A stretch of 64,000 nucleotides of DNA from Dudresnaya verticillata (Eukaryota): assembly GCA_977862235.1 (NCBI GenBank), contig OZ374558.1, positions 1,054,001 through 1,118,000 of the forward strand, in the 5' to 3' direction. The position numbers and the translations under genes were made by a program. The notes under the pieces were generated by a model, which saw only the letters and a program-made list of their open reading frames with translations, made no database searches and was not told the DNA's origin. Shown one piece after another: positions 1 to 64,000 of this stretch; the first letter of the stretch is position 1; every line of letters starts with the position of its first letter.

Positions 1-794
1 TCGCGCTGCTTCGACGAGTCTGGCGGCTGTCGCCTGCACAACGGCGTCGTGGCGAGTAATGCGGGGAGATCCGTACGGGCAGACAAGAGCATGGCCTCCA
101 TACATGTCCATTTTCGCAGCCAGGCCGTCCGCATTTCTCCAGTGAGTTAAACCGAGGGACGCTACAGTAGAATTTGAACCATGTTGTAAACTCAAGGGGA
201 GATATGTGGGACTGAAAGGCTTGGCATGGAGAACAGTTTAACCAGTCTTTGGCGCCGGGAAGGGTCATGCACTTGCGCATGGCGATTGTGCGAATGTTCC
301 CTGGAGAGACACGTGATGTTACGCCAACGTGGACGGCATCGGAAAATTGTTTCTAAGTAGGGAAGTCCGTCGATATCCAGGTCTCTAGGGCCCCGATCTT
401 GTCCCGGATGGCATTGTCCGGCCCGCAGAGAGATTTCCAGCGCCCATAGGCATCATTTGTGTCGCATACTCCAAGGCTGCTAGGGTACGGGTGTCCTGAG
501 ATGCGAGCGCAGTTACGATTTGTTTGCGGCACCGACGCAAGAAACGCGCATGGTTAAGGCGTGACCGTGGAGGATACGCCGATGCCGGGGGTCGCCTGGG
601 TTTTCTGTAGCGCTCGCACTGGTAACTGTAGTTCTCTCCATGTAGCGATTGAGAGGAACCCGTCCAGCATGTCGCGGGAAACACTTGTAAATGCGTTGGT
701 CCAATGCTTGACCCGCAGCAAGGGACAGTCGTAGCGGTACTAGTCTCAGTAGATACATGACTTGACTGATCCCATAACAGTACCTGAGGAGAAG
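1..794 (-). pseudogene. C-terminal part of CRE copy 1 ORF (thumb, Zn knuckle, start of RLE)
   Basis: ORF 513-758 MYLLRLVPLRL matches MYLLRLLPPRL in copies 2 and 3. Bases 1-110 reverse-translate to MDMYGGHALVCPYGSPRITRHDAVVQATAARLVEAAR. Frameshifted. Confidence 0.85.
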
Positions 795-1558
795 TGTGGC
801 AGTATGGACGCTGTCAGCAGGAGGGCTTACAAGAACGCACTTCTTTTCGTGGGACAGACTGTCCCTTAATCAGGACAGCTGTCCTTTCATCGCTGTACAC
901 GTGGATGGCATTGGGATACACGTGTGTACACGTGGCCTTACCGCTGTACACGTGTCTTACACGTGGCATTGAAATCACGCCAGTTGGACACCTCGTATTG
1001 GCTGATTTATGACGCGCCGCTGCGCTCCTACTCACGAACGAGGAGCGCCTCTGTGCTCAGGGTATCGACAATGCAGCCGAGACCCTGGCTTAAACACCTG
1101 CGCATCCGCCACCAAGTCCCCTAACTGGAACGCATTCCTCCTTTTTAACTCGTACTGACTGTACTAACCCACGTAACTATAATCATAGACTAACTTAGAC
1201 CCCCTTTCGGGCTGATAGACTTTTCGGCTGTCGAGCCCTCCTTATCAGCGCCGGAATAGCCGGCGCCCTCATAATAAACACTCAGCGGAGTTGTTCGGAA
1301 AGTATTCACCTTTTGGTCGTTCGGACGCTCCGCGCGCGAGACGCGCCTGCAGAGGTCACCCAGTACAGGCCCGGACATCGTACGACACGTACTCTACGAA
1401 ATATCCGGTCGCAACCTCTATATTTTCCCTCAGTCGGTCGCGCCGAGTCTTTCCCATGCGTCCGCACCCCCCTTTCGCGTCATCAGGGTTCGAATCCTTT
1501 CTAGTCCCTACCAAACCTCCTTCGAGCTACCACCCATGAGCGTGTGATATCGGAAATT

Positions 1559-2936
1559 TGTTTTAGACGCTATCCGCGAAACAAAACCGTGGTCTCCGTG
1601 AAAAAATCGAGAAATACGAAGTTCGAAGTGACTCCGTGAATGCGCACGCCACGATGGCAAACGTATTACAGTGCGCCTACTGTGCGCGCGCCACGATGGC
1701 ATTCGCATTACAGCACGCACGTGATACGAAATCGCTGACACCTCGGGACGAATCCCAAGCTGGTTTCGTGATCGAGCGCGCCACGATGGCATTCGCATTA
1801 CAGTGCGCCCCCGATACGAAATCGCTGACACCTTCGTGACTTTCCCGTTTGCTTCCCGCGCGTAACGGCGCCGGGGCCCACGAGACACGCGCACCTCCGT
1901 ATGCATCGCTGGCACACTTCGTAACCGCCACCGTACGTGAGGTGACCATTCGTTGGCACCGAGGCCGTTACGAATCATTCGAGTACGAACCGTCTCCCGC
2001 GTTGACGTGTATTCGTGCTCACGTAGTATTACTTAGCCAGTCGTCTGGCACAACCTCCGAGGGTTTCCGGCAAGCGATTGGCGCCCGGACCTCGGAGTCT
2101 TCGGTAAACGCCTGTTGCTGTAAGGAAGTACCTTTTAGGTCTCTTGTGAACTCAAAGAGTGTATAAACTGAGTATACTCAATGAGAAAGCCACAGAGCGG
2201 GTACCTGGTAGCGATAGTAGAGCGGGAGGAACCCAGAGGGTAGACGAGGGCACGTAACCTGATTGGAATCACGATAGTGAAGGTAGTTCACTGGGCGGGC
2301 GGTTAACCGGGCAAGGGTGACAAGTGTGCTGCGGTGCCGATAGCTTGGAGACGTAGCTGGGGCCGGAAGGTGCTTACCTTTACTGTACAGTGACCGCTAC
2401 GGGAGATACCCTTATATGGTACTCCGACTGTCAGGCAGCACCCCTCATACTGGGCTATATACACGCCCCCTATCCTAAGCTATAATTTCTAAAATAAATA
2501 GACAGGTACTAAGCTACTGACCTGCAGGGTGACACTCGGACCAATCATAGGCTAGCCGTCTTGTCCCTGCTGGCGCCCAATGGGGAACGCTATTTCCGCG
2601 CATACACGCGGGCAGAGGGCCCACTTCTGTAAGCCCTTCACTGTATTACAGTTTCTTCGAGTTCGGTGTCTTCGTCTTCGTGACCGCGGATACGGTCGAG
2701 CCTCACTTTCGATAGCCCCGCGCACCCGGAGTCATCCCCGGTGATCGATCGCTCGAGTTCTCCCTTCCGCACACGAATACGTTGACACCGTGGTCCTTCG
2801 TGTTGGTCGCTCCGCTCTACCACGCTACCACCCCTTTTCTTTTCTCCGTTAGGCTACGAGGCCATTCGTTAGGATCCGAGGCCATTCCTTACAGTGCGAG
2901 ACTTCCCCGCGTCACCGTGGACTTCGTTATACCACA
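1559..2936 (+). repeat. 5' LTR (family C), interrupted by 2119-2650
   Basis: Near-identical to 6659-7481 once 2119-2650 is removed; ends TATACCACA. The 5' boundary is degenerate and approximate. Confidence 0.88.
2119..2650. mobile_element. 532-bp solo-LTR-like insertion in the 5' LTR
   Basis: TGTAA...TTACA ends; TSD GTTGC/GTTTC (1 mismatch). The 3' LTR shows the empty site CCTGTTTCTTCG. Confidence 0.85.
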
Positions 2937-2937
2937 C

Positions 2938-2950
2938 TGGTCTCCCGACC
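2938..2950 (+). promoter_or_regulatory. Putative primer-binding site
   Basis: TGGTCTCCCGACC one base after the LTR-terminal CA; priming tRNA not identified. Confidence 0.55.
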
Positions 2951-3007
2951 TAAAACGTGGTCCCGAAGTTTCGCATTTATTCGTAATTCGTTTCTATCCG
3001 AGACACG

Positions 3008-5025
3008 ATGTCTCACGCTCCGAGTCGTCCCGATTCGGCGGTACCGATTCCGGAGCTCCCGTTGTTCGACTCGAACGCGAGTAACCGAGAACCGTTTTCT
3101 CGCACTCGCGCTTCACGAATAATGGTACCCGATCTTCTCACAGACTCGCGTTCGCAGGCTCACGGTACCCAGTCCGACATTTCGTATACGTACACTCCGT
3201 TGGAAATCGTTCCCTCGGATACCGTCGATCGACTCTTCTCGATGAAGGAAGTCTCCGGTGCAGAACTACGTTTACTCTACGAAGAGGTCATCGAGGCGCT
3301 TTCCACTGCGTACCGTATCACGCAGCTCTCCAGCTCTCCATTCGTAATACGCATAATCGAGTTCACACAGAGTTCGACAAATTCCGCGCTGGCAAGGTCC
3401 GTAGGATCGAAGACTCACTCGAGCGTCTCCGGGATCTCGTCTCGGGAGTCAGCAACCAGTTTCTCGTGCTCGAGCGCAACGTATCCGCCCCCGTGGGCAA
3501 GGCGAGTCACTCGCCTCTCGTTCGCAGCTCGCACGCATTCTCGGAGGAACAGTTGAACGCTATTCGTGACATCGTGTCCGCCGCGTTACCGAAGGAAAGG
3601 ACTCGAAGTCGTGAAGATCGTCCCGAAGCCCGTCCTGACCCCCGCAATTAGCCGCTAGTTCAACCCGTGCACGGCCCGGGTGCCCAATCTACGTTACTGA
3701 AAAACATGTATCCGAATCAGTCTTCGCACCCTTTATCGCATCAGGCAACCGATGCCTCCGACAACCCCCGTATCAACCCCGCAGTGTTCCGAGCTTCACT
3801 TCAACCACCGATGTCCCCCGGAGGACCCGTAATCTAAAATCCGTTATCGCTCGCGGGACCCGTGTCATCTTTCTGGCACTGGGGACCGCTCGAGACGGGC
3901 GTCGAACCGATACCGACGCTCATTCCCAAATTCGCACGGGCCGTAAGCTATCGATCGTATCGACTCACGAATTTTTCACCTCGGGATAATCAACACGAAG
4001 TCTTCCGAGGTAACACATCGAAAAACGTTTCGCGCATGCGTTCGATGATGCCGAGACTCGAGAAGTTTACGGGACGCGATCCGATTAAGGTTCTCGCATT
4101 TCTTCGTGATATTCGACAAGCGCTGAACGGAGTCGGGCTCACCGAAGGAGCAGCAGTTCGCACGATCTCGTGGTTCCTCGACGAGACCGCGCTCAATGTG
4201 TATCAACACTATGCCTTCGGAGGCGTTCGTACTGGCAACCCGGTTTGCTGGTCCGCTATCGTGAACGTATTGCTCCAACGATTTCTCACGGAAGACGTAA
4301 TCGCTGACGCACACGATCTCGTGATTACCGCGAAGCAGAAGTCCGAAGAAACTTAGATGGAATTCGCGACTCGTCTACAAGGCTACGCGGATGTCTGCTC
4401 AGGTGTCTACGATGACTCTTCGTTAACGCACCAATCTATTCGTGGACTCCTACCTACTACGTACCCTATCGTGGCCGACCAGGTTCGCCGTTTACCGTTG
4501 TCCGAGCAAAAGAATTTCATGAGCGTACAACGAATCGGGCAAGCCGAAGGTACGACATTCCGAGCTCGCGAACTACGTGACACCGCGGCCCAACAGTCGC
4601 GTGATTCGAAGAACCGAGCGTCCGCTACGTACCCGAAGAGTCGCCAAGCGCCCAGAGGCACGATGCTTATCGAAGCTCGCGACACACCCGGGAGTGAATA
4701 CGAGTACCCGATGAACGAAGATCCGCAAATGGCCGTGATGATGATTCGTTCAGGAACCGGGTCCACATCCGCTACACCGACTACTTCGACAACGGTCTCC
4801 GTGGAAGATACGTTAGATCTCACGAGTCGCATCGAGCGTTTCGTACCCGCACGTGTCCCCCCGATGACCCCGGAGCAAATCGAGATGGCGCGTTCGATGA
4901 TCCCGAAGAACCAGGATGCGTGGCCGTGTTGGTTCTGTCGCGAAATCGGTCACCTGATTTATTCGTGTCCGAATCTCACGAAGGAGCAACAACTCTACTG
5001 CGCGTATCAGAACTATTTCTATTAA
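3008..5025 (+). pseudogene. Gypsy gag with premature stops
   Basis: Capsid-like LEKFTGRDPIKVLAFL...QKSEET*MEFATRLQ and Zn knuckle CWFCREIGHLIYSC (CX2CX4HX4C) near 4925-4968. Confidence 0.82.
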
Positions 5026-5471
5026 CTCGAGACGAGACCGTATACGCGTAATAACTTCGTTAATCGCGGTGTCGCAAAAGGGAATTCGTTCGCGTCCGTT
5101 GATAATCGAGGTCACCGTGGACAAGACTCCCGAGGATCGCGTGACAATCGCGTAAACCGAGATCTTCGTCAAGGCGATACGCGCTACCCGAGGGACCGAG
5201 CCCAACGTCAAGTCAGCTTTGAGCGTCGAGGACCGCCGACCGTCCTCCGCAATCCGAGACACGCGCAGACCCCGGGCCGTCAACCGGTTCTCGCAGTCCG
5301 TTAAAACGTTGACTCGATTGAGCCGAGTCACCCGAACCTGCCCTTGGAGGCTTACGAAGACTCCGCGAATAACGGAAGAGGTGATCGATCAACCCGCCCT
5401 TTGGACGCGGACGCTCGTAATTCGGATTCTAGTTCGAGTTCGGAAAACGAGTAAAGGCGAAGACGCCCGTT

Positions 5472-6344
5472 GTGTCACGTACTTCGTCTGAATCCGTTCC
5501 CCGAGACACTCCGCATATTCCGATTCCGAGAGCCGTTGCGATTCGAAGGAAGCGCGCTGCACGACGACGAGACCGAAAGCGATGTCGCGTCCTCGCGAAA
5601 GCCGCTTCGTGCGAAAACAATTCGAAGAAGATACCGCTCTCGAAGATCGAACCCGAAGTTACCACCGAGGGATACGTTTTCTTGATGACTTCGGAGATCT
5701 TCCTCGTGACCGGATCCATTGGCCTCGATGCCTCCGTAATGACGGCTCAGACGATTTCAGTCGATACGTGTTCCGGTTACAACCTAATAGCCCGGGCTGC
5801 GTTACCCACCGGTTGGGAAGCGAACGCGTCCACGATGGAATCAGCTCCGAGGCTCGCGTCCGCTGATCGCACCCCGTTGCGACTCGATGGTATCGTTTAC
5901 CCGACAGTCCGCCTTGGGAACGTCCGATACCGCTTACCCTTCGTGGTTGCGGAGAAACTCGCAGTCGACGTTCTCCTTGGAACTTCGTGGATGGACGCGC
6001 ATTTACGAAGCATCGAGCTCAGCCCACGGAGGCTCATCACGAAGAGTGGAAGCACGATTCCGATTATCAACCGCATTGCTGGATCGGCTCCGCCCGCTAC
6101 TAATTCGAAAAATCCGAAGCAGAAATTCGAGAAAACGCTATCGAAGCGACATCAACGCGAGCTCCACGACTGGGACCGAGACACCCGTACCATTCGTTTG
6201 AACCGCCGCGTCACCATACCGGGTTATTCGCAAAAGCTAGTCACCGTGACCTCGGAAGCACTCGGACTAATTCATATCGAACCGAATCCTTCGTTACAAC
6301 ACCAACACGGAGTAGGGCTCGGACCCAGCGCAACACGAAGTTGA
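5472..6344 (+). pseudogene. Retropepsin-like aspartic protease, pol truncated after it
   Basis: ISVDTCSGYNLI (DTG-like) and DVLLGTSWM flap/C-terminal motifs; no RT follows. Confidence 0.82.
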
Positions 6345-6645
6345 AATAACCCACGCGGCTCGCGCCCCGTCTCCGTGATCCGCGCGCACACGCGTCGACG
6401 GACGGCGCCGAAGCCCTAACCCGTTCTACGTACGCAAAAATATATTCGTGATTAGCCAATACGAAGGCGCCATCGCACACGTGATCCGAATTCAAATTCG
6501 TAAGCCCCGAGGCACCGCTGCGCGACGACGTGAGCTCGAAGCAATCTCCGCGCCGCCACTCCGATGGCTCCATCCGCGCTCCACCGGAGGAAACCGGGCC
6601 ACGCCAATTCGTGATTCGTAACCCGCGACCGGGACATTCGCTCTT

Positions 6646-6655
6646 GAGGAGGGGG
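6646..6655 (+). promoter_or_regulatory. Polypurine tract
   Basis: GAGGAGGGGG three bases before the 3' LTR start TGTGGTATAG. Confidence 0.75.
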
Positions 6656-6658
6656 CCG

Positions 6659-7481
6659 TGTGGTATAGACGCTATCCGCGAAACGACTGCGTGGTCTACG
6701 TGAAAAAATCGAGAAATACGAAGTTCGAAGTGACTCCGTGAATGCGCACGCCACGATGGCAAACGTATTACAGTGCGCCTACTGTGCGCGCGTCACGATG
6801 GCATTCGCATTACAGCACGCACGTGATACGAAATCGCTGACACCTCCGGACGAATCCCGAGCTGGCTTCGTGATCGCGCGCGCCACGATGGCATTCGCAT
6901 TACAGTGCGCCCCCGATACGAAATCGCTGACACCTTCGTGACTTTCCCGTTTGCTTCCCGCGCGTAAAGGCAACGGGGCCCACGAGACACGCGCACCTCC
7001 GTATGCATCGCTGGCGCACTTCGTAGCCGCCACCATACGTGAGGCGACCATTCGTTGGCACCGAGGCCGTTACGAATCATTCGAGTACGAACCGTCTCCC
7101 GCGTTGACGTGTATTCGTGCTCACGTAGTATTACTTAGCCAGTCGTCTGGCACAACCTCCGAGAGTTTCCGGCAAGCGATTGGCGCCCGGACCTCGGAGT
7201 CTTCGGTAAACGCCTGTTTCTTCGAGTTCGCTGTCTTCGTCTTCGTGACCGCGGATACGGTCGAGCCTCGCTTTGGATAGCCCCGCGCACCCGGAGTCAT
7301 CCCCGGTGATCGATCGCTCGAGTTCTCCCTTCCGCACACGAATACGTTGACACCGTGGTCCTTCGTGTTGGTCGCTCCGCTATCCCACGCTAACACCCCT
7401 TTTCCTTTCTCCGTTAGGCTACGAGGCCATTCCTTACAGTACGAGACTTCCCCGCGTCACCGTGGACTTCGCTATACCACG
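6659..7481 (+). repeat. 3' LTR (family C)
   Basis: TGTGGTATAG...CTATACCAC(G); direct repeat of the 5' LTR; internal ~65-bp tandem unit. Confidence 0.9.
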
Positions 7482-7689
7482 CGCAGGACAGCTGTCTTTT
7501 TCTGTTCTTTTGCTGTTCCTGGCCGGTGCCATACTGCTACAAGAAGGTAGGCAACCAGTGTGTTGTCAAGGTCCTGGATGGCTTCGAACATTTTGTCCAA
7601 GTTGTAGTGCCAGGGGTGGGTCCCTCTTTTCGCTTTGAGCGGGTTGATATCCCCGCGCCCGTGGCGTGAGGAGTTTTCCTCACGCACGG

Positions 7690-8830
7690 AGCAGGGTGAA
7701 AGGTGGGTGAAATTTGTGAAAAAGTCCCGACGGGTGAGTCTCACCTGCCAAATCACCCACCTCACGACGGTGATCACCAACCTCACCCACAACCTCACCC
7801 ACCCGCGCCACAGCAACGCCTCCTGAGCGGTCATGCGTGCACCTTTTTCACGCATACGTCGCAACTGCCCAGCTCGTCTCCCTCCCCACCTTTTTCACGC
7901 ACACGCCGCAACTGCCCAGCTCGCCCCCCGTCCCACCCGCCCTTCGTCACACGCCGTGCCTGTGCCGCGCCTGCCGAGCCCGCACGCCCCGAACGCCCCG
8001 ACCGCCACGCCCTACGTCACACGCCGTGCCTGCGCCGTGCCTGCCGAGCCCGCACGCCCAGTACGCCCCGATCGCCCCGCCCTACACCTACCGCGACGAG
8101 CGGGGTCTCGCTCGGGTGGCATTCTGTATCGGGTTGTGTTGCCTTCTCCCAGGCCTGCTTCGCTCGCCCTGCCTGCCCGCCCCTGCCGCCCTGCGTCGCA
8201 CTCCCCGACCGTCCCGCGTCGCACGCCCAGACCGCCCCACATCGCAATCCCTTCCGCCGGCCGTGACCGCCCCGCCCGTGCTGCCTGCCCTGCTGTGCCG
8301 ACCTAGCACATCTCGCCCCTCCCTGTTCGGCCGTCCTACCCAGCGCCGAGGTTCCACCACGCGGCGCCCGCTCTGCGTCGCCCTCCGTGCCCGCTCACTG
8401 TCCGTCCCGCCCTGCCCATCCCGCCCTGCTGTTGCACCTGCCCGCCGGTCTTGCCCAGAACGGCTCATCAACTTCGCCCCGCAGTCTGTGTGCCCCTACC
8501 GCCCTCCTTTCCCGCCTTGTGACGCCCGCCGTGCCTGCTCTGTGTCGCCATCCTTGCCCGCTCTCCCTGGCCCGCACGCCCCGACCGCCCCGCCCAGCTT
8601 GGAGCCTGAACACCACCGCACTGGCCCACTTCGGAAGCTCAACACCAACCCGGTCGACCCTGCCGCTCCGCGTCGCAATATCTTTCTGTCCGCCTGGCCA
8701 CCTCGCGTCCCACGCCCGCGGGCCTGTTGCTCACCCGGACCACCCCACGTCGCATACTTTCCCTGCCCGGCAACCTCTAGTTGCAAGCCCTTTCTGCCGG
8801 AGCGGCCGTTCCGCCCCGGGGTAGCCGCCA
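7690..8830. repeat. C-rich tract with local tandem duplications (possible subterminal region of another DNA transposon)
   Basis: ~37-bp duplication (7839/7888) and ~70-bp duplication (7947/8017); strong C skew like 28560-29100. Confidence 0.5.
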
Positions 8831-9089
8831 CGGGGTACCCCGTGGGTTGGGATCATCCGGATGCCTGGCCAGGCATGGACTTATACACGCGTATGCTGAC
8901 GCGTCTAAGCGATAGCTGATGATATTGTCTTGGTTGCGATGGGGAGCCGCATATGATTGGTACGACGTGATACTAGCAAGGAATTCCTCGCTTAAGCTGC
9001 AGTTGCCTCGCGCGACGCGATGTGCTCCCCCTCTAAGCGGCGCGTTTAGATGTTATTGGACTGTTGACTACGCCTACGGCTACTGCGTG

Positions 9090-10012
9090 TACGAGCAGGT
9101 CTCGTCCCCGGGGACGGAACAGCTGTCAAGTTTTGATCGTCTTGTGAATCTGGAAACATCTTACGACGAACTTTTGCGTCGAACTGAGCTCTCTCGTTTA
9201 AAGTCCACCGAGGGCGGACTTCAAACGCCTTGGGCGGTAACAGGGAAAACAAGAGAACAAAAGGGAAAAGGAGGGCAGAGAGAAACACGTCGTGTACGCA
9301 GTGCGGACGCGGAAGCGCGGTAGGTCAGACGCTTAGCGAGTAGGTACGCGTAGCGCGAGAAGGGTAGGCTGGATCAGGGCCGGCTTGCCGGGAGTTTACC
9401 TCAACGTCTGGGACGGATCAACTAAGTATAGAACTACCTAGCGGCGGTGGTGCGTGCGCGAGCGCCGCGCGGGAACTCGGGACACGTTTTGTCCCGAGGC
9501 GCGTCTGACAGATCCGTCCGTCATGCAGCCGCGTTTGACAGATCACGCGTAGCTCACCGCTCGAGTCCTTACACGTACACGTGGATGTACTTCCTTACAG
9601 CCGCACGCGTCCTGTGGAGCGTGCGATCTCGATCCGTACTAATCCCGATCCAATCCGGATTCGGGCCAACCATGCGGATGCGCCAGGCTTACAGGCGCGT
9701 GCCTTACACCTCTTGATCCCGATGTCTGATCTCGATGCTGGATCCCGATTAGATCCGGATCCGGGCCACGCTTACAGCGAACGTTCCCGCCACTGTGCCA
9801 TGCGCGCACTCGCGGCGCCGTACAGTGCTGCGGAGTCGGGCGTGCGGTCTGTACGCCAAATGAGCCGTTCTGGCCCGGGTGGCCAGCGGCATGCGTCGGT
9901 GACGTGTTTGCGCCGCGGGCGGGTTGAGGGCGCCGTTGGCGGTCGCCCGTCGGTAGACGCGGACATATCAACCCGATGAAAGCGAAATCGGGGAACCCTC
10001 CCTGGCACTACA
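9090..10012 (-). repeat. LTR family A copy
   Basis: Starts TGTAGTGCCAGGG on the minus strand at 10012; alignable to 43312-43790 (same strand) and to 10648-11701 and 48260-48757 (opposite strand). Left boundary approximate. Confidence 0.75.
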
Positions 10013-10029
10013 GTCTGCACCACACATGT

Positions 10030-13000
10030 CAGCCACATGGGACAGGAAGAAAAGAATTCGTCAGTCCCAAGTGGAGCTTTGAGTATATTTGTGCCCTCTC
10101 CATATGATTGGGACACATTGCATGGGTACAGAGCACGGGAGATAGAAGACGGCTCGGAAGGCCACCAGATCCTGCACTTCGCCGGATTGAGGTCGAGACC
10201 CCGGGAACGGACAGCGTTTGTGGCGTTGGAGTCGAGGTATTCTAACATACGTACGAGATGTCTGCGCGGACCCACTGCGTAGCCATCGTCCAGATAAAAG
10301 GCCAGAAGTGCTAGTGGCTCATTGCCATTGTCCTGATGGCTGCCCGAACTGTGTGCGGCTCCATTGATCGAATCATGTGTAGTCTCTGCGAGGACTACTA
10401 GGACCAGCTCGAAGACAACCGAGAGGAGAAGTGACTCCAGAGGATCGCCCTGCTGAACCCCTAGGACACTCAGGAGCAGGTGTCTGTCGTACCATAGGTT
10501 GGCGGGAGCTCTTGCATTGCAGTACTCTACCCATGCTGCCAGGTCCGGGAACGTTTCTCTGACTCCTCTGAAAAAGGCAGACCGACTGACCAGATTGAAC
10601 GCGTTCGAAAAGTCGACCTTGAGTAGCGCCACCTGATTTGAGCTCTTTGTAGTGCAAGGGGGGTGAGCCTCTTTTTCGCTCGGAGCGTGCTGTGGTGCAA
10701 GGGGGTGAGCCCCTTTTTGCGCTCAGAGCGTGCCATAAGACGTCTACCGACGGGCAATCGTAACCGCCGCTGGCGCGCGCGAACACGTCACGGACGGTCG
10801 GCCCAACGGCGTACGGACGCCACAACCGCCGCCGGGCATGGCGGTTCAAGCAATGTACGCCCGCGCGGCACGCATCCGGATCGCCCATCGGGATCCGGGA
10901 GGTATAAGGCGTGTACCTGTAATGATGGCCCAGATCCTGATGGGATCTGGATCGGACATCGGGATCAGATCGGGATCCGGTACAATGTAAGGCGTGCGCC
11001 TGTAAGGCACACCCACGCGCCAACAATGCTGGCAGGGATCGGGATCCGAATCTCGATCACCTCTACCGACGTGCGGACGCGGCTGTAGGCTACTCATTAC
11101 GCGCGCGCACGTCTGTAAGCTACTCCATACCCGCGGGTACGCGGCTGCATGGCGACGACGACTTGTGAGACGCACGGGGGCGCGACACGCGTCCCGAGTT
11201 CCCGCGCGCCACGCCGCGCCGGCGCAGCCCGCGTCATAGCGATAGTATATTAGGTATCCCGTCTGGGACGTTGAATAAACCCCGGCAAGCCGGTCTGCCT
11301 TCACAATTCGCCCTTCGCTCGTTAGCGTCACTGCCGCTACCCACTTTGGCTACGCGTTGCGACGATCGCGCTTCCGCGTCAATGTCCGTCTTTGACTTGT
11401 ATCCCCTTTTGTTTTCCCTCCGAGAAGCTCGGTGGTTCTTCACCCCCAGCGCTCAAGAGCGGACATCACCGCTGTTAGCCTGGGCTACGTGCCGGACTAC
11501 GACGCACTCATCCACTCCTTCGTGGACGTGTGTTTCCTTCTTTTCCATTTCTACCGCCTCGGGCGTTTACAGTCCGCCCTTGGCATGTTACCAGACTCCA
11601 CCCCCGTCTACCGCCCTCGGCACTCATCCGCCAGAGGCGAGCTACCGGCCGGACTACGAAAGGCCCTGACAGCATTTCCGTCCTAGACGTTTTGCACTAC
11701 ACTCTTATCTCTCACAGTAAGGGTTCTGAGAGAGTGGAATATTGTTTCGCAGCCACCTGGTGAGGACACGCCGAGTTGCAGTGGCGCGAAGTAATCTCGC
11801 GCATCTTTGGAAACGCGCGACATTAAACACGAGCCCACAAGTCGACGCAATGTTTCTCCAACGGCTATGGGGCGTATGTCTCCATTAGGTTTCTCAAGGC
11901 CTGTCAGCGGTGCTCCAGCGATCCATGGTGCAAGCGAGGGCGGCGCACAGCCCTCTACGAGCAGGTTGACAACTCTTGTGAGACGTGCTGCGAACGGGGT
12001 GGCTGAGTCCGGGTTGGGAGCTGCCAACAGCTCTGTGAGGTGATTTGTTTGAATCCCACTCCTCCTCCAGCTGACGCAGTAGAAAAGCGCTGCACGGCCG
12101 CGCTGACGTCCGCGACGCTAAACTGTGCGGCTGTAGGTTGTGGTGTGTCGGGGCAGATCGCTTCCGTCTCGGCTGGGGCGACAGCGTGAACCGGGTGTTT
12201 AGATCGCAGACTATGTGCTCATCAGTTGCAGTGGGTATTCCAGCTGGCATCAAGGCCTTTGCTTCTTTTCCAAATGCACTTTCTCATGCCAGAGAGACAG
12301 ACCGACGGGCGTTGGCGGTCGTCTGTGACTCTGGAGATACGGGAAGTCGGCCGTGGGTCGGCGCAGCCGATCCGAGCGCGATTCCCCAAAGATCCATGTA
12401 TTGCCCAGTTTCCCAAAGGCGTAGGTGGGACCGGATAAACTTCACCCTCGAACAGCCAATTTTTGTTCGCATTTACTTTGTAGGCTGTGTCAAAATGGCC
12501 TTGAGGAAGAGCAAAAGCTTTGTGAACCCCTGTACGCTGTCGCATGCCAATGGATCGCGCTGAAGCTTCCAGAACAATTGTCCCAGTGCCCTTGCAACCG
12601 CTCCTCTGACTCGAAACGGTATATGCTTGAGTATCGCGATTCGTGTTCGGCATATCTCGCCGAACATTGGTAGCATAGGGGACGTGTTGGTTCTTGAGTT
12701 GCAGGTGGATTCAGCGGCGGCGGTGGAGCGGGTGGGGTGCTGTCTGGAACAGGCACTACATTTCCGTCGGGGATGTGTGTTAGGACGTCTGCTGCGAAGT
12801 CTTCTGGGGGCTGTGAAACTGGGAAGAATCGGGGTCTCCTCGACGGGCGGACCGCACCAGGTGGGCAATATATGCAAGCCTTGTAGGTGAGCTGAACGGA
12901 CGACCCGGGCCTTTGGATACGACTCGTGTTCCGTTGAATGTGCGATGGGGTACGCAGAAGTGTTACTCGTGCTGGTGTGTCCAGTTTGTCATGGTTGAAA

Positions 13001-13386
13001 CGGCCGACGCGGACAAGACACCCCCGCACGCTCCGCAAATATGCTTGCCCTTCAAGTGGGCGAGGCAGACAGTGACAGCACCGATTGTGCGCGCCTGGCG
13101 CCACCGACCACGGGTCGGGCATCCAACGGGGGAAGGCGAGCGGGCGCAGTATAGACCGTGGGACCCGGCGGGGTGGGTAGTTGGGCGGCAGCGGCAACAG
13201 CAACGACCCTGCCACCGGGCGGCAAAGGTCGAGGCGGGCTTGCGGGAACGGGTGCAGAAACAGCCCCTCGGCAGGTCCGCCAAGGGCGCGATAGGGTCCC
13301 GGGAGCGGCAACGGCAACCGATCCTCGGCGGGGCCGCAGGGGCCGGGGCGTTGTGAGGATGCCGGGGTGGGCATGGGGAGGTGCAA
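10030..13386 (-). pseudogene. N-terminal and RT part of CRE copy 1 ORF
   Basis: RT motifs in ORFs 11683-12027 and 9772-10632; several frameshifts; interrupted by 10648-11701. Confidence 0.88.
10648..11701 (+). mobile_element. 1054-bp solo LTR (family A)
   Basis: Perfect 10-bp inverted ends TGTAGTGCAA/TTGCACTACA; perfect TSD CTCTT (10643-10647, 11702-11706). Removing it restores TVRDKSSNQVALLKVDF in frame. Confidence 0.92.
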
Positions 13387-13510
13387 TCTCGGAGGTCAAC
13401 CGTGTTAAAAAACGGGAGGAAAATAAACAAAACACGCTCGCACTCGCGTCGCCTGCGACGCTCGAACCGATTCGTCACCTATAACGGTGAGCGGGAGTGT
13501 TTTGAGAGAG

Positions 13511-16029
13511 TTTGTTTGGCTTTACTGGGTTCCTTAGTGAATGCGAGACGGCGTATTGTTTAGGGCTAGTATTCTTGCAGCACCTGTTTGTGCAGAAAAG
13601 ACAAATTCATATGTGTACAGTTCTGTCAGAACTTAACCAACGACGCTTGCGAGTAGGTACGCGGTATTGCGCTTGACGAGAACTGCAGCGAGGTGAGAGA
13701 AGCATTTGCTCCGCGACGTCGAGCGTGTTTCGTTGAAACGAGAAGCTCAAGCGTCCGCGATGCTTCTGAAGTACTGCCTGGCCATACCTATCCAGCCTCC
13801 AGTGGTCTGTATGGCAATTAGCAGAAGGATGTCCCCGTCCCCCAGGTCTTCTAAAATAGGGGCATGGTGCGTGGCTTTCCCAGCTGCGGCCAGCTTCAGT
13901 GTCTGGTCCGGGGAGACGGCTGAGGCGTCAACGCGCGCAGTGGTCAGCGGATGGACGACAACGACATCCAGCAATACATGGTTGCCCTGATTACCCAGGG
14001 CGCAGATGTCAGGTCGCGTCCTGTGTGAGCTGCCGATATCCCTTGGTTCGACAATGGGGTGCCGGGCGGCTTCAGACAGCCTTGACGCCGCCGCTTGAAC
14101 AATAGTGTCGTGACGATTGATTCGCACGGGTCCATAACGGCATACAAGAGCGTGGTTTCCGTAGATGTCCATCTCCTCATTGCACCCAGCCCGACCACAT
14201 CTCTCCCGCGGGTTGAACAGAGGGGTGCAGCAGTGGGATTTTAGCCATGTTCTAAACTCCCGGCGGGTTATGTGGGTGTGAAAGGCCAGGCAAGGGGCAG
14301 TTTAGCCAATCCTTTCCGCCGGGGAGACCGATGCACTTGCGCATTGCTATTGTACGTACATCGCCAGGAGGTAGACGCTCGGCAATCCCAGCGTGCGCTG
14401 CAGTAGTGAGTTCTCGTTGAGAAGGGAAGTGACTATGAGCCCAAGAGGACAGATTGCCCAGCTTCGTATGATCATCACTCCCGCATAGTTGTTCCCATTG
14501 GCTGTAGGCAGCTGAAATGTCCTCAGTCGGAAACGGCACATGGTTTGCGTTGCGGAGCAAACGGGCAAGACGACAGCGCGTTTGCAATATAGACGCCATG
14601 TAGGCGCACGGCGAGAGCGTGACAGTCGAGGAGAGGCCGATACCAACTGTGGACTTTGTTTTGTTGGGTGCACGCACAGGAAGCTGTAGCTCCTTCCACA
14701 AAACGGGGGAGAGCGTTTCATCCATGATGTTACAGACACGCTGGGCCATCTGTGAGTCCAGCAACTCACAACCGTCCTGCACCAGTCGAGGTGGTAGTAA
14801 ACGCAGTAGGTACATAACCCTACTAGTCCCATAGCAGTATCGAAGTATATTGTACGCCACTTGCACGTCTTCGAGGTCTGCCACGGCTTCAAAAAGCTCT
14901 TTCATACCCGCGACGTGTTATGAAAGAAGTTCTTGACAAACGCGTCACTTCTCAACGGTTCATTGAGTACTTTGGTTCCTTCGTCGTACTGTTGGCTTAC
15001 GTTGTCAGGATAAAGTTGACTGTCGGCTTGGGACGGGCTCGTGGGCCACCGCACAGAGCACTTTTCCATATTAAGGTCCAGACCTTTGCGACGGACATCA
15101 TCGGAATCCAAGTACCGCAGTAGCTGTGCTAGAAGATGATGGGGGCCAACAGCGTATCCATCATCAAGGTAAAAGGCCAAAAGCGAGAGGGGTATGGCGT
15201 GATGGGAGCCCGATGCGTCGTTTGGAATTCCAGACGCACTATAACGCATCAGCATATCTTCCAGTTCTTTCAGCACTGGCTGCAACACTATTGAAAATAA
15301 CAGTGGACCAAGGCGGTCTCCCTGCTGTACACCGAGGACACTCAGTAAGAGGTGTCTGTCGTACCAGAGGTTCGCGGGCATAGTTGCATAGCAGTATTCA
15401 ATCCATGAAGATACCTCTGGAAAGTGTTCGCAGACCTCCGAAAAGAATGCGGAACGGCTAACGATGTTGACAGCGTTGGTGAGGTCGACTTTGAGCATGG
15501 CGAGGTGAGGTGACGTACCCTTTGAAGTCACAAGGTTTTGAAGAGCGTGGAAAATAGTCTCACAGCCGGCCGGAGCTGAAACACCGAGCTGTAGGAGCGA
15601 GAAAAAGGCTTCTGCATCTTTCGAAACTGGTGTCATTAGGCAAGAACCCACTAAACGTTGTATGGTCTCCCCAACCGCAATCGGACGAATGTCGCCACCC
15701 GGTTTTGCAAGGCGTGTGAGAGGAGCTCCTGCGAGGCATGGTGTGAGAGAGAGGGGGCGTTTCCAGCTGCAAGGATGTTCACAAGGTGAACCAAGCCTTG
15801 TAAAAACGGGTGTTCAGCGTCCGAGTTCGGGGCTGAAAGAAGCTCCGCTGGGTGGTTTGGGCGTAGATCGCTGCCCCCCTCCGCGGCGGCGGATGAAAAA
15901 CGCTGCACAGCTGCGCGAATGTGCTCGTCTGCAAAAGAAGCACCCATGGGTTGCGGTTGATTCGGAACAACCGGTGTAGTGGTAGTAGGTGATGTGGTCT
16001 CGCTTGGGTGTTTGTTCCTCATCCAATTG
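13511..16029 (-). mobile_element. CRE-clade non-LTR retrotransposon, copy 2, 5'-truncated
   Basis: RT (LKVDLTNAVN, GVQQGD, FYLDDG) and RLE (HALVC..RHD..RPDI..LDVVV..GK) in frameshifted ORFs; begins abruptly just before RT. Confidence 0.9.
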
Positions 16030-16043
16030 GCGTTTTAAGGGAG

Positions 16044-19000
16044 TTTGTTTTGTTTACTGGGTTCCTCAGAATGGATTGGGGGCATGTTGTCTCGGAAGAA
16101 TGTTTGCGTGACACTTGTTTGTGTCAAAAGAAAGCAGCTGGGCATGTCCAACGTTCCCTTACAGCTTATCCCACCACGCTTGCAAGCAGGCACGCCGCGT
16201 TGCGCTTAGCAAGCACTGCGGCGAGGTGAGAGAAGCATTTCTTTCGCGAAGTTGAGCGTGTTTCGTTGAAACGAGACGCACGCGAGTCCACGATGCTTCT
16301 GAAGTACTGACGTGCCATTGTCGACCAGCCCCCCGTGGTCTGTATAGCAAGCGGCAGCAGTGTATATCCGTCCCCTAGGTCGGCTAGGAGTGGGGCTTGG
16401 TGCGTGGCTTTCCCAGCCGCAGCGAGCTTCAAAGTCTGGTCCGGGAAACCGCTGTGGCGTCAACGCGCGCAGTAGTCAGTGGGTGAAGCACGACGTCATC
16501 AACCAGGACGTGATTGCCCTGGGCGCCCACAGCCGCGATGTCAGGTCGCGTTCTGTGTGTACCTCCCGTGTCCCTCGGTTCAACTATGGGATGCCGGGCG
16601 GCTTCGGACAGCCTTGACGCAGCTGTTTGGACGATGGCGTCGTGACGACTGATTCTAGCCGGTCCGTGAGGGCAAACCAGAGCGTGGTCGCCGTACACGT
16701 CCATCTCCTCATGGCATCCAGACCTGCCACAAACTCCCGCGAGTTGAACAGAGGGGAGCAGCAGTGGAATTTAAGCCATGTTCGAAACTCGCGGGGGAGA
16801 TGTGGGACTGGAAAGCCAGGCATGGGGAGCAGTTGAGCCAGTCCTTAGCACCGGGGATGCCGAGGCACTTTCGCATAGCGACTGTAGGGATGTCCCCGGG
16901 AGGTAACCGTTCTGCAATGCCCGTGTGAGCTGCAGCGGTGAGTTCGCGTTTGGAAGGGAAGTCACCTTCTTCCCAAGATGATAGATTTCCGAGCTTGGAG
17001 CGATCTGCGCTGCCGCATAGCTGTTCCCAGTTCCTGAAGGCATTCAGCATATCGACCGTTGCCAAAGTGACCGGAGTAGAAATTCCGAATACCAGGGAAA
17101 CACGCGGACGTGTTTGCATGATAGACGCCATGTAGGCACAAGGTGACAGTGTCACCGCGGAAGATAGGCCAATTCCCAGGGTTGGTTTGGTTTTGCTGGG
17201 AGCACGCACAGGCAATTGTAACTCCCTCCACAAGTCTGGGGAAAGGGTCCCATCCAAAATATTGCGTACACACTGGGACATAAGTTGGTCCAAAACACGC
17301 ATCCGTGTTGCACCAGACGAGGAGGGAGCAGCCGCAGCAAGTACATTACTTTGTTCGTTCCATAGCAGAATCGAAGTATATTGTAGGCCACTTGAACATC
17401 CTCGAGGTTTTCCACAGCATGAAAAAGACACTCCATACCACGAACGTGGTCAAGGAAGAACACCTTCACAAATGAGTCACTTCCTAGCGGCGCATTTAGC
17501 ACTGTTGTTCCCTCTGCGTAAGATTGCTTGACATGTTCTGGATAGAGGCCTCTGTCTGCATCGCACGGACGTGTCGGCCACCACACAGAGCATTTTGCCA
17601 GATTCAGATTCAGACCCTTGCGCCGAACGGCATCGGAATCGAGATAGTGCAGCAGCTTGACGAGTAGCTCATGAGTGCCGACAGCCATCATCTCGATAGA
17701 ACTAATAGTGTGAGAGCTGTGGCTTCAGGAGTGCTGGAGGAGTCCTGGGTACTTGCAGAGCAGTCATGATCGGGCATTAGCATGTCTTTCAAAGCGCGAA
17801 GCCCCGGCTGCAGTACTACGGCAAACAGAAGGGGACCGAGTGGGTCACCCTGCTGGACACCTAGGACACTCAGGAGGGGGTGCCTGTCGTACCATAGTTT
17901 CGCTGGTGCAGTCGCGTAGCAATATTCCACCCATGCGGCCAACTCCGGAAAATGATCACGGACTTCACTAAAGAACGATGAGCGGCTGACGAGGTTAAAA
18001 GCATTTGAGAAGTCAACCTTAAGCAACGCCACGTGCGATGACGCCCCTTTGACGTCCACCAGGTTCTGTAGAGCGTGAAAGATTGTTTCACAGCCAGCTG
18101 GGGCGGAAACGCCAAACTGCAGCGGCGAGAAAAGTGTTTCTGCCTCTTTTGAAACGCGTGTCACGAGGCAGGACCCAACTAAGCGACGCAACGTTTCCCC
18201 AACCGCTATCGGCCGCACATCTCCTCCTGGTTTGGCAAGGCCAGTGAGGGGAGCTCCAGCCAGCCAAGGAGCAAGGGACGGAGGAGCCTGACCTGCTGCA
18301 AGGATGTTCACGACATGAACCAGTCCATGCGAAAAAGGGTTTGCGGCGTCTGGATTCGGGGCCGAAAGAAGCTCCGCAATATGATTTGGGCGAAGGCCCC
18401 TGCCACCTGCCGCGGCCGCAGATGAGAATCGCTGCACGGCCGCACGGACGTGCTCTTCTGTGAAAACAGCGCCCATGGGTTGCGGTTGATTCGCAACAAC
18501 CGGTGTTGTGGTAGCAGGTGATGTGGCCTCGCTCGGGTGTTTGGCCCTCATCAAATTGGCGCGAGCATCTGTAGCGGGGGGGATTGCCTCCGCCGTTAGG
18601 GCCCTTGCAGCTTTGCCAAAGGCTCCTTCGCGAGCGTAGGAAACGGCACGCCGTGCGTGGATTGCCCGGCGTGTGAAAGAGGAGGCCCCAGCGTTGGCGA
18701 ACGGCGGGATAAGTGCATCGTCTAGCGCGTTTTTCCAGAGGGCCGTATATCGTCCTTCGTTCCAGAGTTGCAGTCGTTCGCGGATGATTTGCGCTGTAGA
18801 ACACCCAGGCCTTCTCCGCGCTTGTTTGGAGGGTTGGGCGAGGACACACTGTGGGAACAATAGGATCTTCGTAAAGACCTCTACGCTTGTTGCTGCTGAT
18901 GGGCGTGAGGGGGCGGCCCAGAAAAGCCGACCAAGCGCACGTGCGACAGCCCCTCTCGTTCTGAATAGAATATGTTTCAGAACACCCACCCTCGTGCGAC

Positions 19001-19950
19001 AGATGTCTTCCAATGATGGAAGCGATGCGGTAACACGGCCTGCAGTCGGTGGGGGTGATGGCGGGGAAGGGGGCGAAGAGTCTGGGGCCAGCCGGGGGTA
19101 TCTTCGGCGGGGGCAGGGGGGCTGTGTTGAACTGCGAGTCATGTGGCGGTACGAAGTCCGGAACTCCATCCACCGGCGGGCAGTGCGCACATCCCTTGTA
19201 TGAGAGTTTGACAGACTCCCCCGGGCCATTGGCGATGACTCTAGCCCCATTAAATGTGCGATGTGCTGCACAGTAATGGTAGCCATGTGTACGAGCCCAT
19301 TCAGACATTATCGTAACGTCAGCCTCGGAGAGCGACCCGGCCCGCGCCTTCCGGACATGTTTGTTCTTGAGATAGGCCAGGCAGACATTTACTGCCCCGA
19401 AGAGGCGTGTGGAACACTCCGGGAAGGGACAGCGGCCACCCACGACGGGACGGATGTCTAGTGGGAGGAGGCGAGCCGGGGCGATGTAGAAAGCGTTTCC
19501 CGGCGGGGTCACCGGAGTCCTGGTGGAGCCGTTAATAGCCGCGCGGCATGCGGCTGCTTCGGGCGTGGATGCGCAGCGCGCGGCCTTGGCGCTCGAGTCG
19601 GTCCGGCTTGAAGTTGTAGGGTGCGAGGCCGCCGGGAGCGGAGCCGCAGGGCGCGGCCGCAGGGTACGCACCGGGCTCGCGCTCGGGACCACATGCACCG
19701 AGGGCGCCGAGCCTAAGGAAGCCGGGCGGGAGGCTGCTGGGCGCGGGCAAGGGCGCAGAATACGGGTGGATGGGGCGACGAAGGCGGCGTCTGTGTGCGC
19801 ATCGCGGAAGGAGATGGGCAGATCTGCCGATTTTAAATTTGAAAGGTTTTTGGGGGGAAGGCTCCGCCGTCGCACTCGCGTCGAACCGACGCTCAGACCG
19901 ATTCGTCACCTATAACGGTGTGCGGGGGAGAGCCTAGAGAGATAGAGAGA
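16044..19950 (-). mobile_element. CRE-clade non-LTR retrotransposon, copy 3, near full length (~3.9 kb)
   Basis: Single ancestral ORF ~19875-16166: C2H2-like CPFPEC..CLAYLKNKH, RT (VRPIAVGETLRRL, LKVDFSNAFN, GVQQGDPLGPLLF), Zn knuckle and RPD-type RLE; frameshifted. Confidence 0.92.
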
Positions 19951-20668
19951 GCGTTTTGAGGGAGAGAAAGAGAGAGAGAGGGAAATTTTACATATCGACG
20001 ACGATTGGTGGCTAAAGATTGGTAGCGCAGCGAGTGAGAGATAAAGCGGACAGTCATGAACGCCCGAAGAACGTTTCGCACCTGAGGTGCCGATGTGGGC
20101 TCGCGGTGCGATATTGGGCCACGGCCCGCTATTACATTTTGAAACTCGCTGGCCACTTGTACAACGCATGGCTGTGTGAGCTCGTCCAGCTACTGCCAGG
20201 CGCGAGCAAAGACAGACGAAGAAAAGCACAACGTAGTCCGTTTCGCACTTGTCGCCAGGTCATACGCCTGCGCCCCTTCGTCAGTAAAGTTCTATTTTCT
20301 TCTACCTTCTCTCCCTACCGCTACAGTGCGGTACAGAAGTGTTACACGACTATCCGGATTCGTATCGACACTTCCGTGTAGATGGCTTTTATAGAGAGGT
20401 CTGTAACACACTCAACAACGACTGTGGACGACCGACTACTTTCGCACTTTATATTAAACACGTGTTCCTAAACAGGGCTTCTGTTTAAAAACGCAAACGT
20501 TTCTTATCTTAATCTTGAGGTCCGAGCCGATCAATTCAAAGATCAATCCGCTCGTCTTTCCGGATTCCAGAGCGCCAAAATCGCTGACATTGACGTCAGC
20601 GGGAGCAATTTTGCGGAAGAATGAGCCACAGCAGAGTGTCAGCGAACTGTAAGACAAGTCTGCGTATC

Positions 20669-22697
20669 TGTGGTACAAGTAATGTCCACGGTGACGCGGG
20701 AAGTCTCGCACTGTAAGCGATGGCCTCGGAGCCGAGCACATGGCCTCGTAGCCCAAAGGAAAACGAAGAAATGAAAAGGGGCGGTAGTGTGGGGGAGCGG
20801 ACGACCAAAGCCAAGGACAACGCCGTCAACTTATTCGTGTGCGGAAGGGACAACTCCAGAAATCTATCAGCGGGGATGATTCCGCGTGCGCGGGGCTATC
20901 GAAACGGAGGCTAGACCGTATGCGCGGTCACGAATACGAAGACACCCAAACACGAAGAAACAGGGTTTTACAGTAGAATCGGAGGTCCGGGCGGTCGTCG
21001 CTTCGTGTGGTATGAGGAAAACGGGCGTTTCGGAACGGAAAGGAAGAATGGTAGCTATTCGGGTGGCTTCGGGCCCAAACGCAACGTGAATCATGGATCA
21101 CAAAGGGATGGTAGCGCTGGTAGAGCCGGGCTACCGACGCCGAGGACCACGGTGTCAACGAATACGTTTGCGGAAGTGGAAACTACGAGTTAACGATCAC
21201 AGAGGACAACCCAGGTGCGCGGGTCTATCGAAAGTGAGACTCGGCCATATACGCGAACACGTGCTCGAAGACACCGACACATGAAGAAAAAGGCGGGTTT
21301 TGTGCTGCAAACCACGCGCGGCGTCCCTGATATAACGTACTGCCGCTGGCGTGAATACCGTCAACGAAGGGCCTCTACCGCAATTCGGCGTGGGACAAAA
21401 TTTCGTAACCGCCCACAGGCGTTGGCGCGAACCCGCTCGCTCCGCCGAAAGAAGCCGCCATTGGCGTACAAACCGTGGCCAATTCGGCCGCGGCTCAGGT
21501 GCGGCGAAACGCCGAGTGTGGGGGACGTAGCATACGCGGCTGTACGCATACACGTGGTACACGGGGGCATGCGCATAGCACGGCAATGGGAACACACACG
21601 TGTATGGTCTAAGCGTGGACCGCACTGTAAGGTGTAAACCGTGTCCCCGTTTCGGTGTAAGCAACAGGGGCGCACGTATCTGTAAGCAACGAGTGCGCAC
21701 GCATCTGTCAGCAACGAGTGCGCACGGATCTATCAGCACACGGCTGCATCGCTACCATACTTGCCAGACACGCGACGTAACGACCCGTGTCCCGACTTCC
21801 CGCGCGTCTGCGTACCGCCACCGCCACGAGCATAGTAGTAGTAGTAGTACTTAATTATTCCGTCAGAAGACGTCGCAATAAAGTCGGATAAGCCGGCCCG
21901 GGACTTGAATGCCCTTCTCACTCCGCTAGCGCGTACCCCCTACCGCAGTCTGAAGCTTATGCGTCAGTACCTCCGTGCTTCCACGTTTCTACCATCTGCT
22001 TAACGTGTTTCCTTTGGCTTTCGTGCCTGTTCTTTCTTCTTTTCCTTTTTCCTTTTCCTTTACCCGATTTCCACCCGGGGCGTTTACAGTCCGCCCTGTG
22101 GCGTTGTCTACCGCTCTACCGCTACTGTCGTAGGACGGGACTACCCGCCGGGCCCCGAACACCCGGACGTGCTACCCGTCAAGAGAAGGTTTGCACCACA
22201 GGTTTGCCGAGAAATGACTTCGAGGTCCTGGCGTCGGTCGCTTACCGGGATCCCTCGGAGGTTGTGCGAGGCGACTATCTAAGTACTACTACGTGAGCAC
22301 GAATAGGCGTTAACACGGGAAACCGTTCACACTCGACTAATACGTGACGGCCTCGGAGCCTGCGAACGGTAGTCTCACGTATGGTGGCGGTTACGGGATA
22401 CGCCAGCAATGCATACTGAGGCGCGCGCGCCGCACGCCCCGGAGCCGTTTGCGCCAAGAAACGACGGAAAAATGCGGAGGTGTCAGCTATCTCGAATACA
22501 GTAAAGAATATGGAGGTGTCAGCGATCTCGAATACAGTGGCGCCCTGCGCTGGCCATCGTGGCGCGCGCACAGTAGGCGCACTGTAATAAGTTTTTCATC
22601 GCGGCGTGCGCGTTCACGGAGCCATCTCAAAATTCGGGTATCTCGACTATTTTCACTTAGACCACGGAGTCAATACGTGCGCAGCCCATATACCACA
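20669..22697 (-). mobile_element. Diverged solo LTR of family C with internal duplication and a nested insert
   Basis: TGTGGTA...TACCACA ends; TSD GTATC/GGATC; reverse-complement similarity to 6659-7481. Confidence 0.82.
21301..22200 (+). mobile_element. 900-bp solo LTR
   Basis: TGTGCTGCAAACC...GGTTTGCACCACA; perfect TSD GGTTT (21296-21300, 22201-22205). Confidence 0.88.
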
Positions 22698-23932
22698 GGA
22701 TCAAGGTGTAAGACAAAGGCGCACATCAAGCTGTAAGGCGAGCACAATCGCCGTGCGCTGTAAGGACAATGCGCCCCGCTGGGGTCCCTACTGGCACCAA
22801 ATTTGATGGCAAATTGCCATCGGGCAATTTGTTGTGTCCGCTCACGCGGCCTGTGGCGGTACTACCACTAATCCGTAACTATAACTGACAACAGTATTTC
22901 TTACGTTAATAATTGCAGCTAGAATAGCTTAGAGTAGAGAATAGGAGGTAAAAGTATTTCCGGCTCTGCCATACTTAATAGGCCCCTATCTAACAGGGGC
23001 CTCCTGAATAGAATCCTACGGTGGGTTTAGGTCTTTTCCTCCTTTTCAGAACTCACGGACTCACCGTACCTTTTCCCCTTTCAGGCGCTCTACGAGACTT
23101 GTCTCCGCACGACGGAGGCTCTGCGCGAGCTAGATAGCGCCGCCCCTTTTCCCCCTTTTCCCTAGGCTTTGTGTCTTTTTCCCAAGTCTCTACCAATCCC
23201 CTTTTCCCCGTGGTACCGAAGCTAGTAGTTACTGTAGGAAAAGGTTCCTGGTTGTTTCTACGGTTCTACCTGACCCGAAGTGTGGTATAACGAGCGCTCC
23301 CGCGCTGTAAGGGGACACGCGAACAGGTAAGTTCTGCAAGGCGTGGTTGCCCGCGCATGCTGTGATGCAAGAACCCGAGATAAGACCCATTTTAATATCG
23401 CTACACCCGCTCGTGCGGTGAGCGGACGACGGCAGACGCGGATCAACCGCGGACAGAGCATACGCCGATAATCGGCGGTTTGACCGGGCCTGTGCGCGCA
23501 TGCCGCGCGCGCGAGATCCGGCCAATGGGTAACGCGCCCTTGGCACGGCGCCCGCGCGCCCGTACAGTACGCGCCGTCAGCACATACGGGTGACACGCAT
23601 CCACGTGTACACGCGCGACACGCACGCCGAATGTATCCGAGGGAATCGTCGCTCGGGTGCGCGCCAGCAATGCGCGCCCTTAGTTTATACTGATTTACAC
23701 TGCGATAGTAGTACTTCTACGCTAGATATTTTGCGCGATATTTTAGTCAGCTCGTGGTGCGCGCGCATGCCAGGTAACCCTACTTTCGAGATATTCAGAA
23801 TCAACTTTGCAAAACAGTACCAAATTGTACCCCGGTTTCTTTAGCTCTATGGAACCAGGAACGTGCGCTGAGAACAACGGTGGAATCCGTTTGTCTATAG
23901 CGTAACTAGTTCAGAAGTTGAGGCGCACTAAA

Positions 23933-24237
23933 CAGTGTGTGTCCAAGACGTTTACGCATGTGAAAAGATCAGTCCAAGGATAGGGAGCTCGCCGACCGTG
24001 CTGGAAATGGACGGTGTTTGACTCAATACAAAGTCGCTCGCACAAATTGCGTCGCATATGCGGTGCAGGCTTATCTACACCAAAATATGACGATCATCTG
24101 GCGGAGTTGACACGAAATCTGTGTTCCGGCGATCGTCTCTACCCGTCCCTATTCCCCCCACTGGTTCGCCGAGTACAGTACTTAAGGATGACTCGGTTCC
24201 GCTCCTCTAACCCTGGAAAGTTCTTTCCGTCGTTCTC
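23933..24237 (+). repeat. Left direct terminal repeat (A1)
   Basis: Matches 27981-28285 with about 8 substitutions (counted by eye); no TG...CA ends. Confidence 0.95.
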
Positions 24238-24289
24238 AGCCCGTGAGAACAAAGGAATTCCGTCGTATTTCCACGTCAGGTGAACTACT

Positions 24290-24902
24290 CAGACTCAATG
24301 ACAGACCGTGAAGCTGGAACTGCCCGCGCAATGTTTCTATCAGTATCACACCGACGCAGCCCTCCGACTACGCCGATCTGGTTAACCACCAGCTTGCTGC
24401 TGGGTTGGTTGGCCGTAAGCAATTGTGGCCCCGGTCAAGCCTCGTTTTGCCTTCCGAGATTGGTTACTTCAAACCTGAGACAACGCTCTTCTTCGAAATC
24501 TATAAGAAGGATCGTCGCAACGCCAAGGAATTGGAATACGTCCACTCCGCAGGTTGTTGGATTGAACAAGCTTTGGGTGCTCTGTCTTTACTGGAAGGGT
24601 AACTCAGCCCTGATAAGGAAGGGCGTCTATTGGGACTCCTTCAAGAAAGTCTACAGGGTGCACAAGAGGTACTGTCTATTCGTACCACACACTTCCAGAC
24701 AGTTCTTACGAAGGGCCAAAGCCACGCTAACACCATCGCGGATCTCGCCGAGACGAGGGTGGAAGCCAAACGTTATCAGATCCCATCTGAGGCGTATGCT
24801 GACGTTTATGCTGAATTGTCAGCCAAGTATGTTATCGAAACTGCTAAACGTCTGGCTCGCGACGCTACCGGCGGTGGCAAGAGGCCGGACAAGAAGGAGT
24901 AA
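24290..24902 (+). pseudogene. gag-like ORF1 of the YR element (broken)
   Basis: Frames 24405-24602 and 24630-24902 directly upstream of and overlapping RT; called by position only. Confidence 0.5.
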
Positions 24903-26549
24903 TGTCACGGGACATCTCCAATGTGCCTGCCTCTTGGCGCCAAGCTCGATGGGCAGGTACGCAACGCAATGCAGAGGCATGGGAAGAAATTGGCGCTTCC
25001 GCATTTGTTGTTCGCGGTCTTCGTTATGGCGTTTGGATCCCCCGCAACGTCCATTTACGCAGGGCCGAGAACTGGCCCATATACCTCAGACACCGGAAGA
25101 CCTCGAGTTTGGCCTGAAGGAACTAGAAGAGGGTTGTCTGGTTGGAACTTATCAGTTGGTGGGCTCCTTATATGCACAAGAACGAATGCGTACTGGTTGC
25201 ATCGTTTCAAGTGCGTTCGTAACTTGGCAGAAGGGAAAGCCGCGCTTTATCATCATCTTAAGGGAACAAAGTACTCACTGGGACAAGAAGTCAGCCAAGA
25301 TGGAGACTCTCTCCTCATTTGGTGGCTTGCTGTGCCAAAACGACAGACTTTTGTCGTTCGATTGGTCTTCTGGTTATCTTCACGTTCATCTACATCCCAA
25401 CATGAGGGACTGGTTTCTCTTCAAATACCACGGCCACTATTACAGATGTATTGCTTTGCCCTTCGGGTGGACTGCCTCTCCCTATTGATTTATCAAGATT
25501 CTCAGTCCTCTCACGAGGTTTATGAGACGCGAGTTGATGTTAAGAGTCCTTGTTTGGTTGGACGACTGCCTAATTGCCCCCGGCGACGGCTCGTATCCAA
25601 GCTCGGCACAGGACTGTCTTCAGGCATCCGGGACATTAGATCGACTGTTCCATCGGCTTGGAATGGTCCGTCATCCTGGTAAAGGTGTGTGGAATAGCGG
25701 CAGTACTCAACTCGAACACCTGGGCCTTGTCATAGACACAGAAGCCTTTCGATATTTCGTGTCACCTTCAAAACTCCAAGACCTGCGCGGAATGGCCAGC
25801 AAACTACTGCATACAGCCCGACAACGCAGTCGCTGGGTGCGCGAGGCAGTTTTAATCAGCTTTTGCGGGCGTGCTGTCTCGCAGTTGATTCCCGTGCCTC
25901 TGGCTCGCTTCTTTACGAGGAGCCCCTACGATGCATTTAAAGCGACTGCTACTCGCCGAGGACGCTATCCCCAGCAAACCGTGAGGCTATCTCATGCCGC
26001 TGTTCGAGATTTACAATCATGGGCTACGATGCTAGCGGGGGACGGACGCCTAATTGCCGGCGGGAAGCCTTCCTGGTCCCTTCACACGGATGCGGCCGAC
26101 GTCGGGTACGGCGGAACTTTAGGAAAGGACTTATCGGCGCACCCGGCGAAGTTTCCGTCCAAGGTAGGTGGTCACTTTTCCTAAGGTTGAAGTCTATTAC
26201 TTACTGGGAGCTGGTAGCCGTAATGAAGGCCCTGGAAAGCGATCTAGTCCGGTCCCGCTTATCTTCCGACAAATCCCTCTCGCTTCTCCACGTGGACAAC
26301 CTAGCGGTGTATCATATTGTATCCAACATGGTGTCCGCGAACCCGGCCTTAATGGACGAGCTCCGTCGTGTACACCACCTCCTCGTCCAAATGAAAGTCG
26401 AAATCCGGGCCTCTTGGCTCCCCTTAGCCCTCAACAAGCACGCAGACCTAATCAGTCGGTCTTGGAATCCGCGAGGCCTCCTGGCGACGCCATTATTGCT
26501 CAAGTCCGTCGAAACCTCGCTCCAATTGCAGCACGTGCGTCGATTATAG
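24900..26549 (+). pseudogene. DIRS-type reverse transcriptase + RNase H
   Basis: KPRFII, LSFDWSSGYLH, ALPFGWTASP, LVWLDDCL, HLGLVIDT; RNaseH LHTDAADVGYGG, ITYWELVAV, HVDN, NKHADLISR. Stop at 25486-25488 and a frameshift near 26150. Confidence 0.92.
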
Positions 26550-26930
26550 CCACTAGGTGAGGCACCCGCCGCTCGCCGCAAGGTTATCATGGCACAGTTC
26601 GAAGAAACATGGGGAGACAGCCACAGTAGGTTATGGAATCCTCCAACTCCTTGGATACAATCTACGCTACTGAAAATACAGGCGGAGCGAGCCCACGGAA
26701 TCATCGTGGTTCCGAACTGGACAGGAGCACCTTGGTACGCGAAGTTGCGGCAGCTCTCCCTCGACTCACGCGTGATCCCACCCGGAGACCATCAACCGCC
26801 CCTCACCTCCGCGTATGCCAACCCATCATGGGAACTTCTTCTCACTGAGGTGGGATATCGACCACTGGACTCATCCAACGGCGCATCGCCTCTCCTGTCC
26901 CTCAGTCTGCCGCTGGCCGCGCAACAGTGA
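26550..26930 (+). pseudogene. DIRS-associated Dam-like adenine methyltransferase domain
   Basis: RLWNPPTPWIQSTLLKIQAERAHGIIVVPNWTGAPWY fits the NPPW..l.Ki......lvvP.W...W pattern that follows RNaseH in DIRS/PAT elements. Confidence 0.8.
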
Positions 26931-27877
26931 GGCTTGCTCCACACTGTGTATCATCCTCTACAGATCTCACAAAGACAAGCCAATGGAACAAATTCCTCCG
27001 TTACTGCGCTGGTGAGTTCCTATCGTCATTGCCAGCCGCGCAAGGGACCGTTCTGTCCTATATCGGCCACTTGTTTGATGAAAACAGAGTCCATGGGAAC
27101 TCAGCCGACCACTACATCTCCGCTATACGTACCCGACATCTCCGTGAAGGTTATCCGGACCCATTTTCTGGCACCCACTGTGCGGACCTCGTTCGATCCT
27201 TTAAGTCTCAGGATGACCGTCGCGGTGTTCTACTGGATGTTCGAGCCGCAATTCCAGCTTCGGTTATTAGAAGGATTCACGACCTGGGACTAAGATCAGC
27301 AGACGGCTCTGTAATACGCCATCAAGCTACCATGGTAGAGTTCCAATATTTGCTGTCTTGGAGAGAAGGTTCCGTGCGAACTGTTCACGTTGAAGATGTT
27401 GTCGTCCAAAGTGGCGGCCTATGTGACCATCAAGTGGTACAGCAGAACCTTTTGACACTTTCTGTCCGTCCTCGCACGCTTAAAGGACGGAATGTTCGAG
27501 GCGTTGAGCCATCCTGTCTGACTTGCCGCCACGGAAACATCAACGCCTTCTCTGATAATCCTCTAGCCCTTCAACAACACTATTGGACCCAGCGAGTCGA
27601 ACATGGCCTTCGATCGGACCAGTACTGGAACCATCCGCGACTTGTCCTACGTCCTCAAGTTGTTTCAGAAGCCCTCGCTGCCTGTCTTGCTGTAATGCAA
27701 ATTGTGCCGCCAGCACTCTGTTCTTACACGTCTCACAGCTTGCGAAGTGGGAGTGTCACTGCCCAAGTTCTTTTGAACGTACCACTAGCCCGCACTACAC
27801 ATAGGGTGGCTGGCGAGACGGCACAATGGTTATTAACGTGTAATTTGACTCCCGTTTACACATATCTATGGAAATGA
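26927..27877 (+). CDS. Tyrosine recombinase of the YR element (C-terminus probably frameshifted)
   Basis: N-terminal WNKFLRYC..LPA..TVLSYIGHL, catalytic R (SWREGSV), YTSHSLRSG (HxxR). Confidence 0.85.
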   Translation: MRLAPHCVSSSTDLTKTSQWNKFLRYCAGEFLSSLPAAQGTVLSYIGHLFDENRVHGNSADHYISAIRTRHLREGYPDPFSGTHCADLVRSFKSQDDRRGVLLDVRAAIPASVIRRIHDLGLRSADGSVIRHQATMVEFQYLLSWREGSVRTVHVEDVVVQSGGLCDHQVVQQNLLTLSVRPRTLKGRNVRGVEPSCLTCRHGNINAFSDNPLALQQHYWTQRVEHGLRSDQYWNHPRLVLRPQVVSEALAACLAVMQIVPPALCSYTSHSLRSGSVTAQVLLNVPLARTTHRVAGETAQWLLTCNLTPVYTYLWK

Positions 27878-27980
27878 CCCATTATTTCTGGTCACTCCGG
27901 AACTCAAGCGTCCCTTCCCTTCCGCCCCCTAAATAGGCTACTTTCCACGTCTATGGTTTCTATTCTCCGGTTTTGTTTTT

Positions 27981-28285
27981 CAGTGTGTGCCCAAGACGTT
28001 TACGCATGTGAAAAGATCAGTCCAAGGATAGGGAGCTGGCCGACCGTGCTGGAAATGGACGGTGTTTGACTCAATACAAAGTCGCTCGCACAAATTGCGT
28101 CGCATATGCGGTGCAGGCTTATCTACACCAAAATATGACGATCATCTGGCGGAGTTGAAACGAAATCTGTGTTCCGGCGATCGTCTCTATCCGTCCCTAT
28201 TCCCCCCGCTGGTTCGCCGAGTACAGTACTTAAGGATGACTCGGTTCCGCTCCTTTAACCCTGGCAAGTTCTTTCCTTCGTTCTC
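27981..28285 (+). repeat. Right direct terminal repeat (A2)
   Basis: Copy of 23933-24237. Confidence 0.95.
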
Positions 28286-28454
28286 CCTCCCGCCCTCCCT
28301 TGTATAAGCCACTTCAAGTCCTTTCCTTCGTCCTATATTTACTACGTACATTAGGTACAATACCTTCTTCTATCTGGGCGCCTTGCTCTACAAATGTACT
28401 AAGAGTCATTGGGTCTATTGATTGCTAAAGTGAATAAAGTAGTCATTTCCTTTC

Positions 28455-28670
28455 CACAGTCTGTACCCCCCAAACGTTTCCGAAAGTTTCACACTTTTCT
28501 GAATTTCTGTAAAACAATTTTAATTAGATTTCCCTCGCCCTGTGCGCCCCCAGGGACGCCAACGCACTCGCCGCACCACCGCTGTCGCCCCTGCCCGCCG
28601 CTCCTATCCGCCGCTCCTGCCAGCCGCTCCTGTTCCTGCGCGCCGCCTATGCCCGCCGCTCTTGCACGCT
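28455..28670 (+). repeat. Left terminal inverted repeat
   Basis: Reverse complement of 42492-42706; the outer ~150 bp are closely matched and the inner part is looser. C-rich subterminal repeats follow to ~29100. Confidence 0.92.
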
Positions 28671-29215
28671 GCTCTTGCCCACAGCGCCTGCCCGCCTCCT
28701 CTGCTCGCCACTCCTCCTCGACGCCCCTCCTCGCCGCCCCTGCACCACGTCCCTGCGCCACGCCGCGCGCACTATTCCAGTCGCCCCCGCTCGCCATCCC
28801 TGTTCCACGCCGCCCCTGCTCCATGCCGCTTGCACTATTCCCGTCGCCCCCGCCCGCCGCCCGCCGCCCCTGCACCGCGCCGTCCATGCACTGCGCCGTC
28901 CCCGCACCACGTCGCGCGCACCACGCCGCTCCTGCACCACGCCACGCACACCACGCCTCGCGAACTATTGCCTTCACCCCCGCTCGCCGCCAGTGCACAA
29001 TGCCGCGCACCATTGCCGTCGCCCCTGCTCCCCTCCCCTGCCCAAAGTGCCAGCCCTTCGCGCATTCGCGCACCCGGCCTGCCCGCTTCAGCCCTGTACA
29101 TGACTTCAGGTACCTGAAGGGCGTCCCTGCGCAGCGACCGTGCTTTCCCAACAGGCACTTGACGTCCTTGCTAGGCGTCCCTGCTCACTGCGCATGTTTG
29201 ATCTACCTGCATGTG

Positions 29216-30830
29216 TCAATCTTGCACACAAGCACTGCAGTCAGGACATACACTGAGAGACTGTAACAGTACCCTCGCTTCATCCCTCCTCAGTCCGCCT
29301 CGTGCCACTTCCCTTCTCGCTGTCGTCCCACGTGGGTGTACACCCAAGACCCCGTAATTCGCTCCCACTCTGCTCTTGTGCTCATCTTCTGTCTCGAACC
29401 AGTGGTATCGCAATGCACACCGTCCGTCGCCATTGCACGCTGCTGCGAAAACGCCACCTTTATCGTATCTAACACCTTCTGCAGTACTCGTACGGGATAG
29501 TCCCAATGTCCTTGATGATTTCTCTCATCTTTGCTGCATGCCTGCATCAATTGTATCGCCTGCGGATGATGTTTGCCAGCCTTGGTGGTTCTTGCTGTTC
29601 TCCATTCTTAACCTCATCCATGCAACCGCAGTGCGGATCGATCCACGTGTCGCAGAGTTTCACTTTCTTACTGCGCCTCTTGAACTCCTTCCATTCCCGC
29701 CCGTTATAAGAGAACTTGTATTCCCCCTGAAGAAACGCTCTGAATATGATTGTGGTCGTGACTGTGTTGATTCTGCCCCGTACACACGTTCGTAGAACTC
29801 TTTGAAATTGCTTCTGTCGTAGAGGCGCACACCGAGGTCTGCAAGGCCGAGTACCTCCTTCTTCTCCTCGATGGCACTGCTCACTTCTCGAACAATGACA
29901 TACTCTCCGATTCGCTGCACAGCCTCCTCAAGTGTCTCCCCAGGCTGGGAGTACTTGTGAAGGTCGAGAATATGCATTCTGCCCTTCCCGGACGTTGTAG
30001 ATTCCTCTTTGTTACATTCTGTTTCCTGACCTGCGCCTGTCCCCGAATCAGCACTCCCTGCTGAGTATTCGGGGTCACTCTCTTCTTCATCACTGCTGAT
30101 TTGTATCGCCTCGTCCACTTCGATGGCCTGTGTGATGTCGCCCATCTCTAACGTGCGCCAAGGTCACTTTCCTCGTGCTGGCCTGAACGCGACCAATTCG
30201 TGTGCTAGAGGCCTTCGACATGTGCCATCTTGTAAGATCTGGAGAGTTCGGAATGCCGTACAAGTCTCCCGCAGCAGACTGTAATTTCTTCACGTATGTG
30301 GAAGCATAGTACTAAGGTGCAATAACCGGGATGTGACACGGAAAGGGCGTGTCCACACTTTTCACGACGTTTTTATAGCCATAAAACATCGCGGCAACGG
30401 AGGACACATCACATGTGTCTACACATTGTCTGGAAACCTCCTTCAGATTCCCATAACGTGGTTCACAGTTCTGAAACTGATGGACATACCGGCCTCTGTA
30501 CAGTGCTATTACGGCAACAGGATCAAAGAATTTCTCAGTAGGAGCGTTTCTGCTCCCGGTCTGAAACATATGGGGAAGGATTGAGTACGACGAGGGCATT
30601 ACCAATAATTCTAGTGTGACTTCATACGCATATGCGTTGGACACATTACTACCGTGAGATATGCCGCGAGCTGTACTTGCCTTGTGATTCCCGCGGGAAT
30701 GCGCGCTTTTTCGACTCTGTACGGCCACTATGGCGCCTCTAGCGCTTCCTGTCCGGGCAAAACTGAGTTGTAGTGACTGCACATACTCCTGCACCCGCAC
30801 GCCCTGAAGACTGGTTTCCGGTACAGTAAA
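29216..30830 (-). pseudogene. Unknown cargo gene(s), divergently oriented to the MTase gene
   Basis: Chain of minus-strand ORFs (30312-30800 reading through a stop into 30090-30293; 29660-30145; 29290-29550) with protein-like composition; no recognised domain. Confidence 0.45.
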
Positions 30831-30989
30831 GTGGCTTCGTTGTCGCTGCTAGAGTGGTTTTGAAGCAGTAACAGTGTAAAAGGAGTTTGATCCAGCCGAT
30901 ATCTCCTACCCAGTTACTGCACTTTCCCTAAGTCCGAAGTCAAGTTGTTCATCACGATCATCTCTTTGCACTTGCGATAGACCACCTGC

Positions 30990-33988
30990 ATGTGCGCCAT
31001 GGGCAGAAAGTCCAACAGAACGAAGAAGACGCCCGTGACAAATGACCGTAATGAAGTCGGTCTGCACCAGCAACAGATTCTGTTCGCTGATCTGTTGGAC
31101 GGTTCCATGCTGAAGCGTGTCGATCCCCGGGCTTGTATACCCCTCACTAAGTTCAGGCCGATATCCAGGTCCGGAGTCGAACGGCTCAAGCGTATTTTCA
31201 TCGGACTAGGAGGGGGTACAAACCAGGGGATGCCACATGCTCCCGAGTCGATAGGATATGTTGCAGGGAGCGATATGCCAGTGATTATCGAGCTCACGGG
31301 AGCCCTTCGCAAGCATGTAGGAGACTATTTTCGAAGTACTCGGAATAAGGAGGGAGCGTACCGTACGGAGAAGGAGATAAAGGAAATCATCAGTTCGAGA
31401 GGAGTGTGGCACGGTGTTGTAGATGGAATGTATCGACTGGTTGCAATTATTGAGCTCATGGACATACACTACGAGATATGGAAGACATTCTCGTGGCCGG
31501 TTATGCATGTCAAGGGCGGGGCGTCTCTGTAGGTTCTGAAACAGTTTGCAAGACACCAGAACCGCAAACATCAGTCTGCTTGTTGTGTAGAAACCACGTT
31601 CTTTGACACACTGAAAGGCCTGCGTGAAGAAGCCGACCGTCTGCAGGCTGAAGCCAATGGAAAAGAGCCGACAGCGAAAACAGTTGCCGCGGCGTTTTAT
31701 GGTGCTTCTCATCTTCACGAGAACAAAATCAGGCAAACAGCCCAGGTTGTTCTTCGATTGCATAGATCGGTTCTAGATACTCTCGAGGAGATTGCAACAC
31801 AGGAGGATGCAGACTTGGCCGCCTCGACTTCCCTTGGAAGTGCAGGGGCTGGAATTTCCAGGCAGCTCGTAATATCTTCGGTAGACGGCCGAGTCTATCG
31901 GGATTTTATCCATATGTCGTCACTGAAGTCTGCTACAGTGTTTATGAATGCCGGCTGGTCGCCAGACGGGGTAGAGGCTCAAATATGTACCTTGTAAAGG
32001 CTGCGGGAAAGGGCCAGAATGCATAATTTCAGACCTGCACCGTACAAGGTCACAGTCGAGGAATTCGAGAGAGCAAGAGACGCGTTGGTAGAAGTTAGGA
32101 AGTTCGAGAGCCTGAGGGAATCCCCGAATTGGCCTTCAGCTATGTCCGTTCTGAGGACCAATCTGTTGCACACGCGCAAACTGGACCTGGACGTTATGTC
32201 GAATCGTGGACAGAATCTCACACTGAAGTCGATTCTTACCATGTACCGGGACAGTTGCCCAGGGGAGGCTCCACAGAAAATAGAGAAATACAAACGCAGA
32301 TTAGAAGTTGCGCAGGCACGATTGTCGTCTAGCACATATCCAAAACATCCTGAAGAAGAGAAGAGCCCTGACAGTCATATGAAACAAGTGCCGTCTGGAA
32401 TGCTCTTGAACAAAACTGCTTCACAATGTGCCCCACAGACAGATACGGAGAAGGAGAACGACGACAACCGCAGTGATCCCGGCCACCTGGGCTCCACTGC
32501 GAGAAGCGCAACTCCGGATGAGTCCTTCCTGTGATCAACGGGAATGAAGGAGACGCTGTCACACCTATCGCTTTTCCCGGAACGGCCACTGCGATAAGAT
32601 TGGAAAGATTGGATACTGTTAAGAAGCTGAAAAAGGATAATAGAGACGAAGTCGCAACACCGGACGAGATACTGAAATCGGAAGGCCTTGGGTGTCACCA
32701 AATGCGCTGGCAGGACTACAACCAAAAATACAGAAAAAGTGAGAGCAACCTGTTTGACTTCATTCTGTCGGACACCCCATATGGAACCCCTGCCTCACAG
32801 TCTCGAGCTGGGAAAGGGTATGACAACTACCTCAGCACTTCAGAAATGAACGAGTTGGCTGCGTTTTGCAGGCTGACAATCGCCCCGGGTGGTTGGGTGT
32901 TCCTGTTTGTGTTATTTCAGACCTTTGAGCCCAGGAGGCAGCGATTTTCAAAGAATGGTTTCGACTGCCCAACGTATGCATTCGTGATTCTGAAGGATAC
33001 CGGTACTGTTCAGGAATCCAGGGGCAACGAAAGGCCGCAAAATGGCGCAGACATAGCAGTTTTTGGGAAAGCACCGGGTATACACCCATCCGGTTCAAAC
33101 GTAGACTTGAAGAGCCCCTATCACTTATTTAAATGCCAGGAGAAAAGGAAGTTCGCATGCATGTCGTCTGTTCCAATCTCCAAGAGTAAACTGTTGAGAC
33201 CTCAGACAAGATCCCCGTTGCTGACCGAAGAAAAGAATGTTGACTTGCTCGCGGAAGTTCTGATGACGTTCTGTGTAGAGCAAGGGCATGTCCTGGGTAT
33301 GTACGCTGGCACGATGACGACCGGCATAGCGTGTCTTGTCACTGATAGGAGATGTACATGCATTGAGCAAAGTGCTGAAACGTTCAGACATGCACACGCA
33401 AGGCTATCGCGACTGGCGCAAGAGGCACAACGTCTAACCAAGGTAGCCCCTTTGAAGTAAATATGTACTGCTCCCGAACAGGCGTCTAAAAAAGCATGTG
33501 CACCGGGCTCAGAACAAGCTGCCTGTCAGTCGGGTAGCTCAGAGCGTAAACGAGTGTGTTCCGAAGGGGCGCCTGAACAGATGGAACCGTTGGCGAAGCG
33601 GCAAAACGTCGAGACAGGAGCAGTGCCTGCTAAGGTCAGGGGACGTAATGAGAACCAGGGAGAAGGGGAAGATGTGACCCAACGCCGAGAAATCAGTGGG
33701 GGAGATGAAGTCACTCTCTTGATTGACAAGAAGTCTGTAGGAACTTGCAAGGTTCAGTTCGGGGTGGACGGGGCGCGATTTTGGGATCGCATCCATGGTA
33801 CTGCGTTACTCTCCTTTCAAAGAGAAGGTCAGTACCTCGTCGCAGTCTATGCATTCCAAACGGCGACGCAAAGCTCCCATTTGCGATACCCGTACTCATA
33901 CCGGGAGGTAGACGGTGAGATCCCGACAACTTTGAGTGAGATCCAAAAAGTGTTTGCTTGGGACGTCAATCAGATGGCATTGACATGA
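30990..33988 (+). pseudogene. ParB/Srx-like + beta-class N6A/N4C DNA methyltransferase + C-terminal Tnp1/EnSpm-like domain fusion (~1000 codons, decayed)
   Basis: One frame 30990-32534 with stops at 31530 and 31995; one frameshift at ~32531; one frame 32531-33988 with a stop at 33458. ParB-like: FRPISRSGVERLKRIF...HGVVDGMYRLVAI. MTase: FDFILSDTPYG (motif IV, 32771), LTIAPGGWVFLF, TEEKNVDLLAEVL, VLGMYAGTMTTGIAC..RRCTCIEQ (motif I after IV = beta order). Confidence 0.85.
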
Positions 33989-34791
33989 ACTCATGGGACG
34001 AGCTTTTGATGGTCAACGTCGAATTGGGCGAGTTTCCTGAGATTAGCACGCGACCGTTTTCAAGGACGCCTTACAATAATCCGACACCAGCCTGCTGGCG
34101 CTCTACAGACACAGATTCCTTCCGCACAGACGTCACCGCCCCTGCAGTGTTTGTCATAAGAACGGAATCGACCAGACTGCAACGTTTCGTTTGCGGGGCT
34201 GACAAATTCGGTCCGCGTCGCAGTCAAGAAGCTGGGAGGCAATGCATCGCCTGATGAGAAGGTGCATCTTCGGAATGCGCAACGAAGAGCTGTTAATGGT
34301 TGACATAGCCGCGAGTTTCCAGGAAATGGCAGTGCGAAATCTGGAGCAGGGCGCGGGGGGCGCCCTGCATATTTGCGCTGCACACAAGACAGGGGCGCGC
34401 ACGCTGGTTGTGTCGGGCAGTCGTCGGTGCGGCGGCCAACGCAGTAGTGAGAAGGCGGGTGATTGCGGCGTGAGAGCGGCACGGGTGGACATGCGCCATC
34501 CCGTCCAACAAGCTGTGCACCGCGGTGCCGAAACGGGGTGATGGATGTGCGGGCGAGAAGGCCGCTCGCGGGGCTCCTCGCGCAGCAGGAACGAAAAAGT
34601 TCCGATAGTTATGTGCTTGTCTCGTGCGGGAGAAGCTATTACGTATTATTGATAATACGATGACAGTTCTGATTGCTTGGAAAAGGCGAAAAGGTTTCTG
34701 AAAGCTTCCCTTTCTGCGCTGCAAAGAGCAGCTGTTTCGTTGTCCCAGGGCCCGCAAGGAAAATATCTGCTGAAAAGAGCTTTACTTTCGT

Positions 34792-36830
34792 GTGAAATAC
34801 GAAAGCTTTTTAGATATTCCGGTTCTGGCCGTATCAATACCCAATCAGAAGTATTTGAAAGATCATTTCCAGGAAAAGCTATGCTGTATTATCCGTACTA
34901 CACCTACAGTTTCGCGGAGCTCGCCCTTTGCAAAACCTAAAGTTTCGTGTCGCGACCTGCTACTCCGCTCGTGTTTCTCCGACGGGCCGTCACCTGGCCT
35001 CTACCTATTCTCCCCAGGCGCCGTTGCTACCTCGGAGCACTTTGTTCACGGTCTGTGCCGCACTGTCCGCAATTCGGCCGATGGCGATGACAGTGGTGCT
35101 GAGAAATCACCGGTCGATCCGCGGTCGTCGGACCCCGACGCGAAGCCAGGCCCCGGAGAGCCTAACTTGGGCGACGACAACCCGGTCACGTCAGACTATG
35201 TCTCCAAGCCAGATCCGCCTGCAGACGCCGCGCCTGCTGCGAACGGAATCGAGCCTGGGGCTGGTGGTGCTGAGCCTCCCACAAACGCTACCCAGGCCGC
35301 GGCCCCGGAGCAGTTCGAGCAGATGCAAGTCGAGTTGGTTTCTGGTGCAGCCGGTATTAACACAACTGTTATCTTCAAGGGCGTTGCACTCACGAGCAGC
35401 TTTGAGTCCAACTCGAAGATGTCGGATATCGCGTCGCTTGGTGCCGAGGATAAAAAAGAGGGCTGGTATGCAGATAGCCCGTACACGGACCGGTTTTCCT
35501 TCCGGTTTGCATACAGCGAGAATGTGATGTGACCGACGATTCCGTCACAGAACCGGTGGTGCGCGTTTCCGATGAGAGTAGTATTGCTCCGACTGTGGAG
35601 AAGTTTACCGACAATGTGGAGGAAACCATGGGGGCGTTATTTGTGCCCCACATGTGAAACAGAATGATCGTCAACCAGAATTTCGTTTACAGTAGCTTAC
35701 AGTCCGCCGTCGTCTCTGACGCTCCCGAGGATACTTGATCTCCCATGCCGGGCTGCACCGACCTCGTCCCCTTGATCATCATCATTATCTCAATCATCAC
35801 ATTAAACTCAAGTCATTTGTTTTGGTCACACCACACATGCTCCAGCACGACCTGTTCAACGAGGATGTACATACGACACAACCGAAGCGCAAAGTTTGCG
35901 CTGTTTTTAACACTGAAAGTAGGCCCGATGCAGCAATCGATCGAGGTCAGCGTACAGATGAGCAAGCCGCAATGGAACCTCGACTTCTTGGACCCGTACC
36001 TCACGTCGGACAACTATATGATGAAAGTGGCGCTGCGTAGCACCGTCGTAGGAGGGAGCATGTCGGCAGATGAGCCGACCATTATCACTTTCAACAGACG
36101 ACAGTCGTCGCAGTCACTGCGAAGGCGACAACTCGGCTTACTTTTGCCGTTGCACCTTGGCAGAATGTGACTGCGACGTGGAGGAAGACCTGTGGTGGAT
36201 GCTATTCAACTTCCCTTCTAATCGGCACAACTGGAAAGGGCTCCTTTGATGATGCGCAAGCAGGATAGCTTACTCCCAAGCACAAGTTAACTGAATCAAC
36301 TAACCTAGGTAGCGCCCTCGGAAGGATAGAAGAAGTTGATGAGCGCACCGCGTATAAGCGGTTTTATCTTACGAATAGCGAAGGCGACTCAGATATTCAT
36401 ATTCAGACTACTGCTACGACTGCAACCAAGCAATCTTTTGTTGCTGCGTACTTTGAAGCACCGTTCAGTGCGTCACATTCCTACATCCAGCCAGGCGCTG
36501 CCACCATATCGATACATGAAACAAAATCCCTTCGGCTCTACTTCATCTGCAAACAGTTTGGCGCTTCCTGGGTATTGGTCACTATCCTGATCGTTAAGTA
36601 CAGTAATCATCATCAAACACTGCGTTGAACCGAAGGTCTACCACCATTCCGGTTTCACGCAAACAGCAGGGTCTATCATGTGGACTGTCATGCTTCTGGC
36701 TGCAGCAAGTGCAGTCGGGCCAGGGATTTATATGCGCCGACGAAGCGGCATCAAATATGCACCAGTACCGACAAACTACAGGGCCCCATAGACTTCATGG
36801 ATCTCAGTTGCAAACATGGTCGTAGTTTTT
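34792..36830 (+). pseudogene. Possible captured host-type gene (Pro/Ala-rich linker, beta-rich segments, late hydrophobic stretch)
   Basis: Successive plus-strand frames 34792-35532, 35745-36170 and 36625-36825 read like one fragmented protein; no family recognised. Confidence 0.4.
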
Positions 36831-37293
36831 ACTTTGGTGCGTCGCAGTTGACCCGTACAGCCATTCATGGCCCCTACCATGGATCCATTCCCGGCTCACC
36901 CCTGGTCGTCTATCAGGTGAGTGACTGCGTCAAGATTGGTGGCGATGAACTTGCAGCCAGGTTACTCGTTAACGCATAGCTGCGCGTACCTAATCTTGTA
37001 GTAATTGATGAAGCGGTCTAAGCCAAAAACTACTGGCTGCTCTGTCACCCGTTCTTCAGGCTGTCGACGCCGTCGACCGCAGGTGCCTCGCCGCTGCGCT
37101 GTTCGAACTGTCATGATTTGCGCGGGCAAGCCATAAAATGGCTGCCACAGACCACTACCGCTCTTGGAAGCCAATATCAGAATGACCTATCGTCTGTCTT
37201 AAGCCCTGCTGGATACTTGCGGACTAACGCTACAACTCAATGGTGTGGTCTCTATTGGGAAACTACTCAATGCAGGTATGCAATCATTGCGCA

Positions 37294-39833
37294 CTAGTTT
37301 TGGTGAAGACTCTCGCGAATCTTCTTCTGTACATTGACGGGGATACGCGAAGTGCTTGTTAAGCCACTAAATTCCACAAGCACCGAGCCAGTTGGAATCT
37401 TCCCGATCCATGGCGCTTGGTCATCTAAGATGGAAGGTTGATATCGCAGCCTATATGCGTCATGCCGTTCTTGCTCAATTGCTTCGTACCAACATATCTG
37501 CAACTGCACAGACTGTACCTTCCGGCCTCGTGTGCTCCGCAGCACCTCTTGAATCTTCGCAAAGTAGAATGGGCATTCTGGAGTGCTGCCCTCATAGCGA
37601 ACGGCAACGAAATTATTGCGCGAGAACGAGACTTGTATGTCCTCCATTAAGTCTCTCTCGTTGTCGTCGGGAAGGAACTCTAGCTCGTGCTCTTCCAGCC
37701 CTTCCCTTGAGTATTTCCCATTGGTTTCCAAGACAGCTTCTAGCTTCCAGTGAAAGGGTTCCATCCTGCCCCGATAGATGTCGTCCCGCAACTTCCGAAG
37801 CTCTTCAATATTTTTATGTCCTTTATCCGCCCTTCTTCAGAACGAATGCGGTCCCCGACTTCTTTCAAATCTGGGGGAGCACGGGCCCGAGTTGGAGGGG
37901 TTTTGGACAACTCAGGGGGGAACACAATGAAACCCTTATGCACACTGTATGTGAGTAGGGGTTTCCATTCACCGTCGCACTGTATGCGAGCCTGGTACCC
38001 CGTCTTGAAATGTGCATCAACTCCTTCCAGTTCTCCTGCCACCCTAAAGAACCGGAAGAACCTGTAATGTGAAAAGGTTTCAACCTTCCCTACGCACTTA
38101 GAATCCTGACAAAGACCTCAGAAGTTTGGAATGTGCAGTATTCTTGCAATGTGCGGCTCCGGCTGGTAGGATTTGCGCAGCTCCTCTATCATGTCATCCA
38201 TAGTGATGGCATCTCTTGTCTCCAACCTCCTTGAGGTACAACTGAAAGCCTGATCAATGTCAGAATGAGTGTGTCCTATCGGCAGAAATGAGGCTTGTAC
38301 CGCTTGAAAAACGCCCCATGCTACTAGACTTTCCAGATAGCAGAACATGAACCTGTTATTGTGCTCCCTTTTACAGTTGTCCCTCTGCAGCAGAAGCGTT
38401 GGTTGCAGATTCTCACTTGCCTTCCTGAGGCTGAGCGATCGGTGTATTGCCTCTATTACATGATTGGCACCGGATTCGTACTCCGCCGTCATGACGAAAA
38501 AGCACAACCTATTCTTAGGTCTGTGTTCCAGAACGCCTATAAGTTTCACCTTGATTGCGTGACCTACTGTAGCTTTCGTATTCACGACAAAGTGCGGCAG
38601 TCCGAATGCAGACTGGTCTGCTCCGTCTACCACAATAGAACAATACTCTTCAGGAAACATTATAGCTTTTTCCGCAGTCTTCTTGCACTGCACGCGCTCC
38701 TTCCAGACCATGGACAGATGCTGGCGTCTGCACATCCTAAACGGCCTCCCCGCCCGCTTGTCGGTACCCGCCTTGGCAAGTCCATCGCGAATCTCCTCAC
38801 ACTCTGTGCTCTTCGTAAAGCGACGTACTTTTCGGACCCTAATGTGGGAACAGTGTGCCTTCCACGTAGCGTAAAAGTAGCTCGCGCTTGCAGGTGTCTC
38901 GCCACTATACAAAAGGCCCTGGTCTGTTGTGAATTGCTCGTACACAGTCTTCCTGTCAAAATATGGCAGATGTAATTCGTCTCTGTCCGGCATATGGTCT
39001 GCAGTAGCTTCAGCAATCCTCTCGAGGTACGAAACGATTCTGTCCCGTTATTCAGAATTTGCGTCTCGCGGAGTGGCAGCGGAGAGGGATAACGAGCCGC
39101 CAAACATCTTGACAGACGTTTGCAAGTCTCGTGAAAACCCAAAAGCTTACTCTAAGAAACTGTAGCACACCAGAGCACCATTGAACCGGTAAAACCTGTC
39201 AGGATGGAGCAGGTGGAATAGATAGTCCCTCCTTTCGTTCTTTTCCATCATCAGAACACGAAGATCTTCGGCTTTGAGGTAAACCTGCTCACAGGCCTGG
39301 AAACATTTCTTTGTAGAACATCACTTCTTGAGATCCCAGTCCTCCGTGTCTATCCTCGCTAGTGCAGCCTTACGCCTTATCATCAATGCAGTCTCGCCCT
39401 TCTTGGGTCTCTTACTAACACGTGAACGATAACGATAAATTCGCTTCTTAACGGCACCAATTCCCATCGTACAGTTTCCTCTATGCTGCTCAGAACCAAC
39501 ACGATCAGCTTCTCCTCCACTCTCTGCGTCCTCATCTTGGTGATCCGGGTCAGCGAGTATTTCTGTTCCATCTGCCACCTCGTCGGCAGGTGCTGCAACT
39601 TCATCAGCAGGTTCTGTCTGTGCGCCACCCCGAGTGACAAGGTCGATAGTGGATTCCGAACCCTCACCTTCTTCGCGACGGTCTTTCCCCTCGCTTGCTG
39701 CCACCACCGCCCCCTCCACGTCATCGTCCTCAGCTTCCTGTTCTGCTACTGCTATCTGGTCTACATCCTGGCCTGGCCCCGCTTCGTGGTCTGGCCCTAG
39801 TTCTCCTAAGGTCCCCGGTTCCGCTTCGGCCAT
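37294..39833 (-). pseudogene. DUF7869-type (Sola-like) DDE transposase
   Basis: Acidic N-terminus, Cys cluster (CSTKKCFQAC), H..VRKVRRFTKSTEC, SIVVDGADQS, LLQRDNCKREHNNRF, FLPIGHTHSDIDQAFS. Read-through of a TGA at 38118 into 37740-38042; C-terminal SH3/BAH-like FVAV..PFYFAKI..ICWYE. Confidence 0.85.
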
Positions 39834-40016
39834 AACGTTGTCGTCTTCAGTGATCCCCTTCTTCTCGTTTTAAATAAGGCGGTTTGCTGGCTTTTGAGGG
39901 CGTGGTCGTAACGGCGTCTTTTCCACCGGGGTGTACTGCAGGGGAGACTCCATATCTCTATCATCTTCAAGCACAATGTCACACCTTTCCCCGGGTGACA
40001 TGAATGGGTCCGGATC

Positions 40017-40697
40017 CTACACGACTGTCTCCCGACCGCCGGCATCTGCTGCTACAGGCGTGAGAGGAGGGGTGTTAGGAGGTCTTGGGCTGCGAATGGT
40101 GCCCTTACCTTGGCCCGGTGTATGCACAGTACCGGAATCAGGGCATTCCCCCCGGTCCCTTTCAAGTAGCATTGCCTCTCCAGGGTTCATCTCTGGCCCA
40201 GACTCCATCGCCTCCTTCAGATACACAGCCATCATATCCTCGAACTGGTACAAATCCCAACAGTGCTCACCTTTACCCATTTTGTGTAGCATCTTGGGAA
40301 CCGCCCTGTCAGATAAGTACTGAAATGGGTTGGGTAGGCGCTCTGCTCCGACTAGGCAGTGCACTCGGTGGATTGCTACCCATACCTCCCCGGGGCGTTG
40401 CTCCTTATTGAGAGAATGGCCGCCAAGGACTGTGCAGAAACGACCGCTGGGGTCCTCCGTACCGGGCGGTGGCAGGAAGAGAGTGGCACGGGCCACATGC
40501 TGTCCTCCGAGAGTTATCGAGACGCGCGCACCCGGCTTAACATGGGGTTGATTAATACTTACCTCCGCGGATGCGACCTGAGGCTTCTTCCATAGCGTCA
40601 AAACGCGGCAGTAGGGGCTGGTCCGGCGATGCCTGGGAGGGAGGGCAATCAGGAGAGCTCGGAGGTCACTGCGAGGGTAAAGGTGCAGTGCATGCAC
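40017..40697 (-). CDS. Cargo ORF with Tnp1/EnSpm-like small domain, paralogous in pattern to 33554-33988
   Basis: VSITLGGQHVARATL...LGGHSL..EQRPGEVWVAIH...LPNPFQY...HCWDLYQ parallels VTLLIDKKSVGTCKV...IHGTAL..FQREGQYLVAVY...LRYPYSY...FAWDVNQ. Confidence 0.55.
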   Translation of the reverse strand: MHALHLYPRSDLRALLIALPPRHRRTSPYCRVLTLWKKPQVASAEVSINQPHVKPGARVSITLGGQHVARATLFLPPPGTEDPSGRFCTVLGGHSLNKEQRPGEVWVAIHRVHCLVGAERLPNPFQYLSDRAVPKMLHKMGKGEHCWDLYQFEDMMAVYLKEAMESGPEMNPGEAMLLERDRGECPDSGTVHTPGQGKGTIRSPRPPNTPPLTPVAADAGGRETVV

Positions 40698-40724
40698 CGT
40701 GGAAATATCTTAAATAGGTGAGGT

Positions 40725-41384
40725 TTGCGAGTACCGGAAAGATCGCAGTGCTCCAATTACTGGGTCAGGAACGAACAACTCCAGAGTAGAGATACTTGGG
40801 ATTGTATTCTGTGCAGATTCTGTGGTGCGTGCAGAACCGCCTTCCAGAACAACTTGTATCGGGAAAAATCATTCGTACACACGCGACGTGAGGCGCCAAT
40901 GACAGGTGCCGTAGAGGGTAGGAGGAGCACCCCGGGCACGAGTACTCGTGAGGGTATACCCTGGTGTGTAGGCTCCGCTTGCCAGTCGAGGTCCATGTTG
41001 TTCCGCTCGGTTCTGCTTACGGTGACAATGCGGTGGGGGCACGGGCACATCAAGGACAAGAGGAGGATACAAAGACTAACAATTTTGATGAACGTGAACG
41101 AGCTTCTTCCAAAGCAGTACAGTGCAGCTGCGGTGAAAAAGGGTACTCTGACTCCAAGTATGGACGCGGTTGAGTTTATTAATGAGCGTGTCACGGATAT
41201 GGCTACAGAGCAAGCAAACATTACCAATGTGATTACTCCACAGAATCTCGGCGTGAAGATTGCCGTGAAAACGTTTGGAGACAGTCGCTTGAACAGCGTC
41301 TGGAAGCAGCTCCTTTCCCAGCGGAGCCGCGAGGTGTACACACATCCATGTGAAACATATGCAGATATTGCAGAAGAGAACTAA
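40725..41384 (+). CDS. Hypothetical cargo protein (fragment)
   Basis: 219-aa ORF whose second half has ordinary globular composition; no motif recognised. Confidence 0.3.
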   Translation: MRVPERSQCSNYWVRNEQLQSRDTWDCILCRFCGACRTAFQNNLYREKSFVHTRREAPMTGAVEGRRSTPGTSTREGIPWCVGSACQSRSMLFRSVLLTVTMRWGHGHIKDKRRIQRLTILMNVNELLPKQYSAAAVKKGTLTPSMDAVEFINERVTDMATEQANITNVITPQNLGVKIAVKTFGDSRLNSVWKQLLSQRSREVYTHPCETYADIAEEN

Positions 41385-42491
41385 TCGTTTGCAGCTCTTG
41401 CAGACATGCTCGCAAAGACCACAGATGACTTAGTCATTTGATAGGTTGGTCACGACGGATGAGTCATTATCAAACCACGAGGGCCGGAGAGGTTGTCGTC
41501 TCGCGAAGGGGATAAACTGAATGTACTTACTGTGTTGTGGAATGAGTAGTTAGAGGCCACGGCAAAGCACCAAGCACATACGTACGTACTTACACACACA
41601 CATCGAATGACACATACGCCACTCGCGACCACGTGCACGGGCGTGCACGGGCACATGCACATCACCACTTGGGAATACAAAGATCGCCCGTGCCCGATGT
41701 TGTTGCTCAGTTAGCAATCTACTGAAGGGCCATTTCGAGAGACTTCTCTCGACTAGTTTTATTCATAAGTAAGCTGTGTAATGACGTCAACAGTACTGTT
41801 TTGAAGAACCTACCATACCGTTGTACCCAAGCCGGCCGTGCTGGCATCCAGCATCTCACGAACCAGCCCTGCACGGGCAACGGAGCGGTATCCCAAACGT
41901 TTGCGACAAGTCAATGGCATATGGCACAGCAATGCTTGTACTAGGCTAGCACTGTCTCCATCCGCCCCATTGTTTACTTCGCACCTTCAAAGTCCAGAAA
42001 CAGAATGCCAAACGTGTTCCACATCACACAGCACACAAGTCCTCCTCATCCAGTTTAGGCCATTAGTTACCGCTGCGGCTTGGGAGTCGCGTCGTGTAAA
42101 CCATAAGGATTTCACTGCAGCATTCAGCCGCTGGGGCGTCTGATCGAGGACTTGATCACTAGGAGCAAGTATCAGCAGCAATCAAGCGGGCGATCATTAG
42201 CGGCGGTCAGACAGGCGGCAACTAGACCGGAGAGCAGTAGCGGCGGGCAGACGCGCGGTAGACATTCGCGGCGAACAGATGAGCAGCAGGCGAGGCGAGG
42301 AGGAGTAGCAGCAGATGCGCGGTAGACAGTCGCGGCGAGCAGGCACAGCGAGCAGGCGGGCGACCAGTAGTAGCAGCAGACGCGCAGCTGGCAGGCGCGG
42401 CGAGAAGGCACAGCGAGCAGGCGGGTGACCAGTAGTAGCAGCAGACGCGCGGCTGGCAGGCGCTCGTCCAGCAGATGAGTAGCGAGCAGGC

Positions 42492-42706
42492 GGGCGTGCA
42501 GGAGCGGCGGGTATGGGCGGCGAGCAGGGACGTTGGGCACGGGGGGCGTACAGGAGCGGCGGGCAGGGGCGACAGCAGTGGTGAGGCGAGTGCGCTGGTG
42601 GCCCTGGGGGCGCTCAGGGCGAGGGAAAAATCTAATTAAAATTATTTTACGGAAATTCGGAAAAGTGTGAAACTTTCGGAAACGTTTGGGCGGTGTACAG
42701 ACTATG
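42492..42706 (-). repeat. Right terminal inverted repeat
   Basis: Reverse complement of 28455-28670; preceded by G-rich subterminal repeats from ~42170. Confidence 0.92.
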
Positions 42707-43311
42707 TTTAGTACGCCGCAACTTCTGAACTAGTTGCGCTATAGACAAACGAAATCCACCGTTGTTCTCAGCGCATGCTCCTGGTGCCATAGAGTTAAAG
42801 AAACCGGGGTACAATTTGGTACTGTTTTGCAAAGTTGATTCTGAATATCTCGAAAGTAGTGTTAAGTGTCAGACGCACGGCGACATACACGCGCGCGCAC
42901 CTCCCGCGGGGGATACTTAGTATACGGGGTGAACCGCCTTGACAATAAAGTGCCAAGCTGGCTTAGGGACCGGAGGATACCCCCAAATTCGCCCCCGGGG
43001 ACGACACCGTGTGCGACCTGGGCCTACGTATCCTGTTCCGTTGCCTGTCTTCATTACATTTACTGGTGTAACTGCCTTTATCGCTTTACGTGCACTACAG
43101 AACTTCTACGTGAACCGGGGGTTTACAGTCGACCCCGACCACGTTCTCAACCACCCGGGGCACACCCCCTTGTCCTGGCTGCTGTACCACCCTGTCGACG
43201 CCCGCCTCACCGCATGGTGTTTTGCTACCACTCAGCGGGAGACCGCGCGAACACGGTAGGGGCAATCCCCGTTGCTTTCGAGTGTTGACCACACATGCCC
43301 ATGGACGATAT

Positions 43312-43790
43312 TGTGGTGCAAAGCATCTGTGGACTATCTACACCCCCGGACAGTTCGGCGTCCGGTGCGTAGCCGATTGTAGCAGGGTAGGTGTGGTAGA
43401 GCGAAGGGGACTCGCCGAGGGCGGACTGTAAACGCGCTGGACTGTAAAGGGAAAACAAAGGAACAAAAGGAAAAACGCCGAAGGAAACACGTCTCGGACG
43501 CAGTGCGGACGCGAGAGCGCGGTAGTTCAGACTCTTGAGCCTCAGGGCTAGCGGGTAGGTACGCGTAGCGCGAGAAGGGTAATCTGCACCAAGGCCGGCT
43601 TGCCGGGAGTTTACCTTCACGTCTGGGACGGATCACCTAAGTATAAAACAACTACCCAGCGGCGGCGTTGCGCACGCGGCGCGCGGGAACTCGGGACACG
43701 TGTTGTCCCGAGGCGCGTCTGACACGTTTCGTCCGTCATGCAGCCGCGCATCAGACAGAGTCACGCGTAGCGCGCCACGTGAGTGCTCAA
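43312..43790 (-). repeat. LTR family A, 3' half
   Basis: TGTGGTGCAA terminus at 43312; closely alignable to 9200-9560. Confidence 0.8.
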
Positions 43791-44329
43791 ACAACCCTTG
43801 TAAACATTTTCAAAATGTGAATACATGGAGGATGATTGGGGATAAAAATTCATTTGGATGTGGGCTGCAAACGGATGATAGGATTACCAATGGGGCTCAA
43901 TGGAGATTGTGTGGAGGGTGATCGGAGGACGCCGTCATCATAACAACACGTCCTTCGTAAATTCTCCGATCACCATCCATACGTCCTCCAAACGTCACCT
44001 TGCCCTCCAACGGTGCGCAATTTGGCCTCCAGTTGAGGACGAGTAGTCCGAACGTAGTCCATAATATTTACTAGGCTACGTTATGCAGAATGATATCAAA
44101 CGTACGGAACGGAGCGGTGTTGTTGACAGGTTTCTTGGACTTGTCAGGTGCAGAAGGGCCAGACTATTCAGTCTCGTGGAGGAGGAGAAAATTGCGCTTC
44201 CCCACCGGTCCCCGCTCTTTGACGGTGGCCCCTCTTCTTCACAACCAGGCGGTGCCTTACTTGCCTCAACAACAACCGCGGCGGATCCAGCGAGTAACAC
44301 GGGGACCTCGCCAGACGCGGAGACGCCTC

Positions 44330-44954
44330 AAAATCTGAACTATGCGACACCGAGAATTCTTGGGCTAGCCGAGCTTACGCCCCTCGCAGCAGATCCCCAC
44401 GACCACTCGTCGCAATCCGTCTCTGACGATGAGGGGGGCCGAAGAATTGGCACTCGTCTGACCATGCCGCCGCCGCACAGCCGGTTATCAAGGATGGTCT
44501 CGCTTCAAGCGGGCCCACCACGGGCACCGAGGAACGCGTCAAGGCGAATAGCACCGCCGAAGGCGAAGTAACCGTCCGCAGACGCCGAGAACCAACTGCT
44601 ACACAAGAGCCTGTGGGACCAGCCCAGCGCCCGAGGTGATCATCCCGTCTAGTACGCTTCGCTGAACCGGTACAGAAACCCACCACGCAACGAGAGCGAT
44701 CGCCGAAGGCGTCGAAAGGAACGAAGCGTGCACCGGTCGCTGCAAGCGAGAAAGAATACGTTATCGAACGAGTAGACTCGCATGCGTATGCGGAGGATGG
44801 CGAAATCCTATACGGTGTCAAGTGGTTTGGATACCCCGCTTCAGCGACAACTTGGGAGCCAGTCTCCAGCCTGCCGCGATCAAATGTCATGCGATACCAC
44901 CATCAGAAATGTATGCGCCTCCCAACAAACATCGACGACGCGCAGCGCGGATAG
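44330..44954 (+). pseudogene. C-terminus of a chromovirus-type gypsy integrase (chromodomain)
   Basis: 44748-44954 translates EKEYVIERVDSHAYAEDGEILYGVKWFGYPASATTWEPVSSLPRSNVMRY...*, a chromodomain signature (Y.ie.I...Y.VKW.GY.....TWEP). Not in the ORF track. Confidence 0.85.
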
Positions 44955-46256
44955 CCCGAACCAAGGGGAATCGCTGGAAGCGAGTGGACAGGGAAGCAAA
45001 AATAGGCACGCACAATCTGCGACTTCCGTCGCTAAAGGACGCGCACATACGTCATAGACGAACGATCAGACGCAAAGATCGTGTCGCACGCCCACGTGCA
45101 GGATCGAAAGGTCAAACAGGAGGGCCCGTAAAGGGGGGGCGAATGGCTGACAGTAAGACAGTAAGCCGACGAAGGGCACACGCGCCACAAAGAAAGCACA
45201 CGAAATAGTCGGAAATTTTAATGACAAACAGGGGACAGAAAAGCCGCCCACAAATCAGCGGCTGGCAAACACGAGGCCGCCAAGTGTGCGCCCAGGAGCT
45301 ACGGGCACCCACGGTGGAGGGAACAGACACCACCACGGGAACACCGTCTTGGACGCCTGCGCACCAGCAGAACACAGCCAAGCCGCGGAACCGCTCACCC
45401 TTACGACCAAAGGACGGCACAACCCTAGCTAAAACTGTAACGAAACGTCCACGACGTAACTAGGATAGGGTGCAAGCACCCCCAGGTCCAAAAAGGAGCA
45501 GGACGTCGAAGACGCCCTTCGGTTCCGTACACGACGCGCCGAAGGATGGCAAAATGACTCCGCCGCTGGGCGCCACTCTCACGGCGCCAGTCACCGGACG
45601 GCTATTCCACACCCGTCGCGAAAATCGTCAACGACGGCACTACACGCAGGATGACTCGCTAAGCCCCTATCACGATCGACCTAAGCCGTTACGGCGATCG
45701 TCCTCGTCAAAGACGCTAACAAATCACACCACAACCTAAGAGAAAAAGGGGACAACCACCTCGTTACGACAGCGGAACCACCAACACGACTATGTCGGAC
45801 ACCGCAAAAGGGAAAGCGCTACGACAGCGAAATGAGACAAGGCGGCATCACGCCGACGCAACGCCGTCACACGGCTAAGGCACAGACGCTACCGCAGCGA
45901 ACACCGATCAACTACGAAGTCGCTCGACATACCCCTCACTAATATAGCCACGGCCAACGCAGCTACGCTATCGCAGCGAACACAGCAAAAGCGACTCAAG
46001 GTCGGAAGGCAACTACGCTTCGCTCGACGTAAGGAGGAGTAATGCAACACACGTTGACAACGACCCAGCTTACTAGTTACGCACACGGGGATCAACGCCG
46101 CACTCGCACTAAGCTATCACCGCAGCCAAACGCCACAAAAGGCGCTACGCTAATATCGTTAATGACGTATGGAAACCCCCGCCCGTCAACTCAACAAAAG
46201 GAGTTGACGAACCTCTCAACACGCACTCTCGTGTCCGCTATTCGATCATAATGATG

Positions 46257-47222
46257 CTAAGTCTTTTTTGTCACAGACGACTCCGGCAAGACGCCCTGTA
46301 CAGCGCCGTCGCCGGACTCCCTCAACGCCTCTTCATAGAGGTTGTCTTCCGTCATTGACGGTAAGCCCTGATTAACAACGGAGGGGACGGACCGCAAGGG
46401 ACCCGCCACCACCACCGCTGATGGAGCAGTCGAGGCACGCGCCGCCGGGGAAGAGCTCGGCTCGACAATCGCCGTAGGCGCAACCGTGGAAGCACCAGCC
46501 TCAGGTGATTCACCAACAGCAACCGCCTTCGGTGTAGAGTTGAAATCTTGATCCGCCTTCGACGTCACCGCAAGGTCCGTCTTGTTAGACGGAACATCCT
46601 CGGTAGTCGCCTTAGGCGTTGTTAATTTAACACCCGTCACAGAAGTGGGAACTCCGGTCGCTTTCGGAGCCGTCGAAGACGTCACTGCAACCTCAGTCGC
46701 ACTTGCCACGGGCGGTGTAGTATCATTACCATCTGCAGACGTTACATTGGAAGGACCCAGGCCACTCGCCTTAGGCGTTGAAAGCTTCTCAGCTATTCAG
46801 TCCCTCGACGTTGTACTCACAGGCACGGTCGCGGGCGAAGTCAACATGCCGGTGGTGGACGAGTCAGCCACTAAGGGGCGCCCCACCCATTCGTTGGGTG
46901 AACCGCTCAAGCCGTCCGTGACGACACCAGCCGCCTGCAACAATGCAAGCACTGTAAGACGCTGCTCGTCGGTCCAGACCGGTGATACCGAGGTATCACG
47001 GGACCCACCTACCACTTCGGGCACACCGCCTGGCGGCGCGATAGTAGGCGGTCCTGGCTCCACCACTGGCGTGGCCATAATGGCATCGCCATCAACGTCC
47101 CCGACCGGCGATATCGCCAATGGCGGGCTAACCGCCGTTGGCGCGAACACGTCGTGGACGTACGAATGGCTCACGTGCGTACGGACAGCGGATTCGGCGC
47201 CTCCCACGCGTACGCCGGGCAC
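46257..47222 (-). pseudogene. Antisense low-complexity ORF in the gypsy 3' region
   Basis: Thr/Ala/Val/Pro-rich frames 46797-47222 and 46257-46709, same frame with one stop, between integrase end and LTR. Confidence 0.45.
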
Positions 47223-48757
47223 TGTACGGTGCTACACGTGGACCACGAGGCACCGCGTGCCAGCAAGGGCGCGATCCAGATGGGCATCCGGATCAACAGT
47301 GGTGTAAGGCTACGGATATGTAAGGCTAGCTCGGATCTAGATGCGATCTAGATCGAGGATCGGGATCGGGCGTCGGAGCTAGACTGATGTAATGCGTGCA
47401 CCTGTAATGACAACGCACCCGTAATGTTGTCGCGAATCGGGATGAGAATCGGGATTACTGTAGTATAGACGTCGGGTCGATCCGACGTCTGATACTTGCT
47501 GGTCCGAAGCCGCCACACAGACCTGTCGATGGGTAGCTGTTGGGGTTGGTAGAGCGGTGTCGGCCGCGTGCGCCCCGCAGGTGCGGATCGACGGCGTCGA
47601 TGCCGGAGCGCGCACGGGGCGTACCGTACGCGGGTAGGCAGCGGCCGGATCCCAGCGTCCCTGTCGAAGGGCGGCACGAAGCCGACGGAAAGGAAAAGGA
47701 AAGGGGAAAGCCTAGCGAGGCAAGGGGAAAAAGGGAAACCGCCCGCTGGCGTAAGGCAAAGGGATCGAACCCGAAAAGGCTGGGGGCAAGCTTCAGCGCG
47801 AGCTGTTGCTTGCCCGGTTTACTGAGCCGTCGATGGCCGACGGTCTTAAATACCCTACAATATGTCCACTACGACTACTTCTACAGTAGGTGCGCCCCAC
47901 AACACCAACGCGGGAGGTGTGCGAGCGCGCGCCCATACATGTGTCGACACGTCCGGGTAACGGTTACCCGTGGGCGCGCGAGGGGGGCAACGGGCAGCAG
48001 CCCTCTCAACGGCTCGATGCCGGAGAGCGTCACAGGGGCGCGCCGTGTGCGGCACGGCGCGCGGCCGCTGCCGGCAGCAATGCGGTCGACCACTACTAAT
48101 TCAACGAAAAAACTAAGGGCACGCTGCCCAACCACGACTCGCCAGCGGGCATCATCGTGTGCACCATTACAGTGCAGGGCTGCCAGCATACCTTACAGCC
48201 GCTGCTGGTAGGGTGCTGACAGCTATACTACAATTACACACACTGTCACGCGCCCGCACCTGTAGGGGGAACATGGCCACGTGTGGGTGTAAGCACGAGT
48301 ACAGGACACGGAGGAAAAGTCTGTCAGACCCCTGGCTGCACTGCGCAGCAAACCTGTCAGACGCACCGCGGCGTAACACGTGTCCTGAGTTCCCGCGCGG
48401 CGCCCCCGGCGCCCGCGTTAGAAATAGTGCATAGGTAACCCGTCTAGGACGTTGGAGTAAACTCCCGGTAAGCTGGTCTTGGTCCAGACTACCCCTTCCG
48501 CACCACGCGTACCTACCCGCTGGCCTCCAGGCGAACGCGTCTACCCCCGTGCTTCCACAATCAGCCACTGTCGTTGACGTGTTTTCTTTTGTTCTCTTTT
48601 GTTCTTTCTTTCCGCCTCGGGCGTTTACACTCCGCCCAAGGCGTTTTAACCGCTCTACCACAATCGCCTAAGGCAAGGATACTCACTGCCTCAGGCGTCG
48701 TTACCCACCGAGCCCCGAACTGCTCGGCGGTGTTTCGTCCAGGATGTTTGCACCACA
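47095..48757 (+). repeat. LTR family A copy, interrupted by 47459-48232
   Basis: Alignable to 10740-11701; ends TTGCACCACA at 48757; 5' TG end not seen. Confidence 0.75.
47459..48232 (-). mobile_element. 774-bp solo LTR (family B)
   Basis: Perfect 10-bp inverted ends TGTAGTATAG/CTATACTACA; perfect TSD ATTAC (47454-47458, 48233-48237). Confidence 0.92.
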
Positions 48758-49018
48758 GCAATGGCGATTGCGGCAAAACGATCAGGAAACAACCACACAG
48801 CAGTGTTGGGACTTACAAAGCGCCTATGAACGGGTAGATAGGGCGATGCACCTCCATCTGTGCGCGGACCGGCTACCGCCCGAATCTCTTTGCGATGACC
48901 CCACACTGCTCGAACCCGTACGGATTAGAACGGTTCGAAACGCTACTGGTACCTACGGTGAAAGACATAGGGGAGTGGTACAGGGCTTGCACTTACGCCC
49001 AATGATTTTCAACCTCTT

Positions 49019-49860
49019 TGTGGCATAGCTGTAAGACCAGCTGCGCCACGTGTGCACCGCTGTGCGCACGCTGTCAGCCGGTGGCGCCGAAGCCCCGCTG
49101 AACTGTGAGGAAATGCGCTGTGGCGCCCGCACGTGCACGTGTACGTGTGTGAAACTGAAACTCCCATGTAATTTCTACGTTTACTTTTTTGTGTAGTGTG
49201 CAGCACTGTCTAGTGTAAGCGGCGGTCGAACGCCCTGCTGTACTGCGCGCCGTGCGCACGCACTCCGGCGCAGAGCCGTTGAGTGCGTGACACGCATACG
49301 CGCACTCCGGCGTCGAGCCGTTGAGTACGTGTGGACCGTTTCGCCCACGCGCGCCCCCGGGTTACCGTTACCCATACGCGTCGACGCGTGTTGGGGCGCG
49401 CCGGCGCACCTCCCGGGTTGGTGCCGCCGCTGGCCCTGTAGTAAATCTAGTAGTCGCCGCTCTGGGCTTGAGTAAACCAGGCAAGCCAGCCTACGCCAGG
49501 CTTGAGTAAACCAGGCAAGCCAACCTACGCCAGGCTTGCCCCTTTCTGCTTTGGGTTTCTTTCCCAGTCTTTCGCGCTACGGCTTCCCTCTTTCCCTAGC
49601 CGCCTAGGCTTTCATTTTCCTTTCCCTACCGCCGGCTTCGTGCCGCCCCACGACGGGGACGCAGGGATCCGGCCGCTGCCGCCCGCGTACGGTACGCCCC
49701 GTGCGCGCTCAGGCTTCGACGCCGTTGATCCGCGACCGTCGACGGCGCGCGCGGCCGACTCCACCGCTCTACCACCACCGCTACCACCCTTCGACGTGTC
49801 TGGGTGAGACTACGAGACCAGCCGCGCTAGACGTCAGTTCGACCTGACGTCTATGCCACA
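49019..49860 (+). mobile_element. 842-bp solo LTR (family B), opposite orientation
   Basis: TGTGGCATAG/CTATGCCACA ends; inverted homology to 47459-48232; internal 34-bp tandem duplication at 49467-49534; no TSD match. Confidence 0.82.
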
Positions 49861-51013
49861 GACCTCCCCAACTGAGCTCCGACTTGCCCTCGCTGTCTGC
49901 AACGAATGGGCAAATTCGTCGGAATGCAGTGGTCGGTAGAAAACGGATCGAACATAATACCCAAGAGACACAGGGGAAGGCCGGCGAGGACATTGTTCCA
50001 CATTGATAAGAAGTGAATCCAGAATCACAAAGCAATGCGGTACCTCGGCGTTGACATTTATCCAACTGGAGTGGAGAGCTAAATAACCCTGGAAAGGTTA
50101 GGTGCAGCGAGAGATATGGTAACGTCACGAATATAAAGTGGGTTCCTGTCATGATCCGTTCCTGCTCATGCTGCCCAATTTGTGTATAACGCCTTAGCCC
50201 GCCGGGTGTACGAGCGCTCTATTACCCTCGTACTTCTGGACCCCCGGATCCTCATTTTGCTCGACCAACTGGATTCACACTTCTTCCGTATTTGTATTGC
50301 GCAGCTGTAGTCCTGAATCTCAACGCGGAGAATCGCCAGAACCCAAGCTTTGCTCAGATTCCTTCCCCAGCTGCTTAGAAAAGTGGTAGTACAAACCAAA
50401 TGGACCACCACACTCTCTAAGCTTCCCGAAGCTATCTTCCATCAGCTTGGCATGCCAAGGAAACTATACGTGCTGTAACGCAGTACGGATAAAGAGAGCC
50501 ACTAGCGTACACGGTTGTTGGTAAAGGAAATAGAAAGAGAAAAGCGGGAAGGCTAGGTTGGAGGCTAGATCACCGAGGGTTGTTGGGAGTTCCGCTCCTC
50601 TGTGCTGACGCCCGCGGGCTGCCTTTATTTGGTAAAAATCAAAGTGTGAGCTGTGCTGCTCAGGTCGTACGGCCCGCGCTATTTTGTGGACTCACGATCG
50701 CAGCCTCCGCCCTGGCTCGGGAAGATCCAGGCTGCCGCGGCTAGTCGCGCACTGCCGCCGTCGCGTCTGCCAGCGAAAACGGATGGAGCGTCGAATTGTA
50801 CAATACAGTCCTGTACCCGGGCAGGGTACCCTGCAGATATCCAATCAGATAGAGAGGCATGTCCAGGCACTGTTGTGCTGCACAGAGGAGGTACCATACA
50901 CTGTGAAGTGCACAGCGTTGCCTGTGCTGGAATGGTCCGAGTACAGGTAGTACTCGTTCTCGACAGGCTCCCTAGCTCGGATTGAACCTGACCGCACTGC
51001 CCCAGTGCGGAAC

Positions 51014-51514
51014 AATGAGCCACAGCAGAAGTGCTGGCGCACTGTAAGTCATGTGTGCGTATTAAGGTGTAAGACGCCCACTCGTATCAAGCTGTAAGGC
51101 GCGCACAAGTGCCGTGCGCCGTAAGGACGATGCGCCCCGCTGGAGTCCTTGCTGGCACCAAATTTGATGGCGAATTGCTATTGGGCAATTTATTGTGGCT
51201 GCTCATGCGGCCCGACGTGGTACTACAACTAATCCGTATTTATAACTGACAACAGTACTATTAGATCAATAATTACAGCTCGAATAGCTTAGAATAGCTC
51301 ATAGGAGGTAAGAGCAATTCCGGCTCTGCCATACTTAATAGGCCCCTGAGTAGCCGGGGCCTCCTGAATAGAACCCTACGGTGGGTTTGGGTCTTTTTCC
51401 CTTTTCTGGAATTCACGGACTCACCGTACCTTTCTCCCTTTCAGGCGCTCTACGAGCCTATTCCCCGCACGAAGGAAGCTCTGCGCGAGCTGGATAGCGC
51501 CGCCCTTCCCTTTT
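51014..51514 (+). repeat. LTR-like repeat family D, left part
   Basis: Colinear with 20620-20668 + 22703-23150. Confidence 0.8.
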
Positions 51515-51798
51515 CGTGTCAGTATCTTTGATCACTTTGTAATGCCCCGACCGCATTGTACTGCCCCACGTATCAGCGACGCGTGACCATCACGTTCAGT
51601 CAGAGAGTTCCGCAGACTCTCTGTGACCGCACTTGTGCGCTAAGTCACTCGACACTACATGTACAAAAGGGGGCAGTGCTGCGTCGACACCCAGCGAGCC
51701 TGGGTAGTCATCCGTTTCTCATCACAAGAAACGTTTTCCCCGTGCTAAGCAGCGCGGAGGTTTGACACAGTTCTTCCGTTTCGGTCCCGCCGGGCGGA

Positions 51799-52914
51799 AT
51801 GTCAGGAGCATCACCCATTAGCCCGGACGCACCGGAAACGCAAGACAACCAGACCTTGCCCGCTCTCGACGCCGCTACAAGTGCGGCGATTTCGGCTTTG
51901 ATCGCCGAGCAACTTAAGGACGCTATTCAGTCCTTTCGGGCTGATAACGGGACCGCGGCCGCAGACTCGGGCCCAAACACGCCAGGGCCGGCTCCGGGAG
52001 GCTCCGGAGCGCCCCCGCTCCCCCAACAGATCGAGGGGTAGCAGGACCCGCCTCAGACGCCGCCGCCCCAGCTGGTGGCCTCGTTGGACACCCTCCGCCA
52101 GACGGAAGCAGCCCCGATCCTACTCCGCCTCAGGGTGGCGGGCCCGGAACTGCAACGCCAGCCGGCGACGAAGAGCCACACCAGCAAGAAGAAATTCAAT
52201 CTGAAGAAGAAGACAGGCCCGCTTTTGACGACGACGGCGCATCCGGGTCCCAAGCCTTCACATCCGCCCGGTACGAAGAGCGGAGAGGCCAGTACATCCC
52301 CGCTCGGTTCGAGATACCGCGTCGCTTTGAAGACTCCTTCCCGGTCGGGTTCACTGCTGAGACATTCGAACTTTCGCACCTTCGGGGGTCAGTCCATCAG
52401 CCCCGGGCGGGAAAGCGAGGCCAACCAGCTCTACATTACCGCCGTATACCTCTGCCAGATTTCGAACGACCTCGCCGAAATCGCTGAAGACCTCGCCGCA
52501 ATTTGGAATCGTTCCCCGTCGGGGACATATCCTGAAGCTCTTCGCAACGCTACCTTCCGCCTCTCCGACGCACAATTCAGCGCCTTTGGAGTCTACGAGC
52601 TCAGCGCCTCGAAGTACGAGGTTCTTTGTGGACGACAGGGCGCAGCCGGCGTCGCTGATCCCGAGTTACTGTCGGCCTATATTGACCCGCCGGCCGCTTT
52701 CAGCGACGCCGGCCGACAGACTTTCCGACGGCAGCAAGTGCAGGCTATTAAATACGCCGCCCAAGCCGCCGGCCGTCGACGTGGAAATCCGACGCGTGCT
52801 CCGGTTCGCGGAGGGGGAGCCACTGCCCCCGCTAACCCCCCTGCCGCTTCCGGACGAGGCGGCAGAGGTCGTGGACGAGGACGCGGAAGAGGCCGCCGAG
52901 CAGGGACCAAATAA
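51799..52914 (+). pseudogene. gag-like ORF1 of the second YR element
   Basis: ATG at 51799, stop at 52039, RGG-rich C-terminus ending just before RT; called by position. Confidence 0.55.
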
Positions 52915-52922
52915 TTTGGAGA

Positions 52923-54560
52923 ATGCCGGCATTAGCCCCTCCGTCGGTGAGGGTGGGCAGGTCGTACACCGCGTGGGAAGCGATTGGAGCCACGCCTTGG
53001 CTGGTTCGACAACTCAGGTTCGGCCTGCAGCTTCCGTGGACGAAAGAGGTACCGTACCGTCAACCACGCCCGTACCCGCTCCTTCCTCGAGACGCGTGCT
53101 TCGCCGACGCGGAAATTTCACGCTGGATCAAGAACGGCTTTGCGCGGAAGGCGACCGCCTCAGAGGTGAGGAAGCTTACGCGCGGGAGCCGGATTTTCCC
53201 CTCGTTCGTAGCACAAACGGCAGGGAAGAATCGCCTCGTGGTGGACTACAAACGGGCCAACGATTGCATGGAGCCCCGGACTTTTCGCATGGATCAGCTC
53301 ACAGACCTGGTTTCGGTTCTGATCAAGGGGGACTGCATGTTCAAGGCAGATATCAAAGATGCCTACTATCATCTGCGCTTGCGAAAGGAGGACGGCATGA
53401 GGTTAGCATTCTTCGTCGGGGGTTGTGTCTACATCCCCCTGTGCCTCAACTGCGGCCTTGCGGTCGCACCGTGGTTCTTTACCAAGGCCATGGCCCCAGT
53501 CGTAGACTATCTACGGCGTCTCGGGCACCGAGTCTTTGCATACCTAGACGACGTTTTCGGCGCAGCCAAGCCGCATCGCAACGGGGCGCCGACGGGGCCG
53601 CAAGAGACCGCTCAGCTAGGCATGGTAATGAGGCTTCTGTTCGACAAATTGGGCCTCACGCTTCACCCTCGCAAGTTCTTCTTCGCGGGCCACCCACGCC
53701 TCGAGGTCCTGGGCATAGTCGTCGACACCGAGGCCCAGCGCTTCCTGCTTTCGCCGGCCAAGATGCGGAAGATCGAGATCGCAGCGTCTCGCTTGCTCCA
53801 CTACGCCTCACAGCACCGCCGCCACGTCAAGCGCAAGGACGTCGAGCGCTTCGCGGGACTGGCGAACGCAAGCAGCCCAGCCGTCGTGGACTGCCGGCTG
53901 CGGTTGCGCGAGCTGTTCACCGCTCTGTCGTCGGCGTCACCGGTGTCAATACCCGTCACGGTCACACCCCCTCCAGAGGCCCCAGGAACCAAGCTGTCAC
54001 GCGTGATGTCACGGCGCGTCACGTCACTGCCGGCGCCCCGTCGCGACCCACGACTGTCGCACGCTGCTCTCAGGGACCTGCAGTGGTGGGGACGCCTCTC
54101 GGCCAACCCCTTCGTGGGGCGCACGATCTGGCCCTCTCCAGACGCCTGTCTATTCACGGACGCCAGCATGTCGGGCTGGGGCGCAGCGTGGCAAGGCGAG
54201 GTGCCTGCGTCAGGCTTCTTTACAGCGGCGGAAGAGGGTTCGCATATCAACGAGCTCGAGCTGAGCGCAGCGTTACTCGGGTTGCAGGAATTTCTCAAAT
54301 TCGCTCGCCATCGTCACGTCCAGATCGTCAGATGTCACCGCTCATATCGTCCGCAATTACACGAGCCGCCAGTCGTCAGATTCCCTCGTCACCGCTCATA
54401 TCGTCCGCAATTACACGAGCCGCTCGCCTCAGCTCCCGGCCAAGCTCCGACTCCTCTGCCGCCTTTGCGAACGGAACGGCATAACCCTCTCCACGCGCCA
54501 CCTCCCCTCGGTTCTCAACTGCTGGGCGGACCGTCTATCTCGCCGCCACGACAGCTTCGC
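52923..54560 (+). pseudogene. DIRS-type RT + RNase H
   Basis: KNRLVVDY, FKADIKDAYYH, FAYLDDVF, VLGIVVDT, LFTDASMSGWGA, HINELEL; RNaseH frame broken by a tandem duplication at ~54325-54425. Confidence 0.92.
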
Positions 54561-54899
54561 CTTGGGGCTTCCTACCGATGCGCGCTTGCTACTGTAACGC
54601 CGCTTCGCTATGCCGCTCGCCGTTGTCGATGGAAACGCGTTGCCAGGACGCCTACCGTCACCCCCGATCATCCCCGTCGCGGTTCCTCGCCCGGCCCTCC
54701 TCGGCGTCTGGTCCCGGCTGCTCGCCACGCGTGGGGGCGTGCTCGTGGCTCCTCGTTGGCCGCGGCAGCAGTGGTACCAAACCGCGGCCGCTCTGGCCCC
54801 CCGGGTTCCCTTGGGGCTGCAGCTCACCCCTCCGTGGCCGACCGTTGGTTTCAGGTTCGCCGGGCTGCCCAGCGCCGCTGGCAGGCAGACGGTACGGAT

Positions 54900-56677
54900 G
54901 CCGCGACACGCCTTTTAGGGTCGCGCACCGGCGCCTCGCAAGCTGCACGCCTACTTGGGCATAACCTCGCCTCAAGTACACAGGCGGCCTACCAGCGCCT
55001 TTGGGAATCATTTACGACTTACTGCCGTATCGACTCCGCGTCCCGCTCCCAGCTACTGTGGCGCAAATCGCCTTCACGCTCTGCTGAAGAATTCTTCATA
55101 ATGCCGCCACCCGCGGCTCACGCGACTGCGGACGACGGACGCATAGCGGCCGGTTCCTGCGGATCAACCGCTGCGCGGATGATTGAGCTCAGAGCCAATT
55201 GCTATAATAAGCTCTGGCACCACGCGCATACGACAGCAATGACACTGGGGAAGTGCCCCTCTAAGGCGCCCGGCCTGACAGTGCCCGGCGCCCTCTCCAG
55301 CAAGGATGGCCCCGCAAGACGACAACGCGTACACGTGCACACGTGCGCCCCCTTGGCGCACACTGTCAAGCCACACTACCAATAGCCTGACAGTTGATAT
55401 TTTAGTAGATAATTATAGCTTTGCGCGCGCCACGTAATGCCAAGTGGCGCGCCCCCCTTCCACTACCTTAATCCGCCACCAAGGCGCACCCGCCTCCTGC
55501 ATAGTATATTAGGGCCCTGAGGCGCGCCCTCATACAATAAACAGCTAAGCTTGGGCCCAGCGAGACGTACCCTCCTACCCTATCGACTCTCTCTCTAGGC
55601 TGGACTCCAGTACCTACGCTACCCTTCTTCATCGTACAGAATCCTGTTTTCTCTTATTTTTCCTTTGTTTTCTCTTCCTTTCTAGGGTAACCCCCTTTCT
55701 CGGTCTTGTAGTGTTTTACAGTCGCACTACGGGGCTACTCCCCTGCTCTACCGCTACTACCTCACCTGCTACCTCCAGGCCCCCGAACCGCCTGAGGTGC
55801 ATCCTCCATTCTACCGAGTGGATTGCACCACAGCTACCCCTGCGACGGTGGTTTGCTACCTTGGATACCTTTAAAGTAAGAGTACTGTACGGGGGGCTCA
55901 TTACGCCCCTACATCGCAGCAATTGGAACTCAGCATCACCGCTTGGGCTCCCGCGACCCGACAAAGGATCCGCTCGTCTCCTCCGCCAGGCGTGGATACC
56001 TGTCGAATGATGCTGCACGCTCTGGAGGCCCACCGCTCCGCTCTGCTCCTCTTCCTGCCGCTTGCGCAGAAGCAGCCCTCCGCCGCGCCCTTGCCGTTCC
56101 CCAGGACACTCTGTCCTTATAACGGTGGGGCATCGTCGCTCTTGGTTTTGTAATGTGCTCGAGGCCTACTAGTCTGCGCCTGCTGCGCCGCCGTGATGTG
56201 CAACTCGGCCGCTCGGAGGTCACGATTCAGATGGTGACTTTCAAGTATGGGGAGAGCGGATCCGCCCCGCACATCGCGATCCGCATTCCCCTGGTTGCCC
56301 CGGTCCCCGCTGATCCCATCTACCGCCTGCTGCATCACCTCCTGCAGGCTGCCCCGTCACCTGATTCCTACCTCTTCCCTGGCCTTGGCCCTGCCCCCGC
56401 TCCGATATCTGCCGCGGACCTGCGCGCTGTTATCGCCGCGCTCGTTGCGGGTCGCCGTGCACCCGCGGGCACGAAATGTACTGCGCGGTCGCTCTGTAAC
56501 GGCGGTATTCCCGCCGCCTACGCTGTCGGCGTCCGCCTCGCTACGGTAATGCGCCTCTCCAACCATTCGAGCGCGGATGTTGTCCATCGCCACTACTTGG
56601 ATGCGCTACTTCCGGCTTCGCCGGCTGCACGCCTCTTCTTCAGTCATTTCACTACACCCGTTGCTGCCCAGCGGTGA
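54900..56677 (+). pseudogene. Tyrosine recombinase, interrupted by a solo LTR and with degenerate catalytic motifs
   Basis: LASSTQAAYQRLWESFTTYC + (after insert) PATPATVVCYLGYL; CSRPTSL; CTARSLCNGG (HSLR degenerate); SNHSS..VVHRHY. Confidence 0.82.
55057..55832 (+). mobile_element. 776-bp solo LTR inside the YR gene
   Basis: TGTGGCGCAA...TTGCACCACA; perfect TSD GCTAC (55052-55056, 55833-55837). Confidence 0.92.
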
Positions 56678-56740
56678 CGCGCTGAGCGCGTCGTTGCTGG
56701 ACAGTCTCGCCGTTTGGCAATCCACGCGCGGGCATCGTTA

Positions 56741-56860
56741 CCCCTTTTTCCTAGGCGTTGTGCCTTTTCCCAAGTCTCTACCAACACCCCTTTTTCCTCC
56801 GAGCTACCGAATCTAGTGTTAGCCATAGGACAGGTGGCCTGGTTGTTTCCGTTCTACCTG
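56741..56860 (+). repeat. LTR-like repeat family D, right part
   Basis: Matches 23153-23270 (CCTAGGC..GTG.CTTTTCCCAAGTCTCTACCAA...CCTGGTTGTTTC..GTTCTACC). Confidence 0.75.
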
Positions 56861-59643
56861 GCCCCGTGGCCGTTCTACCACACCCAGGCTCCCTGTTCCG
56901 GGAGTACCCCCAGGCGAGCTATGCTGCTTGGGTGTTACAGTGCCTTGCGGACTCTTCAGGAGATGGAACAAACCCTAGCACCCACGCCGTATCATGTCAT
57001 CCAGGTGCGAGTCCTCACCGAATGGAAGTCGTCCGTTTCAGGCCGGTTGCCTGCTCCGGTCCACGATGCATCGTCTCTACCCCCGCGCTCAGACTTTCTA
57101 ACCACCGTGACCATAAGCTTGCGGTTTGGTGGCATCTTGGCACCGTTCTAATTCCACCCTGCTTCGCAGTCACACGTTCAGAACTTAGTGAACCAGCGGC
57201 AGTCCTTCAAATATTGTCACACCCCGCGAACAGCCCCTGAGGCCCTACGGTCGCCCCGGATGCCTTCGGAAGCGCCTGCGAAAGTTCTGCGCTCTTTCAC
57301 AGATGGAAAGCAGGACACTGCGGCAGCAAACACTGCAGAATAAATTCCTTGCATATCTACCTCGGCTGACAAGGGTTCCCGGCCCCAGTGTATCTTGGGA
57401 GGCCCAGAAGACACCCGAGGCCCTCACCAATATTCCTGCCCCTTCTCTCCAATGCGTCTTGCAGTTTCTGACTACTGTAAGGAGTAGAAAGTTGCGCTTG
57501 CGGGTTGCCGCCCTGCACCTGTGCCACGCCCAAACGCCCTTCCCCCGCAGTATTCCTTCCTGACTACCACAATCGACTCCTTGCCATCCGTCGACACCAT
57601 TGCACCTTCCCTATCCCACCGCAAAGCCCGTTGCACAGCGCGGCCCTCCGCTCGAACTCACCGGCCTTGCTCACGTTGTCAGAGGCCAACCCGGCCACTG
57701 TTGATATTGAAGCTATCTCGATCACGATCCGTGCCACTCGCGATCTCTGCGCGAGTGCTTTCCCATCCCCCGGACCCTGTCGCCCCGCGCTCCCACTCTC
57801 CGCCCCAGTATCATCCCCTGAAACGATACCAAGTAACGCTAATTCTGGCCCTCAGGGCTAGTATTCCTGCTAATGGGGCCGTGTTGCCCGCGTAGGACCA
57901 CCTTAAACAAGTCATCAAAATTTAATCACCACTACGAAGAGATGAAGACCGAACGCAAAGACAAAACGAGCGAGAGAAGTAGAGACTGTGGCCGACACGC
58001 CCTGCCTGCGGTAACACATGTAGAGTGTCGCAGGAGTGAGGAGCTCCACTTCAACACACATAGAGAAGGAGATTACAAGGAGACAAAAACGGGAGCCGAA
58101 AAGGTAGAGAAGGGCAGCAACTGAGCTGAGAGAACGAAACCCCAGTTCAGATCAAGAGAGAAATAAATTTGAGCCATCACATGAGCTCATCCGGGTCCGT
58201 TCGCAAAGAGTTCGGAATATATTTGAAGGATAGACCTGGCAGAAAACACTATGGGGACGAGGATAAGGTAAAAAGCCGTACAGTCACTTATTAAGCGCCA
58301 TTGGGAGGTAGGATATCAGAGGGAGCACGGCAGGAAGTGCGCTGGTTGGCCGCACGAGCAGAAGGACTGCAGGGAGAAACAGTGCGAAACCCGCCAGAAT
58401 CTGGACCAAAACTTTGAGTACGTGTGGCAGTGCAGAGGTGCGGAGGTGCATCTCGCATGCGGAAGATCCCTCAGACAGGGCAGATGTGCCCCCGAGAGTG
58501 ACGGAATACAGGGGTTGCGGACCCCCTGGACCAACGTGGGAATTATTGGGTATAGCAGATGTATCAGGGCAAGTGACAAGAGGGTCTCCCGGCGAGAGGG
58601 AACGACACCACTAGGTGATGGCGAAACAGGCAGGGCACGCGGATTGGAAGCAAAAGAATTTGCAGAGGACGGTGCTGCAGAAGCAGGAAGAGAAAACGGC
58701 GCAGGTGAGGACGGTGTAGCCATGAGAGTTTCCATATGGGCCGGATCGAGAACGTGAAGGAGAAGATGGAGCTGAATTTCAACACTGCGCAGCGTGTTCC
58801 TCTCCTTCTCGAATCTATTCAGACATAGTGTCTCAGTTCTAGTCCTATCTCTATTCCATAGAGGCAGGTTTGTAACCTCATAAATTACGGTTTCCCGTTC
58901 ACTGAGGTGTTGTACGTGCTTATCGTTAGTGACGGTTGAGTTTCTTTGCGACACGATCCGGGCTACCGATGTGGCTGAAGTCTCTTGGAGATCTAGGCTC
59001 AGTTTGCAACAAATGAAGAACAGCGTGAAATAGAAGTTTCTGGGCGCTAACGGGGTGACAGGTTACTGTCACTGTTTGTGTACACGGGAGCTGATTGTAC
59101 GGAGGATTTTGTGTGGGACAGAAAACCGAAGTAAGCTGTTGTTTAGACTGTAAGGAAAGGTTAGTACACAGCCCATTAAGATTTCAGCAGCCGAGAGCTA
59201 GCGGCAGCGCAGTGCTGGAACTTGTCGGGGTGAAAGTATGAGTCTTGTTCTTGGTCGCGCGCCGAAAAAGGAACTCCGCGCATTTCTGCACATTCCGACA
59301 AAATTTTGGGAACAACTTCAAACAAGAGAGAGAGAGACCTTTATTAAACAACAAGAGCTTCAAACAAGCAGTACGCCGAAATGATGCAAATAGACCATAG
59401 CCTCATACTCCACAAGGCAATCCCGAAATTTGGTCGTTAGGACCATATGGCACCCAAAACCCTCCCGCCTCTTTCCAACATTGCTTGCAGTCTTTAGCAG
59501 CGCTCCCAACAACAGCTGACCTCGATCTTCTCCCGCACACCCACACCCACGCTCTCTGTACTCAAAGCTCTCTGATACACACTCGTTTATTCTTAGCTCT
59601 CTTAGGAAAACGTTCCCTCCCCCAAGAGAAATCAGCCACAAAG

Positions 59644-61074
59644 ATGAACAGGAACATGTCGAAAGGATCCTCAGCCGCCGCTAACGAGAAGGAAGTGCAG
59701 CGACTGAATGAAGAAGAGAAGGAGATTCGCAAGGAGCTGATCGCCATAGACGACGATTCCATGCAGGAAACCCCTGTCATCTTCAAGCCCAAGTCAGATG
59801 TCAATCCCTCTTCATCGCAGCATTCAATTATCAACACCAATTCCGAAATCGCCAGCAATCCCACTTTCAAACAGAGGATTTCTGTTCCAAGGTCCAAGCC
59901 CTTGATAACTCCGATAGCAAAGAAAAAGTACGCTATCCCGAGATCTCAGCCCGTCTACAAGAAAAAATTGACTGTTTCAACCGATAAGAAGGGCTCCAAG
60001 ATCTGTTCTGGACCAACCGGAGAGGACGAGAAGGCGCAAAAAGGCCGAAAGCTGCAAGCTATTCTCCTAGAATGCGAAGTAGAGGTGCGCTACACTCTAG
60101 GAATCTTGCGCGGTACCCCGCCCATGGTTCATCGTCTCGGTCGCGGGGAACCGATGACGGGAGCTGCTTTCAGACTTACAAGGCCTCAGGACACAGAGTT
60201 TGACCTTGCACGGCTACCGTCGAGGGACAAATTCGACGGCAGCATGCGGAATCTTGTAGTTCTGGGCTTCATTCGCGAGAATTGTCGAGCTGGCAAGTAC
60301 CGCAATGAAGCAGCGTACTTGGAGGATATGAAACGATTCTGTGATAGTACGAAAAGGTTCTATCGTGTGTTTGTGCCTGAGCTTCTCACGAGGCGAAGCT
60401 ACAAAGCGATTGAACGCCATTCTGAGCTATTGCTCGAGGCGGCTATCGATGCAGTTGAGTCTCATCGCGAGGATATCGGCGGAACTCGGGCCACTTCGGA
60501 CGTTGGAAGCCGCCTCGGAAACGTTCTATCCCGTGGGAAGCAGTTTCTTGGAAAGAGAAGGCACCCCGAAAATGCCGAACAGTGCAAGAGGTTTAAGGCG
60601 GAACCGAACGGGATCCTGAAACCTATCGGCAATGATGACAAGAATCCGAAAGCACACGATGGGTTAGAAACAATTATTGAGAGGTCTGTAACGACTGCGG
60701 TAGAGAAGCTCGCTGCACAATCAGACATATTGACAAAGCAGAAGGATGCCTTGGAACGAATCCTGATAGTCCTTGGAGACAACAAAGCTTACTTGGACCA
60801 ACGTCTCCAAGGCGTTGAGAATCTTGTTAAAGATAATCAGGAGCTATGCAAGTCTTTGGGACAGAAGTTTGAGGCGTTGTCGAGTCGAGTTGATGACCTG
60901 GCCGAAAAGTTTGTGAAGCAAACTAAAGAACCCAATCTGGCAGTCGACCATTCGCATGGACAGGAGCATGGGGAACCGCATGCAGAACGTGGGCATTCGG
61001 AGAACGGATCCTCCAGTTCCGAAAGCTCGAGCGAGGGGGAAGCATCGAGTTCTTCTGAAAGCTCTGGGGAATGA
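59644..61074 (+). CDS. Intact ~476-aa protein with divergent bromodomain-like segment and C-terminal coiled coil
   Basis: Uninterrupted ORF from ATG 59644. MRNLVVLGFIRENCRAGKYRNEAAYLEDMKRFCDSTKRFY resembles bromodomain helices A-B; heptad-rich region ~60690-60920. Confidence 0.7.
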   Translation: MNRNMSKGSSAAANEKEVQRLNEEEKEIRKELIAIDDDSMQETPVIFKPKSDVNPSSSQHSIINTNSEIASNPTFKQRISVPRSKPLITPIAKKKYAIPRSQPVYKKKLTVSTDKKGSKICSGPTGEDEKAQKGRKLQAILLECEVEVRYTLGILRGTPPMVHRLGRGEPMTGAAFRLTRPQDTEFDLARLPSRDKFDGSMRNLVVLGFIRENCRAGKYRNEAAYLEDMKRFCDSTKRFYRVFVPELLTRRSYKAIERHSELLLEAAIDAVESHREDIGGTRATSDVGSRLGNVLSRGKQFLGKRRHPENAEQCKRFKAEPNGILKPIGNDDKNPKAHDGLETIIERSVTTAVEKLAAQSDILTKQKDALERILIVLGDNKAYLDQRLQGVENLVKDNQELCKSLGQKFEALSSRVDDLAEKFVKQTKEPNLAVDHSHGQEHGEPHAERGHSENGSSSSESSSEGEASSSSESSGE

Positions 61075-63007
61075 GCTCCAAGCGAGTCCTAACTAGTTTT
61101 GGAAACAGTTAGGATTACCAGCGTAGTCCTGCGGTATGACAGCCCAGCAATGGCTCCATTATGACAGCAAATCCGGTATGAAAGGAAGGGCTATCTGTAA
61201 CTCCTTTTCAGATGAAAGGCAGCTCTCCCGGTACTAGGAACCCCTTGCCAGCCAATAAATAGTTTTTAAGCAATTCCATTTTCTTGTGCGTTTACAACAG
61301 GAAGACGTCGCTTCTGACTTGAGCCTTCTCCATGGTCGTAAGGATGAGGAGATTCCGTTGTTCTGAGGATAAGCAAAGCGTTTCTGCGTATTGCCTGCAA
61401 TTTTTGACGTGCGACGAAAGCAGCTGAAGGTGCAAGGCAAACCCACGAGGCAGGTACCTGTTTCAAGATCTGGTAGCGTTGCAGTGATCGTAGACTCTAA
61501 TCCTTGGGTTAGACCGCGGCATTCAATACGGTGATACTGCAGCAATTGAAAACAGTTCAGGTTCTCGGGGGAAGTTTAACTTATCAGAACTAAGGGTCCG
61601 ATTGAATGGAAATATTTATAGTACTGCTCTACCGTACGAAATGCATGGAGGCCTGCTTTACCAAGTCCATTGTACATCCGTACCGATAAATCGGTTGTCG
61701 TCTGCTTCCGAAGTTATGTTGTATTTTACCACTAGTTTGAAGTGATTCTTCGCAGACAAATGAGGTCCCCATCCTGCCGCACTTGATGTGAAACAATTTG
61801 CACTTGTAACACAGCTTGGTGTGAACATGTGAGAGCTAGAACGGATCAAGGTTACCCGCTTCATGTTAGGACTTCAACAAGGAATTATAAATCCAACGCG
61901 AAGCAGAGGGATAGAGAGTTCCACGGCACAGAAGTCCCGTATGGAGGTCATACTAGGGATGCAGTTAGACATGATGTGTTGCAAAGGGTGCATAGTGCAA
62001 TCATCGATATGACTGTATCAGTCCTTCTATCGGGCACTCTCAGAGCCCTAATCCACGGCCCTGAAGTTTGCCATCAACTTGCTGACGGCGAGGCGCATAC
62101 AAAGTAGAAATATACGAATGGCATGTTTTGGGCTTAGAATATACTTATGTTCGGTGCTGGGGTTGAAAAGAAGGAAAAAGACCACAGTACTGCCTCGAAA
62201 CAAAGAATTACGCAATCGTCACGGTGGAAATCAAAGGCCTGGAAATCCCTGTCAAGTTGTTCCTTAATTGTTGGTTAAAGTGGTTCTGTGCAAGAAGATC
62301 AGGACCATATGCAGTTCCACCGAGGACCCCTCAACTCGAGGGCCCCAAGAGACTTGTATTAATCTGGGCATTGCGCATCATAGAGATATGGAAGGACATA
62401 TGCATATGCACATCCCATTGCGATACGTGCGACTTCGATGCTTTGTTGGGCTTGAATCCAGTTGGTCTAAGTCACAAGACAGCCTTCAATTTTGCAATAC
62501 AGAAGTGTGTATCTCTATTGTAAGGAAACCAATCTCTCGTCATATAAAATAACATGAAGCTAGACTCTTTTGTCGATACTTATCGTTAATTTTCGATAGG
62601 ATTCACGAGCAGTCCCACAACAACATATTGATCTTAAACAGCACAACTCAAACAAACCCATGCTTTGTATTGTCAGCAATGTTATTTTCAATTTACAACC
62701 ATCAGTACTACCTTAATCCTAATGTATAAAGCTGGATTCAGAGCTGTAAAACATCCTTAAGAGAGGAGTTGCCGAGCCTTGAATGTACAAGAATGATTTT
62801 TGACCAAGAGGACTTGCCTAAGAAATCCGTGTGTTCAGTAGAACGGGCAATTCTGTTGTTTTGAGAGAGATCTATTCATCCAATATCTATAGCAGATAAG
62901 TAGCATAATCTTTCTATCATTCCGTTCAATCGAGAAGGTGGACTCATGAATCCATCGATTTTAATGCTTCCTACATCATTTGTGTTGCGCCAGAGCTTTG
63001 GGCCACC

Positions 63008-63520
63008 ATGGTTAAACTTCGGGTTGGTGCGCCCATGTTTAAGTTCTGGTACCGATCCCTCTGCGCGCTATGCAGTCGGGTCGTCCTAATGCATACCACC
63101 ACTCCCGTTCCTCTTCTTGACGTTTGTAGTCATCACGTGACTGTTTTCCCTGCAGGAGAGGGGACTATTCGTCGCCATAACCATCTCCGTGACTACTTGG
63201 CATCCATCTCTCAAACCCTCGCTCATCATCACGATACCGCCCGAACTGAATATCACTTCAATTACAGTGGCGAACATGGTCCAGGCAACCCCGTTTCAGA
63301 CACTTCTCGATCCTCGCCTGAGCGCTTCCGTAATGCCCGCTACGTTGCTCGTCTTTCTTCCGGGACCGTCCCGGACAATCGTGAAGACCTATGTATGGAT
63401 TTTGTTTTGGACGATCGGCGTTTTGCACCTCGTCCTCAAGGATCTGACGCCTCTGTAGTCAGCCCCGTTCCCATCCGTCTTCACCCGCCCGCATTACTGG
63501 AAGCGCAATTCTTTACCGTG
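63008..63520 (+). pseudogene. Degenerate RLE/Zn-knuckle end of another non-LTR retrotransposon
   Basis: CALC...LLDVCSHHVTVFPAGEGTIRRHNHLRDYL...MDF...DASVVSP parallels D..G.HALVC..G..I.RHD...RPD...DV.VV.P; upstream 61800-63000 may be its decayed RT. Confidence 0.65.
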
Positions 63521-64000
63521 ATTGTCAGGAGCGTTCACATTATCGCCGCTTGTGTGGCCGTCTACAAATGCACCTCCATCCCATGGTCGTGTATATTTAT
63601 CTCTGTATTGGCGTTGAATTTGAGTTGGGTGTACAACATATCGCTATTTTCATTGCAGCCACGAGGGGTACCTCTCCGGCATCCGAGAAGCTCTCCATAT
63701 TAACCTAAGTTACTTATTTCGTTCTTCAATGTGTTGCAGTTAGCGTCACTCGCCGTCAATTGTCTATCGTGCCTCGTAGTCCCTCGTTTTCTATTTAGAC
63801 TAGCTAGATAGCCCGCTCGCACTCTTCTCTTTAAAAGTCTCTCTCTCGATTTTGTATAAGATTATTCCCCAACACAAAGGGAGATGTACTTTATGCAGCG
63901 AGATTCTAAAAGAGCATTCGAGAAGTCGAAAAGCCTTATGTGCCTTTTGCTTAAAACAAAAAATACCCCCACCCCCTGCCTGTGGCTTCCTTAGAACGAG

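Follow-up and report, generated by a model that had tools for sequence, protein, structure and literature searches.

A head-to-tail array of three diverged RLE-type retrotransposon copies with a common motif at each junction in Dudresnaya verticillata

Layout and coding content of the array

In the window analysed here, a 64-kb stretch (64,000 nucleotides) of Dudresnaya verticillata contig OZ374558.1, three minus-strand non-LTR retrotransposon copies with RT and RLE adjoin head to tail. The junction motifs are labelled Ja, Jb and Jc, Ja being the 5'-most, and the features are as follows:

19965..19984, minus strand: CT-rich tract just upstream of Ja; target context or the original leader of copy 1
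19951..19964, minus strand: junction motif Ja, CTCCCTCAAAACGC; 5' flank of copy 3 and TSD partner of Jb
16044..19950, minus strand: copy 3, near full-length single-ORF non-LTR retrotransposon with RT, CCHC and RLE
19927..19950, minus strand: CT-rich 5' leader of copy 3, containing the 5' arm (19929-19935) of a predicted outer stem (partner 19859-19865)
19870..19926, minus strand: conserved 5' block of copy 3, a predicted multi-hairpin
16044..16066, minus strand: 3' terminus of copy 3, AGGAACCCAGTAAA box and A-rich tail
16030..16043, minus strand: junction motif Jb, CTCCCTTAAAACGC, between the copy 3 tail and copy 2
13511..16032, minus strand: copy 2, 5'-truncated, starting before the RT at the equivalent of copy 3 position 18561
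13511..13534, minus strand: 3' terminus of copy 2, with the same box (14/14) and A-rich tail
13497..13510, minus strand: junction motif Jc, CTCTCTCAAAACAC, between the copy 2 tail and copy 1, at the position of copy 1's own 5' end
11702..13496, minus strand: 5' piece of copy 1, with intact 5' end, N-terminal region and RT start
13438..13495, minus strand: conserved 5' block of copy 1, 58 nt
13428..13435, minus strand: GTGTTTTG inside copy 1
10648..11701, no strand assigned: nested insertion in copy 1, solo-LTR-like, with TG...CA ends, 10-bp inverted termini and 5-bp TSD CTCTT
10038..10647, minus strand: middle piece of copy 1, RT
858..10037, no strand assigned: nested 9.2-kb block of other repeats in copy 1, with TGGGACAG at both edges
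1..857, minus strand: 3' piece of copy 1, up to the RLE start, running off the window

A sequence-only reading had described three same-orientation copies bounded by 14-mers at 13497, 16030 and 19951, with copy 2 broken off mid-ORF; both the coordinates and the break are confirmed. Copy 1 runs from 13496 leftwards, is interrupted twice and leaves the window about 550 bases before its 3' end, so that its 3' flank lies outside; nested insertions are confined to it among the three copies. On the other side, beyond Ja, the window holds at least 44 kb of other sequence. Insertion of copy 3 into the middle of copy 2 was considered and rejected, the second 5' half being absent from the window.

The RT was identified by RVT_1 matches, and the ORF aligns colinearly with homologues of about 1070-1300 aa that likewise have a single ORF. 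The C-terminal frame of copy 2 reads C-X4-C-X9-H-X3-C-X8-RHD-X19-E-X10-RPD-X13-D, a CCHC knuckle followed by the RLE. The presence of RT, CCHC knuckle and a PD-(D/E)XK-type RLE in one ORF places the copies in the R2 group (RLE) of non-LTR retrotransposons, and the top PDB matches are R2 (E 7e-17) and then L1 (1.5e-4). The copies may be CRE-like, judging by their RT signature motifs; the RT tree holds relatives without names and database proteins of plant and sponge type, with no named CRE reference. A TSD, which is a CRE-clade trait, is present (13/14 around copy 3, 11/14 around copy 2). The catalytic part of the RLE fits the SLACS/CRE spacing given in PMC12857005, while the knuckle spacers (4, 9, 3, 8 versus 1-3, 7-8, 3-4, 9-10 in the same source) are off by one at three places. 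In the protein atlas, query P0002 found unnamed RVT_1 clusters only. A separate search with the RLE part gave no match at E 0.001. A C-X4-C...H pattern, seen by eye in the 5' frame of copy 3, may be an N-terminal zinc-finger-like motif and has no Pfam match.

The three copies represent distinct families with a DNA identity of 65-74%. Between copies 2 and 3 dN is 0.16 and dS 1.36 (dN/dS 0.12, 746 codons), and between copies 1 and 3 pS reaches 0.77; the families diverged under purifying selection. Divergence is biased toward the third codon position (0.19, 0.11, 0.50), which rules out duplication followed by neutral decay, so a recent or neutral tandem duplication, already doubted in the earlier reading because the copies were clearly diverged, is rejected. 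It would be very surprising, on the same grounds, if the array were an old tandem duplication, or an internalised telomere-type array whose motif is a decayed telomere-like unit (CCCTYAAAA). The element strand is indeed the C-rich side, as in the FoTeR junctions described in PMC12857005, and Cnl1 TSDs resemble a telomere seed (PMC12810828); but Jc has CTCT, not CCCT, other DNA occupies the 44 kb beyond Ja, and no telomere-like array lies within the window.

Decay follows a gradient from copy 1 to copy 3. Stops number 4 in 708 codons in copy 1 (all pieces together), 1 in 731 in copy 2 and 0 in 935 aligned codons in copy 3, and private changes at 102 conserved columns number 10, 6 and 1, the higher count of copy 1 partly reflecting its longer branch. 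The 8 versus 2 private changes of copies 2 and 3 (117 columns) are only suggestive of copy 2 having come before copy 3, and we keep this order conditional because, in the part common to both, copy 3 has more frameshifting indels (about 6, all small, versus 3).

The junction motif and the 3' ends

The motif GYGTTTTRAGRGAG has three exact matches in 64 kb, all at the junctions, where 0.01 are expected and none of 100 shuffles reaches three; with one mismatch allowed there are four, against 0.15 expected, though both counts overstate significance, since the pattern was taken from these same sites. The additional match, at 62856, lies away from any junction and was rejected as a fourth one. The motifs at 13497 and 16030 line up colinearly with the 3' ends of copies 2 and 3, respectively, so the two do not count as independent. 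A fair test uses the 19951 copy alone, for which 3'-end homology cannot account: when the local 100 bases, which are CT-rich, were dinucleotide-shuffled 100,000 times, 36 shuffles gave a match to the 16030 motif with at most one mismatch, and with the 64 local bases the figure was 43 of 100,000. Upstream of Ja no 3'-UTR homology was found (scores of 16 and 19 versus shuffle means of 18-19 and a copy 2-copy 3 control of 86), so the 3' end of a fourth copy there is rejected. The earlier view that the motif is more than the element's own 3' terminus is borne out by this DNA.

Copy 3 is bounded by a 13/14 duplicate, Ja/Jb, whose identity stops sharply on both sides; by its sequence anatomy this is a classical TSD. 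The flanks of copy 2, Jb and Jc, are alike at 11 of 14 bases. The last three bases of the 16030 motif (CGC on the element strand) are also ORF sequence of copy 2, a microhomology, and Ja carries this CGC too. Pairwise, Ja and Jb differ at one of the 14 bases, Ja and Jc at two (the next two bases beyond the 12/14 are alike as well) and Jb and Jc at three; the variants fit ((Ja,Jb),Jc) without homoplasy, which together with the CGC of Ja rests on one base.

The tails of copies 2 and 3 are A-rich and C-interrupted, 12-13 bases long including the last AAA of the box, rather than pure poly(A). Because this tail and the 14/14 conserved box precede the motif, the motif lies beyond the natural 3' end. 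This bears on an idea to which we give little credence, in which the element RNA itself carries the motif, or just the CT half, at its 3' terminus and pairs there with a similar-looking target, as in the annealing model described for MoTeR (PMC3636483), so that Jb and Jc would be element termini and Ja alone a target. Their colinearity with the copy 3 and copy 2 3' ends agrees with it, and the 3/14 difference between the flanks of copy 2, near the 26% family divergence, is what an element-encoded motif would be expected to show and so counts against sequential insertion. Against it, Ja is nearer to Jb than Jb is to Jc, the limits are sharp and TSD-like, and the A-rich tail comes before the motif; sequence-directed insertion would be implied all the same.

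The 5' ends and the candidate target

The 13497 motif falls, in a gap-free alignment, where copy 3 has its own 5' leader, and the CAAAACAC half of Jc is exactly complementary to GTGTTTTG inside copy 1. The earlier statement that the motif is not simply element 5' sequence is, in that form, unsupported in view of these two observations. Jc sits at copy 1's 5'-end position, before the 58-nt block, and is half complementary to the inside of copy 1, so the site targeted may be a CT tract or the 5' end of the element itself instead of a host gene. Both intact 5' ends, those of copies 1 and 3, are CT-rich.

Behind the leader, the 5' block is 88% identical between copies 1 and 3, despite saturated synonymous sites. 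On the element strand the two 5' ends give weak folding z-scores (-2.0 and -1.1), and their RNA structure is accordingly no more than predicted. We rejected the block as part of a long TSD, since the differences within it are concentrated in loops and the outer stems are not the same. The intact 5' ends have no CTGANGA hammerhead core, no HDV-like threading common to copies 1 and 3 (by a relaxed descriptor) and no Rfam ribozyme match.

Rfam gave no match below E 0.3 in the junction regions scanned and none below E 1 in the whole window, and a tRNA or Rfam RNA as target is rejected. Neither an Rfam match to a spliced leader nor a repeated gene unit between the copies was found, an SL gene absent from Rfam being possible. 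For the related loci, 80 were kept of at least 430 confirmed among at least 600 pattern matches, to which one viral locus and 47 from genome contigs, probably eukaryotic contaminants in MAGs, were added, giving 128 loci and 646,641 bases. The exact motif does not occur in them, the loci being remote (29-49% identity); three (L004, L007 and L013) fall in the window's clade in the tree, with no recognisable element end in any of them. Exact scans with a 24-mer of the 5' block in metagenome contigs, and with the 3' box plus motif in viral contigs, gave no match.

Alternatively, the preference of the lineage may be for (CT)n/(GA)n tracts generally, with stacking a by-product of the CT-rich leader that each full-length copy brings and CAAAAC merely copy 1 5' sequence caught in the TSDs. 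We consider this unlikely, though it draws on several observations: Ja sits in the richest CT tract of the window, and both intact 5' ends are CT-rich; a simple repeat lies no more than 450 bases from the stop in 23 of the 55 related loci with a readable 3' flank; the terminal sequence is (GA)n in L001, L003, L016, L018 and L080 and an A-tail plus (TC)n in L047; and TC-targeting is known for APE-type Kibi elements (PMC3812793). However, copies 2 and 3 are joined at the same base, six before YAAAAC, despite about 26 bases of CT tract, and the tree-placed repeat-ended loci sit in other clades, the (GA)n group with opposite strand sense.

The reading we prefer, at a probability of roughly 0.6, is that three diverged RT and RLE families were stacked by sequential TPRT at the same CT/AAAAC site on the 5' boundary of the prior copy, the site being re-created each time as an 11-14 bp TSD. 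Copy 1 would have come first, with a 5' end of the form (CT)n-CAAAACAC-block. Copy 2 would have been primed six bases upstream of CAAAAC, stopped early and joined via the CGC microhomology. Copy 3 would then have used the regenerated upstream site, duplicating 14 bp that include the CGC supplied by copy 2. Each new copy would thus enter the short duplication that flanks its predecessor on the 5' side, in the manner of tandem R1 arrays. This reading rests on one locus, at which family divergence and TSD-like anatomy agree with the earlier proposal that different subfamilies repeatedly used one site; the endonuclease would be specific for that site, and the recognised sequence could be host-derived or the element's own leader.

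The CGC also admits an improbable alternative, in which a single chimeric cDNA brought in copies 3 and 2 together: the RT would have left the copy 2 RNA early and jumped via CGC to the 3' end of the copy 3 RNA, making Ja/Jc the TSD of the pair. The three-base microhomology at Jb, the likeness of Ja and Jc and the inseparable ages of copies 2 and 3 are compatible with this. It needs, however, two families with a dS of 1.36 active together and a copy 3 RNA with the motif already at its end; Ja is closer to Jb than to Jc, and the abutment of the pair on the 5' end of copy 1 is left unexplained.

Significance and comparison with known systems

Stacking via a regenerated TSD is already known and the architecture alone is ordinary; the possible novelty is the target, as the insertion site apparently matches no described one. 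In its strongest form, which we regard as possible but doubtful, a CRE-like RLE lineage would insert with nucleotide precision into the CT-rich, structured 5' ends of its sister families. This would be a safe harbour that regenerates itself and depends on neither SL genes nor rDNA nor telomeres, kept across families with saturated synonymous sites, the target being one arm of the element's predicted 5' RNA stem. If the target is specific, CTCYCTYAAAAC is expected after most A-rich tails, with a matching TSD at the 5' ends. A short non-rDNA, non-SL, non-telomeric site common to three deeply diverged RLE families would extend the short list of RLE specificities, whose interest lies in their use as gene-insertion tools. 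The conserved 58-nt block is a second lead, with promoter, RNA processing and translation start as candidate roles.

Among the systems that offer parallels, R1 carries an APE endonuclease and Zepp is L1-type. In the R1 tandem arrays of Drosophila 28S rDNA (PMC2718515; 10.1101/158386), one 14-bp TSD lies between head-to-tail copies, new copies enter the TSD on the 5' side of an existing copy, and truncated copies show microhomologies of 1-5 bases. Our array has the same head-to-tail order, a 14-bp TSD between copies and microhomology at the truncated end. Unlike R1, with its rDNA target, it has an RLE, no rRNA or other Rfam match and a site common to three families that are 65-74% identical.

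The trypanosomatid CRE1/2, SLACS and CZAR elements (PMC12278014 and PMC3636483) share the single ORF with RT and C-terminal CCHC and RHD-E-RPD-D RLE, the A-rich 3' end and the TSD. They insert into spliced-leader RNA genes, whereas no SL-like gene or repeat unit was found here, the tail is C-interrupted and the knuckle spacing departs by one residue at three places. MoTeR/FoTeR (PMC7367193 and PMC12857005) likewise form heterogeneous head-to-tail arrays of full-length and 5'-truncated copies with a short target unit per junction; theirs is the telomere repeat at chromosome ends, whereas the present array is interstitial and has no repeat tract. In Coccomyxa, Zepp clusters are also self-clustered non-LTR copies away from genes (PMC3446292), but are nested in each other, whereas here the copies abut end to end with a common motif. 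Cnl1 of Cryptococcus is an RLE-type element reported to insert into its own copies and to build arrays, with TSDs of 0-13 bp (PMC12810828 and PMC9942834), and so resembles our array in its self-built organisation. Its arrays are subtelomeric and of a single family, while here three old families join at one nucleotide-precise 5'-end site; if that site is the element's own 5' end, it would provide a nucleotide-level handle on self-insertion, whose precise specificity is stated as undefined for Cnl1 in PMC12810828.

Anatomy of the stack and element type

In the window, self-BLAST, tblastx and profile searches resolve an RT plus restriction-like endonuclease (RLE) non-LTR retrotransposon of a single kind, present in three copies on the minus strand and arranged head to tail with a 14-bp motif (Ja, Jb or Jc; TSD, target-site duplication) at each junction.

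Features of the array
16044-19950, minus: copy 3 (self-BLAST, tblastx, profile searches)
13511-16032, minus: copy 2, cut at the position equivalent to 18561 in copy 3
From 13496, minus: copy 1, with two interruptions, leaving the window ~550 bases short of its 3' end
10648-11701: solo-LTR-like insertion splitting copy 1 inside its RT (TG...CA ends, 5-bp TSD)
858-10037: 9.2-kb block splitting copy 1
19951-19964: Ja, before copy 3; element strand CTCCCTCAAAACGC
16030-16043: Jb, copy 3/copy 2 junction; element strand CTCCCTTAAAACGC
13497-13510: Jc, copy 2/copy 1 junction; element strand CTCTCTCAAAACAC
13438-13495 (copy 1) and 19870-19926 (copy 3): 58-nt 5' block, 88% identical though synonymous sites are saturated between the families

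The starts of the three 14-mers claimed by the sequence-only reading (13497, 16030, 19951) were confirmed on re-reading, and the degenerate pattern has three exact matches in the window, all at the three junctions (0.01 expected). The three RLE families form a real, well-formed stack at one re-used site, at a single locus.

RT is found in every copy, and copies 2 and 3 also carry an RHD-E-RPD-D endonuclease and a CCHC knuckle at the C terminus; the copies are colinear with single-ORF homologues (best identity 45%), and among solved structures R2 is closer to them than L1. Judged by sequence, the elements are R2-group RLE retrotransposons. Their RT signature agrees with that of "CRE", a candidate label set by signature and spacing rather than by comparison with named CRE sequences. 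Copies 2 and 3 group with unnamed sequences in a clade of 20 rows (SH-aLRT 100) within a 151-row tree comprising 99 of 128 related loci, 50 of 121 proteins and the two copies themselves. Their catalytic RLE spacing also agrees with that quoted for "CRE" in PMC12857005. The host is a eukaryote, rich in repeats, with 55% GC and without CpG depletion.

Other features in the window
32522-33460, plus: repeat-embedded reading frame matching an N6/N4 DNA methylase domain (PF01555, E 1.5e-6); one homologue found, 47% identity
24247-27877 and 52361-55385, plus: two DIRS-like retroelement remnants with RVT_1 matches and, by eye, RNase H-like and tyrosine-recombinase-like motifs
1564-2119 and 6666-7221: pair of 556-bp direct repeats with 96.6% identity, nested in copy 1 and flanking frames with weak zinc-knuckle and aspartyl-protease matches
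62909-63703, plus: remote RLE-like remnant (iE 4e-5)
62856-62869: 13/14 motif copy, at chance level, 40 bases before the RLE-like remnant on the opposite strand
38118-39047, minus: DUF7869 frame (E 1e-39), probably derived from another mobile element

Divergence and order of arrival

Copies 2 and 3 share 74% DNA identity (1856/2499 columns), and copy 1 shares 65-71% with either. Differences between copies 2 and 3 are concentrated at third codon positions (0.19, 0.11 and 0.50 for positions 1, 2 and 3), with dS 1.36 and dN 0.16 (746 codons), and synonymous sites between copies 1 and 3 are saturated (pS 0.77, 655 codons); the families must therefore have been active while they diverged, ahead of their meeting at this site. 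This upholds the earlier view that no recent tandem duplication is involved, and an origin as a duplication or telomere relic is scarcely credible.

Copy 1 is probably the oldest: internal stops number 4/708, 1/731 and 0/935 codons in copies 1, 2 and 3, private changes 10, 6 and 1 at 102 columns (those conserved in 60 of 120 homologues, taken as the first 60 with lengths of 940-1350 aa), and nested insertions occur in copy 1 only. The frameshifting gaps speak against a tidy sequence of arrivals: copy 3 has six and copy 2 three, once a compensating pair and a single in-frame gap are discounted. Copies 2 and 3 may have arrived in either order, which gives scope for a template jump as the origin of that pair, though we consider such a jump very improbable.

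Sequential insertion, in which each newcomer would enter the TSD regenerated at the 5' end of the earlier copy, is our preferred explanation of the stack (probability roughly 0.6). A general preference for CT tracts is an unlikely rival. In its favour, a simple repeat lies within 450 bases of the stop in 23 of the 55 related loci with a readable 3' flank, and five related loci terminate in (GA)n; against it, the two later copies share one and the same joining base within a ~26-base tract.

Target duplicate or element end

Jb and Jc align in continuity with the 3' ends of copies 3 and 2, which run from a 14/14 conserved box through an A-rich tail into the motif, so these two alone could be element termini. 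Ja cannot, because the 200 bases upstream of it bear no likeness to the 3' UTR of copy 2 or 3 (the two UTRs resemble each other strongly) and 36 of 100,000 local shuffles produced a match equalling that of Ja with Jb. The motif is thus not only the element's own 3' terminus, the case that the sequence-only reading had named against itself, and an element-encoded terminus is decidedly unlikely as the general explanation. The Ja-Jb identity begins and ends exactly at the 14 bases flanking copy 3, in the manner of a TSD. The final three bases of Jb also match the ORF of copy 2; such short microhomology is usual at the joins of truncated insertions (PMC2718515). These bases, CGC, recur in Ja, whereas Jc reads CAC there; copying of Ja from Jb once copy 2 was present would give this pattern, the evidence being one base.

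The intact 5' ends of copies 1 and 3 have the 58-nt block in common. Upstream of it, in ungapped alignment, Jc (CTCTCT-CAAAACAC) lands on the copy 3 leader (CTCTCT-AGGCTCTC), and the two 8-mers are the 5' arms of predicted outer stems whose matching 3' arms differ between the copies (GTGTTTTG at 13428-13435 in copy 1; GGAGCCT in copy 3). The chance that ten positions would contain a perfect complement of 8 bases is ~1e-4, for a pattern spotted post hoc. By position and predicted pairing Jc is therefore part of copy 1's own 5' end, contrary to the earlier claim that the motif is not simply element 5' sequence. The site would be either the element's own leader or a host target long co-transcribed by the copy 1 family; that the lineage inserts at its own families' 5' end is possible, if doubtful.

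Rfam, hammerhead and shared HDV-like searches of the block found nothing, and the z-scores for its folding are weak. Its differences lie mostly within a predicted loop, and the outer stems are wholly different yet both pair. In copies 1 and 3 a conserved reading frame opens just past a TGA inside the block, with no ATG nearby.

Related loci and known systems

Across the 128 related loci (646,641 bases), relatives too remote to probe the target, the motif has no exact match, one with one mismatch and 25 with two, the last at no consistent position relative to element ends. The five metagenome-contig relatives that end directly in (GA)n tracts (L001, L003, L016, L018 and L080) have differing 3' UTRs and are possibly a GA-microsatellite-targeting lineage; the first three share one well-supported clade, and L018 and L080 lie outside the tree sampling. 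Dozens of eukaryote-type RLE retrotransposons (L082-L128) lie within contigs of prokaryotic genome records, most likely as host contamination.

The motif is absent from the published targets compared (SL genes, rDNA, U2, tRNA genes, telomeres and microsatellites), and titles and abstract openings, searched by description, mention no such target; provisionally, we regard it as undescribed. The mechanism of stacking is already known. The anatomy here agrees with that of tandem R1 arrays, in which newcomers land in the 14-bp TSD found at the front of older R1 copies, on their 5' side (PMC2718515), and with double insertion in general (10.1101/158386); MoTeR (PMC7367193) and FoTeR (PMC12857005) form head-to-tail arrays with truncated members, and self-insertion is known for Cnl1 (PMC12810828, PMC9942834). 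What may be new, at this one locus, is the target together with its overlap with the element's own predicted structured 5' end.

Follow-up and report, generated by a model that had tools for sequence, protein, structure and literature searches.

The closest described counterpart of the element studied here is Sola1-1_Ec32 from Ectocarpus, published in 2025, a 21.5-kb Sola1 transposon with a 1104-aa gene that joins a ParB-like part to an N4/N6-methyltransferase; self-modification was already proposed for it, and the modified base is left open in the excerpt of the report available (PMC12477816). Our locus lies in what we call the window, a 64 000-nucleotide stretch of Dudresnaya verticillata contig OZ374558.1, in whose own numbering all positions are given. 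Likened by description, not by sequence alignment, and as far as that excerpt goes, both elements are giant transposons of the Sola1 type (21.5 kb versus 19.1 kb, or 14.6 kb without an insert, for the window) with long, imperfect terminal inverted repeats (TIRs; 282 bp versus ~375 bp), similar termini (AACCG versus AACCC/AACAC here) and a ParB-methyltransferase gene of ~1000–1100 aa on the strand opposite the transposase; the 4-bp target-site duplication of Sola1-1_Ec32 has a candidate counterpart in the window (PMC12477816). They differ in state, the Sola1-1_Ec32 gene being transcribed and intact whereas the window copy is dead; the window methylase also shares its C-terminal domain with the transposase, of which the excerpt makes no mention for Sola1-1_Ec32 (PMC12477816). 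A Sola1 element with a ParB-methyltransferase fusion is thus in print, and the reading, in a preliminary description of this DNA, of an unreported design is not supported (PMC12477816); what we add to a design already described in algae is the size of the family, the evidence that the two genes are linked and have diverged together, their shared domain and a survey of catalytic motifs.

Red-algal Plavaka (EnSpm) elements resemble the window in being 17–19-kb DNA transposons with a PF01555 methylase and ParB-like cargo for which self-modification has been proposed; according to the available part of the source, their PAG2/PAG3 move among transposon families and cargo-bearing elements reached 36% of a genome (bioRxiv 10.1101/2025.02.11.637652). 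They split the cargo into two genes accompanying an EnSpm transposase, one joining the methylase to SET and the other joining ParB to a 2OG-oxygenase (bioRxiv 10.1101/2025.02.11.637652), unlike the window, where ParB and methylase form a single protein and the neighbouring transposase is of the DUF7869 type. In ParB-terminase loci of phages, ParB_N + N6_N4_Mtase proteins have the same domain order as the window; they are the nearest named Atlas clusters (scores 0.86–0.88, leads only), and a phage ParB/Srx protein in BFVD aligned over 801 columns (E 1.7e-11), but the phage proteins have ~400–500 aa, have neither the extended helical middle nor the C-terminal domain, and reach ~25% identity in the methylase part only. 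Bdelloids provide a eukaryotic example of a beta-class amino-methylase that came from bacteria, N4CMT (fold Z 19.6), the product of a host gene that marks transposons. VANC causes loss of methylation and is not known to have sequence kinship to the window methylase. As is proposed for the system considered here, in VANDAL/VANC a protein encoded by the transposon changes the methylation of that transposon's family (bioRxiv 10.1101/2025.02.11.637652, in part). Three model systems have tied N6-methyladenine (6mA) to active transcription, and the methylase domains of DIRS elements are described as likely inactive, in the portion available of PMC4738411. Few transposons are able to edit their own DNA chemically, and for ParB-methylase cargo such editing has until now been a proposal drawn from single families.

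Anatomy of the window element

The transposon spans 23776–42863 (Table 1). The preliminary description had bounded it at 28455–42706 by ~215-bp TIRs; that inverted repeat is real (219 columns at 84% identity, E 1e-62, or 209 columns at 90%), yet it continues outward into a further match (171 nt at 92% identity, 23775–23945/42694–42864, or 160 columns at 94% for the outer part listed in Table 1). Only the inner 215 bp had been seen because a 4.5-kb retroelement, younger than the transposon, splits the left arm. This insert has 305-bp direct repeats (23933–24237/27981–28285, 97.4% identity), a reverse transcriptase match (E 0.003) and, judged by eye, RNase H-, methylase- and recombinase-like frames.

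Table 1. Features of the window element and its nested insert
Feature	Position	Strand	Remarks
Left 4-bp flank AGGT	23772–23775		candidate target-site duplication, 3/4 bases match right flank
Left TIR, outer part	23776–23935		starts AACCCTAC; inverted match to 42704–42863
Tyrosine-recombinase retroelement, DIRS/Ngaro-like	23933–28454	+	splits left TIR; separate from transposon proper
Left TIR, inner part	28455–28669		215-bp TIR of the preliminary description; inverted match to 42494–42706
13-bp tandem subterminal repeats, left	28573–28768		candidate protein-binding array
ORF remnant	29660–30163	-	divergent from methylase gene; no Pfam match
ParB-methyltransferase gene, ~995 codons	30999–33988	+	44–46% identity to intact P0003 in both halves
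ParB/Srx-fold domain (model-based)	31098–31580	+	VVDGMYR at 31416 (VVDGMHR in relatives); aligned to P0004 residues 2–144
Beta-class amino-methyltransferase domain	32669–33421	+	DTPY 32771, GMYAG 33296; relatives DPPY, D-x-Y-x-G
C-terminal ~95-aa beta-rich domain	33698–33985	+	also at transposase N-end
Decayed coding-like stretch	34774–37297	+	between convergent methylase and transposase genes; no Pfam match, 3 frames
Sola1-like DUF7869 transposase gene, decayed	37300–40562	-	DGADQ near 38627, DNC near 38381, GHTHSDID near 38276
Transposase N-terminal copy of shared ~95-aa domain	40233–40562	-	profile match iE 7.5e-13
ORF	40722–41384	+	divergent from transposase; no Pfam match
65-bp + 13-bp subterminal tandem repeats, right	42247–42578
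Right TIR	42494–42863		ends GTAGTGTT; uninterrupted
Right 4-bp flank AAGT	42864–42867

With AAC termini the flanks agree at three of four bases, as does, in this one copy, the alternative pair GTAA/TTAA. Neither subterminal region of the window copy contains a palindrome with 8-bp arms or a palindromic parS-like array, the element shows no strong 4-mer or CpG depletion (CG 0.93, GATC 0.78), and no internal repeats flank the methylase gene within it. Among 80 loci, none proved to be a complete related element bounded by two TIRs.

The DUF7869 transposase named in the preliminary description is confirmed (PF25273, E 1e-39). Decay, noted there for the cargo gene only, was rightly diagnosed in that gene and extends to the transposase, whose 575 codons are broken by 4 stops, with a shift of frame near 37800. 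Neither gene is functional any longer in this copy, a fossil that adds little beyond anatomy. The transposase matches the Sola1 profile at the level of sequence motifs: the profile consensus, as excerpted, reads ilysDncagqNkn ... kflepgHs with 36 states from D86 to H122 (PMC5751038), and the window has QRDNCKREHNN ... SFLPIGHT with equal spacing, compared by eye. This pattern with that spacing recurs in 99 of the 113 transposases scanned, the other 14 being without it. A Sola3 assignment with a TTAA site was rejected, the Sola3 consensus vllrsdnaGcYh (R-S-D-N-A-G-C-Y) standing against QRDNCKRE here, as was EnSpm/CACTA (Plavaka), DUF7869 being the sole Pfam profile to match the transposase; a CACTA reading is possible at the right end, with the left end then CCCTA and the flanks TAA/TTA. 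Pattern scans, which distant relatives escape, yielded no transposase or methylase relatives in viral contigs (0/38 and 0/55 candidate stretches) or in prokaryotic genome contigs (0/41).

Fold and catalytic motifs of the methylase

The methylase gene leads from a predicted ParB/Srx-fold domain through a helical middle to a beta-class amino-methyltransferase, in which motif IV (DTPY) precedes motif I (GMYAG), the beta-class order. All the motifs reported earlier were found (VVDGMYR at 31416, DTPY at 32771, VLGMYAGTMTT at 33290), together with the three stops (31530, 31995, 33458) and one frameshift (near 32522–32534) described there; introns are not needed to account for the frame breaks because, in alignment, a single residue of relatives stands opposite each of the first two stops. 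Catalytic and SAM-binding motifs are not intact in this copy, given DTPY, GMYAG and the stops; judging from the relatives, DTPY is a decayed DPPY and the Asp of motif I is lost.

A profile check suggested in the preliminary description bears out the methyltransferase, as PF01555 (N6_N4_Mtase) matches the window with E 1.5e-6, above the family cut-off (PF01555 79–291), and 48 of 51 full-length homologues; it does not bear out the ParB part, for which Pfam gave no match in the window N-terminal pieces or, at E ≤ 0.05, in the 51 homologues. Structure prediction, performed on the intact homologue P0004, agrees with both halves of the proposed fusion. The 944-residue model has a pLDDT of 82.5 with a 51-row alignment (34 from single sequence), mostly >90 for residues 1–140. 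Its methylase part superposes on CcrM (Z 24.3, rmsd 2.9, 229 aligned), and the best four matches are all N6-adenine beta-class enzymes (CcrM, M.BceJIV, MboIIA and M1.HpyAVI; Z 22.4–24.3), with the N4C enzymes PvuII (Z 19.7) and N4CMT (Z 19.6) ranking lower. Residues 2–144 match PadC (Z 8.8, rmsd 2.5, 96 aligned), followed among the best non-methylase matches by Pnob8 ParB (7.8), KorB (7.2), sulfiredoxin (6.8) and serine kinase (6.4), values near the range that the fold-search tool calls common (<8). The N-terminal domain thus has, as modelled, a ParB/Srx fold. Weak profile matches among the homologues were to DndB (one), DGQHR (two) and a PHROG ParB-like family (one); the G-x-x-R nucleotide motif is present in 21/50 and the upstream Arg in 49/50.

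Across the family, canonical motif IV ([DNS]PP[YFW]) occurs in 16 of 51 full-length homologues, and non-canonical versions (EPPx, xxPS, DPFQ) fill whole clades, although D-x-[YF]-x-G of motif I is retained in 23 of 34 such homologues. One locus, L009, has an intact frame with TAIPS at the motif IV position, and such frames suggest that some lineages can do without catalysis. The DPPY anticipated in the preliminary description accordingly stands for the nearest relatives, being present in all 12 other members of the window clade (SH-aLRT 98.7), but not for the window, where it has decayed, nor for the 35/51 wider homologues with a non-canonical motif. The relatives have open frames for the methylase gene, and their N-halves, where measured, are only 42–63% alike; conservation of DPPY at such divergence points to selection on catalysis.

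Linkage of methylase and transposase

With 272 clusters this is a large family. Of the 15 loci that have at least 2.9 kb of flank, 5 carry the methylase gene next to the transposase (iE ≤ 1e-26), and 9 of 44 methylase contigs have the same source and identical length as a transposase contig, against 0.16 expected from 600 shifts (maximum 2). Divergence of the two proteins is strongly correlated down to ~30% identity (Mantel r 0.94 for 12 pairs and 0.93 for 9 closer pairs), with the reservation that 8 of the 12 pairs were joined by equal contig sizes, not read DNA, and that shared hosts can inflate the values; neither alignment rejects the tree of the other (p-AU 0.27 and 0.06). Co-occurrence and co-divergence uphold the earlier suggestion of a transposon family with its own ParB-methyltransferase and support, from sequence comparison, the gene as an integral part of a eukaryotic cut-and-paste transposon family. 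The accompanying worry that the gene would be missing elsewhere proved partly right, 8 of the 15 long loci being without trace of it. The genes are convergent in the window, divergent in L004, L009, L013 and L016, and tandem in L031. Palindromes lie between the methylase and transposase starts of L004.

Methylase C-ends and some transposase N-ends have in common a ~95-residue domain without a Pfam family, the two copies matching at 99.4% in hhalign. A CACTA TnpA-like identity, suspected from a motif, was dropped, with no Pfam or PDB sequence match behind it. In the domain tree 8 transposase copies group (99), the window and P0006 copies have no firm placement, and element-specific exchange is not shown. 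Complex prediction for two copies scored 0.00, with alignments unused and the partner fold uncertain.

Possible roles of the methylase

We hold with moderate confidence that the window contains a decayed giant TIR transposon in which a Sola1-like transposase has been inherited together with a ParB-fold/beta-class methyltransferase. The intact methyltransferase probably binds the ends of its own element and probably places 6mA there, which would keep the element transcribed and usable by the transposase. The ParB and helical domains would target the subterminal repeats, the modified base would be adenine, the mark would favour the element by maintaining its transcription and its use by the transposase, and the shared domain would guide methylase and transposase to one common feature of DNA or chromatin. 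Such 6mA self-marking is predicted as likely for the window's clade. A bolder version, possible but doubtful, is that a Sola1 lineage kept a two-protein system over deep time, in which a ParB-like clamp would load at the ends and spread 6mA along the element's own DNA, the shared domain would tie the mark to cutting, and sister lineages would have turned the methylase into a non-catalytic reader; if true, no eukaryotic cut-and-paste transposon would have been shown before to place a bacterial-type mark on its own DNA. The family offers open-frame members with an intact catalytic motif, descent with the transposase and, as controls provided by nature, lineages whose catalytic motif is dead, and the self-marking proposal is therefore directly testable; it also bears on the origin of 6mA or 4mC signals where algal genomes are rich in repeats.

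The methylase fold could instead serve mainly as a DNA/SAM-binding pseudo-enzyme that assembles or regulates the transposition complex, which we think unlikely although it draws on the many homologues without canonical motif IV that retain motif I, on the domain common to both proteins and on the DIRS domains described, in the part available, as likely inactive (PMC4738411). The 12/12 DPPY motifs among divergent window-clade relatives argue against it. Somewhat less probable still is an active enzyme acting as a brake or timer, in the manner of Dam on IS10 and IS50, by methylating ends or promoter and so limiting transposition or tying it to replication; orphan regulatory methylases, CcrM among them, are the nearest in fold, and the two genes lie head-to-head in four loci, with palindromes between the starts in one. 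Against a brake stand the published cargo proposals, which in the excerpts available favour self-modification and anti-silencing (PMC12477816, bioRxiv 10.1101/2025.02.11.637652), and the 36% of a genome reached by cargo-bearing Plavaka elements (bioRxiv 10.1101/2025.02.11.637652).

It seems very improbable that the gene does nothing for the transposon, whether as passive cargo or as a nested element of its own: long loci without the gene, the dead window copy and the reported movement of red-algal accessory genes between transposon families (bioRxiv 10.1101/2025.02.11.637652, in part) would fit, but the joint divergence with the transposase, the open frames in relatives, the shared domain and the lack of internal repeats around the gene do not. 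Co-occurrence and joint divergence have largely refuted this account already. We give as small a chance to an enzyme that writes N4-methylcytosine or acts on RNA instead of DNA adenine, all close relatives having DPPY, not SPPY, a rule for base choice that has exceptions. N4C and METTL3-type enzymes do have the same fold (Z 19.7 to 14.6), PF01555 spans both chemistries, and the Ectocarpus paper, as excerpted, does not fix the base (PMC12477816); the top of the fold ranking is nevertheless held by N6A DNA enzymes.

Anatomy of the element

Self-comparison of the window resolves two inverted repeat pairs, an inner one (28455-28669 and 42494-42706) and an outer one (23775-23945 and 42694-42864). 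The terminal inverted repeat (TIR) of about 215 bp that the preliminary description placed around an element at 28455..42706 is genuine, but extends beyond its reported length by the outer pair. As the right arm is continuous, the left arm was split by an insertion. The arms are 94% identical in their outer and 90% in their inner part, against 97.4% for the direct repeats of the insert, from which we infer that the transposon is the older. The termini read AACCCTAC and GTAGTGTT, flanked by AGGT and AAGT (three of four bases matching); an alternative reading gives the flanks GTAA and TTAA, likewise matching at three of four.

Features of the element (window positions)
Feature	Position	Strand	Remarks
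Transposon, complete	23776-42863		19.1 kb; ~14.6 kb minus insert
Insert interrupting left TIR	~23933-28454		305-bp direct repeats, 97.4% identity; weak RT match
Transposase gene	40562 to 37300	minus	4 stops in 575 translated codons; frame change near 37800
Shared ~95-residue beta-rich domain, cargo copy	33698-33985		C-terminal end of cargo protein
Shared ~95-residue beta-rich domain, transposase copy	40233-40562		N-terminal start of transposase

Frames of the insert resemble RNase H, a DIRS-type methylase and a tyrosine recombinase, all judged by eye. A methylase-like frame in it (26550-26930, plus strand; WNPP..W motif by eye) has no Pfam match. DIRS-type methylases are considered likely inactive in PMC4738411, which also treats ParB-linked methylases.

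A Pfam scan of 17 frames bears out the DUF7869-type transposase noted earlier (38121-39047, E 1e-39). Its 112 relatives (110 above 200 bits, top identity 50-52%) conserve columns that include DGADQ, QxDNCxxENKN and FLPxGHTHxDIDQ. The PMC5751038 supplement gives the Sola1 consensus as ilysDncagqNkn and kflepgHs, separated by 36 states, and that of Sola3 at the same motif as rsdnaGcY; in a comparison limited to these two families and made by eye rather than by profile score, the Sola1 spacing of 36 occurs in the window and in 99 of 113 transposases scanned, the pattern being absent from 14. P0100, a DUF7869 transposase fragment labelled as a bacterial MAG protein, is likely eukaryotic contamination of its assembly.

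Folds of the cargo protein

The motifs reported for the cargo gene were all found in place (VVDGMYR at 31416, DTPY at 32771, VLGMYAGTMTT at 33290), as was its decay: three stops (31530, 31995, 33458) interrupt the gene, and its frame changes near 32522-32534. Among its uninterrupted relatives, P0003 (887 aa) and also P0004 (944 aa) can be aligned to both halves of the window gene at 42-46%. The VVDGMYR, DTPY and G-M-Y-A-G of the window stand opposite VVDGMHR, DPPY and D-x-Y-x-G in these intact proteins, and we therefore attribute the unusual residues to decay.

In the same scan, 32522-33457 matched PF01555 above the cut-off (E 1.5e-6), and the remaining 15 of 17 frames gave no significant Pfam match. 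Searching 50%-identity representatives returned 272 matches at E<=0.001 (35 at 1e-30), and 51 of the longer homologues among the best 150 of 272 were aligned. PF01555 is matched by 48 of these 51, in agreement with the beta-order methyltransferase first described, and a ParB Pfam family by none at E<=0.05; the proposed ParB/Srx-like domain is instead seen as a fold. The P0004 model built from the 51-row alignment (mean pLDDT 82.5) resembles CcrM over residues 513-769 (Z 24.3, rmsd 2.9, 229 aligned), followed by M.BceJIV, MboIIA and M1.HpyAVI (Z 22.4-23.4) and, lower, PvuII (Z 19.7) and bdelloid N4CMT (Z 19.6). Residues 2-144 resemble PadC (Z 8.8, rmsd 2.5, 96 aligned), with further matches to Pnob8 ParB (7.8), KorB (7.2) and sulfiredoxin (6.8). 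The ParB-type scores are modest singly, yet the top five non-methylase matches all belong to the ParB/Srx superfamily, including a serine kinase that we take to be a member. Of 50 homologues, 21 retain G-x-x-R and 49 the upstream Arg.

The two top Atlas clusters are eukaryotic and without name; the nearest named ones are phage ParB_N + N6_N4_Mtase proteins (scores 0.86-0.88), which we regard as leads. No close relative of the cargo gene was found in viral or prokaryotic contigs. The shared domain aligns between cargo end and transposase start (hhalign 99.4%, E 6e-21). Of the 51 full-length cargo proteins 13 carry it, as do 9 of the 112 transposases, and searches of Pfam and of PDB sequences gave no match to it.

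Linkage and joint divergence

Cargo gene and transposase are convergent in the window. Among the best 80 of 144 transposase loci, flanks of 2.9 kb or more are available for 15, and the co-occurrence raised in the preliminary description holds for some of these: the cargo gene is clear in five (L004, L009, L013 and L016 head-to-head, L031 in tandem), weak in two (L021, L029) and without trace in eight. A further locus, L067, has a weak match. Between the head-to-head genes of L004 lie two adjoining perfect palindromes (2448-2506), a candidate operator.

An indirect sign of linkage is that nine of 44 distinct methylase contigs, all nine among the 16 of at least 6 kb, share source and exact length with one of 136 transposase records; shifting lengths by 1-300 gave a mean of 0.16 matches and a maximum of 2. 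Twelve pairs were compared (the window, eight length-matched pairs, L004, L009 and L013), excluding a second near-identical pair, L016 and L031. Distances of the cargo N-half and the transposase correlate (r 0.94, p 5e-5), also without L004, L009 and L013 (r 0.93) and for the window with five same-source pairs (r 0.82, p 0.007); AU tests rejected neither tree (0.27, 0.06). The simplest reading of these sequence comparisons is joint inheritance, to which shared host ancestry may add correlation.

Proposed role and surroundings

The window element is genuine and dead, and adds a new member to a class of elements published in 2025. Sola1-1_Ec32 is described as 21.5 kb long, with AACCG termini, a 282-bp TIR and a 4-bp TSD, encoding opposite its transposase a transcribed 1104-aa ParB-like + N4/N6-methyltransferase gene, and self-modification was already proposed for it (PMC12477816). 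Methylase-SET and ParB-2OG genes are reported in Plavaka and other red-algal elements (Bostrychia preprint, bioRxiv 10.1101/2025.02.11.637652, whose Table 6 may include Sola elements with such genes), and 16-20-kb elements with multiple ORFs in Chondrus (PMC6431247). Within a literature coverage that leaves out Repbase Reports and most journals behind a subscription, we found no paper dealing with DUF7869, with the shared domain or with joint divergence. The present analysis establishes the anatomy and the folds, the linkage of the two genes and their joint divergence, and the intact motifs of relatives; its results at the level of the family ease testing of the still hypothetical self-marking.

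We postulate that the ParB and helical domains would carry the protein to the element, probably onto 13-bp/65-bp subterminal repeats, that the methyltransferase would write 6mA, and that this mark may favour either expression or the recognition of the ends. Cargo protein and transposase could be directed to one common target by the domain that they share. The subterminal regions of the window element hold no palindromic array. Near the transposase of four distant DUF7869 elements (L041 1270-1379, L050 435-529, L053 1073-1180, L064 1586-1731) there are arrays of 26-55-bp palindromes of parS-like appearance, with no ParB-methylase detected in these loci.

That the cargo gene is a passive passenger is largely excluded. 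A rival reading makes the methylase fold a non-catalytic scaffold: only 16 of 51 full-length homologues bear [DNS]PP[YFW], entire clades have EPPx, xxPS or DPFQ there, and motif I is kept in 23 of the 34 with a non-canonical catalytic motif. The window clade (13 members, SH-aLRT 98.7) has DPPY in 12 of 12 others. Further rivals to a favourable 6mA mark are that methylation acts as a brake, or that the chemistry is 4mC or directed at RNA. In the L009 element both frames are open (335-3319, minus; 5248-7992, plus), yet the catalytic motif is TAIPS, making it a candidate natural pseudo-enzyme.

Outside the element, 13 long frames were scanned; Pfam matches were to reverse transcriptases only (four), and no host gene was recognised. 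Published work makes an algal host plausible. An open frame at 59401-61071 (plus, 557 codons) has a coiled-coil-like tail and no Pfam match. A second RT-bearing frame pair (52361-55382, plus; RVT_1 E 1e-7) looks DIRS/Ngaro-type, and several diverged tandem copies of a non-LTR retrotransposon RT lie at ~2.5-kb spacing in 9775-19905 (minus). Inverted repeats bound further elements (7603-10012, 43392-48662, 47458-49861), among them an inverted pair of 570 bp and a family whose four ends are dispersed.
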